Source: Stylophora pistillata
Lineage: Eukaryota
Length of the DNA stretch: 64,000 bases
Assembly (NCBI RefSeq): GCF_002571385.2
Contig: NW_019218013.1
Coordinates: 215,422 to 279,421 of the forward strand
Direction of reading: 5' to 3'
Shown: piece by piece, positions 1 through 64,000 of the stretch
Numbering within the stretch: the first letter of the stretch is position 1
Layout of the letters: each line of letters opens with the position of its first letter
Notes under the pieces: model-generated
The model's database searches: none
What the model saw: only the letters and a program-made list of their open reading frames with translations
What the model was told of the DNA's origin: nothing
Translations under genes and position numbers: made by a program

Positions 1-1706
1 ATATGCTGAAGAAAAATGCGTTCATTCTGTAATACTTTCGAGATGTACCATTAAACATATCCCGTCAAAAAAACCTAACGTTACATTGTACAGATCTGAA
101 CATGAACCAAAAGAACACATTTGTAAACTACAACTAGTACTTAACAACTAATATATGGAGAACTTGTAATTGTGTGCTTGTCTTGCACAAAAGCAACACG
201 AGGCTACAGATGGGCAAGATTTAATATCAACTGTACTTCACCTTCAAAGAATGTACCATATGTGATGGTACTTCAAATATTTCAAATTCGCAACTATTTA
301 CAGACTAACATTTGCAGTAGCTTGTTACTGCTAATTCTCAAATGTGATCCAAACCTAGCATCACCATAATCATTGTTGCATAATAAATTACATTGAAAAT
401 TTTACTGTGCTAGATGTTCAAAAGAGCATGTTGCAGAATTTGCTAACTATATATTTCATTGGAAAGCATAGTAAACATCTTTCAAACCTCTGCAAACACT
501 GAACTTATTCACAAAATAATTTTAAGTTGTCCTAAAATTATCCCGTGTTTTGTATGAGGACAGGTGCTACTCTTTTTGAATACATTCAATACCCACTAAA
601 GCACACATTCTTTAGCAAATTAGAAGTTTTTAAAGTAAATCACGCAGTGGCATATTTTTTTAAACTTAGTAGAAAAATACCTCTTTATTACTAAGTAAAT
701 AACAATTCATAGTGTAAGCTTTTGAGGGTCTGAAGGCAACAAATTTGTTTAGGTGTTATGAATTAATTTAAAAGTTGTTGTGATACTATTAATACGAATA
801 TGGTTTACCAAACAACATACATAGTGTTTTCTAATGAATAGCATCCACGAAGTAACATTAAGAGTGGGGGCAAAACTATATAATACATATGCCAATGTTG
901 ATTTTCAACAAACAAGATGAACACAGCATAACTTGAATATAAAATATTTCCAAGAAAAATCTGGGTAGGAACTGTGACTATTTACATAATGACTTGCATG
1001 TGAACACCGAAATCCAACGTTGAATGCCACCAATGACGGTTACAACAAAACACTAAAATGTTACTCAGGAAAAACGACAACGTTACCAGACAGCAACAAA
1101 AAAAAAAAAAAAAATGCATAGAATTTTATGGCAGCTAGATAGTAGTGAATCACAATGAAAAATACAAGGTGTTCCATTTGAAGAACAGCTTTACAATCCA
1201 AAATTGTGATCCATCTCTAGGAGATTATGATCCTGTTGACAGGGGCTTCCTCCCGAAACTACAACGTCCTTAATGAAAAATGGATTTTAATTTCACAATC
1301 ATTACACAACATTAGAATAGAAAAGAGCTATGACCAACACTGAAAAAAATCATACGAAAATACTGACCCATAACCTACACTTTGTAAAATGGAAGTCTTC
1401 CCGTATGCTTGTGTTTTCAAAAGCAAAATTTAACAGACATACATAGTAAACTTCACCTTCAATAATAAATAGTACCTTAATATCTTTAAACAACTGACCC
1501 TCCTTTTATAATACAACCAAAGAATCTTTATATGCCCCGCTTTAAACATACCTCAATTAAAGGCTACATGAATTTTAAACGGCTATCATTTGATAAATCT
1601 ATACAATGTACAAAAATTATTATTTTCCTATGGTACAATGATGAATACAAAAATTATATATTTGAGTAATAACAATATGCCCTGAACAGCTAGAAATTTC
1701 CCTTCA

Positions 1707-4700
1707 TTAACAGTCAGACTCTGGCAGATACTCAAACTTGAATCCATTTTGCTGCAGCTTTGTGGAGTAGTGTTCCAACTGCTTTAATAACAAACTAAAT
1801 GTTGGTCTTGCATTTGGACTGGATTCCCAGCAGCTCGTCATGAAGAAATATCTGCAAAAAGACACAGAAGGATCAAAACAATGCCATGACCCTTTAACTA
1901 CCAAGATCTTGTTGCTAATTCTCCCCTCTACCTGCTACATATTTCCTTCAAAATTATTGATGAGGATATGGTGTTTGATCAAGATAACAACATCTACCTA
2001 ATAAGATTTTGTATTCTCATTACCTGTTTGCTGGACATTGTGTGGATATTATAGGGAGAAGTTACATGTTGATCACCTCTTGGAGTGAAAGGATTAAACT
2101 CTGACCTGTTTCACATCTGAATTCTCCTCCCAACACCAAAACATAATTTAGCAACAGGTTAAAAAAAAATTTCAAAACTTATTAACTGGGTGTGTCATCT
2201 AGATATCACACCTAATTCTCCCTTCTATCTAACACGAAAATGCAAAGTACTTGGAGAATTTCTTAGCAATAGCTATAAAATAGACATTAACTATGTTAGT
2301 GGAGTATCTGAACCAACCCTTTCTTTATTTTCCTAAGCATTATGAATAACAAGATGAGCTCTTTCAGAGAATCACTCTCTTCATTTAAAAAAAAAAAAGA
2401 TGAAATTATAAGCTTACAGTTCACTGGAGAAAAAACCCCCAAAAAAGTTTTTTTTAACCTTAATACTGAAAGAAACAAATTTTAAAAAACTTACAAGTCA
2501 TATGGACAGTTATTTGGTTGAGGTAGTCTGTGTCCAGCTTGCAGATGCTGCTGCATTTTTGAATTGTCAATAGCTTGATATGGTGCCTTAGCAAGAGTTA
2601 CAAGCTCCCATAGAACAACTCCAAATGACCACTGTGAAGGAACAAATGTCACCATATGAGTAATGGAAGAGTAATCTCACTTTAATGTGACTGTTTTTAT
2701 ATTTTAAACAATGACGAAGCATAACAATGAACAAATATGGAATGTGCAAAATTAAAAGGCTGATATTAAAGGCTGTGAAATCTGTTCTGTTGCGCAAAAT
2801 CAATGTCATTGTGATAACTGAATTGCCTAAGTATACCTGATTCCTTTCTATGATCATGATCTACAAACAAATTTTCAATATTGACGATGATACATTTCTC
2901 TGCAAGCTACTCATGAGAATTTGATGCTGTCTAAGTGAACCCCTTTAGCTGAAATTTTCTAGGAGAGTACATGTAGCACTCAAATTCTTCTTTGGTTTAT
3001 CACAACTGAACTAAAGAGTAAGGTCACGATAATGAAAGAAATAATAACCAACTTATGTAGTTCTAGATTGTTAAAGAAAGTCTCCTATTTAGTTCTATAG
3101 GGAATGTTTGGCGAACACAGGGAGAATATGCATACTGATGTTTCATATATATTCCTTACTTCTGTTTGGGGAGGGGGGGGGGAGATTGAGTGTTAACCTT
3201 TATGCAACATTCTAAGCTAATGATGAACTGCCAAGTGAGTGACTATAATTTAATCACTGTCCTAATTTCCATAAAGCACAAAACAAACAAATGAAACTTT
3301 GAAAGAAAAAGCTCAAAACATACCACATCACTTTTTTCTGAAAATTGACCTGCCTCTGCTAAACCTTCAAGCGCTGTCCATTTAACAAGTAGTCTAGACC
3401 GTATTCCTTTGTCATTCAGATTGGTTGTGTTCACATCTCTGGCCAGACTGAAGTCAGTGATCTTTATACTCAAATCATCATTGACACTAAGGGATAGCAA
3501 AGTCAGCTAAGTCTGAATTCTTGAGACAAAAAACCCAATCCTCTCTTTATTCATGCAATAATCATCTTAAGGCTGTACAATGGTTTACAGGTAATCTAAA
3601 TACTTAGTTGGAACAAGAGTCTTAGTACATCAGCAGTAAACTAGAGTATGCGATTATCAGTTGCATAATGAAAACTACTGTTACTACTTTTTTGGAAATT
3701 ATGAATACTGGGAAAAGTTAGATGGCCTTATAACAAGACAGAAACGTTTGAAAAATTCTTATTTTTTATAGAATAATCTACCAGAGTCATCAAAATTCTT
3801 GAGTAAGAGAGGAAAACGTTATTTAGGCAATTACAGGTAGCAAACAGCAAATTGAGATTAGAAATACTTACATGCAGTTCTTTGCTGCAAGATTTCTGTG
3901 AACAATCTTTTTCTGAGTGATATAATCCATTCCTTTGCAGAGCTCAATTCCAAATTTGATAAGTTGGCGTGAGGTAATTGTCTATTAAAAAGAAAAAGAT
4001 TACTAGTGAGAAGTCGAAATATAAGTATTCAACATTCTAATGCTTTCTTTATCTTTGCAGTTGTTATTGGTTTAAAAACAAAAATGCACCAATTTCTAAG
4101 CACACAACCTCATCTATTTCTTATGTCTCAAGACCCGCTTCTTTGTTCCTCTTGCATTCTCACCTGTACTCTGGCAGATGTTGCTCTTGAAATCTTCAAA
4201 AAGTGTCCCAGGTCTCCATTTCTTGTTAGGGGAGTTACAATGTAAGGTGGTGTAGAACGTTGAAGAACCACACCCACAAGTTCCACCACATTTGGATGCT
4301 CGAAGCCTTTTATGACCATAGCTTCCTGCATAAAAGATGTAATAGTGTCCATGTCTGCTTCATCTGCAAAAAATAAGAATGAGTTAAAAAAAAAAAAAAG
4401 GACAAACAACTCAACTGGATGATGTACTTCACTTATAATTACACGAACCCAGAAAAATTTAACTAGCTGAGAAAAAGAATGTAATGAGGACCCTAAAGCT
4501 GCACCAAAAGTTACCAAAACACTTAAATGGTCAAACCATACTTCACCTAGGAGCATTAATTTGAGTTGCTCCTTTAAAAAGGTGCATGCTCTCTCTAGAC
4601 TAAGGCCGTGCTAATATCACAAAATTTACAAATCAAATCTCCACACTACTCGTTCCTTTGCTATGCATATCCAGGCACACCAAGGCAACAATCTTTGTCC

Positions 4701-7700
4701 TTGATATGCCTGACAAGTGTTGTGTCTGCTTCCCTTGTATCTTCTCGCCAAATAACTTGGCATGCCTCCAGATAACTGTTTTACAAACTCCACTAGACTT
4801 TCCCGTTTGCCTTACCTTGAAGTGCTTTGATGAACACTTCCATTTTCTTGCGAGGTTGCTCCTCATTTAATCCTCGCACGGAGCCTTTGTACAAACATCC
4901 AAATGTTCCTGCAAAATCAATTTCCCAAGGTGAAGCCATGAATCAACTTTCTCTTTCACAGATAACTAATTCTGAGGATTAGCATACTTGGCTTGAATTG
5001 GCACATGAAAACTGTAGCTAGAATCCTTCTTCTCCTCTCTTTAGAGTAATTGAAATGTCATGGTATAAGAATAAGTCAATTCGCTGTCAAAACTTAAAAG
5101 TTTAATAACTTTTACAATTGTAAGCCAGGTTGCTCAGTTATCAAAGTTTTCTAAGGAAATGCAAGTTATGGTGCCAAGAGATAAAATATCATCTACAGTT
5201 CTTTATATCTAGCTAACCTCTATATAAAGGATCTCCTACTGACACTTGGTCTCGTGGTATCAAAACATCTGCAAGTTCTGTCACCCAAAATTCATTTAAG
5301 ACTGTCAAGAGTCCTTCAGTATTTTGAGTTTCATCAGGAGCTGTGAAAAAAAAATCTTTATTAGTTGGTAGAAACTTATAAATTTAAATATAATAATGAC
5401 ACACTAGTGCAGTCAATACACCATTGTTGACTAAATGAAAGCATATGCAACAATTTATTTGATTTATCAGAACAAGAATCAATTACAAAACACTCCCTTA
5501 CTATTTCTTCTCTCCAATAAAGATTCTGTTTCCTGAAAAGATGACAAAGGTCTCTCTTGTATCCAGGTGTATTTTGTATCTGTGCCAAATAAAGAGAGAG
5601 ACAATTAAATGAAAAACTTAACAAAATCTTGAATCGCCTGATGTACAGTAATTCTACCAGATGACACAGTTTCCTACATACAGAAACACACCCACATTAA
5701 AAAAAAGAAATAAACAAAGAAATAAACAAACATACTAGACAAACTTCCATGTTTCCATTGTCGCTCATGTCGTCGATGTTTATGTCTTGCTCCTTGTCTG
5801 GCATCTCTAGCGCTATTCCTTCCCTCTGATTGCTTTTGAATGCAGGTATCACTACTTTCCTCAGGAATTATCAGATCAGTTGTTGAGGAGTCACTGCCAC
5901 TAGTATTAGCCCGACCCCGTCCTCCTCCCCCAGCAGGTGGATATTTAGGCCTTGGTGGGCTGTAAAACAGCCCTGGCTTTGAGGAATCCACTGTTTCATC
6001 AACTTCTTCCTTTTGCTCTTCCTTTTTGTAAATCTTGGATGAGCTGGTTTTTCAAAAGAAGCTTGTGAGTTTTCAAAGCAGAATATTAAGTAAACAAAAA
6101 GGAAAAAAGTAAGCCATTCAAAGACCTGAAGTTTTGCAGACAAAACGTCATGTCGTTGAATCTTTAACTTTAATTCTTACAGTTCATTTTAAAAGTATCA
6201 ATTCCACTTTTTTATTACATTTCTTTCACTTCCTTAGATGACTTCATACCACATTTCAAATAACTTTTGTTAAGTTACAAGATCAGGTAACCCTCCCAAA
6301 TGCAAAAGAAACTACGTCATAATCCACTGACCCCATCACAACTACCTAGAGAATCCATGGTCAGCTTGTTTAACTGGGGAACAACTGTGCATGAAACAGA
6401 CAGCTGAGTAACAAACCTGCTACCACTGCGGTACATTTCCACATCATCTTCGAACTCCATCTTCAGCTTCCTCTGTCTCATAATATAACGGCACAGTAAC
6501 GCCAGCCCAACAACTAATACGGTAACAATCGTCAAACCAGCACAGAGTCCCACAACTTTACTGCGTGACCATGGTGAGGACGTTACTTGTTCAGTGAAAT
6601 TATCACTGCCACCTGTAACTACTACTGAAAAAAAATAGCATCACTTAATAAACTTGAATATCCCTCATCATTTTTGATTATTTGATAAAGCTTGGTGTCT
6701 TTGTTTGTTTTCATGGTCAACCCTTTCAGTACGAAGATCTTATTAGTAATTTTTCCAGTCTGCAATATATTTCTTATCATGTTTGTTCTGAGAATTTGGT
6801 GTGGGATTGACTATTTATCCCCCAATTGACATTTTTCTATATTCTATCCTATGTAAGGATTGGCTCATAAAAAGCAGTATCTGAAAAAAATGAAAAGTTT
6901 GAAATGTACCCCTACAGAAAAGCAGAATGAAGGTTAGTTACAATGAAGGTTAGTTCATTTACCTGTTTTTTCACAACGTCTTCTGACTACAAGCATAAAT
7001 GTTTTGATCTCCTTGGTCACCACCGCACTTGAAATGATTTTGCTGTAGTTGAGGGCAAATGTCATGTCAACTTCTCCCTTCCTAGTACCAGGACAATAGA
7101 AGGAAACCTGAAAGGCTGCGAGACAAACCAACACAACAAATGAGTATGATTTATGACAAAAAAAAAAAAAAAATTACCCTCTCTACCTTGGGATGTCAAT
7201 TAATAATTAAGAAAATGGGACTCTTTGTGTGAAGAATTTGGATAAAGCAACAGGTTCCTTTAGAGAGTTTTAGACCCTCCCTTTTTTTAAGAATCACATT
7301 CTGACTGCCTAAACACTTTCAATGCCATTGCTCCCAAGATAGGAAGAAGTATCTTTTATAAAGGTATGATGAAAGACTTAATTGAAATTCAGTTTGAGCT
7401 ATGATCTTAAATGTTTGTCCTGTATATGCTTAAAACTAATATATAGATTTAGCCAAGCCTAAAAGTGGAGCTCCCAAGTTTGTAATATTAATGATAACAT
7501 AAAAGATGTGCATTTGCCAAGACTCGTCTAAGACACCCCTCCCTTCGTTTTGATAGTCTCCCCTACCCTACCCATGCAACCTGAAGGCACATACGTGCAT
7601 ACGCTCGGTCAGCCACGTGACAAGCAAACGAAGAGAGGCTGACATATTCCATGGGTATGGGGCTCTGCCCCACGCGCGCAAAGCGCGTGTAGGAGCCCCA

Positions 7701-10700
7701 CTATTAACTGTATCTTTTGGAAAACATTTAGTCAATTCACAATTATTTTCTTTATCAAGTAAACTTTTTTTTTCCTCACATGTTTTCAAACTGTTTTGTG
7801 TAGAGTACCTTACCAAAGTAACTAACAATGTTAACACACGTTGAGATGCACTCTCACAACGTACATACACGTACCTCATATTTACAACTTCTATTTACAA
7901 ACAAACAGATGGATCACTTTAAAAGATTCCTTATACAGAACAACTAAAATGTGAACCTGTCGTGACAGGTCATTCACACCTTTTTCAGCATGTGGAACTA
8001 TTCCTTCTAAAGGAATGGCTGCTACGGGATCAGGCATTATACTATGATCACTTGATTTGAAACTCATGCTGTAATGAGAAACCTGTAAAAGAACGGATGA
8101 TCTATTCATTAGACGTTGCACACCCGAGATCTAATAAGCCATTCTCTATACCGTCTAACATACATTTCTCATAAATTTAGTTCTGAGGGTTTGTTACTAA
8201 TTAATTCAAAGGTTAATTCTGAGGAAAGATCCATCTAAGGAATGCCTCTACAAACTCAATTTATTTTTTTTGGTAGAAAAAAAAAGAAAAGTCTGCAAAT
8301 TGCTTGCCTCCAGCTAGTGAGTTCCAGAATTTAAGAGGATCTCAGCTATTTTATAATATCAGGCAAACATTACTTAAGATGATATTAATAAAGGGGGTAA
8401 GTTTCTACAGAAACTGTGGTGCTGCATCGGCAGGGGTAAGGAGGTAATTTGGTTTTATCAACTAAGTTGAAATTGTAAATTAACCACCATAAAGAGTTAA
8501 AAAGCTGATGTTTTGAGCGTTAGCCCTATAACAGGGCAAAAAATGAGATTGCCTTCTTGTTTATCCAATTCTAAAACACTGAACTAGCAGAACTTTACAA
8601 AAAAAACTGAAGAACAGAATCAAATATTCAAGCCCTCTGCTTCTAAAGATTTTATTTCATACAACCCTTAAAGTAATTTTCCAACATATTTAGGTATTAT
8701 ATTTCTAGCCACAAATTTCCTGCAAGGTATGCTCTCATGAACACTTCCAACATTTTAATATTTTTAGAGTGAATTAGCTTGTAAAGATTCAAGAGTTTTC
8801 CCTTCTTTAGAAGTTCATGATTCTCAGCCATGGTTTTTATGCACAAAGCCCTGACACAATATCATTAGAGGACCTTAAGTTATTGCAACACTGCCTGAAG
8901 CCTTTTCTGCTTGATTTTCATATCTACGTGTACACTTGTTTGAAAATCAAATAATTCAAAGTGAAATTGCCCAATCGAGTTCCGTTTATTTTGGCTCTTG
9001 TGCAGAATCCTACTAAATGGAAGGCGCTGAATCCGTCCGTGGTTTCACGATTGATTAATTTCTGAAGTTATCTTGCTTTGGCAAAAAATAAATATCAAAG
9101 TTGTGTAACTTACACCACAAACATTTAATAGTTTCTTGAAAGTCAAATATTCAACTCGTAGCAAAATAGGAAATGCCATTATGGATAAAATGATAATAAT
9201 GGACGCCAACTTTATTGCAAACCAAGTGTTTAGACTGAATGACTACTGGTTATTGTTCTGTTTTCCTCCCCTTGGCAATGCGCCTTCATCAAATCTAAAA
9301 TCGTTTCCATACCGTGCCTTGACAAGCTTTTGGCTTATCCAACTGATATTGTTTGCAGCTTCCCCTGCAATCTTGAGTTATCCACGATAAAAACAAGCTT
9401 TTACGTGCCTTTCAGAAGCCACAACAGGAAATGCACGAGCCCAACGGAACTATACTACAATCCAATTCTTAAGGCTCGCAGTTAAAAAAAATATATAGGA
9501 AATGATATTGTGGCAAGATCACGTTTGAATGATGTAACGGGGCAGATAATTAGAAAACAACTGGAAAACGGCCATTTCTACAGACTTGCCCCCGTTAAAT
9601 CTTCTCTCAAAGAAATAAACAAAACCACATGCATTCCTTGAGGTTATGGTCAATTCTAAGCTCCTAATATTGGCGTAAAAAAAAACCAACAGCGTAATCC
9701 CCCCGAGTCATATTCTAGATTGCCTTTTCGACAGAAACTTTCCAGACATTGAAATACATCAAATTTTTTAAGAAATGCTCCAAATGGCTTGTCTGCTCGC
9801 TTACAATTTGAAAAACATCACATTACAATTCCATTCATTCAAGACAGAGAACGATCAGTCCGGCTTAAATAAACAACGATAAATACTTTATGGTTCACGC
9901 AAAAACCGTCAACACGAAACCCTGGGTTCGCCGATATCGCTAATACCTTTCATTTAATCCCTTCAAAGCTCTGAACAGGAAGATCCAAAGCGTCAAGCAA
10001 TCAAATCGAAGAAAGAATCGCCGATTTTCGATCGTTCACAATCATTGCTAAGCGCACAATAGAGTAAGAAAGAATGCATTCCGGCCATGCAAAACAAAGT
10101 ACCCCATCTCCGTGTTCTTAATATTGGCGTTGTAAGCTGATTTCTATTCATCAGAATGACTCTGGAAGAACGAAAATACTCTCTGGAACACAATCACTCG
10201 ACTTCTACGACGAAAATAGTTCGCGGAACGTCACATGAATGAAGTAAGATGACAAAAAATGCACTACAAAGTTAACATTGCGTAAAGTGGAGTATTGGTG
10301 CTACTGGGATGCTAAGAGAAGCCCTTTCATTCAAATGATCAGAAACGCACGGAAAGCTTTGCTTCATCCTCAATTCGAGACGTAAACTAAAATAAACGAA
10401 TACTGTGTCTAAACACTGAAATGAAGTCGACAAATCATTCACAGAAACAGGCTGATGGACTTTGTTCAACTCGTGTGAGAATCACTCTCGCTAGCACGTC
10501 GTACTTACCTGCGGATTTGAAAACCAGCTTAGCTGAATCGTTGAAACGGACGAATCTATCGGTGACATAAAACGATAAAATGCACCAGTATCCTGCACCA
10601 TGGTAGTTGGCTCTCCCTTGTGAATGAGATACAATTTTCCTTGGAAGTTCATTTCTGAAATATAGAACAAGCCATCGCGATTGATTCTTCTCCCTCGATC

Positions 10701-10903
10701 CACATGGCTTGATACGAGCTATTTACAAACTTTCTACCTTTCCTGAAAGAAATATACTCACTCAGATGTGTCATGGCATCCTCCTTTGTGATAAACAAAT
10801 GCACCTGAGCTGTCGCTTGCTGTAGAACGGAGCAAATCAACAAAAGGACAACCAAGTACGACCACGTTGTAGATCGATGACCCTCAAACCAGATTGTGTA
10901 CAT
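1707..10903 (-). CDS. RYK: RYK/Derailed-like WIF-domain receptor tyrosine (pseudo)kinase, about 676 aa, 13 exons
   Basis: Exons (GT-AG, sum 2031 nt, in frame): 10903-10762, 10654-10509, 8082-7980, 7115-6963, 6624-6417, 6043-5736, 5340-5218, 4908-4816, 4363-4164, 3981-3872, 3486-3324, 2631-2495, 1851-1707. Signal peptide; WIF-like ectodomain (FQVSFYCPG..GEV..LVVRRRC); TM (VVGLCAGLTIVTVLVVGLALLC); kinase with RYK-type G-loop YRGTFG, VFIK, HRNLAAKN, DFS, KWTALE, SDVWSFGVVLWE, CW..P..RPTF. Confidence 0.88.
7443..7704. mobile_element. Non-autonomous element with subterminal inverted repeats and a GC-rich terminal hairpin (Helentron/HINE-like?)
   Basis: AGTGGAGCTCCC near the 5' end; GGGGCTC..CACGCGC/GCGCGTG..GAGCCCC hairpin at the 3' end. 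Confidence 0.4.
8388..8530. mobile_element. Degenerate copy of the same pLTR family (RYK intron 2)
   Basis: AAAGGGGGTAAGTTTCT..GAAACTGTGGTGCTGC..AAGTTGAAATTGTAAATT..AAAAGCTGATGTTTTGAGCGTTAGCCC, matching 48375 and the reverse complement of 33660-33770. Confidence 0.6.
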
Positions 10904-12997
10904 TTTCACGAGCGAAGAAACCTCACAAGTTACGCATCAAGTACACGCTTTAATCTTTTAAGTAACCTTTCCCCTAAATTTCGGATGATGTAGCATGCTC
11001 CAGGACTAATTTGAACATGTCTGGGTGGGTATTCTGCACCTTCTAATACCGTACCAAATTTCAAAACATGAACTCCGATGACGCACTACTGAAATCCAAG
11101 TTGGGTGATTGTAGTTGCTCTCCTTGGTGGGGCAAGGTTTGACGTCACGATCCCGTGGTCCAATAACTCGCAGGTATCGATTGGAAATCGATCGCTGTAC
11201 GTGCTTCGAAAACAAAAGAACCTGTCATCGTTTCGCGCGTTTTGTGCTAATGAAACAACTGAGTCAACAACTTTCAGGCAAAACAAGTTTGTACTTTAAT
11301 CACGTGGGTGATGGATTAGTCAGTGATACAGCTTATGCGGTCATCGCCATTTCGAGCATTGGCTGAAGATGGAAGTCCACTCCAATAACATCGAACTTCC
11401 CATTCTCGAATAATAACTCAAACGGATGTTGTATTCCCTCAAATTGTTGGAGTGTGAACGCGTTTTGATTTCAAAGCCGGACTGTAAGATCATTCTCGAA
11501 AAAAGATATCACAACGAAACAAGTATACATATACAGTACTTCAACCAAATTCATGAAACACGTTTTGGGAACTAATTTTAAAGCGGATCTCCGAAACAAA
11601 TAACAAGTTGGCGTGTTTACTCGCTAATAGTCGTTCTACAATTTTATTACCAATTTTTTAATATCATTATTCTATCCCTGTAAGGAACAGAACTGCTCAT
11701 AAAAGACAAAACAAAACAAAACAAACAATACTAATGAAGAAAAAAAATCAACAACAACAGTGAAAAAAAAAAAAAGCAAGCAACATCACGAGGTGAAAAA
11801 AATAAAATAATAATACGCAAGAGATTACGTGAGGCTCTTAAGATTTCATTTCATATGTTTTTTTTTTTTGTCTTCTACCTGGGAGTGGACAAAGCCGTGT
11901 CTTTCCGGTTTTTTTTTTTTTCGACCCGTAGGAAAGAATTCGAAGTTATCGTCGTTGTTTTTTTCTAGACTGCGGACTAAAAGGAAAAGAAAGCTGTTTG
12001 GATGTCTGCAAAGTGCCTGTCCTAGGATCGCTTTGTGTACAACAGACAAACTCTAGAACAAAATTGGAGAATGAGAGGAAACAGTTGAAATGACCCTTAC
12101 TACACAAATCAATAGGCCCATTGGTTAAAAAATTTCACAACATCAGGAAACAGGAACTTGTACTCGCTCAAAAATGGACTGAGGAAGAGGGAAGTCAAAC
12201 TCGCTACAAAAATCTTATACCCCTCGTAAAAGGTTTTTTTTACATATCGGTAACAAAAATATTATTGTAATGTGTTGTAGGGTCAGTTTATAGATCTCAT
12301 CTGAGGTGAACGTGTTGCGCAAGGCAGTGGCTTGATAAGTAACGGCTACGTAAAAATACGGGACAAGGAGCTCACGTGAAATCCGACTTGTTGCGAAACG
12401 ATTGACAACATTTCCGCCAATGAACGTATGCCGTTCCCGATCGAGAATGTTTGTCAAAAAAACAATGCTGCCACTAGGCTTTTTGGACATTTTCGGTCGA
12501 TTTCCATTATCACTTTCAAACGGTTTAGCTTTTTGAGGACAGTTTTATCTGCTTGAACATTTGAAACCATCATTCCCCCGGTACCCCTTGTAGGTTGAAG
12601 AAATAACCGAGCCTACGCAACTTTACCGGTATCTATAAACCTCCGCGGAAAAATGATTATCAACCTCTCTACAGATCAGAGAGTTGTTCGGATCTGTCTT
12701 ATATGTAGTTTAGATTTGTTCGATCATGATCCTTTTAAAAACGTTTTGTGGCCAAGAAAAAGCGGCAAATCATTCTTATTTTGCGCGTACAAATCAACTG
12801 CATGTCTAGGACGCGCAACCCGTTTCACTACTATAATACATCAGTTGTATCCTTCACACAAACAGCCCTGCGGGAGGAAGAGAATATTCCTTCGTACATC
12901 ATAGATTTGCTTCGATCAGGGGCTTTCAAAAACGGCGTCTGTCGTGAGGCGTAGCCATGCTAATGCTCTAATTGGCGAGATTTAGCGAGACTAGAAC

Positions 12998-13139
12998 TTT
13001 TCCTACATGTGCGGCTCTGTCTAAACTGCGGAAGTCTTACGAAGTGTTGAAATGTCTTGTTGTTGTTGTTGTTGTCTTTTCCTACATGTGCGGCTCTGTC
13101 TAAACTGCGGAAGTCTTACGAAGTGTTGAAATGTCTTGT
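12998..13139. repeat. Exact tandem duplication of about 62 bp separated by (GTT)n
   Basis: TTTTCCTACATGTGCGGCTCTGTCTAAACTGCGGAAGTCTTACGAAGTGTTGAAATGTCTTGT occurs twice. Confidence 0.9.
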
Positions 13140-15348
13140 GAATCTTGCCACTCTTATCTGAGCTTAGCTCACTTGTTTTCACGTGGCTTCAAGTTGGGTC
13201 TCTTTTTACGATGCATGTTATTTGGCTTTCAAATTTATAGGGGTTCTTTAATCTGCGGTATTTCGTGCTGTGTGCTGTGAGAAACATTAAATATATATAT
13301 ATATATTTTGCGACACTCCGACGACGAGTTCAAGAGAGAGACCGATAAAAAAAAAATGGTATAAAAACCAAATTGCGAGCTCTATCAGATTTGACGACAA
13401 TATTTGCGAGACCCTTAACCTCACAAGTTTTAATTTTAACAGAACCAGAGATTTAAAGAATTCGCCACGCCTATCTAATAATGTAGTTCGATGACGAGTT
13501 CAAAGAGTAGGATTCTGAAAATTGATCGATAAAGATGACGGGGGTGAAAGTGGAAGCGATAGGGTACCTTGGGGACAAGATCAGCTTGCAAAGCTAAAGT
13601 TTCCGTAGCCCAGCCAGCTAAACACAGGATATTGTGTTTCAGCCATGCAGGAAGACGTCTCGCGGGGCTTGGGCGTGATTCGAAGGAGGTAAAAACAACA
13701 CAGTTTCTGATTTTTTGCTCGCTTGCGCGTGACTCCGCTTAGCTTTCCGGAAAATGATTTTATGGTAGTACCAGATTTGCCATAAGTCTTACGAACTCAT
13801 TGTATTTAAATGGAGAATGTTTCGCTTTTGGAATAATAGTGCAACAACGCACTGAACTGTAAGGCCATAGCAGATGAATATCATAAACGACGGCCTGTCT
13901 TTTGTTTTAACCAAGTTATATGCTTTAGGGTCACAAAGCAAATACAACGAACCGGGATAAATTTTGTTGCTGAACGGCTTGATCGTAGTTAATCATAGTT
14001 AATCGATTAACTATGGCTTGATGAAACAATGGCCCCTGGCCGATTAGCCAGATGCATCGCTTGGAAACCAGGCACTCAGCCAACTCAAGAGCTTATCCGA
14101 TCAACCGGTTCTGACAAAACAAATACATACGGGAAATGGAAGTATTGCTCCATGCAGTGATCACAGCGTTCACAAACTGATGTCCGTAAAAATTTATTCA
14201 ACTTCTTACTTTGTTAAACAAACACCGCGAGAACTAAAATAAAAGTACAAACAAATTACAAATGAGATCGTGTAAATAATCAGATGAAAATACATTTCAT
14301 GAGACTCAAAAGTCACACGGACAAAGGAAAAATAACAATTTACAATTAACGGTACAACGATGTCGTAAGCAACTTTCGCTTAAACTAAATTTTAAGTCTT
14401 AACTTACTTGACAAAACGAGAAAAGTTAAAATTGTACGTCGGGTCTTTCCGTCGGCATGCGGCAGTTCAGCACAGGTACTGCCAGGATCCACATGCAGAA
14501 CTTTCTCTTCTAATTTACAAAACAGAGATTAAATGCCTTTTAAAATATCAGTTTTATACCGAGGGAGAACGCCCTTTTGTGTGGATCGATGTCGTGATAA
14601 CACTATTCACAGAACCATATTTTGGCTCACCAGTCGCCCCAGGGAGGGCTGGGTACTCCTCAGAGTTCTTCCTCTGGAGTTTCCGCCCAGTTCTCCAAAA
14701 CCTGACTCTATAACACTAAAATAAATCAAATTTTTTCAGAATTAGTCTCTGAAATCCATAGCCGCTTTCAGCCCTAGCCTCTCCGAAAATTCTGGAGATA
14801 TTTACGCTTTGTTTCAGCTCGAATCATGCATTCTGGTTACTTATATTTCTCTGTTATTTATCTAAAGTTGAAAAGACAACTCAGAACTCGATACGCTTTT
14901 CTGGTAGAGACACGTCATTTGCGAAAAAAGATCCATTAATGAATTTCAAACGACAATGAAAGAAGATACTGAAATATCCAACTTTTAATCTAATCGAATG
15001 GTGAAGGAATCTATATAAAGGAAATAAAGAGAGAAAACACATGGATCACAATCAGAGCTTGAGGGGCAACACTTGGCGTGAGAGTTTATTTACCTGTTCC
15101 ACGTGGCTGAAAAATAGAGACAGGTATAAGACGTGTGCACAAAATATCACACACCGGCAAAAAGGAGCGCAAAATTGTCAACATTGTTCTTGATACAATG
15201 AATGCTTTGTACAAGGGAGTTACAGTCGACCGTACTGTGTAATTACTAGCATGTTCCAGGCGTCCAGGTGGTAAAAAGAAGCGAATGGAAATGATACTGG
15301 ATCGTCGGTGCAAAACGAAAACGAGGGAGGTATGGGTCGGGTCATAAT

Positions 15349-15725
15349 CTAATCTTTTACCCAGACCTTCCTCGACCAAGTGGTCGATAGTACAGTTAGA
15401 GGAAACTGGGTACGAAGTTAATCAAAACACTCACAGGTATTTTCACTCCTTCGCTACTATAGTGCTGTTCTTACTAATTGAACACCTGGAAAAGGGCTAT
15501 ATTGTTGCTTAAGGTAAGAAATATTCGGTAAATATTTGTTGTCACTGATGGCTTCAAATTACCAAGCAGATATAACAAACAAAGACAAATTCACTCTGAT
15601 GCTTGGACTTCTTTGCAGGTTGGCAGGGGTGGGGTAGGAGGGGGAAAAGAATAATCTTGTACCCAGATCCTAACTGTAACTTACATGTACAACCACTTGG
15701 CTGAGAAGGACCTGGGTATGAGACT
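15349..15725. repeat. Two short MITEs with AATCT(C/T)GTACCCAG-type TIRs (about 15349-15420 and 15652-15725)
   Basis: TAATCTT(T/G)TACCCAGA...CTGGGTA(C/T)GA ends seen in both copies. Confidence 0.5.
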
Positions 15726-16152
15726 GGGAGGGAAGTCACGCTAGCAGAGGCCACTTTGTTGCAATATTGTTGGGGTGAGCATGGGGAAAAACTTTTGTAA
15801 ACAATTCCAGGACAAGATGGCATCCTCGAGTGATGTAGAAAGCATCTAGTCTGCTCTATCAAATGAAACTCTTAAACTCTGGAGATGATGATAAATTTTC
15901 ACCATTTCCTTTCAACCCCCAAACCAGATACAACTCATTTAAATGTCTTTTGTTTGGTCTGTGCATCTTCATCCTTGCTCTGTGGGAATGGGGTGAGTGG
16001 AGAGGGGTCCATAACATTTGTTTTTTCATTTTTTTTTTAATTCTGTCCAATGTGTAGAAAAGTGAAAAACTCTATGCCTCCATAAGCTTGTGTTCTCAGA
16101 ACCCAACCTAGAATTCATCATAAACTGATCAAAAAAGGCATCCTACACCATA

Positions 16153-18257
16153 TCAAAGAGAAGATTTCATGTCTGGATAATCAACAACACCCTCACTGAT
16201 CAGCTGTTGAACTTCTGTGTCTGTATAGCCAATCTCTTGTAAAACTTCTACAGAATGTTCTCCAATCTTTGGCTGAGGCTTTCCTTTACAGCAGCCTGGT
16301 GTCCTGGACAGTTTTGGAGCAGGAGTAGGTTCATATGCTCCATCATTCCAAATAAATGTCTTTCTTTCTTCATTGTGTGGTTCACAAGGTGCCTCATCCA
16401 TCGTAAGAACTGGTGTTACACAAGCGTCAAGATTCTTGAATATTTGCCACCACTCAGACTGAGTCTTTGTTAGGAACACCTTGGTAATTTCCTCTTTAGC
16501 CTTTGGCCACTGTTCTATATCAAACTGAGATGGTAGTTTTTCTTCCAACTGAAGGCCTAAAAAACAATTTATCACTTTCAGTAAAATGCAAAACTTTGAC
16601 CCTTGAAAGCCTTGGAGCAACTACCTCATTGGTAATTAATTTCACTGGTATTTGATTTCGTGTTCATCTGATTCTCTTTGAAATCTTGGCAATTTAATGT
16701 CAGATTCATAAAATAATTTGGATAAATTGTAGATGTTTAGAATACAATTTTGCTCAAAAATGGCCTCTGCTTGTTTGCACAACCAATTATTTGATTCAAT
16801 TGAATTGAATGACCAATCCCAGCATTTAAAATGTTTTTTCAATTTAAATTTACAAACAGATGGTGCAAAGAACAAATATTGATGACAAACCCTCAATAAG
16901 ATTTCGATAAAACTTGGACTCAATGGCTCCAACAGCCATGTATCTTCCATCAGATGTTGGATATGTATCGTAAAAAGGTGCCCCAGAATCCAACAAGTTC
17001 CTGCCTCGCTCAGGATGTTGCCAGATGAATCCCATATCAAGACTCTTGTAAATAAAAGACCCTAGATAGGCTGCACCATCAACCTTCGAAAAAGTCAAAG
17101 AAAAAAGAGACAAAGTCAGTCATAAACAAAAGAAATATTTAAAAAATGACATAGTACAAAAAATAAACATTGCTCCATGGGAGTAACATGTTAACCACAA
17201 CTGGGAGTTGAAGGGTCAGCAGAAATCAACTAGCACAGTTCTCCCTTTCATCTTGTTGACAGAAATATAAAATAAACATGACATTACCATAGAGGCATCA
17301 ATAACTTGGCCTGCTCCAGACCTGGATCTCTCAAACAAAGCTATCAAAATTCCCAAAGCACAAGACAGTCCTCCACCAGCAAAATCTGCTAGAAGGTTGA
17401 TGGGTGCAGTGGGTTTCTCAGCCTTGCGTCCAAGCTTTGATAAAAGCCCAGTTTGGGAAACATAGTTTATGTCATGACCTGCTCTCTTAGCATGACATCC
17501 TGTCTGGCCATAACCTTTAAATCATAAATAATTTTGCAATTTGCTTTTAAGCAGATGATTTTAAAAATTAAACCCTTATTATGAACCTCTATTCACCTCC
17601 ACTTCGGTAAATAAACGGACATTATGGACCTAGACCTTTCAGAGCACCTCTATGAACATACAAGTCTGTCTCTTGTTTTGTAACAACAGTAAAATACTCT
17701 CTCAACTTGAGTCAACTTTAAAATTTGTAAGTGGACTAACAATGGATGCAAGGCTAGCAAATTTACCAAGCTTGTTGCTTCTTCGACTTCGTCTCGGTCC
17801 ATAAAATCGCTAACAGAGGACTCGGCCAATACCCAGCCAACCTGACCGTACAACATCGGTCAATAAAAGATTTATCGACAGGATTTTATTATAAAGGATT
17901 TATTACTGACTCAACTTTAGAAAAAATACCTGTCAATCGAGCGTAAATTAATCTTGGATTATCTTTCAACAATATCTCTGGTCCTAAGCCCAATCGCTCC
18001 ATAACTCCAGGTCTAAAAGGCTCGATCAAAACATCGGATTTCAAGCACATCTTTCGTACGATGGCGATACCTTTAGGAGTCTGCAAGTCTACAGATATGG
18101 ATCTCTTTCCCCGAGCAAGTGTATCAGTAGTGGACATAGTTCTTACTTTGTCTATTCGCGTTACTAACGCACCAAAATCAGCTAGAATCATCCCGCAAAA
18201 CGGAGCAGGAGCAAGTCCAGCCAGTTCAACAACTCGAATGCCAGCAAGAGCCGCCAT
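16153..18257 (-). CDS. AMACR: Alpha-methylacyl-CoA racemase (CaiB/BaiF CoA-transferase III family), about 383 aa, 4 exons
   Basis: Exons 18257-17930, 17514-17288, 17083-16891, 16556-16153. Motifs [72 protein letters not shown]; C-terminal KSSL is PTS1-like. Confidence 0.96.
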
Positions 18258-18367
18258 CTTGAAAACTAGGGGATTCGTCCGGGTGGCCCGGGGTTGGGGG
18301 GAGGGTAGTAGTAGTAGTTAGCACAGGGAGGCCATACAATCTGTGTAACTGACCTTTGTTTTATAAA

Positions 18368-18760
18368 TAGGGACCTTAAGCAACCACGACGGCGACGGCA
18401 ACGAGGACGTGGAAAAACAAGAGATTTAATGGGCAGAACAGAATAGCGCAGCACGTGCATTTTGAACAGAATAGCGCAGCACGTGCATTTTGAAACTTTG
18501 TACATTTCTTAGCCGTCCTATGCAAAACAACAACGTGAAATCGCCAAAATCTGATTTGGGTCGTCTGCTAACCGAAACCGGGACGGCAAATTATTTTAAT
18601 TTGCATTTGGAACTCAACGCTACTTTTATACGGCATGCTGAAGTTGAGCTGTGGTACCGTATGAGACAGTAAGCTCCTGCAGCCATTTTTGAAATTCTAA
18701 GGGTAGAAATTCATTTGTTTTCTTCCTTGGCGTTGCCGTCCTGACTGCTTAAGGTCCCTA
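18368..18760. mobile_element. MITE with TA ends and TIRs AGGGACCTTAAGCA
   Basis: TAGGGACCTTAAGCA...TGCTTAAGGTCCCTA; internal 29-bp tandem duplication at about 18436-18493. Confidence 0.8.
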
Positions 18761-18763
18761 ATC

Positions 18764-18987
18764 TACCAGATTTACCGTTTGCTCACCCAGAGTGATATAT
18801 TGCTGATTATGTACATCAATAATTGATAAATAAACGTTGAATTACTTTACCTGTGGTGCATAGTCGTTCTTTTGCAAAAGGACGACAATGCACCACAATG
18901 CACGACAATGCAACGTTTATTTATCAATGATTTATGTACATAATCAGCAATATATCACTCTAGGTGAGGCAAACGGTAAATCTGGTA
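18764..18987. mobile_element. Foldback MITE with about 75-bp TIRs
   Basis: TACCAGATTTACCGTTTG..AAACGTTG / CAACGTTT..CAAACGGTAAATCTGGTA. Confidence 0.8.
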
Positions 18988-21196
18988 CATTCTCTAAAAA
19001 ACAACGGTCGGCTACATACACAAACAGATTGTATGGGATTCCTGTGGTGTAACCCCACTTAGCTACAAGCTACTTTCCAGGAGGCCCACAACAAAATATT
19101 CAGTAAGAATTACAAACTACATTAAGAATTATGTACATTAAGTAGAATATTATTACAAAAAAAAAAAAAAAAGGGTAGGAGGATTTTGGTTGTGTCACAA
19201 GAATATTACTAGACCCCCCATAAGGCTCTGTAGTATTCCAATAATCCTCCTCTAAATCTCTTAAGTTCCCTCCTTCAAACTCTGTTCGAGACGAATGATC
19301 GCCCCTCCTTTCCCCTGAAAACTATGTGACCTTCAAAATCATCCAACCACCGGCGACAGGCGAGAAAAATGAAGACCATTCCCTTGCAACCACTTTTTTG
19401 GGTTTCGTGTTGCAAGTAGGGTTAGTATGAAAAATTATGCAAAAATATCCGAAATCAAAGAGAGAAAAAGAGCCCATGGGCGATTATTTTTTTAAGGTTA
19501 CCCAAAGAAAAATGTCGCGCGATTATCAATCAATATGCGTGTTCCGTCCTTCCTTTTCAATTAGGCATCTGTCAGATCGGAAAAAGGAGGATATTTTTTT
19601 TTATCTTAAATATGTTTACTCCAACTTGGACATCGAGAGTGATTTTGAGACCTACTTTGCTTCTTTGAAAACTTTCATTTATTGTATTTGATAGAATTTG
19701 TACAGATAAATTCTGATTTACACCGAAGCTCGCTGACATAGTGACATATGGTCTTTCATAGCCAACGATAGAAACTCTCTATGAGGGGAGGGTGGGAATA
19801 AACCAGATTTCGATTGCAGTCGAGAACTCAGATGGATTTGACGTAAGTCAGACAAGGATAATTAAGAAGGAATCGAAAATATCTATTGAAGATCAGGAAA
19901 TGAGATTTATACCCCCTACTACCGCTCTTTCGAGAAAGTTCTACCTAAAGTAATGACTCTATGAAGATATCACGCCAGATTTCGAGAGGAGTGATTCAAT
20001 TCTTTAACCAAGACTACAGGGAAGCTATCGGAGTTTTTCAGAGATCATGTCATGACTTGGAAAAAAATGAAAAATGATAATGATACGAGAAACGGAAAAA
20101 AAGAAAGACAGTAGTGGTTCACTAATAAAAGTACTTCTAACGTAATTACACGCAGAGAACCTTCGTTCGCAGCTAAAACATTTGTTGAATCAGCGAGAAA
20201 ATGACAGAATTTACAAGAGCTATATGATAAGACTGTCATATCTAAGTTCCAAGCCTGTCGCTCCTTTGAAGTGAACATAAGCATCAGAGCATATGAAAGA
20301 ATGTTTTGATTATTCACAGTTGAGTGCAAAAGCGTCTAAATCCCCTTGATCAAGAGCTTTTCAAAATGACTGTGTTTGTTTGTTCAGCTTTAATTTGAGT
20401 TAAAATCTGGGAACATTTTTGACATAACAAAATCACTACTACTGCACTAGATCTCAGAGACGAAGGTGCAGATCTCTGAGGGTTTTTCTCGTGTTGTTAT
20501 TTTTATCGCCATTTATGTCTAAAGATAGGCGAATGATCGCGTTCGAGAAATAAATTGTCCGTTGCCATGTAATTCACACCACGTCGACCGAAAGGTGCTA
20601 ATAAAGAGAAAGAAAAAAGTCGTTTTGGCATAGTGCTCGCAAGTTTAGTCTGATATGTCGTTGTAATATTAGCTTTTACTACTGGCTTGTTATCTTTGCT
20701 TCTATATAGTTCTTTTCCGGTCAGCATAGGACACTGTGCAAAATTATCGAGGCGTGGAAAACCTTACTCTTGTCGGTTCTTTTGTTATGGTTGCCGGTGA
20801 AACTATGCGATTAGCCAATGAGAGGCCTTGAAATGATTTATTTATGTCTCAATGAGCTTGAACTGGAGTCAAGAAATTTAAACAAGAAAAAGCACGGTTA
20901 ATAGGATGCTCTCGTGGCCGGGAAAGATGGGAGAAATCAAAGTGCAAGAGAGATAGCCGTCCAAATATTTCGTTCCCTCGGAGACGCAATGCTGGAGCAA
21001 ATATTCAAGAATTTTGCACGTGTATGGTGACGTAAAGATATAGCAAACATGGCTGGCACTGAGAAAGCGAACTTCTTGAAATCTTTACTGTTCACTAAAA
21101 TGTTCGGCGCCTGGTCCTTTATACCTTCGTAGAGTGTAAGACTGCTAAAACATTTATCCATTTCAATAGTTTAGAAGGATTTTTGTTTTGCCCGCC

Positions 21197-24151
21197 ATGA
21201 AATCAAGGCACATGAGTATCAGAGGAGTTGTTACGATGTTTGGCGGGTTGATTTTGGGCTTCACTGTGGCATTGTTCCTCAGGCAAAATCTTCTGCCTGT
21301 CCAGTCTCGGCGTTGCCATATGAACTTTGTTAGAGACGTACGGCCGAGTACATTGTCCAAAGAGCTTAACTCCAGGCATTTGATCTTTATTGGAGTTATG
21401 ACGGCCGAGAAGTTTCTTGATTCGCGAGCGAAAGCAGTTTATGAGACGTGGGGTCGGAAAGTCCCGGGCAAGTTAGAGTTCTTCTCAAGCGGCACGTCCC
21501 AGACTAAGATGGAGCTACCCGTTGTGAGTTTACCCGGTGTGGACGATTCTTACCCTCCTCAGCGAAAGTCCATGATGATGTTGAAGTATATGCATGACAA
21601 CTATATCGACCAGTATGAATGGTTTATGCGTTCGGACGACGATGTTTACATTAGAACTGAGAAACTTGCAAGCTTTCTTTGGTCGCTAAATAGTTCTCAG
21701 GACATTTATCTTGGCCAAGCTGGAACAGGGGCGAAAGACGAAAAAGGCCTGCTTGGTTTGGGCTCTGGAGATAATTTTTGTATGGGTGGCCCTGGAGTCA
21801 TAATAAGCAGGAGCGTTCTGAAGAAGGTTGTGCCTCATATCGAATATTGTTTGAAACATTTACTCACATCGCACGAAGATGTGGAGGTTGGGCGATGCAT
21901 TAAACGCTTTGTGGGAATTCCATGCACTTGGTCTTTTGAGGTAAGGTTCTTCTATTAATTTATTATTACCATATAAAGGTTGCGTCGGTAGAGTGGGATG
22001 AACTAACGTGATAAAGATTGCGGCGGAATTTATTTCAACATATTGATTGCTGAGCATCCAAGATGTAAAAGAGATTAGAGATTAGCGGGGAAACGGGCCA
22101 TTAACGGGAGAGGAGTGCAAGGCAGTTGCTTAATCAAACTGAGGGTCACTTAATGCTCAAATGAGTAAGTAAATGTTTTTCCAATCAGTGTTTTTCTTGG
22201 AGGAGGTGTGGAACAGGACATTGTTAATGTTATTTATGGTGTGACAGTAAAACATGTCTGATGCAAGAAGTCCAAGTTCCTGCATTCCTTGTTTTCTTCT
22301 GTTAACACCTCCTTTCTCTTCTCATTCCATTTACAGTTGATCTCTTTTTATTACAAATGTCCTATGGTCTATAGAGATGCTCTCACTCCAAATTGGTCTG
22401 AGAAGACATTGACACAATTATTCCTATGATTACCCTTTGACATTGAACACAATTATGATGATGATGATGTTTTTATTCAAAATGATGAAATTTTTTTGGT
22501 GGGATAAATCATACTACTGTCTCATTTTAAATTGTTACTCTGATAGTTTTGTCAATGAGAAATACAGCCTATTTTTGGATAATTCCCTGAATGCTAGGCA
22601 GATAAGTCCAGGTTTTTAGATCTGACCAAAGTAATTGTGTAGAGTTCCTTGTAAAGGATTCAATCTCTTACTGAGAATTCTCTTTTCTTAAAAATTAGAA
22701 TTCAACATAAGTACCCTTGAATTTTTAGAGCCCCAATCTACAGTGCTTTAGAATTTGTGTAGCTTTTCAAAATGCATGGTCCTGGTAACACCCCCCCCCC
22801 CCCTAGATTCCCCACATGTCCGAAGGCAACTTGTCAGGGCTTATGCCGTTTTGCAATATCAATGCATCAGTTTATCCATCACAAATTTGATAAGATTATC
22901 ATGAACTACAGCAAGTACTAAGTATACTGAAATCATGGTATACACTGATGTAGCAGTCTTGAATCAATAGCAACTATTTTTATGCTTCAGTTTCTTGCGA
23001 GTTACCCAAAAGATATGTTTTTCTTTTTTGCCAAATTCTATTTGTGGAAGATATTATAAAGTATTGTTTATAGAGGCCCTTTGTATATTTGTGTTGGCGC
23101 TGCATATGGATTGCTGTAGAATAGAAAGTTGACTTTGTATAGCTTGACCTTTGTAGTTTATATGGTAATACATGTAGTTGCTCTAAAAGATCATATTTTT
23201 CAATGAATTAATTAATTGCCTAGTTTGAGCCCTGAATTACTTTTAAGTGATGTACAGTTCAGAATTATCAATGGTTTTTGTGTTGGCTGGGCTCTTCCTA
23301 TCTTCATAGCTGAGAGTCTGGGACTAAGGATGTAGACATCAGCTCACTCGATCTTATTCTTTCACATGCAATGGTCATGCATTCTGGAAGTTACTTCTGT
23401 TCACTTTTTGATATCAGTTGATAATTTCATACTTTTGAAACATTCATATAACCCCTTTTAAAAACCTAAGCAATATCAATATTAGAGGATGTTGGTTAAA
23501 ATATTGCATGAAAAATTTAGGGCTAATATTTTTCTCTTTTTTTTGTGAATGTGTGGGGAGAGAGAGAGGGGTTTGCTTTTACTTTAAATTTGTAAGAATA
23601 ATTTCATGTTTTTCCAGCTGCTCAGCTGTTTTCCTCTCAAATTGATTATTTACTCAAAGATGTAGAAATAGCACTTTTGTAGTTCAAATATTCAGACATT
23701 TTTTTAAGAAAGGTATTGTTTGTTTGGCTCTGTTGTCTATTAGATAAATAACTTTTTTTATTTTTCAGTTTATTTTACCTTCACAATGGTATATCACAAA
23801 TTCCCAATCGTCATTAACTATTCAAAGTTTTTTTTCATACACTTGTTTTCCCATAGCAACACTTCCAGCCCTTAATTTGGGAGTTTTGGAACCCTTATAT
23901 TTCTTATATCATTGCAAGTGGTCTAAGAATATTATTCTCCTTGAGTGGTTATTGAAAAAGCTTATTTATAGGGTCAGAGCCACTTTGTAAAAAAAAATGA
24001 ATATTTTAAATTTATTGAGCATGGTTTTATTAAGGTGCCGGGACATAGAAGATAGTAATTTTTTTCCCAATCATGTTTTTGCTATAACCTTTGAGGATGG
24101 TGTGTATCAAAAACGTAGATATTGGGCAAATATGTAACGTGTTTGTATCAG

Positions 24152-24192
<41 letters not shown>

Positions 24193-27100
24193 TTTTTTAA
24201 TGCATGTTCCTTTTTGATCAATATCTTGAATTCAGAGTGTTTTCTTTACTCATGGTATCAAATTTACTTACTTTTTCATGGCTACAACAAAATTTGTTTG
24301 AAACTAAACTGTGAATTTTTGAAATAAGGCGAATTATTTTCTAGTATTGGCTAAAAGATAAAGGTTGGTACTTCAAACCACGTGCCGTGCTGCGAAAGAT
24401 CAAAGGTCGTTTCTGGGAATTACAAGCGTTTCACATTGAATTGCATGACAAAGGACAAAGCTTGTGATCAGCGGACAAAGACTTGAACCGAAGGGATTAA
24501 TGAACATTAGTAAACAGCATCAGAATAAATGTTATGGGGTAAACTAATGAGCTACCGAGTAAATTCAGCTTTCATTCTCAAGCCATTTGCTCCTTAGTTC
24601 CGCCATGGTCGTCTACAATTTGTAAATAAATCTAAATTCTGCTGTGGGTAATTCAATTTAACTTTCCAACAACTCAAGCACTTGTTATTTTTTAGGAACG
24701 CAATGACGATATGTACCAAACAAATTAACCCTGGAAGCTTCATTAAAATACCAACTTAAAGCAATTTTACTGTAATGAAACAGAAGGATTATCTATTGTA
24801 ACGGTCTTCAGTGTTTCCAGAACTGTCCCTTGGTGATAACTTTATGTTGTATTCGTCAACCTTTGTACCAACAGTCAATATGGTTTTGCGCGTAACACTA
24901 TTCAGCATAACTTAATTTCCTCAAGTCTTGCTAGGAAAAAATTCTGACGAAACGTTATTCAACCTTTTCCATCCCTATTTGAAAATGCCAAAACAATTGG
25001 AAACGTCCTTTGTGTAGTTTTTAGTTCGTGTTTGAAAACTTCTCAATTTGACGAACTTAGTTACATATATTGATTCCATGTTTATCCGAGTTACAACTCG
25101 AAAAAACAATAAACAATAGCATACATGTGAATACGTGAGCTCTCGCAGGTTACTTCTTCCCAGATTTCTGGTGAAAGGATCGGGTTTCAACAAAATCATT
25201 CGGAAATCGTTTTATCCCTTCTAGGGGCCCGACCATTTAACTTTTGAGGGGGGGTGGGTGATTTTGAAAAATAATTTCCTGCAAGCGCTTGTTGGAAGAA
25301 AAAAATTGCATGCAGCCCAAATGTAACAGAAAAAATGTACCATAAAGTCGAAAAAAATACCCTGCACAACAGATTGCTAGAAAAAAAATTTCTTGATGAC
25401 CAGAAATCTCCCACCCCCCCTTCAAAAGTTAAATGGTCGGCCGCTTAGACGGTCGTGTTCCCTCTGCCGTTCATTAACGTCAATTTTAGCAACGATATTT
25501 TTACAGATTGAAGCATGAGAAACGTGCTAGTTTACCAAGTGTATGTTTTGTATTCACCTCACTAATTATAAGCCACAAATGAATATCATTCCATCAAGAA
25601 CTTACTTTTGATGGAATCTTTTTGTTTTCATTCTTTTTTGGCCTCATCCATTATTATTGTCCTTGATTCAGTCTTTCACTGGCCTCAATGGAAGAAACAG
25701 TTTCTTGAAAAACGTGTTCTTAACACTGCCAATCATCGTTCGAGTATAAATTTCTTGCGAACTGGACATGAAGCATGATTTTTAGCCAGGCTTGAAAGAG
25801 CATAGAACACCGTGGGTCTCTCAACCCTTGTCAGGGGCCTTTGTCCTACCAAGCAATACGAGATTGGCTCTTTTATTCCGACCTTTGTATCAGCCTTTGA
25901 AATAATTATTTGTTGTGAAATTGTAGAAGACACCTACTGGTCAATTTGATGGTTGAAATATAGTGCAGGTAGGAACTCTATTTTGTGGGACCTCTATTCT
26001 GTGGGACACCCTCGGGATGAGTAAAAGTGTTTCGAGGTGTCTTTTGATTTAGGGTAATAGATTCATAGGTTTTGAGGGCATTTTTTCACTTTTTACGGGT
26101 TGGACAAATTTTGCGTCCCCTTCTTGCTAGTTCCAGGCATTCAGTTGGTAAAACGAACCGCGAGTTGCTTGACCTGACCCAAACCTCCCTCGCTTTTGCT
26201 CTGCTGCTCTATGCGCCGTTTATTATTTCACTGCGTTTTACTGGCCTGGAACTGGCTACTTCCTCTTTGATAAAGTGTCTTCTGATAATGAGCGTTTCTC
26301 CCATAGAGATATTCTCTTGTTGTCTGAAAACGTTGAGTTAAGATAAAGTGTTGCAATTTTTTTCCGTTTTGACGTTAAATTTGAACTTATTTTTTTTATA
26401 GATGCAAGCTCTGTTCTACCACAACCAAAGCAAGACACAGGCATTTCATGGTAACCTGGACACAAAGTCGGTACGTAAAGCTATCACCCTTCACCCGGTA
26501 AAACAGCCGTCGTACATGTACCGTTTGCAAGTACATTTCATGTCCATGCGCATTCAAGAACTTCAGCACCAAGCAATTAAGCTGCAAAGAGTCCTCAAGA
26601 ACATGGATCTGTTGCTGAACTCCACGATCAGTTCACTATCAACTGAAGAAAAAACTAGCCTCCAAGGCGTGAGAGATTTTCATCACCAACTTAGTTCAAG
26701 ATACCATGAACCTTGGGACATGTTCACGGCGCAAAAGTTCTACTCCGAAGTCACGCTTCAGCCGCCTGAGACGGGCATGCGCGATCCGTGGAAAGACGGG
26801 CTTAATCACGTGCTTGGGCAGACAATGGGATTAATCAATGAGGAAGCAAAGCGAGTTCTTCACCGCAGCCTTGAATTTAAAAAACTTAATCCCGGATACA
26901 TACGAGTACATCCGCTATACGGCGCACAGTACCTCATGGATATGCTCATGAAGTATCACCGGCACATTGGACACAACAGGAGGCGCATGACGGTTCACGT
27001 GCGTCACCACGCCTTTTTACAATTACCCTTTGGCAACATGGTCTACCGAGCCGAGTCCTTTGGAAAAGAGGTCCCCTCGGTACATTTTATCCTCCCCCTA

Positions 27101-27847
27101 ACCGGTCGCATTGGAACGTTCCGCCGTTTTATGAAGAATTTTGAAGACGTCTGCCTAAAACGACGAGAGAACGCAAAACTTCTGGTGGTATATTTCCCCT
27201 CCGTGACTTCTGCGCGTGAGCACAAAACCGTAATGAAAGATTACCAAACGAGATATCCCGAGGCAGATCTATTGTGGCTGGAGGCTATAGGAGATTTTTC
27301 ACGCGGCCTTGCTCTTTCTCTCGGGGCGAACCAGTTTGACCAAAGTGCTTTATTGTTCTTCTGCGACGTCGATTTGGTTTTTAACGCTGAGTTTCTGTAT
27401 CGCGCTCGTACGAACACGATACTCGGTCAACAAGTGTATTACCCTATGGTATTCAGTCAGTTTGATCCAGAGATCACATACCCCAACCGTACAGCTCCCA
27501 ACAACCAGTTCACAGTGAACAGGGACGCGGGATTCTGGCGAGCTTATGCGTTCGGCATAGTCGCTGTTTACAACCACGATTTACGAGTTGTTGGGGGGTT
27601 TGACACAACAATTCAGGGCTGGGGGCTGGAAGATGTGGATTTGTACGAGAAGTTTGTTAGGCATCAAGACATTAGCGTGTTCCGTGCGGCGGATCCTGGC
27701 CTGGTACACGTATACCATCCAGTCATCTGCGATCCTAAGCTTGTAGACCGACAATATGCTATGTGCCAGGGTTCGAAAGCGTCCGGTTTTGGCTCAGAGA
27801 AGTCGTTAGTCCGTCATATGTTGTCAAAAGGTTATATAAATAGATAG
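21197..27847 (+). CDS. CHSY1: Chondroitin sulfate synthase 1-like (bifunctional glycosyltransferase), about 729 aa, 2 exons
   Basis: Exons 21197-21940 and 26402-27847, junction WSFE|MQALFY. N-terminal type II TM; motifs GVDDSYPPQRKS, WFMRSDDDVY, FCMGGPG, HEDVEVGRC, FSRG, FFCDVD, GWGLEDVDL. Confidence 0.95.
24155..24191. repeat. (TG)n microsatellite
   Basis: Direct read of the sequence. Confidence 0.95.
25222..25447. mobile_element. MITE with about 40-bp TIRs (CHSY1 intron)
   Basis: GGCCCGACCATTTAACTTTTGAGGGGGGTGGG.. / ..CCCACCCCCCCTTCAAAAGTTAAATGGTCGGCC. Confidence 0.75.
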
Positions 27848-27924
27848 AGTTACGTAAAAAGTTACGTAAAAGTAGAAAGCAATTTTTTCAATCGAGTGTC
27901 GAGACTATGCTGGAATTAGGGCTG

Positions 27925-28138
27925 ATAGTTTCTAAAGAAACTGTTTGGAGCTGCGTCGGTGGGGGTAACGAAATAATTTGGATATATCAACAAAGTTGAA
28001 ATGGTAAACTGGCCACCGTAACGATTACAAAAGCTAACATTCCGAGCGTTAGCCCTTCGTCGAAGGGCTGACGCTCGAAACGTCAGCTTTTGTAATCGTT
28101 ACGGTGGCCAATTTACCATTTCAACTTTGTTAATATAT
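27925..28138. mobile_element. Penelope-like pLTR palindrome just downstream of the CHSY1 stop
   Basis: Near-perfect inverted arms of about 78 bp (27982-28138) centred at about 28060; same family as 33575. Confidence 0.7.
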
Positions 28139-28433
28139 GCTGGAATTAGATTGGTTTCGCTGTGCTTCGCTCCGTGATTCGCGGGGGGAGCTTGCACCTC
28201 CTTTTCGACTAATCGAATAATATGAAACATACGTTTCTTCCTGCGCTGCAGGCCATGTGCTTATTTTTTAGTTCGAGGTCTCATTCGCTCCATGGGACAT
28301 TTCTTTTGTTCAAATTGGCTGTTAATATTATCATTAACATCTCTGAATCATTACTGGTGTCTGTATCATTGTCATTATTATTATTATTATTACTATTGTT
28401 TATTCATTTCTTTCTTCTGTGTGTGTGTGTGTG

Positions 28434-29311
28434 NNNNNNNNNNNNNNNNNNNNNNNNNNNNNNNNNNNNNNNNNNNNNNNNNNNNNNNNNNNNNNNNNNN
28501 NNNNNNNNNNNNNNNNNNNNNNNNNNNNNNNNNNNNNNNNNNNNNNNNNNNNNNNNNNNNNNNNNNNNNNNNNNNNNNNNNNNNNNNNNNNNNNNNNNNN
28601 NNNNNNNNNNNNNNNNNNNNNNNNNNNNNNNNNNNNNNNNNNNNNNNNNNNNNNNNNNNNNNNNNNNNNNNNNNNNNNNNNNNNNNNNNNNNNNNNNNNN
28701 NNNNNNNNNNNNNNNNNNNNNNNNNNNNNNNNNNNNNNNNNNNNNNNNNNNNNNNNNNNNNNNNNNNNNNNNNNNNNNNNNNNNNNNNNNNNNNNNNNNN
28801 NNNNNNNNNNNNNNNNNNNNNNNNNNNNNNNNNNNNNNNNNNNNNNNNNNNNNNNNNNNNNNNNNNNNNNNNNNNNNNNNNNNNNNNNNNNNNNNNNNNN
28901 NNNNNNNNNNNNNNNNNNNNNNNNNNNNNNNNNNNNNNNNNNNNNNNNNNNNNNNNNNNNNNNNNNNNNNNNNNNNNNNNNNNNNNNNNNNNNNNNNNNN
29001 NNNNNNNNNNNNNNNNNNNNNNNNNNNNNNNNNNNNNNNNNNNNNNNNNNNNNNNNNNNNNNNNNNNNNNNNNNNNNNNNNNNNNNNNNNNNNNNNNNNN
29101 NNNNNNNNNNNNNNNNNNNNNNNNNNNNNNNNNNNNNNNNNNNNNNNNNNNNNNNNNNNNNNNNNNNNNNNNNNNNNNNNNNNNNNNNNNNNNNNNNNNN
29201 NNNNNNNNNNNNNNNNNNNNNNNNNNNNNNNNNNNNNNNNNNNNNNNNNNNNNNNNNNNNNNNNNNNNNNNNNNNNNNNNNNNNNNNNNNNNNNNNNNNN
29301 NNNNNNNNNNN
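28434..29311. other. Assembly gap (N run), preceded by (TG)n
   Basis: Run of N. Confidence 0.99.
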
Positions 29312-31694
29312 AGGGCAGGGAAGGCAGAAAATGTTCGTACACGTGATCAGTCTGTAAACTATGCATGACAAAGCAAAAACTCAATGAGAGGAGATAATAT
29401 GTTGTGGCCGTGTCAAAATTCGTTTGTAAGAAAGTGTTCAATAGGCTTTAAATATCTAACAGGAAGCCATTTGCGGCCAGTTCAATTCGAAAAGGTGAAC
29501 GCTCTTGCTGTAATCACCAAGGTTGCACAGGGGGATCATAGCGAGAAATAGAGCTGAAAATCTTTCGAATCACATGGGTAATTATATTCATGATAATTAT
29601 TGAAGAAATTCGTACTCTCCTTGGCCAGGTTATATCTGAAGTTGCTAAGAATCGATCACCGACTCCGTTTGTGGTTCAGTGGATTTTACGTCACATACCG
29701 GACATTGACAAGTGGAGATCGTTTATACCTGATACACAACACACACCCAATCACGCAGCCGTCAACGAGTTGCTGAATCAGTTCTTTAGCAATTCAGCCT
29801 TCCCTGCAAGGTACAGTCAAACAATCTGTAACCACTAAAGCGCTTTTTAGTTGAGTGTCTTGAAAATCAAAACAAATGCCAGAAAAACAAAACAAACGTA
29901 AGTATTACAATGAACCAATAAAAAATCCACCAAAACTCTGCAAGCTACATAAAGTACAGGTGAAGAAGTTGAGATTGGTTCAGTTTGCATTTGCATGGTA
30001 ACAAAAGAATATGGTTTATAATCTCTTGATGGTAGAGTGTATCGTGCGACTTTTAGACTAATTGCAACATGCAGCGAAGTAAAACAATTGCAGTCGTGGA
30101 TTACCTTTGACGCTCGTTTGAAAATTGCGCCATTCTTCTCAAACATATGCCGCTTAGGCTTCTGATCATCGTAATGAGAATGTTTTCGTCGTGCAGTTAC
30201 CAGCGAGACCATACTCTGAGTACAGCTGTGGGTGGGGATGTCATTAGAGTATTTCAGGAAATTCCCGAGAAAAGATTTGCCTAGGAAGGCGTCTCCAGAT
30301 TTCTCGTAGTGGAAAAAGATGGCGTCGAGGATAGTAAAATAGTTATTGTAACTGTAGCAATATCAATTTGCCCAGGTTTAGAGAGATCCTTTTTTTTAGA
30401 TACTTTAGCACTCATGTATGCGTGTACCTCTGAGCATCTGAAAGTCTGACAAGTAATTTTTTTTCTCTTTTGATTTCATTTGGTAACAGTGAAAACCACG
30501 AAAAGATCTGTCCCTCAATGTTCTCTTCAGTCTGGCACTGGGTTATTTAAGATGTATACTACCATTCGATTCAGAGTATCTACAAATCTCCTTAACATTT
30601 ATCAATTGCATAAATACTCATGCGCAGCGTTATGAATTGCCTTGAACTTAATAATAAGTACTTTGAAACTAATGCGATATTCAATAGGTAACCGATGTAG
30701 AGAGCGCAACACAGGCGTTATGTGGTCATATCAAGAGATGTTACGAATACTACGAGCAGTTGAATTCTGAACACGTTGTAAATAAAACAGGTGGAAGCTA
30801 TGCGCTTTCGTACAAGATTTGAATTAGTTACGATATAACTTGGTACTTGACTCTGCTTACATATCCATAATTTTTCACGTATACTTTTCCCAGTCAAGCT
30901 AATTGGGATGAACATTGTACGAATGTATCCAGTGCCTTGCATCACGTGTTAAACGCGTCGCAGTGGGAATCAAAAGCAGTACCTTCCGATCATCTACAGG
31001 TAATCTGATTAACATGAAAGTTCTCCCCATAGTATCCATACATTATCCAGCAAACAGGTAATGAGAATAATCAAATTTATCAGGTAGAAGTTGTTATCCT
31101 GATCTAACACCAAATTCTCATAACTGATTTAAAAGAAATGTGAAGCAGCAAGAAGGGAGAATTAACAATTAGATCGCGGGAGTTAAAGGGTTAAATTCCA
31201 AACTGCAAAGAGAAGTTAACTGTAAACAGACAGTGGAAGCTAATATGATAATATGTTAATTTGCTCATGCAGAGTGTATATATATTGCGTTGCGCCTCCT
31301 TACTAGTCCTTAGTGACTGCTAGGTTGTGTAACTGAAAGAAATTAGGCATGTTTGATTTTGGAACCAAGCAAAACTATGAAAGGAAAAAGTGGATCGGCA
31401 TATGGGAATTAAGATAGAAGTTATTGTAAACCTCTTTTAAGGGTTGAAAGACCAAGACTAAAGTTAAGTCAATCACAACAAAGCGAAATATTAAGAACTT
31501 AATAGAACATGAATTTGCTCGAAGCGCGGGGAAACGGGCGAGTAAGGTACGGTTTTAGTTTTCCATCTGATCAGTCGAGAGGCTGGGCCGAGTTTCTAGA
31601 CCAATCAGAGAACACAGTGGAGCAAATCCAGTGCAATGTTGGATTGTCTTTCATCACGACGGCAATGACATTTATTTTTCACGGGCATTGTTTA

Positions 31695-31968
31695 AAGAAA
31701 TAATTTGGATTTATCAACAAAGTTGAAATGGTAAATTGGCCAGGAACGCTTTTCATTCCAGGGATCAACGAACGCTTTTCATTCCACTAATTTTTTCTTT
31801 TTTTTTCTCGTTGCCATGTCCCACCAAAACGTAGCTCCATTTTCTGCCTTTAAAAGCACCCACAACCCACAATTCCTCTATTCGCTCCGTCGAAGGGCTG
31901 ACGCTCGAAACGTCAGCTTTTGTAATCGTTACGGTGGCCAATTTACCATTTCAACTTTGTTAATATAT
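31695..31968 (+). mobile_element. 5'-truncated Penelope-like retroelement 3' end with an inverted pLTR fragment
   Basis: 31761-31790 encodes GINERFSFH*, which resembles the C-terminus of cnidarian PLE GIY-YIG ORFs. It is followed by a degenerate hammerhead (CCGTCGAAGGGCTGACGCTCGAAACGTCAGC) and the pLTR tail; an inverted tail fragment lies at 31700-31742. Confidence 0.7.
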
Positions 31969-32183
31969 GCTGGAATTAGATTGGTTTCGCTGTGCTTCGC
32001 TCCGTGATTCGCGGGGGGAGCTTGCACCTCCTTTTCGACTAATCGAATAATATGAAACATACGTTTCTTCCTGCGCTGCAGGCCATGTGCTTATTTTTTA
32101 GTTCGAGGTCTCATTCGCTCCATGGGACATTTCTTTTGTTCAAATTGGCTGTTAATATTATCATTAACATCTCTGAATCATTA

Positions 32184-32318
32184 NNNNNNNNNNNNNNNNN
32201 NNNNNNNNNNNNNNNNNNNNNNNNNNNNNNNNNNNNNNNNNNNNNNNNNNNNNNNNNNNNNNNNNNNNNNNNNNNNNNNNNNNNNNNNNNNNNNNNNNNN
32301 NNNNNNNNNNNNNNNNNA
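32184..32318. other. Assembly gap (N run)
   Basis: Run of N. Confidence 0.99.
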
Positions 32319-33574
32319 CTTGGGGTTCAAAATCGGTGTGGCTCGGGGACCAAAATCGGGTTAGTTTGGGGACCATCAGCGGTTATGGCATAAGAACCGA
32401 AATCGTTTCTGGCCCTTAAGTCATTTAATAGTGCTGAACTTCTTCAAGGCAGGTCAAATTGATACTATACACAGGTTCCTTTCTTAATAATGGGAAATTT
32501 CCCGAATGTATTGCTCGGCACTTTAATTTAGCTCACTATCATCAAGTCTATTTAAAACCATATTTGTGAAGCAGTTTATTCCTTTGTTAAAGGGGGGGTG
32601 GGGGGGGATTTTGAGACAATAACGAAACTTCGCTCTTTTACCAGAAGTTTTGAGTAATTTTTTAGAATTTAATTATTAAACGCGAAGTGCGCTAGAGAAT
32701 GGCATGGCAATCGTGATTGGGAAATTTCCTCTATAGCCTTTCTGTTGATCGTGTCGTTCGAAGTTGCCAAATATTTTGTCGTACTTGATATCTAGGATGT
32801 GTTTTTAGCTATTTATAACACTAGATATTAAAGTCATAATAGATGTTTACTCGAGAGTCCTGTAATTGAATTTTCCAACCAATATTTGCTGTTCTTGCAG
32901 TAAGCGCAAAAGGGTGGAAACAAGTAACTCTTTTCAGGAGTGTTAGACAAAATTATCCCTCCCCGTGTTTTCCAGTTCACTCTTTACCACCTCGTTAACA
33001 GCATGGTATCTCATGGTTAACAGCCCTATCTGTCTGAAGTCAAACCAGTCATACGGGCGTGGTCTAGAAGTTGAACTCCGGACTGGTAGTCAGAATAGCA
33101 CTCCATCCTAGGACCCCTCAATTACGATCCGACACGGTCAACGCTTGATCCACTAATTAAGGCTACTGGTTGCTGAAGACATCTAACTCAATAGCCCCAA
33201 TAGCACAATTGTGTACCCTGGTAAAGATTCGTGACCCTGAAAACCTTTTCCTGCCCAGCGAAATATACTGGGTTGGGAGTATACTAGAAAAAGTGGGTTA
33301 CCGCTCGGTACGCCCTGACAAGATGAACCTACGAAAATCGCTGGTGTTTTGTACTATTAGTTATCTCTGAAAAAGGAAAGTTGCGATCATAGTAGAAGAT
33401 TTTTTTTTTTTTTACTGAAAAAGACAATGTATAGAAAATAAATAATAAAAAGAAAAACTCAAGGGAAGAGTCTAATTGTCTATTTTGTGTGTGTCAAATT
33501 TACTTTTTGGGATTTGAAACTTAGATTTTCACTCTACAAAAAAAAAAGCCTTGCACTTACCAATGATATAAGTC

Positions 33575-33726
33575 CCCGTTAAGAGTTAAAAAGCTGACGT
33601 TTCGAGCGTCAGCTCTTCGTCAGAGCGAAACGAAGGGCTGACACTCGAAACGTTAGCTTTTTAACTCTTTACGGTGGCCAATTTACAATTTCAAATTAGG
33701 TAACCAAATTACCTTGTTACCCCCAT

Positions 33727-33758
<32 letters not shown>

Positions 33759-33770
33759 TTCACCCTTTAC
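33575..33770. mobile_element. Penelope-like element inverted pLTR relic (palindromic, hammerhead-bearing)
   Basis: Inverted arms AAGAGTTAAAAAGCTGACGTTTCGAG.. / ..CTCGAAACGTTAGCTTTTTAACTCTT, followed by the family tail also seen at 8390, 27925, 31700, 48375 and 55835. Confidence 0.7.
33593..33626 (-). ncRNA. Minimal type I hammerhead ribozyme in a Penelope-like pLTR
   Basis: Minus strand reads GCU CUGACGA A GAGC-UGAC-GCUC GAAA CGUC AGC: CUGANGA and GAAA core, 4-bp helix II, palindromic ACGU in place of helix III, GUC cleavage triplet, helix I GCU/AGC. Confidence 0.72.
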
Positions 33771-34029
33771 CATAATATAGTTTGCTGAAATAAACTATCA
33801 TGCTGTTTTTCTCTCGTTATTCACCCTATTGACGCTAACGTTTCCCTTTGAACTTTCAACACTTTGAAGTATCATCCCGTTCCATGCATCAAGTGGCTAA
33901 TAACTTGTGTTGATCCATCAAACATCTCGTAACTGTTCACCCTTGAAGTATCGCACCGTTCATTCGTTTTAAAACACGTGATCTTCTTCATCCAAAAATT
34001 TTTTCGTTAAAAAGTTCCGATCTGAAAGA

Positions 34030-34450
34030 TTTAAAAATGCTTTTCATTCTAACGTGAGGGTCAGGCTGTGGAATGAGTTAACAGACTTCTTAAGAGACCC
34101 ACCAAGGAAATAGTTTCGGACAAAACTCAATGATATTTCGTTTGGTATCATCTGACAAGTCTGACAAACGAAGACAATAACTTAGATACTGAAACAATTA
34201 TGACAAAAGTAGAATATTGTAAATAGTTATGTGATATCCGAGCTTTTACTTAATAATTTCATTTTCGACCTATTTCTTGATAGTAAAATTTGTTAAATTG
34301 TAAGTACTTCCCAACACTGCATATAAATCAAATTTAGTTTAGGCAGCTTAGCCGAGATAGTTTACCGTAGTTACTAACCCGCCTTGGACTAGCTATGGCT
34401 GTTTGTGGGTCAGAAAATGTGGACTTGATTACATATTACATATTACATAG
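34030..34450 (+). mobile_element. 5'-truncated CR1/L2-clade LINE 3' end
   Basis: Decayed ORF2 C-terminus-like peptide (..VRLWNEL..LRD...FRTKL..EDNNLDTETIM..), followed by a 3' UTR ending in (TTACATA)n repeats at about 34428-34449. Confidence 0.55.
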
Positions 34451-34897
34451 TTATAGGAAAATCGAATATAAGGAAATGTGTTGAGACAAAGGCAGCTTTT
34501 CTTAACGGGTGTAATGTAACCTAGCGGCGTGCGTTTCCCTTGTTCATTTTCTCTATCATGATCATCCTTCCCTCTTTGTGTTTTTCTGTTAATCGGTAAA
34601 ATTGTTTCACGAAGTTCGTGCGTGAAAATTCACACGTAACACTTCTTTTTCTGGCACCTGCTGTAGTGATTCCTCAAATATTTTAATTCTGCTGCACTGT
34701 TTAATATTATTATTTATGAAAAACACAAAAACAAAAACATCATAAAAAAAAACAAGCTACGTATATAACGCGTATCTAATTTGAGTTAAATTGCGTGACC
34801 AAAGAAATAAGATTCACCGCCCAATCAGAGTATCAGACTCGAAGCTCAGAAGTTGAGACTTTGGTTTCCCTTATTAGAACTCGCTTGAAAATCTACC

Positions 34898-35749
34898 ATG
34901 AAGCGCTATTATTACGGTCTGATAGGTACTCTTTTGGCTCTTGTCACGAGCTGTGTTCCTTTAGTTATTCTCGTAGCAGCAAGTTTTTGCGGCAAGGAGA
35001 AGGCATCTGCCTTGATTCACTGGATTGTCTCGAATGCCTTTTCCGCCGTCATCACAAAGAAGACTGACAGTGGACTGACAAGATGGTATTTGAAGGATAT
35101 TGAACTTACTCGCTCAGAACGGTTGATGAGGAAACTTTTTTCAAGCCTTTTTGGGCTGTTCTTTACGATGTTCACCCTTGCTTCGAGTGTGTTCTGGGAA
35201 ACCTTGCTTCTCGATGTAAGCTACGGTTGCAAACCGGATGATGCTTCCATGTCTATGGAATGCTTCGAATACAACATCAAGGAAAATGTGGAGTTCTGGA
35301 GAGCGTTTTCAAGGTTTGGAGAATATCCGATCGATTGCAACAGTCCTAAGTATCTTAATGGATCTGTGGGTGTGATTTGCTACCAAATGGTCTTCAACAT
35401 TGGCGCTGCTTCGGGGGCCAGCTACGGTGGGTTTAAACTGGCTATGATTGCAGTCAATGCAGCTACCAGTGCTATGTTGCTGCATAAACGATCAGGCACT
35501 GTAAACAGAACGAGAATCTTTATTGCTGTGCTACTCGTTACAGTGTACGTGGCTTTCGTAGTTTCGCAAGTCGTTGAAACGGAGAAGGGGCCATCTAGTT
35601 TAATCGTCATGATCGATTCACACAATGTGGCGATTTATCTTCAAGTGATTATGGGATTGGGTGCCATCTTGTCATTCGTGTATTACATTCCTTGGAAGCA
35701 ACTCGTTGCTTTCCAAAGTAATTTGTATCTTTATGATCCCATACTTTAA
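34898..35749 (+). CDS. Uncharacterised intronless multi-pass membrane protein (283 aa) with a Cys-containing loop
   Basis: Uninterrupted 852-nt ORF with start context ACCATGA; about 5 hydrophobic segments; four Cys in the loop between TM2 and TM3. I cannot name a family. Confidence 0.75.
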   Translation: MKRYYYGLIGTLLALVTSCVPLVILVAASFCGKEKASALIHWIVSNAFSAVITKKTDSGLTRWYLKDIELTRSERLMRKLFSSLFGLFFTMFTLASSVFWETLLLDVSYGCKPDDASMSMECFEYNIKENVEFWRAFSRFGEYPIDCNSPKYLNGSVGVICYQMVFNIGAASGASYGGFKLAMIAVNAATSAMLLHKRSGTVNRTRIFIAVLLVTVYVAFVVSQVVETEKGPSSLIVMIDSHNVAIYLQVIMGLGAILSFVYYIPWKQLVAFQSNLYLYDPIL

Positions 35750-38007
35750 AATTTTTATCCCAATTTTCCCAACCATTAAAAATTCAGAGTTCTAAATATT
35801 GTTTTGAAGATTGTATGATTTGAGGGTTGTAAGCTCTCTGATGAGGTGTGGGTGGGGAATAGCTTGGTCATAAGAGAGCTCTTTTGAAGGATTACCAGTC
35901 ACTAAACGACAACCACCTCACCAGCACCATTAGTCAACTCACTGACATCTTCAGTCAATTTGCTGACTCCACTGTTCAACTTACGAACAACTTCATCAAA
36001 GCATGACCCCTATTGTATTCTGTGCCAAACAGTTATTGAGATGTTAATGAATTTGACATACGGTCAAGGATATAGGCAAAGTGACCAAATACAATTGTCG
36101 GCAAGTTGAATAGTGATGTCAGGGAGTTGACATGTCAGCAAAGTGACTGGGTAATGTTTGAAGGCTAGGGGTTATGCAATAGAGTAGCCTGTCTGGTAGA
36201 AAAGGAGGATGAAAAGGGTACCCCCCCCCAACCTTGTGCATTCTCGACTGCTCATTGTGGCCTTGCACCTGCCTCTCAGGCTAAGTGTAGAGGAATTTCT
36301 GAGTAGTAACCTTGCTCATTTACATCCTTTCAATATTTAATTATAAACTAAAGAAAGATAGAATATCATTAGAATTATATTTCTCTATGTTAATAAATAT
36401 TATGAACAATGAAGGATATTTTTGGAACTTGGCACATCAGAGGAAGTGATATACCTCCTAAGATGCAATAACTATACTTTTGAAAAATGGACATCTGAAT
36501 ATGCAGCAGGCTGCCAAAAGGTTCTAATCTGCATTAATTTCAGGTTTGACAGTTTTTATAAGTGTTTGATAAAGACATCTGAGGTAAACTTGTTCAACCA
36601 CCACAACTGGCACTGTGCTTGTAAACATCCTTGAAAATCTATCTAGTTAAAAGTAATGTGTACAAAGAAGAAACTATTCGAAAATTAAATGCTAGAGATC
36701 ATCTGATCCCACTTCAAAGTCTAGTGTAACAGCAATGTTCAATAAATACGATCAGCAAGCAACCATACACTCTTTGCATCATTTCTACATCAATTAATGA
36801 GGGTGTTGTCAATTAAATTACTAAATCTTCAAATGAAAATTTAGGATAGAGTTTTCAAGAAAGGAATTTATTCCCAAGAAGCAGGTAGATCTACCAGTTT
36901 GTAAAGAGCTGACTGTACCCTTTGTTGCTTTCACTCAGATGTAATTTGTACACACGGGAATGATTTTCTTCAAATTTAATGAAAAAAAAAATAGAGGCCG
37001 AAAACGCAGGAATATCCCTCTAGGCACAGCCACAAATTCAAAATTTTCCAGGGGTACATGCCTCAGACCCTCCAGGAACAGATGGGCCTTGTATAATACT
37101 ATTAAAATCTCTGAAAGGTAAAGTTATATAGGCACAAATCTGTCAAAAAGCTCTGCTTCTTACTACGAATATTTTTATCTTGGTACACCTCATGTTACAA
37201 ACTTGAAAATCAACAGTAATTCCCACAAAACTCCCTTCCTATCTTGTAGTGATTGAGGCGAATGAAGGCAGGCTGATATAAAAGTACAAGGAAATAAATT
37301 TTGTTCAAAATAAATATTAAAATAAGCATATTTTATAATGATGTAAATATGTTATCGATTTATTTCATACTAGGATAGTTTAAATGCTCAGTGATAAGAC
37401 AAAGCTGTCAATGCTATTCTTTTTGACAGCTTCACTTCCAAAATTTCTGTAAAAAAATTGCTCAGCTTATAGGTAACTGATTACCCTGATATATGTTAAA
37501 TGCAGTAACTTCTAAAAAGTGCAGAGGTCAAAATTTGGTAAGGTGCATGGAGAACTAAAGGAGATAATGTCTTCTTATGGCAGGCAGGTCCAATAAGGTA
37601 TTCTTTTGTCAATGTCTTGTGGTTATGTTATTAATGTTAATTTATCAATAGGAATCGAGAATGAATCTTGCAAACCACCAGGAAAAGACTCACTATTTTC
37701 ACCCTAACAACAAAATGTATATTCTCCGTACATTTTCTTAGGTGTTGACAGGGAGAATGTGTTTACCAATCAAGAGGTTTCTTTTGATGGTGATCATTTT
37801 CTTTATTCTCCTGACCTTAATGGTTGATTCAGGGGTGATAATGTAAGGAGAAATTAGATGCTAGTCACTCTTAGAGGTCAAAGGGTGAGAGTGACCAGGA
37901 TTTCAAAGGTGAAAATATGTGCAAGTACAAAATTTAAGTAACAAAATTGTGGTGGTGAAAGTACCACTTTTTTAACTGATTTAGTAGCATTGGTTTTTGT
38001 CTTCCCC

Positions 38008-39500
38008 CTATGCAAGTTCGCCGTCATCTTCATTTGTAAGCAGTCCATACTTTTGACGAATTGCGTCAGTTCTGATTTTCCTTTCTGCTCTTCTCTCAGC
38101 ATTTCGTTTCTGTGCCTCTTCCCGTCTTTTCTGCATCTTTCTGTCTTCTCTTTGGTAATTTCGTTGTCTGCGTTTTCGACAGCACAGACAGTAAACACAG
38201 CAGCCAGTTAACACGAGGACCACAAAAACCACACTTGGAATGACATAAATTAGAACAGAACCTAAAGTAGAAAAATATAATGTACAATGACGTTAAAATC
38301 ACTAAGAAAAGTAGAAAAGAAAACAAATCAACGCAAAACAAGAAAAACGAATGTTTAAAGTGGAATTGTAGATACAGAGTTGTCATGGTGTCAAGTTTGC
38401 AGATGCTTAATGGAAAAAGAAATGCAATTAATAACCCTTATTAATGAAAAATGATTAAAAAACTCCAATCTGCTGGAGGAAAACCAGTTAGCTAAGTTCT
38501 AGTGTGGTAGGGGAGTTAACTCAGCTGCTGTCAGATTAGGACTCACGCCCAAGACCACCTCTGGGCTGTAAGTCCAACACATTACCACCCAGCAATACTG
38601 TCTGTCAAGTGTCTGCATTTGCTGTTGGCTGCTTATGGGAAAGAGTCAATAAAGAAGTGGCCATTCATCTTTAAGTACTGGTATCAAGAGTTTGACTGTC
38701 CCTTTATCAATGAAGTCCAAACTAGGACCTATTGATAGACTTCATGAGCTATTACAGTTAGTATTACTAATATTTCAGTTTCAAATTAATGACGATGAAC
38801 TTTTATGATGAACTTTATTCATGTGTCAATTATAAAATAGCAGTGATAAAACCACTAAGTAATAACACAACAAGATAATTTAAATAAAATAATAAAAACC
38901 TAAGTATTGATATACGATTAAATAACATAAAATATACGCTTATGAAAATGCTTATGAAAACGCTTCTGAAAATGAAATTTCACTAACATCATAAGACACT
39001 CAAAAGGGTCACTTCCGATACGACTTAATTCTACCCCTATTCCTTCGATGACATCTACCTTTTGGAGAAATTGAATGATAAAGTTTAAGTATTGAAACAT
39101 TACCTGCAACAAAGCACTGCTTCCAATACCATTTATTTCCATTGCAGTTGTGAGGAATGATCTTGATGCTCGCCTTGTACTTCTTACATGAGACATCCGC
39201 GGCGCACCAAAAGCAACTGACATCTTTGACACAGTCACCACATGATGTGTTCTTCTGTGAACAGGTCGTTTCAGTTGTTGGACTTGAAGTTGGTGGACTA
39301 AATGTGCTTGTTCTATTGTTACTTGTGGTAGTCAAGACCGTAGTACTTGGCGATGAGCTTTTCGAACGTGTCGGAGAAAGTGGAGTTGTCGAAGGTGTCG
39401 GTCGCTTTGTTGCCGTAGCAGTCGTGGTCGAAATGTTGCTTGTAGACACACAGCTCCTGATACAGATAACAACGAAAATACACAATACGAAGCTCTTCAT
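38008..39500 (-). CDS. PTTG1IP: PTTG1IP/PBF-like type I membrane protein with Ser/Thr mucin stalk and PSI domain, about 216 aa, 2 exons
   Basis: Exons 39500-39104 and 38261-38008. Signal peptide; S/T-rich region; PSI domain (NTSCGDCVKDVSCFWC...C...WYWKQC); TM; Cys cluster CCVYCLCC; basic helix ending IRQKYGLL. Confidence 0.85.
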
Positions 39501-39847
39501 TCCGTCTCACAATAACTGGACCAAAGAGAGTACTAGCGAAAAAGAGTAGCGTTTTTTCTCAATACATGGACTGTGTCAAGTACTGCACTTTCAAGGACGA
39601 TTTGTGAAATAAATTATTCACGACGAAGCCTGGAACCAGCCAAGAAAAAACGTGTTGTTTGCGTGAAGTTGCGTGAAATGTCACGTGAAATGAAATCATG
39701 CGAACAGAGTTTTTGGTCAGCGGTTGACAGAAAGAGGTGAAAAAAATGGCGGAAAATTGTAATTTTGTTTGTACCGTTTGAAAGGTTGGTTCTTTGATCA
39801 TTTAAGTTAGATCTTCGGTCTTGTTGTGAAAAATTTCCTATATTACT
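39501..39847. promoter_or_regulatory. Bidirectional promoter PTTG1IP / ARMC6
   Basis: 347 bp between divergent ATGs; GTCACGTGA E-box at about 39680; YY1-like AAAATGGCGG at about 39742. Confidence 0.7.
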
Positions 39848-42800
39848 ATGGCACAACCAAAGCAAATTACACAAGAAACATTTGATGCGGTTGTAAGAGA
39901 GAATATGGAAGAATTTGAAATGGATTTGCACGAGGCCATACAAGATGCGAAGGATCAGTTTAAAACTCAGGGCGTTGACTTGTCAAACTTGATCACATCA
40001 TATATTCAAGATTTAGACACAGGTGAACTTAAACACAGCAATCCTGTGAAAGGTATGTGAGGCTTATATCGGAATAAAGAAAGCAACAACAATAACACCA
40101 ACAACCAAGTTATCATCTCAGCTGTTTTAAAAACTTTAAAAAAATGCTCACTTGAAAGATTTTTTAAAGCACACCAGTAAGTGCAGTATGCAAAAGCTAT
40201 ATACTCACTCTGCTTGCCCATCAGCCATTGGGATCGTGTGTGATGTTGGTAACCTTGATTCATGTAATAAAGTAGGTGATATCTGACAAAGTTGATCCAT
40301 TTATTGGTTGCTAGGTGATCAGTTGTCAGTCAAAAGTCAGCTTATTATGAACTAACTCAGTCAAACTGTACCAAGGGGCACGGTATTAAACGTTCACCAT
40401 GTATTAAGTGTTCAGTCGCCAAAGTCCTGAAATTGTTATCTCTAATTTAAGTAATTTTCACCTCTATTAAATGGTCAAAGTCACCCTTTACTGAGTCCCA
40501 ACAGCCTGCTTGTATTGCCCTTCACCTGTATCAAATGATCACTTAAGGGGGAACAACTCAAGTTAAATTTCAAGGAAATTTTAATTCATGTTCATCTCCC
40601 AAATCAATGCTGATGGTATTTTTAGCAAGTTTTTCTACAGTAAGTGGTCAATCATGGCATAGAATGGTGGCTTTTATTATATACTATAGTAACCCTATTG
40701 TGAAGAACCTGTATGAAGCTGCCACCCTGTAGGTTCAAGGATAGTTTGATCAACAGTTGACAGACATTCCACTGATAATGGTCCATATCTTGGTTGAGAT
40801 GGATGTGGAGATTGAAACATCAGCTACCACTATTTAATTAGCCAGCCATCAGCTGACTGTCAATCAATTATGAACGCATAGCAACTGAGAAATTGATCAA
40901 AAACTGGTTGATTGGTTGATTGATGCACTGACTGATACATAAACTGAGATTGTTCTATTCCACATGTAATGCACATTATGCAGCCATTATTGTTCAAACT
41001 CATGGCTTTTTTGTCGATTTCAAACTGTAGATGCCTTGGACATGATACAGATATCTTTACAAGAGGATGATTTGCAATTACTCTTAAAAGGATTGCAGGA
41101 TTTCTCCACTGAATGCGACAAGAGTGAGGATAACAGAAAATTTGCAGCAAGTAAAGGTGCCTTCAAATTACTTTTCTCCAGTTGCAACCATTGTTACTTA
41201 ATGAAAAACAAAGATAATCTTGCTGCCAGTCTGGATGCCTTGAGCTCATTTTTGTATGGCCAAGGAGATCTTGCTGATGTTAAAATGATCGAATTTCTAG
41301 CAAGCTGTTTAAAAGAACTTAAAGAAGAGGTTTTAGTTGAAAACATTGTGAAAGCTATAAGAGTTGCTTGCATCAAGAGTGAATCGAATCGTCAGACTTT
41401 TGTTGCCAATGGTGTCATACCTTATTTAGTGGCTACTTTGAAAGACTATAGCCAGTCAGGAAGAATTGTGAAGGAAACATGCTTGTCCCTGCGTGTTTTC
41501 ACATTCGATGATGATATGAGTGTAGCTTTTGGAAAAGCTCATGAGCATGCGAAGTTGATTGTGGCAGAAAATGCATTTGGAGTATTGTTGGGTATCATGG
41601 AACATTGCAAAGATGTGGACGTGGCTAGTGAGGTGTGTGTCACCTTGAGTCGTCTGGCAGTAAGGAACGAATACTGTAAGGATATAGTTGATATGGGTGG
41701 ACTGAAAATGGTTCTTAAATTATTACAAGACCATACTTCCAGCCAGGTAGGTAGAAATTTTTGTAATAAGTTTTTCATTTGTGTGTTACATCTGATCAAG
41801 AAGCCCACACAACCAAAGTTGATCGGAAGTTTCAGTGGCATGAAGCAACTGGGAGTATCACTCTTCCTCTTAGATAGGTAATCGTCTATTACAAAATCCC
41901 TCCCACCCCCTCCTCCCCCAGTATCTCATTAGGGTTCCTCAATTGTTCTTTGGTACCCATCTGTACTCCTGGGTGGAAAAAGGTACTGTGAGAGGAAAGT
42001 TACCCATGAACCCTTTGATGCTGAATAACAAAATGCTATGTCAAAGGGTATGTAGTCAACAATGCGGGCTCAAATGTGTGAGGTTTAAAATTTAGCAAAA
42101 TTTAAAACTGAGGCATTTTGTTTTTGTTGAAGGCATTTTCATATTTCCAAAGTTTTTAAGGAGAAAATTAATTATCAAAAATGTTTAGAGAGTGTACAAA
42201 GTTTTTGGAGGTTGTTCTGTAAAAAGAAAAAAGCAGCAAGGAAAACAATGCCATGAAGCAACAGAATAGGAAAACAACCATGCAAATTACTCCAAATTCA
42301 TTTTCTGCACCAAAACTTGGCGCATGTGCACATTTTTTTCAGCTGTCCCCTTAAGGGTGACTGGCTTTTAATTTCTCCTTACAATATCTTCCTTGAATCA
42401 AATGTGAAGGTCACAGTCACCAATTTGAGAACCTCATGATTGTTGAGCAAATTCTCCTTGTTGGCACCCTAGGAAATGCAAAGAGAACAGTGTGGAGAAT
42501 ATAAATACTATGTTAAGGTGTGAAGTGAGCTTGAACCCAGGCCATTTGATTTAGAATGCATTGCCTAAGACTGCAGGTAGACAGACAAAAGACAACAACT
42601 AAGATCAAACCGACAGCATCTTGTTGATGTTGTAACTGCATTTTTACTCCAACTTGTATTGTTTATTACAGAATATTGCCAAGCAGGTGTGCACTCTTCT
42701 CAGAGCCATAGCTGGAAATGATGATGTCAAGACTTCCATTGTTGATGCTGGTGGCCTGGGACTCATTGTTGCTGCCATGACGACCCATGCTAAGCAGGCA

Positions 42801-43137
42801 ACAGTGGCAGAACAAGGATGTGCAGCTCTAGGTTCTATTGCTTTGAGGAGCCCCCCTAACTGCTCAGCTATTGTGGCTGCTGGAGGGGTAGAGGCCATTG
42901 TCAAGGCTATGCAGATTCATCCTGATGTTGCTGGAGTACAGGTAAAAGATTTTCTTGTCAATACATGAAAGGTAATTATTTAACTTCATGGTAGAAGCCT
43001 AGACTTGAGCGGAATGGCGGGAGTAGAGTTTAAGTTAATCACAGTAAGTTGTACTTCAAGACTAAGTTGTGGCTACTAATAATTTAGTCTTGAAGTACAA
43101 ACCATGTTTCTGTTTAAAATTGGGCAGTGGGCAGTAT

Positions 43138-43170
<33 letters not shown>

Positions 43171-43808
43171 TAGAGAAAAAGAACCTCAACATTTATTCCG
43201 CGGAAGTCTGATATTCCCTTAGGTATATCAACCTTCGGCAAGGGGTACAGGTCTGACTTTTTCCAAGAGACAGGCCAGGCGTCAGAATGTTTTCTTTCAC
43301 TGTTTTTTAAATTCTTTTTTTTAATACCTTTGTCTGATTAATTTGGCAAAAAATTGTGCCCGAAACTTTTTTATGGCAGCCTTGGTATCCATGACCCTTC
43401 ACACTGAAATTTTTTCACAAGTTACAAAAGCCTTTTTTTTTGTTGCTTATCATACCAAATAACCTTGTCATACTTAATAAATTTGTTGAACCAAATAGCT
43501 TACTCCTTTTTAGTGGGTGGACCTGCGGTTTAACACTTTGATTGAGTCAAATTTAGGCAGAATGAACTGACTTAATCATTAATTCTTTTCAGAAACAAGC
43601 CTGCCTAGCTCTGCGGAACCTGGTGGCCCGTAACCCTGATCACTGTGACATTATCCTGGAAGCAGGAGCTGAAAGCTTGATCAGGAAAGCGCATGGCAAG
43701 ATGGGTGATTGTGAGGATTTAGCTAAAGCAGCTCTCAGAGATCTTGGTTGTGATGTGGAACTTAAAGAGCTTTGGACTGGAACAGGGCAAGGCAAGGTTC
43801 AATATTGA
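39848..43808 (+). CDS. ARMC6: Armadillo repeat-containing protein 6, about 468 aa, 4 exons
   Basis: Exons 39848-40052, 41031-41746, 42672-42941, 43593-43808. Motifs [81 protein letters not shown]. Confidence 0.95.
42055..42350 (+). repeat. Interspersed repeat, second copy at about 44455-44770
   Basis: Both copies share GGGCTCAA..AAAATTTAGC..GAAGGCATTTTC..TTTTAAGGAGAAAATTAATT..AAGTTTTTGGAGGTTGTTCTGT. Confidence 0.65.
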
Positions 43809-44097
43809 TTGTACCAAGTCAGAGAGAGCTAGAAGCTTTTCAACCAATAAAATGCAAAGATAAAAGGAATTGCCACTTTGTCGATCACAATTTCAACGCC
43901 ATGTACTTGATTTGACTGTAAGTTCTTGTTGGCCTCTGGTAGTCTTTTTTTGGCTATGATAAACTGTTGTAAATACTGAAATAGGTTTTGAATTCAGAAC
44001 ATTACCCCACAAATAACTCTATTGATAATTTTTAAGGTAGGAGTGACTCTTTTAGTGTATTGGTCCCAATAAAAGTACTGATAAATCTGTACTCAGG

Positions 44098-44370
44098 CCT
44101 ATTTGCCCACCCAGCTTATCCCAGTTTCCAGTAACATGAAGCAATTAGGAGTATTACAACTTCCCCTTGGATATGGGATGCTAGTCCACTGCAAGCTTAC
44201 CCCCCAGCATTTTATCAGGCTTCTCTGACAAATTGCCAATACTCATTTACACTCCTGGGTGGAGAGAGGCACTGTCAGAGTAAAGTACAATGATCCAGCC
44301 AAGTCTAGAACCCAGACCTCTCAAACCAGAGTCTAGTGCATTGACAATTAGGTCACTGTGTCTCCCACTC
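44098..44370 (-). mobile_element. tRNA-derived SINE relic (related fragments at about 41820-42000 and 47690-48260)
   Basis: Shared blocks ATGAAGCAA(C/T)TAGGAGTATT..GGATGCTAGTC..ACTCCTGGGTGGAGAGAGGCACTGT(G/C)AGAGTAAAG. Confidence 0.6.
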
Positions 44371-45765
44371 CCAAGGTAGTAGAGTGGTTTACCACAAATC
44401 AACCGAGGAACGACAGAGCTGAATAATGAAATGCTACGTCAGTGGGTTGTGGTCAATAACATGGGCTCAAGTGTCCTAGGTCTAAAATTTAGCGAAATTA
44501 GCGGAAAATAGTAAGGGCTGACTTTTAAAACCAAGGAACTCTGTTTTTGTCGAAGGCATTTTCCTATTTCCAGAGGTTTTAAGGAGAAAATTAATTTTTG
44601 AAAATTCTTAGGGGGTGTACCAAGTTTTTGGAGGTTGTTCTGTGAAAGAAAAGCGGCAAGGAACACAACACCTTGAAGCAACAGAATAGATCATTCATGC
44701 GAACGACTCAAAATCCATATTTCCATGGCAAAATAAAGTGCATGTGTATACGTTATTCAGCTCTGTCCCAAGGAACAGCAAAGTATACATTTGACTGCTT
44801 GCACATTTCTCACTGTGCCAAACTGTGAGAAAACTGAAGACTTACTTTTAGTGCAACCAAGCCATATGAGAATGAATGTTAGTTGGAACTCACCATCAGC
44901 CTGTATTTAAAAATTCTTTTAATCAGGATATTTAACTGCATGAGAGTGTATTAAATTTTTCACAATTAAAAAATCATTCTTGCATTTTGAAACCATATTG
45001 CAGAGTAAATAGTGGCCAAGGGATACTGATCAAGTGTTCAGTACTTCTTCATGAAAAGAAAGAAGTTGCTGAAAGGTTGTAGATGATAGACAAGAGAAAG
45101 AAAAGGGAATGAAAGGGGGCAAGAAAAGTATTTTGCTCACTCACAACCGCACTCCCAAGGCTTTCCCCATCCCAAGTTTTCAAGGGTAAAGCAATGGCAA
45201 CAAGTTTGACCCACCCCCTCCCCTCACCTTTGCAGTTTGGTGAAGCTCCCTCAACCCAACTGCTCATGAGAAGAAGTATGGCTTTGTCGTCCCTAATAAT
45301 GCATAAGCGCTTCAGATTTTGTATTAGCTAAGAAGAAATACTCTAAGGTCCTTACTGCTATGTGTACTTGAACATTTGAGCAAAGCAAAACTCATGAGAC
45401 TAAAAAATGGGCTGTTTCCTTTGAATGGGTTAATAATTCAAAAAGTTATTTGCTGAGGATCATCAGGTCCTGAAACATTTTAATGTTTCATTTTTTTTTT
45501 TTTTTAATAATTCCCCTGATTATGGGACTTCGTGGGAGTGAATGAATTTAACTCTTATTGATTTTATTTCCTTCCATTTATCAGAATATACCCTCTTTTA
45601 TCAGTGCAAGCAACAACTAAACTACCTACAACAATTACAAAAAATTCCTTAAAAACCTTAAAAAATACCCTTCATTTTATAGCCACCAGATACTGAGTTA
45701 AAGTATTGCATAATTTTAAATATTTACTTAAAAGAATTCAAAAATATATTTCAACCTATGGTAAG

Positions 45766-48700
45766 TTAGCTTCCTTTGAAATATTTGCTATAAAACTTTT
45801 GGAACTGTCTTGTTTTGGAGAATCCCACACAAATTAAAACCAAGATATAGACGACCATAATTGAAGCCAATGGATATCGGCATATGAGCCAGTTATGAGC
45901 TTGTGTCCTGGATAAGGAGACAAAAGAAAGTTGACATAAATCAAAATTAGGATAGAAATTTTAATGTGTAAATACATAATAGTTGTTTCCTTAAAGTATG
46001 TTCAGAGATATGAAGACCAGTTTGTCACACAACAGTGGTTATGTTAATCCTTAAATCCCAGTCAAAGTGAACAAAAAGTAATTTCTCCTCTCAAATGTAA
46101 TATATTATCCTGTTAAAAAGTGATGAGAAGCAACAAAATGATCAGCTCAACCTTCCAGGTATTATCCTGACATGGCACCAGCTTCTCTCAACATATTTTC
46201 AAGGAAATGAGAGGCAACAAGATGGGAGAATTGCTCTTTAGATCTTGGAGCTAACCAGTTTACTGGTAGTTCAGACAGACCCCAGAAAGAAGGATACAGC
46301 AGTGAAAGCAACACCAGACAACTTAGTGGAAAATATCAAACAAAATTTTCCCAAACAATGAACATCACAGTTAGAGCAATTTTCAATTGGGTGTAGAAGG
46401 TAATCTGGAATTGCATTAGGGTAGTTTGCTTTACTTCACATTGGGATTGGTCTAGAAAACTCAGGGCTCGACACTAATGGTAGCCCACTAGCCATAGACT
46501 AGTAGAAATTCAGTTTTGGCTGGTGGTTTTATATTTCCACTAGCCATTTTGGCTAGTAAACAGACTGAAATTGTTGTAACATCTAAAAGCATCTAAGATG
46601 TCACTAGCCACTTGGCTAGTAAGTTGAAAAGTTAGTGTCCAGCCCTGAAACTTGTGCCACTCTCTCAACCAATCAGATGCAAAACTAACCCCCCTCACAA
46701 CTTGGTGGCCCTCCTTTTCCCATGCTATAGGCTGTTTGGTCGTTTTTACTTTGAGTTCTCACTGGTTCTTAAATTTTTTCATCTCTTTTAATTGGCTCTT
46801 GTGATTACTTTTGTTTCAGGTTTTATGACACTCAATTCTAAATCGTTCAAGAAGGTCATAGACTATTGTTTGAAGTGTCCTTTCCTGTTTGATTCTCAGC
46901 TTTCCAAGTAACGAGAATTTGCAAATGAGAATATATTTAAGTATCACCTACTTAAAAGAATTAATATTCAGATTTCTGGTTGGAGTAAAAGGATAAATGT
47001 TGTCATAACTGCCACTAATGATTATAACACTACATTTGCTATACCTAGTGGGTGCTTTCTTCTCAGCATACACCAGTACATATTTCACCCTAACAACGTG
47101 GTTGTTTGTAACCACATAATATCTCTCAGGAACATCCCCTCCCTCACTGTTTCTTGCTCTGGCCCTTGAACGATGAAGTCTGTTGTCATTTGTTTTAGAT
47201 TTGATAGTGCACTTCACATCTGGATGGTCCAGGATCTCACAGACAGCCACACAACTTAATTTTTCTCCTATCGTGCTGTTCTTCCACCCTGAACCAAAAC
47301 TACTGTAATTCATACAAACAGTTAGATCACTTGACAGGTAGGTTCCTTCTCCGAAAAATGATGTCTAAAGAAAATGAAGAAAGGTGGTTTAATTGACCAC
47401 TTAATTAAGATCATCGAATAAATGAATGAACTTTATTTATCGTCGATAACGTGGGGAGTGGTCACCCAATCTCCCGAGCCAAGGGCTCATGTATAAAATG
47501 CTCGACTAAAGGAAATACAAATTAAATAATAGATTAATATCATATATGAGATATAAAAGTTCATTAAACTATATACAATAAAGATTGATATAAAAGTTTG
47601 AAAAAAAAAAAAAGAAAAAAAGCTACAAGATACAATGCAGTATATTGATCCATTGGTCTATTCACTGATTGGGTAAAGTCTGCACTGAAGCCTGTTAGCC
47701 CACCCAGCAGGAGTTTATCCAGGTTTCCATGCAGCATAAAGCAACTAGGAGTATTATTTCACCCCTCTGGATGAGATGCTAGTCTTAACAAAATGGTAAA
47801 CAAAATGGTAAACCCCAGCGTACACTGGTAAGTTATGGATGCATGCAGGAGGTTGCTAACCACGAAAGAAGTGTAAGAGTCACACAAGGTGATAGCCGAG
47901 AGTGACTCTAGCTTCTTGAGTGCTTAGCAAACCTCCCTAGTGCATCCATAACTCAATAGTGAACACTTAGGCATTTACCATTTGTTTTATAACATAACAT
48001 TGATACATTGTAGCCAAAGACTTTTCTCTTATTTAACTATGTTATGTGACCAGAAAAAACAAGTGCATGCGGAAAACTAGTCTTTGCATTTGCTCACATC
48101 AGAAGTGTACACCCATGGGCAAATGGTGGACACTGAAAATTGACCAATCAGAGCATGCTTTTACTTTGGTTATGTTATAACATCACTTGGTTACCCCCCT
48201 GCATTTTATAAGGCTTCACTTACAATTCACTGGTACCCAGTGAGGCACTGTGAGAGTAGACCCCCGCTGTATTTTTCCCTTGCTCAATTATTTCTCCCCG
48301 GATCTCCAAGGATGATATTCCTTTGGCCAGCTATTCAGTCAATTAGTTAGACAGTCTGTCAGTCATAATGAATAAAGGGGGTAAGTTTCTAAAGAAACTC
48401 TGGTGCTGCGTTGGTGGGTGTAACAAGGTAATTTGGTAATATCAACTAAGTTGAAATTGTAAATTGGCCACTGTAAAGAGTTAAAAAGCTACATTTGTTT
48501 AGCTATTAAGTTGGTCAGTCACACAATGTACCAGTCAGTCAGACAGTCAGTCAGCCACTCAGCCAGGCAGACAATCAGTCAGCCAACCAGCCAGCCACTT
48601 GATCAGTCAGTCAATCAGTCAGTAAAGCAGTCAGTCAGTCAACCAGCCAGCCAGACAGTCAGTCACTCAGCCATCCAGACAGTCAGTCAGCCAACCAAAC

Positions 48701-49039
48701 AGCCTCTTGATCAGTCAGTCAATCAGTCAGTAAGGCTGTCAGCCGGTCAACCAGTCAGCCAGCCAGTTAGTCAGCCACTCAGCCAGCTAGCCAGTCAGTT
48801 AGTCAGCCAGCCAGCCAGTCATTTGATCAGTCACTTGATCAGTCAGTCAATCAGTTAGCCAGTAAGGCAGTCAGCCAGTAAGCCAGCCAGTAAGCCAGCC
48901 AGCCAGCCTGTCACTCAGCCAACCAGCCACTCAGCCAACCAGCTAGCCAGCCAGACAGCCAGCCAGCCAACCAGCCAGCCTGCCACTCAGCCAACCAGCC
49001 ACTCAGCCAACCAACTAGCCAGCCAGACAGCCAGCCAGA

Positions 49040-49074
<35 letters not shown>

Positions 49075-50270
49075 GCAGCTGGTAAGTCAGTCAGCCAGCC
49101 AGCTTCTTGGTCAGTCAGTCAGTCAATTAGTCAGTCATTCAAAATCTAGCAGAGATCACCTGGCAACTCAACTAAACAAACAGCTAACAAGATTCATAAC
49201 AATAATTTCGCTCTAAAGGCATTAAACTTTTTCAGGAAAATGATTACATGTACTCACTTTGTTAAGATGTGCATGTAATCCATTATTCAAAATAGAATGA
49301 AAATTGTCCACTCTACTACCATGGTAAGCATACCAAACATCACGAGTCTGTGACATATCATCAAACATTGCACTGAGAGTATTTGTCTCACTGTAAACAA
49401 CTTCAAATATGAAGTCAGGTGTGGTGGAACAGTAACTTGCTTGACCAGTTTTTCGCTCAATCTCTAAGAACTGTTGGGATTAATAATAGCCAAAAACAAT
49501 TTGTCGAGGAAATTGAAAAAAAATACTAACATATTACGTAACAGTGTTCACCTTTTCAGGCAGGAAAGCAGTACTACCTCTTGTTGATGCCTTAAGTATA
49601 TGGAGAACAGTTTTACAATTTACAAAAAGACAGAGGCGTCCATAATCAGGCAAATTCATTTTCAAAAGCCTACCACAGATTTCTCAACAGATCTCAGTGA
49701 AAATGTTCTATCCAGTGCCCAGTCCAAGATGTCCCAAGTTTCTTGAGCATAAACCTTACTGGTTTCCGTCAATAGCTTGTCAAATGAAGGAACAATACTG
49801 CAAACTTGAACCTGTGAAAACCAAATTTAGTAGTGCTGCCCATAATGAATTACCACAATTAACCAATGGGAGGCAACCTTTAGAAGAGGTCTCTGAGATA
49901 AATTTTTTCAAAGAGGCCCACAATTTTTTTATAAATCCATCAGATGAAGTCGTCAAAGGTGCTGAAAAAAATAGTGGAAGTAGGGAGAGGGAGGGCGCGT
50001 GGGGGGGAGGGGGGGTTTGGAGTGTGTAGCTTTATAATAAGAGTACAGAACTCTGATTTTCCATTGACCGACACTCACCAGCCTTTGAACATTCTTATCA
50101 CCATCACCCTCCACATACGCAGAAGGAAAGGGTCTCAATATGCTGTCATGTCTGTAACTTTCCAGAGCTACAATAAACAAACTCCACTGTAGATCAGCCG
50201 ATGTGAGGTCAGATTCAAGTCTTTGTAGCACACGTTCCTTTGCCTCTTCACGTTCCATTTTAGCCATCAT
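45766..50270 (-). CDS. PARP16: Mono-ADP-ribosyltransferase PARP16 (ER tail-anchored), about 334 aa, 5 exons
   Basis: Exons 50270-50079, 49811-49674, 49470-49258, 47364-47045, 45907-45766. Motifs ADLQWSLF..ALESYR.DS.LRPFP, YHGSRVDNFHSILNNGL, FGEGTYLSSDL, VPERYYVV (H-Y-Y triad); C-terminal TM. Confidence 0.95.
46462..46647. mobile_element. Non-autonomous hAT-like element with 5-bp TSD (hAT5-like)
   Basis: TIRs CAGGGCTCGACACTAA / TTAGTGTCCAGCCCTG (15/16 match); AAACT is duplicated on both sides. Confidence 0.72.
47831..47953. repeat. Hairpin/inverted repeat element nested in a SINE relic
   Basis: AGTTATGGATGCA..AGAGTCAC / GTGACTCT..TGCATCCATAACT. Confidence 0.6.
48372..48500. mobile_element. 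Truncated copy of the same pLTR family (PARP16 intron 3)
   Basis: Same sequence as 8388-8510, ending before the hammerhead. Confidence 0.6.
48512..49137. repeat. Degenerate (CAGT)/(CAGC) tetranucleotide array in PARP16 intron 3
   Basis: About 620 bp of CAGT/CAGC/CAAC units with some higher-order repetition. Confidence 0.92.
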
Positions 50271-50553
50271 GCAAGAATTTTATTTGGCTATCACCTTTCA
50301 CATGTTTTCCCTTAGCGGCCGGTTACTGAGGCAGCATCTTGGGAATTTGTTTGGAATGGAGTAAGGCCACGTAAACGTCCGCCATCTTCAAAACTATCTC
50401 GCGTAAAGCAGTTTGGGAATATCGGGAATATTCAATCTACTACGAGTAGCCAATCAGAAAGCAGCGCGCTAATGTTAAAAATCGAGAAAATAACTCTTTT
50501 GAGACATTTGCCGGGAAGAACTCCTCTGGTTCGAGTTGCCGCAAGTCGTCGAA
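50271..50553. promoter_or_regulatory. Bidirectional promoter PARP16 / CKS copy A
   Basis: 283 bp between divergent ATGs; YY1-like CCGCCATCTT; CCAAT box AGCCAATCAG at about 50448. Confidence 0.7.
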
Positions 50554-52042
50554 ATGTCAGTAAAGCAAATATATTACTCAGAGAAATATTACGACGACGT
50601 ATTCGAGTACAGGTAAGGATGTTACCAACTCGCTGCTTTATCTCCTCATTCTGTGGCTTGTAAGCTGGTTTTAAAGTGAAAATGGACACAGCTTACACAT
50701 CTTTGCAAATTTTACTTTTTACCTGCATGCTCCTATTTCAAACGTATTGGTTTTCTCTCTAAACCTCCATGCTGCAATTTTGTAGCTGAAGAGGCACCAA
50801 ATAATACTCTCTTTTTACTGTAAACTATCCAGTCTTCGTTTAATTTTTAGCAATAAATAACTGCCGTTTCAAGTCTTGTGTTGCTAAGAGTGGATCAGTT
50901 CAGGTGAAGGTTCGTTAAAAACATGGCGACGTTTCCTTTTTCACGTTGCCTCGCAAGAATGTTAGGTTTTTCGTTAAGCCCGACTTGTGTTGATTATTCA
51001 GTGCTTACTTTTCTAGACATGTCCTGTTACCGAAGGAAATAGCTAAGCTTGTCCCGAAACGGCACCTTATGTCAGAAACTGAATGGCGAAGTCTTGGTGT
51101 TCAACAATCTCAGGGTTGGGAACATTACATGAAACATGACCCAGGTAAGTTTGAAGTTAAGTTTCAAAACGTGCATGTACTCCACTGCCTTTCTTGGTGG
51201 TGGCTCATAATTGATTTCAGTGCCTCTATGAACACGAAACAACCCACAGTCTGGTAGGTCGACATTCACTTGCAAATTGTGACGTTCATCCTCGCTGAAT
51301 TTTTTTAAAACTTTGAAAATTAGCTAGGAGAGCTCTTTTCGTGATTAGTGACTGCCAATAGTATGCTCTCTCCTCTTCTTTTTCTGTTACAGATTCCATG
51401 CAATAACACCCACTTTACAGAGGCAAACATTAAAATCTTTGGCTGTATTTTCAACGAGATTTATGAATACGTGAATATTCCTCCAAAATGTAGCTTTAAA
51501 TTACGAAAAAAAAAAAAAAGAAACTGCCTTTTTATGGTCGTGGGTATGTGCTTGCTTCTCAGTAATACAAAACTCTGTTAATATGAACAATATTTCACAC
51601 CATCAGTTTACCAATTTTTTTTGTGTTGAATGATGTACTGTTTGGGTCCGTTACCCTCTTGGTGTGTGGTTCTTTTCCATATTTAGTTCTTAATTGTTAA
51701 ATCTATAGAAGAGACTTACTTCATGTGATCAAGTAAGTATTGAAAAAACCTTTACTTTACTGGAGTTGAAAGTTTGATCACAATTTTTTAATTAAATTCT
51801 TCAGACTTCCTTTTTTTTCTATTGCTTAAATTGCAGTATATCTGCAAGGATTATTTGTTTGTTCAATTAACAAGTTTGTGGGATCCATTGAAGTGAGTTA
51901 TTAGTGTTGTAAGGGTCTTTTGAAGCTTTAAAAATCAGGGGAGCTGGGTTCATTCAAAGTTCTACTTATGATTGTCTGTGTGCTTTCAGAGCCTCACATT
52001 TTGTTATTCAGAAGAGAAAGGACTGACCTATGCAAGAATTAA
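50554..52042 (+). CDS. CKS1: Cyclin-dependent kinases regulatory subunit (CKS1/Suc1 family), copy A, 79 aa
   Basis: Exons 50554-50612, 51017-51144, 51990-52042. Protein [79 protein letters not shown]. Confidence 0.95.
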
Positions 52043-52725
52043 AACACAAGCATCCCATTGTATTAACTGTTAATGGAATGAAGCTGGAACATTGTACTTG
52101 TCTAAGGCTTGTCTCTGCATTCAAAATAACAAATTTCATCATATGAAGATTATGATGTCAATTTCCAGAGTTCATTTGAATTGTTCAATTATACAAATGT
52201 AATTGATTATTTGTTTCATAAATTTATAGTTCAGATAAATGAGTTCCAGGAACTTTATAGTGTACAACATAATTTATTCACTTCAAATTAATTATTTGAC
52301 AGCACTTTTGAGCTTCTTTACATAAAATGTACTGCTTGCTTAGCTTGCTGCATTAAAGGAAGAACAAATGTAAATCTAATGATTAAATTTTGTTCAGAGT
52401 TTTGCATACCTTTTTTTGCATGTCTAAAGGCCATCATAAATGCCATTGATGGATAAATTGAAGTTTTTATCTATCTTTGAAGTGCAAGTTGTGAAAATGT
52501 TTGTTTGGCTGCAAAGGAACTCACTGTCTATTGAGTTTTGAAGCAGTCATGCTCTCGACAACTTTTGGCCCCTTTTCATGAGCCAAGGTTGAATCACTAC
52601 AACCAGTTGACAAGGCTAAAAATGAACCTTTGACATTATTTCGGTTGCCAGTCTGCACTTGCTCAAGGTTTGCTATGAGCCTGACTTTACTGAGCCTAAA
52701 ACCCAAACTCAGGAAAACCAGAATA

Positions 52726-52894
52726 TATACTGAATGCAAATAATTTTTATGGTGTCCAATTTGAATTACCATTGTTCTGGACTGACTAGCCTCCCATACT
52801 TGTAATAATCCTTTTGTGTTTCCACGTGAAGACGAGGCTGGTCAGTCCAGAACAATGGCAATTCAAATTGAACGCCATATTTGCATTCAGTGTA
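52726..52894. mobile_element. TA-flanked hairpin MITE between the CKS paralogues
   Basis: Arms ACTGAATGCAAATA..TGGTGTCCAATTTGAATTACCATTGTTCTGGACTGACTAGCCTC / GAGGCTGGTCAGTCCAGAACAATGGCAATTCAAATTGAACGCCATATTTGCATTCAGT. Confidence 0.65.
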
Positions 52895-53953
52895 CGCAGG
52901 CAACGAAACTTACAAAGTCCAATTTGATTGAATGGGGGCAGGCCACGATGCACAAATAGTAATAAAAAAGATAAAACAAACCTGGTCATTGACACATGTG
53001 TATGAGCAAGTTATGAAAAGAAACTCTTCTTTCCAGCTGGTTTAAAGCAGTCTGCAAGATTTACCTGACAAGGTGGGCTGACAACTGTTAGTATTGACAA
53101 TGAAAGGTTTCATCTCTACTGTCATAATGAAGTCCCTAGATTACCAAAACTGACTTCTTTGTAGGTCCAATCAGTTTCATTAGCTTTTTTGGATCTTCGA
53201 CTTCTATAAATTAGCTATTGTTGCATTTACTTTTTTGGATAATCAGTTCTTGCTTGTCACTGAAACTTTTTGATAAATTTCGAAGGAAACATGCTCGTGC
53301 GATCCAAATATTTAAACTTTGAACTGAGACGTGTGTTTGTAAAACTGGACCATATCTTTGGAAAATATTGAAATGCAGGAAAGGAGCTTAACTTTCTTTC
53401 TAATTCTACGATGCCCTGCTTCCCATTAAGAAAAATACGGTGATCATGTTTCTCATCTTAACCAGCGTTGTAATGAAAACTTTGATTCTGAAGGAATAAA
53501 GAGCAAACATCTAACAGCCCAGAGGAAGACATGTGCTGCAAAAGTACACTAAAATCGCAGACATCTTTAACAACGACCACCTGTTGATTTGATGGGTACT
53601 GTTTCAGAATACTGGCTTTTCTCTAGTCCCTGGCTGACGTCCCTCAAAAGCAGAAAGTAAGAAAAGAGAAGACCAAACTTGAGATGTTTTCAAAAATTAT
53701 TTTTAAAAGTCGTTCCTTTGTCACGCTATGCCTTGCGTTACAAATTGCTTCAACGACGGAAGACTGGGTTAGAAAAACATGAACCAATCAAATTGCGCAA
53801 TCCTTTTTTACTTTCGGCCAATCACAACAAAAGTTCGCATTCATTACTTTTCAAATCCTTGCAACCGTTGTCGACTCTCAGTTGTAACCGATCTTCACTT
53901 CTTTTGCTGCTTCGCCTCGTTCCTTGCTTTCGCCATTAGTAATTTCGTGCAGA

Positions 53954-54884
53954 ATGTCTGTAAAAGATATTTATTACTCTCCAAGATACGCCGACGACGC
54001 AGGTGAATACGAATTTAGGTAAGACTTGAAAATCTGGCTTAGTTACTGGTAATGTTTACACAGTTGCTTTGCTGTGATTTCGAAATGCTAAGTTTCAGCT
54101 GCACCGTCAAATTTACAAATAGAGTCAGCTTCGTCCTAACAACATGCTCTTTTTTATATGTACCTTCAAGACATGTTATCTTACCAAAGGACATCGCCAA
54201 GAAAGTTCCTCAAAGGCTTATGTCAGAGCCAGAATGGCGAAATTTGGGGGTTCAACAATCGCAGGGATGGGTACATTACTTGAGACACGGACCAGGTAAA
54301 AAGCTTCAATAAAGTTTGTAACGGTTTTAGGAATATGGAAAAAAAAAAGGAATGCTTATCGCCTGTAACTTGTCTTTGATTATGTTTCAAATCCACTTGT
54401 TTTATGGACAGTCGTAACTAGTACATGCGTGGAATGAATTAGGAATCTCTCCGCCATCGTTATCACTTTAGTATGTTCTTGTTGAACTTTTTGTTTTTTG
54501 CAAGCACAAGCAGAATACAAAATTAGGCCTTAGGGTAATCAAAAAATAATATAAGGGAACAGTCAACAACATGTTTAAACTCCAAAAAATTCCACAATAT
54601 GTTAGTTACATACATAAGCTTTATTTATCCTCGGATTTCAATCTTGCTTACAAGCAAGTATCTCCGATCCTAAGTATTAATTTTAAAAGTTACAGCAAGA
54701 GCAAGGCTAAAAAGATAAAAAAAATAATTCATAATATAATAATCATTAATATAATAATATAATGTAACATTAACAGAAACCGTGCACTAGCAGTTGAAAG
54801 GAATACGTGAAAAATTCTAACCCATATTCTTTGCTTTTCTGCACAGAACCACATATACTCTTATTCAGGAAGAAAGTGAAGTAA
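53954..54884 (+). CDS. CKS family paralogue, copy B, 75 aa
   Basis: Exons 53954-54018, 54171-54295, 54847-54884. Protein [75 protein letters not shown]; same intron positions and phases as copy A. Confidence 0.93.
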
Positions 54885-55719
54885 GAAGCCTACCTCGGGA
54901 TATATATTGTACAGACACTTATGAAATTCATTCAAGTCAGATTTAAAATGTAATGATAACAGTTGGATTCACGTTATAATGGACTCTGTCTACACGAACA
55001 ACACGATCAAGCGCTTCAAAAATCGTAAAAGGACTACTTCAGATTTAATAATAATAATGTTGTCAATGGCTGCTTCTCCAGGGTGATTGTGGGCTTGTTG
55101 ATATCACTTTGTAAATATTTATATGCAATTTTTTTTACACTGTGAATGTCTTAGATAGCTAAATTTGTGCATAATTGTTTTCAATTTACCTTGATGTTGG
55201 TAAAATGCTCATTGCTTGACCTTGTTACAATGTTCTTGCTTCAAATTTTTCCTGTGGCTCACTCAGAAAAACATGCCATTTTTTAATTTTTACTCTAAAC
55301 AACATTTTAATGAGGTTTTGTTTTCAATATGATAACTCTAAACAAGATTTGCATAACATGTAACAACTAGTTTAGTACCTATTAAATAAGTTTCTGTGGT
55401 CAAAAATCCTCTGATCATTGATTTTATTAAAATTTAGAAACTAAAAATAGCAGGTAAGGTGTCAACACCTCACTGCTAGACATGGCTGGGCATTTTATTT
55501 TGTCTAGCTACCTGTGCACAGAGCATGAAAATACAACACCTTTCAACTAGGGGAAAAGTTGTCTCATTTATTGACAGTTAGTGAATTTTTATCTGAGTAA
55601 GGGGAGTGGAAGAAGTGTTCACCTCATTCTTTTTCATTCACTAAAAAAAAATTAAACAAGAGGGGAGAATGCAATACAAAGCACTGACTTCAAATAATTT
55701 TTATTGGATGTGTTGTTAA

Positions 55720-58700
55720 TTATGAGTTCTGATGACAGTACACCAATACTTCAGATCCAATGCGACCCCCTGGGAAATGGGTGTGGAAAAATCTTGCACA
55801 CTGCAACAACGGAAAAAAATGCATTTCATTCAAAATAATTTGAATATATCAACAAAGTTGAAATGGTAAATTGGCCACTATTACGATTATAAAAGCTGAC
55901 GTTTCGAGCGTTAGCCCTTCGTCGGAGTGAATCAATGAATCGCTCCGACAAAGGGCTAATGCTCGAAATGTCAGCTTTTATAATCGTAACAGTGGCATTT
56001 CATTCAGGATTGACTGCTTCAAATGAGTCTTTCACTTCAAGGGTGTACTTTTTGCAAAAAAAAAAAAAAAGGGCCACAAAGATTTAAAGATCATGCACAA
56101 CATATGACATTATGTTTCATCATAACAAGAAATGTCAACTTAACAAAAAGAAACAATACAGTTTTCAGAATGCTGATTAAGCAAGATAAACTTTATAAAT
56201 GTTGATTACTATTACATTTACTTAATTTTTTTTTCAGAAAGCTTTTTAACTATTTATTCTAATCAAGGACTCTTGTTGAGGGCTATGTGATGTGGAATAG
56301 GAAGGGATATCTATGAAATACTACATAGCTGGCAAATAAGTATGATGCAAGTATCAGAAATTTAAGATTACATATAGTTTGGTTGTCAAACGAGGTCACC
56401 TCTTTGTAATGAAAATGCTCCAACCACTTTGATATACTCTACAAAGAAAAAAAAAACTTAAAATTAGCAAAGACACAAAAACCTATAACAATAAAAAGGG
56501 GGAGGGTTCTAAAGAGCAGTAGTACTGAGGTTGGTGGTGACTTACTGTCCAGTAAAAAAGAAGAAAACCTAAATTGTTAGCAGACGATTGGGAATTTTTA
56601 CAAATCAAACCTTGAACCAGGGTTTGTGAAGGAAAAGATGATGAAACCATTTTTACTCTTCCCAAACCAGATGAATTCTTTTGCACTCAACAACAAATTT
56701 AAAGTGCACCTAAACCCAAAATTTTTTTTTCGCTTGACAAAATAAGCTTATTTTTTGGAGTATTTCTGTGCAAAAATTTTTTAATTTGCTCAAATNGATT
56801 TGAAATCACAAGTATGATTTCAGACCAAAATTGCACGACATGAGGTTCAATTACCACTTTATTACATCCATTTTGAAATTGCCCAAATACAGGACTTGGT
56901 CAATTCAAATATTTTATTGATGCAGTATGGAGCTGGTTTTTTAATAAAAAGTGGAACTGGAAATGCTTTTACATCTTATTTTGTATGCAAAACAAAAAGA
57001 CTGACGTCACGTGTCAAAAACTCAGTCAAGCATAAAATGATGCAATTTAGAGCAAAAATCGTAAGATTTGTGAATAAATCGTACCAATTAGAGCCAATCA
57101 GATAACAGGGACCACCAGTGATTTCAAAATGGATGTAATAAAGGGAGAAGTTACATGTTAATCACCTCTGGGAGTTAAACGGTTAAATTGTAGCACATGA
57201 TGATCATTGCTTTACTTGATACACAGTCACCTTCACAATGGTTCAGGATTGCAACAATACAACCCCAGCTATGTGAAAGGTTATTACTGAACTAACAAAT
57301 AAGGATTCATTTTGCCCTAGAAGAAAAATGAACTAACTTGTAAAAGCACATTGAACAGGACAAGGTGTGATGGAAGGTGGTGAGGTTCACCCTGGTGACC
57401 TGAGGGGATTCTGTGGTCCCTGAATTGTTCTGATAGCCATGATGTGGGATGTCTGTAAAACTGATCAGCTTCATCAATATATCCTGGCTCTGCACTTGGG
57501 GGACATTCTAAAAACCTCATGCTTATGTTTCTGTGCACAAAACTATCAAACAAAACCTGTTATTCAATGAGCTGTTAAGTTTATATTCCACTACAACCTA
57601 AGATAAAGTTAGTGAAGTAAACTTCTGCCTTAGGTAGGTTCAATCAACATCTTACAAGAGTTATGTTCCCTCTACATCCTGGAGCTCAGAAACTTTTACA
57701 CAAGCTTGAAGACTCACCTTCATGGGACCTTTCCAACTTCATCAAATTCCTTTGATAAGGTTGGTCATAAAAAACTTTTTAAAAAAATAATGTACCTAGT
57801 TTTGAATGGTGCTAACTTTTTTAAAAAGAATGCCACTAACTCATAACTACTGTCATACGTCAAATATAATTCTTGTGCAATGCTTTTGTTTAATGGAGAA
57901 GATTGTATTGATCACAAGCAGGTAAATGAGAAAAATTATGAAGTTTGGAACCAAATGGTCCCTATCTTGCTTGTAAGCCAACAAAATGTTTTGAACTCCC
58001 ATTTTTTGTCATGTCTATTGACCTAAAGCTTGGAATAAGGTAGTTAAGACACTAAAGATAAGGACAGAATCTACCACTACATGCACAAAAAAAAAAGAGT
58101 TGAAAACAGTTTCAAAGGAGCAACCATCAAAATCTGCAGAAAATACCTATAAAATGGCGTTGAATGGCATGGCATCAGAAATAATACAGACATGTCATTA
58201 GTGTTTCTCAGTTTGGAGCTTTCGCTTTGAATGTACTCCATCACATCAATTGTTCCCTTTTGGTGAACAGTGCTGGTGTATATGGCCAATGGAATACTTG
58301 TTAGTACTAAAAATAGTACCATCATCTTTGCTTTCCAGCCAGATTTCACCTTCCTTGAAAAACCATCTTCAAATGCATGATCCTTTTTCTCACATTGATA
58401 TCCAGAAAGGAAGCTTAGAAAGAACCCACAGTAGCACATGGCCAAAGGGACCACAGGAAAAATGAACCTAAATTCCTTGTGTCCCAAGAAACTGTAAGTA
58501 AAGTGCAAACCATAGTTTATGTTCTTATCTGGTATCAGATAATACAATTGATCCTGCTGACTAATCAGTCAAATGTGAGAGTTAAATCATGATGGTTTAC
58601 TTTTCACTCAGTACAGTTGATAGCAAACACTCCCAATATTTTGTCAAGTTTTCATGGGAAAGACTTACAAAAAGGAATGATTCAAAGCTCTCTTTCTATT

Positions 58701-59888
58701 TGTGACAAACCTGTAGACGATGATGCTCCACAAGATTAGCAAAGCCAAGGTTTGCTGCTTTTGGGAAGCTTTGTAAACACCACCAAAAAATGGAATCAAG
58801 TGTGTAAACATCACAGCAGGAAATCCTTGAGTAAAATACCTGAGAAATATGTAGCTATTAGCCAACACAGAAGCAGAATTTTGGAACAAAACTCACATAT
58901 TGTACCCTACAAAAAGAGCTCCCTTCCCTTCAAGGAAAGAACTGCTCCAAGCTAGAGAAGTGAGTCCAGTTGTTACCTACCAGTGCCATGGATGACTTCC
59001 ATAAAATGTTCCCATATCAGTAATGACATTAAATTTGACAAAGTTGAGTTCCACCAGTGTCCACTTGCCACAACACCAACTGTTGACAATGAGGGACCAT
59101 AAAATTGCCAGACATCCAATAGGAGAAATACAGCTAACGATAAATGATAATTTGTCGGGCAATGAAAATAAATAAAAAGCACACAGTGGAATCCACATGA
59201 CTGCAGCTGTTGGTCTGATGATACAAGAAATCGCCGCAACAGAGAGAGATTTGAAAGTTTGTTTAATGCCATCTTTTTGGCCACCGCAAGGCCAGTAATA
59301 AAGAGCCATTGTTGTTAGTACGGTTTCCAATGAATTTGTCAGCGTCCTAGTCACGCAGTAAAGTGTAAACCACGAGATCAAGTAGCAAATGAGTGTCCAT
59401 CTCGCAGTTTGTAGATCGAACCTCTTTGCTGCTAATTTGTACAAAAACAAGTCGCCGAACGATGCAAAACATGCCTGCATCACCCTGGGAAGAACAACAA
59501 GGAACTTAGCGGTATCAATGCCAAATAAGGCCAAGAGCTTGTAACTTGTTGCAAAGATCAGAGGAAAAGTCCAGCCTCTAAGGCCCTCTTTCCATTCCCA
59601 TGTCAAGTATCCATATCCAAATACAACTCTATGGGCAACTTCAGGCCCTTGCCAAAATTCATCAGGGACGAAAAATGTCTTGATTACCAAGGCATTAATG
59701 ATCCTGAACAAGAGTAATGCTGGAAACAGCCAATTGTCTGACCGGTAAATAACATTTGAAGATACCAAAGCGACTTCTCCCTGGTCGATGGAAGATGGCC
59801 TCTCTGATTCCTTACCCATTTGAGTCCGTTTTCTTCTTGTTAGCTCAGGTCCTCCGATTTCTTCGACCTCCATTTCCACCTTAGCCAT
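55720..59888 (-). CDS. PIGB: GPI mannosyltransferase 3, about 568 aa, 6 exons
   Basis: Exons 59888-58981, 58839-58711, 58491-58147, 57542-57338, 56438-56400, 55800-55720. Motifs TFFVPDEFWQ.PEVAH..VFGYGYLTWEW, TRTLTNSLET, IIRPT, FYGSHPWHWYFTQG, HKEFRF, LMPCHSTP, DEADQFY, FFHTH. Confidence 0.96.
55835..55998. mobile_element. Penelope-like pLTR inverted pair in the last PIGB intron
   Basis: Two opposed hammerhead-like halves, both with CCGA instead of CTGA, separated by a short spacer. Confidence 0.68.
56798..57145 (+). repeat. Interspersed composite MITE, copy 1 (PIGB intron 4)
   Basis: Closely similar to about 60660-60985; internal TIRs TTATTACATCCATTTTGAAAT / ATTTCAAAATGGATGTAATAA. Confidence 0.75.
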
Positions 59889-59996
59889 CAAATTCAACAA
59901 GGCATCTGTACAGTGGGGAGCCCAGTCTTAACTCTATCGCTAACGAGTAACGCCTGATGGTTTTTGACAGACCCTAGCTAAAGATCTCACCCTAAA
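59889..59996. promoter_or_regulatory. Very short bidirectional interval PIGB / PIGBOS1
   Basis: 108 bp between divergent ATGs. Confidence 0.65.
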
Positions 59997-60248
59997 ATGG
60001 TGCTTTCTTTCATAAGAAGCATCGGAAGAATGCCTTTACATCAGTTATTTTTAGTTACTTTGGTCGGAGTTACGAGCGGTGTATATATCTACAAACCTTT
60101 GCTCGAGAGATACGTGAGTGAACATGGTATAAAGAAAGAAGATAGCGCCACTACTGTGAAAGCTCAAGCTTCAGTCGAGACAAAGAGTACAACGCCGCCC
60201 CAAAAGCGAGATCTTCTCAGTGAGAATACTGCAAAAGAAAAAGCATAG
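59997..60248 (+). CDS. PIGBOS1: PIGBOS1-like microprotein (PIGB opposite strand 1), 83 aa, single TM
   Basis: The segment RMPLHQLFLVTLVGVTSGVYIYKPLLERY matches my recollection of the human PIGBOS1 core ([29 protein letters not shown]). It is divergent from PIGB, with 108 bp between the start codons. Confidence 0.85.
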   Translation: MVLSFIRSIGRMPLHQLFLVTLVGVTSGVYIYKPLLERYVSEHGIKKEDSATTVKAQASVETKSTTPPQKRDLLSENTAKEKA

Positions 60249-60575
60249 GAAGAAAAAACGTCTGAAAAGTAAATTTACCCTTCTTAAGTCGCTTGCTGAA
60301 AAGGATTGTGCAGTGCTATGTTTCCAAGAATTTAGCTGGTTTGAATCAAGGTGGGCTGCCGGAGACTTCTTTTCCGACAATGTCATCGTAAAGCTGAATT
60401 CTACGATCCTAAGCCCACTTCATATCTTCATTGTATCCTAAGCCCCATAAGGCGAAAATCCAGGTGGAATCAAGTTTAATTGCACAGTGATGGAAATATA
60501 AGAATGACTCTCTCCTAGAGATAGTTGAGTGCACTGGTCCTGCTGGAGAGGAATTGTATTTTTAAATGTACTTCA

Positions 60576-60985
60576 TAATGGTAATTGAACTGAGTGGAGT
60601 GCAATTTGGGCTGAAACCATACACGTGATTTCAAAATCAAATGAGTGCGCAGTGCGAGTTCAATTTGAAATCCTGATTTCAGACCAAAATTACAAGACAT
60701 GAGGTTCAATTACCACTTTATTACATCCATTTTGAAATTGCCCAAATACAGGACTTGGTCAATTCAAATATTTTAATGATGCAGTACTGAGCCAGTTTTT
60801 GAAGAAAAAGCAGAACCAGAAAGGCTTTTACATCTTATTTTGTATGCAAAGCAGAAAGACTTTGACGTCATGTGTCAAAAACTCAGTCAAGCGTAAAATG
60901 ATGCGATTTAGAGCAAAAATTGCACCAAATAGAGCCAATCAGATTGCAGGGACCACCAGGGATTTCAAAATGGATGTAATAAAGG
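60576..60985 (+). repeat. Interspersed composite MITE, copy 2 (downstream of PIGBOS1)
   Basis: Direct-orientation copy of 56798-57145, plus a left element with TGGTAATTGAAC / GTTCAATTACCA ends. Confidence 0.75.
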
Positions 60986-61120
60986 GGGAAATATATGGGG
61001 TGAACTCTCGATGAAATAAAGTGATGTGATTTATATTCTGCTGTAAATGACAAGTGGCAAAATGGGTCATAACTTCATTAACTCAATTTTCAATTTGATT
61101 GCTTTCATTTTAAGGGAGGT

Positions 61121-61325
61121 TAGCCTGCAGAGCAGGCATTCTAGTAAAGTTTGGGTGAAAATTAGACTGCGTGAAAATGGAGCGAGGCGAAAAATTAGGA
61201 GGTGGGAGGAGGGCTAAATTCTTCTCTCCTCTCCCCCTCCTGCCACCTCATTTTTTGCCTCGCTCCATTTTTCACGTGGTCTAATTTTCTCCCAAACTTT
61301 ACTAGAACGCCTGCTCTTCAGGCTA
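61121..61325. mobile_element. Foldback element with 9-bp TSD (Mutator-like MITE)
   Basis: TAGCCTG...CAGGCTA, almost fully self-complementary; flanked by AAGGGAGGT at 61112-61120 and 61326-61334. Confidence 0.78.
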
Positions 61326-63579
61326 AAGGGAGGTTGGTTATTTGGACCTCTTATTTAGAGAAACCTTTTCTTGGGTGGCAAACAGAAACAGGAAAAATGG
61401 TATATGAAGCTGATTTCAGCTCTTTTTAATGGGCATGGAAACTGAGTTCTCATACAGTTAGTGCGAGTTGTCAAACTTAAACCTTAATTGATGATCAAAT
61501 TTTTAAAAGGCATTGTTGAAACTGATTTTGAGCTCTTTTAGATTTTTGCTAGTGTCTGAGTGTGCAGGACCACCTGAATTACAAGTCAGAATTACAAATG
61601 TGTTTCAGTCCCTGGGTGTGAACTGTCCATGTACAGAATTTAGAAAATATATATTTCCAATCTTTTGAGCATGAAATCTACAGCAAATTTCTACCAATAC
61701 CTGTGATCCATTTCCAGCTAAAAAGTGAAGACCAGTTAAGGTTATGTAGAAGGAAAAGAACTGCAATGGCCATCTTGATAAACTTGATTTAAATATAAAC
61801 AAGAAAAATTACCAGAAAGTGAATACATTGCTGGTTAAACTAGACCTACCTCAAAACAAATTTACAGATCAAATGTTCTTTGGACTCCTTTTCCTTCTAA
61901 ATGTCAGGAGAAGCCACCAATGCATGCATTAGTGCTTTGAGACTCTAAAGTATGGTCAAACAAATTTTCTGAGGTCTCAGGGATTTTAATTTTTTGTGTT
62001 CATTTTTTACATGGCTTTAATTCATGACTACTAGCTATCTCTCTCTGTATACTCATTACCAACATTAATTATCAAAAGTAAACTGTAACTTTGATTTCCT
62101 TGTATAATTTTTATTGGAAAAATGAAATAATGAAGGTAATAATGTAAATGGAAATCAAAGTGTGAAATTTTTCAATACTGGATTAGTAGTGGTCCTATGT
62201 TGTTTCCATCATGTTTTAATAGGGCTTATTTTTATTCTCACACATTCTGGTTCTTGGAGCCGATGAATGTTCCTAGTAGATGGACTGTTTTAAGCTTCAG
62301 CTAATACAAGCTGCAATATCCAAGGCTAATATAGGACATTGGAACCACTAGAAACTTCAGACTGAAACTTTTTTTTCTGTTGAAATTAACTTTATTCTGA
62401 TAATTATGGTAAGCTCCTTGGTAGAAAAAATGTTTGAGATAGGAATTTAAAAATAAAACGTACATTTAAGACTTAATTGCAAAACTTGCCTTTTGAGGTC
62501 AACTTGAATCATACTCTATACCAATGTGAAAATAAACACCTATTTTTCCAGAAAAATTTCCTCTAATCCAAAAAAATCCAGAGAAGGAAATTTAGACTAG
62601 GGGTGCACTGAATAATCCAGCAATATTCATCTTGAATGGAGCTGTGTGGTCAGTCAGTTGTGAGTTATGGCGAATGGCATCAATGCAGATTTTTGAATAG
62701 CTGTAATATGCCTCTTATTTCCTAGTTTTAAGATTTGAAATATATGTGTTATGTTAAGCTTGATGTGTGGTCTTTTCCTGGCTTTGGAGAACTTTCCTAA
62801 CACTGACATTTGTGGGTAGATGTTCTCTCTTGTAAGGTATACTAAGGGATCACACGTGAAAATGGTTGGTTCTTTACCATGACCTTGGTTGAGCTGTGTA
62901 GAGAAATAATGCTTTGCTCTTGTAGAAAAGTATCTGATAAATGCTCATAGTGTCCCAATCACCCTAATCACCTGACCAATATCTTGCATTGTTTGCATAA
63001 AAAAAAAAACTGGAGCATACTGACTTCTATTTGGACTTCATGTCCAGAGTACTCTCAGCGTGCTCCAGAAGAATCAGGGTTCTTCAAAATTTTACACACG
63101 ACCCGATGAAAATTAGCTGTCTTTATAAACGGCTCTTAACTTTATTTCGTTTACTTTTTTTGTCAATGTTTCGACTTTTTCACAATTTTTTTTGGAGTCA
63201 TAGGCTCCAATATCTCAGCCTTTTTATTAATCATATCGAAATATAATATGTTCACGAGAATATATTCTAAACGCTAGCGCACACAGACGGAAGTTTTCAG
63301 CTTCAAAATATGAGCTGGGACGCCTTCAGTCTTTTGGCAGAATTCGACAGAAATGCGTATTTGCAAAAATGGCAACTTTCCAGCGGTTTTGCCCCGGGAA
63401 TACGCAAAATTTGATGCCTTTCCCACAAGCCGCACCGCTGAGTTTGTGTACATTTTTTAATGTAAAAGTGCTGATGGTTGCGTTATTTGAAAAATTGTTC
63501 AATTTAAACCCACCAGATGAAGCGATTTGAAGTATACGTGGCAGTTCTATCAATGTGCACGTTGGAGTTATTCCCATCA

Positions 63580-63730
63580 GCAAGAATTGCATCACTATTA
63601 CCGCGTAACCACAAATTCTGTTTACATCCAGCTTTTTTTTTTATTGGTTAGCTTCGCAGGGGGCGTGAAACATAAGCAAAAATATGCATGTGAAGATACT
63701 GTTATTGGCTAGTTACTATCACATGACCAC
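63580..63730 (+). promoter_or_regulatory. Putative promoter of the CCPG1-like gene
   Basis: ATTGCATCA (63586), TGTTTAC (63619), ATTGG (63643, 63704), GGGGGCGTG (63659), TCACATGAC (63719). Confidence 0.45.
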
Positions 63731-63887
63731 TATCCCGGATTGACAACATGAAACGCTCAGTTGAGCAAAAACCAAAACACTCAACAAGAAAAATATCTCA
63801 GAATTGTTACCCAGCAAGTAGCGGCGAATAGACAAATCTCTTGTTTGGGTCGGTTTTTCATAATGTGAATGATTTTCTTCGGGAGCC

Positions 63888-63962
63888 ATGGCTACCAGAA
63901 TTTCAGACGATTTTGAAAACGAGTGGACTTTTGTCGATAAAGAGGGAAAAGTTGACATCGAG
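63888..63962 (+). CDS. First coding exon of a probable CCPG1/PBXIP1-like ER-phagy receptor (gene continues beyond the window)
   Basis: Kozak GCCATGG; 25 codons MATRISDDFENEWTFVDKEGKVDIE, then a GAG|GTAAGG donor. An acidic W-x-x-V LIR followed by EG..DIE resembles the human CCPG1 N-terminus (..GWTVISHEGSDIE); PIGB lies nearby. Confidence 0.55.
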
Positions 63963-64000
63963 GTAAGGTGCATCTTCAGTTTCGAGTCGTTTTCAACAAA

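Follow-up and report, generated by a model that had tools for sequence, protein, structure and literature searches.

A complete minimal type I hammerhead motif lies on the minus strand of 33593-33626 in the window analysed here, which comprises the whole stretch of 64,000 nucleotides from Stylophora pistillata. Very probably, it belongs to the shorter arm of an insertion that is 5'-truncated, arranged head to head and derived from a Neptune-type Penelope-like element (PLE) with the minimal hammerhead in its pLTR. The motif at this locus is predicted to be locked in a hairpin and is likely unable to cleave. The motif is one more copy of a published class with thousands of members in coral genomes and is a poor candidate for activity. 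More useful than the motif is the record of Penelope insertion, which consists of the end statistics of the family and of a captured piece of this locus.

Read on the minus strand, the motif starts with the 5' strand of helix I (GCU, 33626-33624), which is followed by the core CUGACGA (33623-33617) and an extra A between positions 9 and 10.1 (33616). Helix II is formed by GAGC (33615-33612) and GCUC (33607-33604) with a UGAC loop. GAAA (33603-33600), CGUC (33599-33596) and the 3' strand of helix I (AGC, 33595-33593) complete the motif, and the predicted cut lies between 33596 and 33595. The core elements CUGANGA, GAAA and UH are all present, helix I closes the 5' and 3' ends, the G10.1-C11.1 pair is made by G33615 and C33604, and an ACGU palindrome (15.2-16.2) stands in for helix III. 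A descriptor demanding CUGANGA, a paired helix II, GAAA, a palindrome before UH and a helix I of at least 3 bp identified this as the sole site in the 64 kb and detected none in 100 dinucleotide shuffles of the window. The original prediction of a hammerhead with all core nucleotides on this strand, of the minimal type I form with a palindrome instead of helix III, was therefore confirmed by the sequence and the descriptor scan. Its statement that the strand folds in this way held in part, as the pairing can be drawn but the predicted fold is a rival hairpin. The hammerhead scan that it had proposed gave a similarly divided result: the descriptor finds the site, whereas the Rfam covariance models returned no hammerhead family among 10 matches at E<=1 for the hammerhead copy. 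These Rfam matches were sub-threshold miRNA hairpins (E 0.0004-0.02; 44.5 bits compared to a gathering score of 80). Together with a hairpin z-score of about -13, they would suit a miRNA precursor or MITE, in which the 100-base hairpin would match a hammerhead by chance. We regard this as extremely improbable, since the matches stay far under the gathering scores and the motif occurred in 0 of 100 shuffles. Moreover, the arms of the hairpin are Penelope pLTR sequence linked to an RT ORF, and this linkage refutes the miRNA or MITE reading.

The motif shares several traits with the minimal hammerheads of PLEs as described in passages of Cervera and de la Pena 2014 (PMC4209133), namely the type I topology, the palindromic ACGU in place of helix III, the extra base between 9 and 10.1, the G10.1-C11.1 pair and the location in the pLTR. 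Passages of the same paper and of PMC7229834 also describe such motifs as mostly solitary or in facing pairs on opposite strands, with thousands per coral genome; for A. millepora, PMC7229834 gives more than 6000 type I motifs, most of them minimal. The coral motif is shorter than that of S. mansoni, with 4 instead of 7-8 bp in helix II and 3 instead of 4-5 bp in helix I (PMC4209133, same passages). Two further differences from the PLE motifs are the C at position 4 in the youngest subfamily here and the rival hairpin private to the 33593-33626 copy.

The short arm of the insertion (33575..33629, minus strand) begins 6 bases upstream of core nucleotide C3, which falls within the 5' hot spot of the pLTR family. 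The long arm (33630..33769, plus strand) begins at hammerhead position +3 and ends at the tail end of the family; it lacks CUG and has GUU at the cut site. Between 33576-33620 and 33630-33674, the arms are inverted and 91% complementary. An inverted, truncated partner facing the hammerhead had been predicted and is indeed present, extending to 33769. The likely halves of a target-site duplication, judged by eye, lie at 33557..33570 (left) and 33767..33779 (right); they differ by one gap and one mismatch and their longest exact match is only 6 bases, the duplication being preserved as a decayed match only. Upstream of the element, two AATAAA signals (33437..33449, at 33437 and 33444) are located at the terminus of a plus-strand transcript, which does not reach the element. 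This transcript end is likely the 3' UTR of the chondroitin synthase gene that ends at 27847, assuming that the two are contiguous. The hammerhead copy is located about 130 bases beyond the poly(A) signal.

A first look at the genome with the long arm gave 2868 candidates, of which 40 were scored. Copies with more upstream sequence run into the end of an ORF bearing a GIY-YIG domain. The repeat is linked to an RT/GIY-YIG ORF and can therefore be assigned to the pLTR of a Penelope element, as had been predicted; lack of such a link would have spoken against the assignment. The clearest case, locus L077, is 5'-truncated and has an unbroken frame of 594 amino acids with RT and GIY-YIG domains that reads directly into the pLTR. 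Its RVT_1 match scores 31.7 bits (cut-off 29.6) and its GIY-YIG match 20.9 bits, below the cut-off of 22.6, while GIY-YIG was at or above the cut-off in all four other ORF ends. In the translations, a C-x4-C-x2-C pattern was seen by eye between the two domains, and a linker of this type has been described for the Neptune and Nematis clades. The domain content points to an endonuclease-bearing PLE of the Neptune type, although the linker would also fit the Nematis clade. The long arm is 84-88% identical to the ORF-linked pLTRs of L004, L027, L285 and L290 (84-87% for L285 and L290) and 78-79% identical to a younger subfamily. At other loci, the repeat continues past the tail into a leader of about 75 bases and an ATG-led ORF. 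Partial tandems (ORF end, pLTR, 5' UTR, ATG) occur in L285 and L290, and such tandems place the pLTR at both ORF ends in L285, L290, L276 and L247. The family layout is thus an ORF end, a 3' UTR of about 100 bases, the hammerhead (0 to +27, with C3 as zero), an end site at about +90 and a tail end at about +150, with about 75 bases from there to the ATG in continuing elements. A full-length element with an unbroken ORF in one piece was not found, the long copies being truncated or broken by gaps.

Passages of bioRxiv 10.1101/2021.04.23.441226 and PMC3846280 describe the same build for endonuclease-bearing PLEs of the Neptune and Nematis clades: RT, a Zn-finger-like linker and, at the C terminus, a GIY-YIG domain in one frame, partial tandems, an adjacent inverted 5'-truncated copy, a tail on one end, target duplications and host capture between pLTRs. 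The adjacent inverted 5'-truncated copy, the one-ended tail and the target duplication are all found in the present family, whose tail comprises about 60 bases compared to 30-40 in those elements. Between +155 and +230 from C3, L276 contains a branch-point-like TACTAAC, a pyrimidine tract and a CAG at +209 before the ATG (also in L247:1000-1080). A strong splice donor was not found near the 5' end of the element, and none of the 20 loci covering the 5' UTR (20 of the 40 matches) was a spliced copy. If a donor lay upstream of +90, both RT end sites would be intronic and only unspliced RNA could be copied from there.

Folding predictions suggest that the hammerhead copy at this locus is probably inactive. 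Compared to the common sequence, it carries a G-to-A substitution in helix II and an A-to-G substitution in loop 2. With both changes, helix II can still be drawn, but a competing hairpin of 12 bp is completed, and the cut site lies within it. In the 46-base motif, the hammerhead fold lies 8.4 kcal/mol above the minimum and helix II has a probability of 0.003; the corresponding values for three other copies are 4.2-7.0 kcal/mol and 0.29-0.99. A minus-strand transcript would traverse the antisense long arm first, and the whole insertion is predicted to form a long hairpin (z = -13.7) in which the penalty for the hammerhead fold amounts to 41.5 kcal/mol. All these energies are predictions and take no account of assistance by proteins or of folding during transcription. 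A recurrence of changes that perfect the palindrome was also considered for the family and rejected, as the A-to-G change in the loop was found in 3 of 68 arms and CpG changes are the prevailing type.

Minimal motifs depend on a second motif in the same sense, and passages of PMC4209133 report no cleavage for single motifs and low cleavage for dimers. The partner at 33630..33769 is antisense and without CUG, and there is therefore no second hammerhead in cis; no other motif in the 64 kb passes the descriptor. For a dimer, the 4-bp palindrome duplex was the only component scored (-3.1 kcal/mol). Transcription of the locus was followed in about 2% of each of two raw, randomly primed runs, whose library direction was fixed by a plus-strand ORF at 34889 that gives first mates on the minus strand. 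The plus-strand transcript extends from 32400 to about 33450, where it terminates close to the AATAAA signals. Transcription of the hammerhead strand would enter from the side of 33874-34811, and here RNA depth in the two runs was zero on both strands. Most reads placed on the locus fit in part only, as expected from other copies, and none of the reads sampled from these runs supported minus-strand transcription into the copy. The suggestion that the copy may still be active is thus unsupported, given the rival hairpin, the antisense partner and the outcome of the proposed stranded RNA-seq check, in which two shallowly sampled runs gave no reads of the hammerhead strand into the copy.

It is accordingly very unlikely that the 33593-33626 copy functions as a self-cleaving ribozyme and cleaves RNA of the host or of intergenic origin. 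All core bases are present, both helices can be drawn and a partner in trans could come from any of thousands of related copies; against this stand the rival hairpin, which is favoured even in isolation, the far larger penalty for the hammerhead fold in context, the missing same-sense neighbour, the lack of flanking reads on the hammerhead strand in the runs sampled and the poor cleavage reported for the class in PMC4209133. On a young pLTR, read depth was nearly equal on both strands, and the cut site was marked neither by a dip in depth nor by a pile of read ends (three raw runs of one study; a weak test due to random priming). Going by the literature, if the family hammerhead works at all, it would do so as a dimer in same-sense tandem transcripts or with the help of an element protein, and not in the stubs.

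The original prediction listed six related copies in 64 kb (8388, 27925, 31695, 33575, 48372 and 55835). All six places contain family sequence, but the 31695 copy was probably mis-scaffolded, which leaves five. None of the five other listed copies passes the descriptor, even with U4C allowed. Two are solo pLTR stubs on the minus strand without a core, one beginning inside the hammerhead at +7 (8384..8527) and one at about +25 (48362..48492), the latter directly adjoining a degenerate tetranucleotide array (48467-49140). Two are head-to-head pLTR pairs: the pair at 27910..28139 has no intact core and is flanked by a 14-base target duplication (27906 and 28136), and at 55831..55996 neither arm passes the descriptor. 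The 31695 copy consists of an inverted arm (31693-31742) and an ORF-end remnant from 31745, within a stretch between N gaps (29354..32183, plus strand). The notion that the repeat disperses self-cleaving motifs through genes finds little backing here, as the window copies in or near genes are without a core and the hammerhead copy lies past the poly(A) signal. The pair at 27910-28139 forms a 78-bp inverted pair that starts 63 bases beyond the stop of the chondroitin synthase ORF; it would give a long double-stranded stem in the 3' UTR.

Intact motifs are found elsewhere in the genome. A sample of 1.4 Mb contained 18 sites passing the descriptor, 14 of the pLTR family, three of a second family and one singleton. 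The second, unrelated minimal hammerhead family has a longer palindrome (L121:4941, L187:5573 and L239:5674). Position 4 is C in 13 of the 14 pLTR family motifs and U in one, and the C-for-U change in the core is characteristic of the youngest subfamily (L060, L087 and 13 sites in L106-L245). According to passages of PMC3088659, U4C lowers activity in vitro and still allows viroid infectivity. In addition, three loci (L282:463-2151 on contig C459, L283 on C67 and L284 on C276) contain same-sense tandem arrays of pLTR and leader from which the ATG is deleted. The L282 array consists of 5.4 copies of a 315-base unit, each unit with a hammerhead, four of them having a helix II mismatch. By their arrangement, these arrays appear retrozyme-like and would be better candidates for dimer cleavage than the 33575-33769 locus. 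Passages on non-LTR retrozymes (PMC7229834, bioRxiv 10.64898/2026.07.22.740005) likewise describe type I hammerheads in short non-coding repeats related to pLTRs; in contrast to these, the 33575-33769 locus is inverted and single, and a same-sense tandem was found only at L282-L284.

To derive end statistics, we searched seven 200-kb blocks chosen blind to their content (the 1.4 Mb above, including 87,528 N) using a profile to which 42 of the first 60 loci contributed, with C3 set to zero. This revealed 96 arms in 70 insertions, or about 53 per Mb, which by rough extrapolation from large contigs corresponds to about 20,000 stubs in the 398-Mb genome. Arm starts cluster just upstream of the hammerhead: 51 of the 96 lie at -12..+5, the next fullest 18-base bin holds 8 arms, and only 3 of 96 start at the cut site (+25..+31). 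As the arms of one pair are not independent, starts were also counted by insertion (38 of 70 in the hot spot) and among the solos alone (22 of 45). A subset of 39 hits has at least 90% identity to a young copy whose upstream sequence is known; of these, 21 begin in the hot spot, one begins at the cut site and 13 begin far upstream. The last group needs read-through transcripts and counts against the insertion model given below. The upstream flanks of 26 solo hot-spot arms are unrelated, except for one neighbouring pair. An artefact of the profile was considered as a source of the hot spot and rejected on the basis of this young-copy subset and the unrelated flanks. At the other side, 36 of the 96 arms end at the internal site (about +90) and 42 at the tail (about +150). 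One 3' end of each type is found in 17 of 24 pairs, and the arms start at most 15 bases apart in 19 of 24. With 69 of the 70 insertions examined, a flanking shared word of at least 8 bases was detected for 13 of the 25 insertions with several arms and for 10 of the 44 solo copies, compared to 0.7% in a control on slightly shorter flanks. The flanking duplications are mostly 12-15 bases long.

In RNA reads, the borders at many loci (-7/-6, +89/90 and +147-149) are the same as the DNA borders, and the fold-back joints (-7/+2, -6/+2 and -7/+4) are as in the 33575-33769 copy. The family reads are strand-symmetric in three raw runs of one study. The borders in RNA stem from genomic copies that are transcribed passively, on both strands alike, and thus corroborate the hot spot in the DNA but do not mark a start site. 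A frequent loose end behind the tail in the RNA reads, considered as a trace of the element body, was rejected since it maps to one expressed host locus. There, at L246 (G000:C93:491594), a broken head-to-head stub yields many RNA reads that run past the tail.

The stubs retain the part upstream of the cut site, and their templates were therefore likely uncut RNA. We lean towards the view that the RNA of the element begins near -7. The site near -7 resembles an initiator. An internal pLTR promoter is described for Penelope in passages of PMC2377424. Insertion may then proceed as follows. The element endonuclease would make a staggered cut, in line with the 12-15-base duplications, and RT would start inside the element RNA at one of two fixed sites. 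It would copy through the uncut hammerhead to the likely RNA start, about 7 bases upstream of the core, and often fold back to copy its own cDNA, thereby producing the inverted arm. Fold-back at local palindromes is described in passages of PMC3846280. Those passages take head-to-head palindromes as pointing to an antisense template, whereas the model proposed here uses none.

Alternatively, the 5' hot spot may not reflect an RNA start. RT could drop off or fold back at the self-complementary stems of the hammerhead, or an antisense template could end there. The region is quasi-palindromic, pair arms start close together anywhere (the 19 of 24 mentioned above) and often at short palindromes, and PMC3846280, in the passages cited, favours self-priming on an antisense template. 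We nevertheless regard this explanation as rather unlikely, as the same start is shared by the 22 of 45 solo copies, which have no fold-back, the starts lie beyond the structure, after its passage by RT, and L272, a long copy continuing into the ORF, also starts at the hot spot. Another possible source of the short copies is hammerhead-cut, circularised RNA, as in non-LTR retrozymes. The same-sense tandem arrays of pLTR and 5' UTR (the 315-base unit in 5.4 copies, with 99% matches) would be in line with this. However, few stubs have an end at the cut site (3 of 96), their ends show no circular permutation, the 33575-33769 locus is inverted and not tandem, and the RNA reads show no pile-up of ends at the cut site, which makes a circular origin very improbable.

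A similar behaviour is known from the Anolis Poseidon element PAc, for which in vitro work located two internal sites of RT initiation and identified uncut RNA as the principal substrate (passages of PMC11167929, which also describe protein-assisted hammerhead cleavage). PAc shares with the present family two fixed internal 3' ends that define the tail, insertions from uncut RNA and RNA-seq data without ends at the cut site. In PAc, however, the hammerhead contains the ORF start and RT initiates within the ORF, whereas both end sites here lie upstream of the ATG and before the acceptor-like AG at +209. The avoidance of the cut site by the stub ends thus offers genomic support for the in vitro finding that uncut RNA is copied. 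For endonuclease-bearing PLEs, the passages cited do not mention a sharp 5' hot spot at the hammerhead's foot, and searches of literature listings and passages returned no published 5' hot spot or template-switch capture.

Such a capture may be preserved for the present locus. Window positions 32330-33570 have exactly two matches in the genome, the locus itself and a place on contig C41, where L096 (G000:C41:674700-676810) is a young Penelope insertion of 2077 bases with a 13-base target duplication. In order, it comprises an inverted arm, the young subfamily's ORF end and 3' UTR, a window-derived segment of about 1.78 kb and a young tail. The donor of the segment (28055-28433, a gap, and 32318-33686, plus strand) includes the hammerhead copy. 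On the left, the switch (28055-28060) occurs where the old pair at 27910..28139 has its apex; on the right, it occurs in a shared 17-base stretch (33670-33686). Both switch points fall within older stubs. The segment carries one target-duplication half per old stub while the other halves are in the window, which identifies the window as the donor. The orientation of the segment is as expected if a plus-strand read-through transcript, which carries the hammerhead in antisense, had served as template. Compared to captures between pLTRs known for host DNA in a rotifer (PMC3846280, section 9) and in other endonuclease-bearing PLEs, as far as the passages describe them, this case has both donor and recipient visible and its switch points in older stubs.

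We tentatively propose that the stubs act as landing pads for RT, which would jump by homology from the element RNA to a host transcript with a same-sense stub and back at the next one. In this proposal, stubs span the stretch from RNA start to RT start and are copied uncut, and the hammerhead plays no part in most insertions. If true, C41 would be a caught example, in which 1.78 kb of a host 3' region with an antisense hammerhead were moved, and the pair of donor and recipient, with its switch points resolved to the base, suggests how old stubs could enable elements to duplicate host sequence. Donor and captured part are about one base apart, while the outer parts differ by 2-5% from the nearest copies compared, a pattern that speaks against one RT event. 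The insertion may instead be an older one that later underwent gene conversion, or the shared part may be a collapsed assembly. The stretch 29354..32183 (2830 bases between N gaps) is 100% identical to the C41 flank, and this stretch, including the 31695 copy, probably belongs with the C41 insertion and was mis-scaffolded into the chondroitin synthase 3' region.

The window contains further features apart from the pLTR family. Two exon-like copies (51066-51148 and 54217-54299) are 82% identical and end in GTAA; they resemble exons of a CKS-type cell-cycle subunit. Short MITE-like elements with inverted repeats, unrelated to the pLTR family, are located at 18782-18968, 25217-25452, 52748-52879 and 61120-61326. 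Other dispersed repeats were observed at 1889-2075, 31006-31191, 56815-57187 and 60674-60990, and the one at 31006 has many relatives in the genome.
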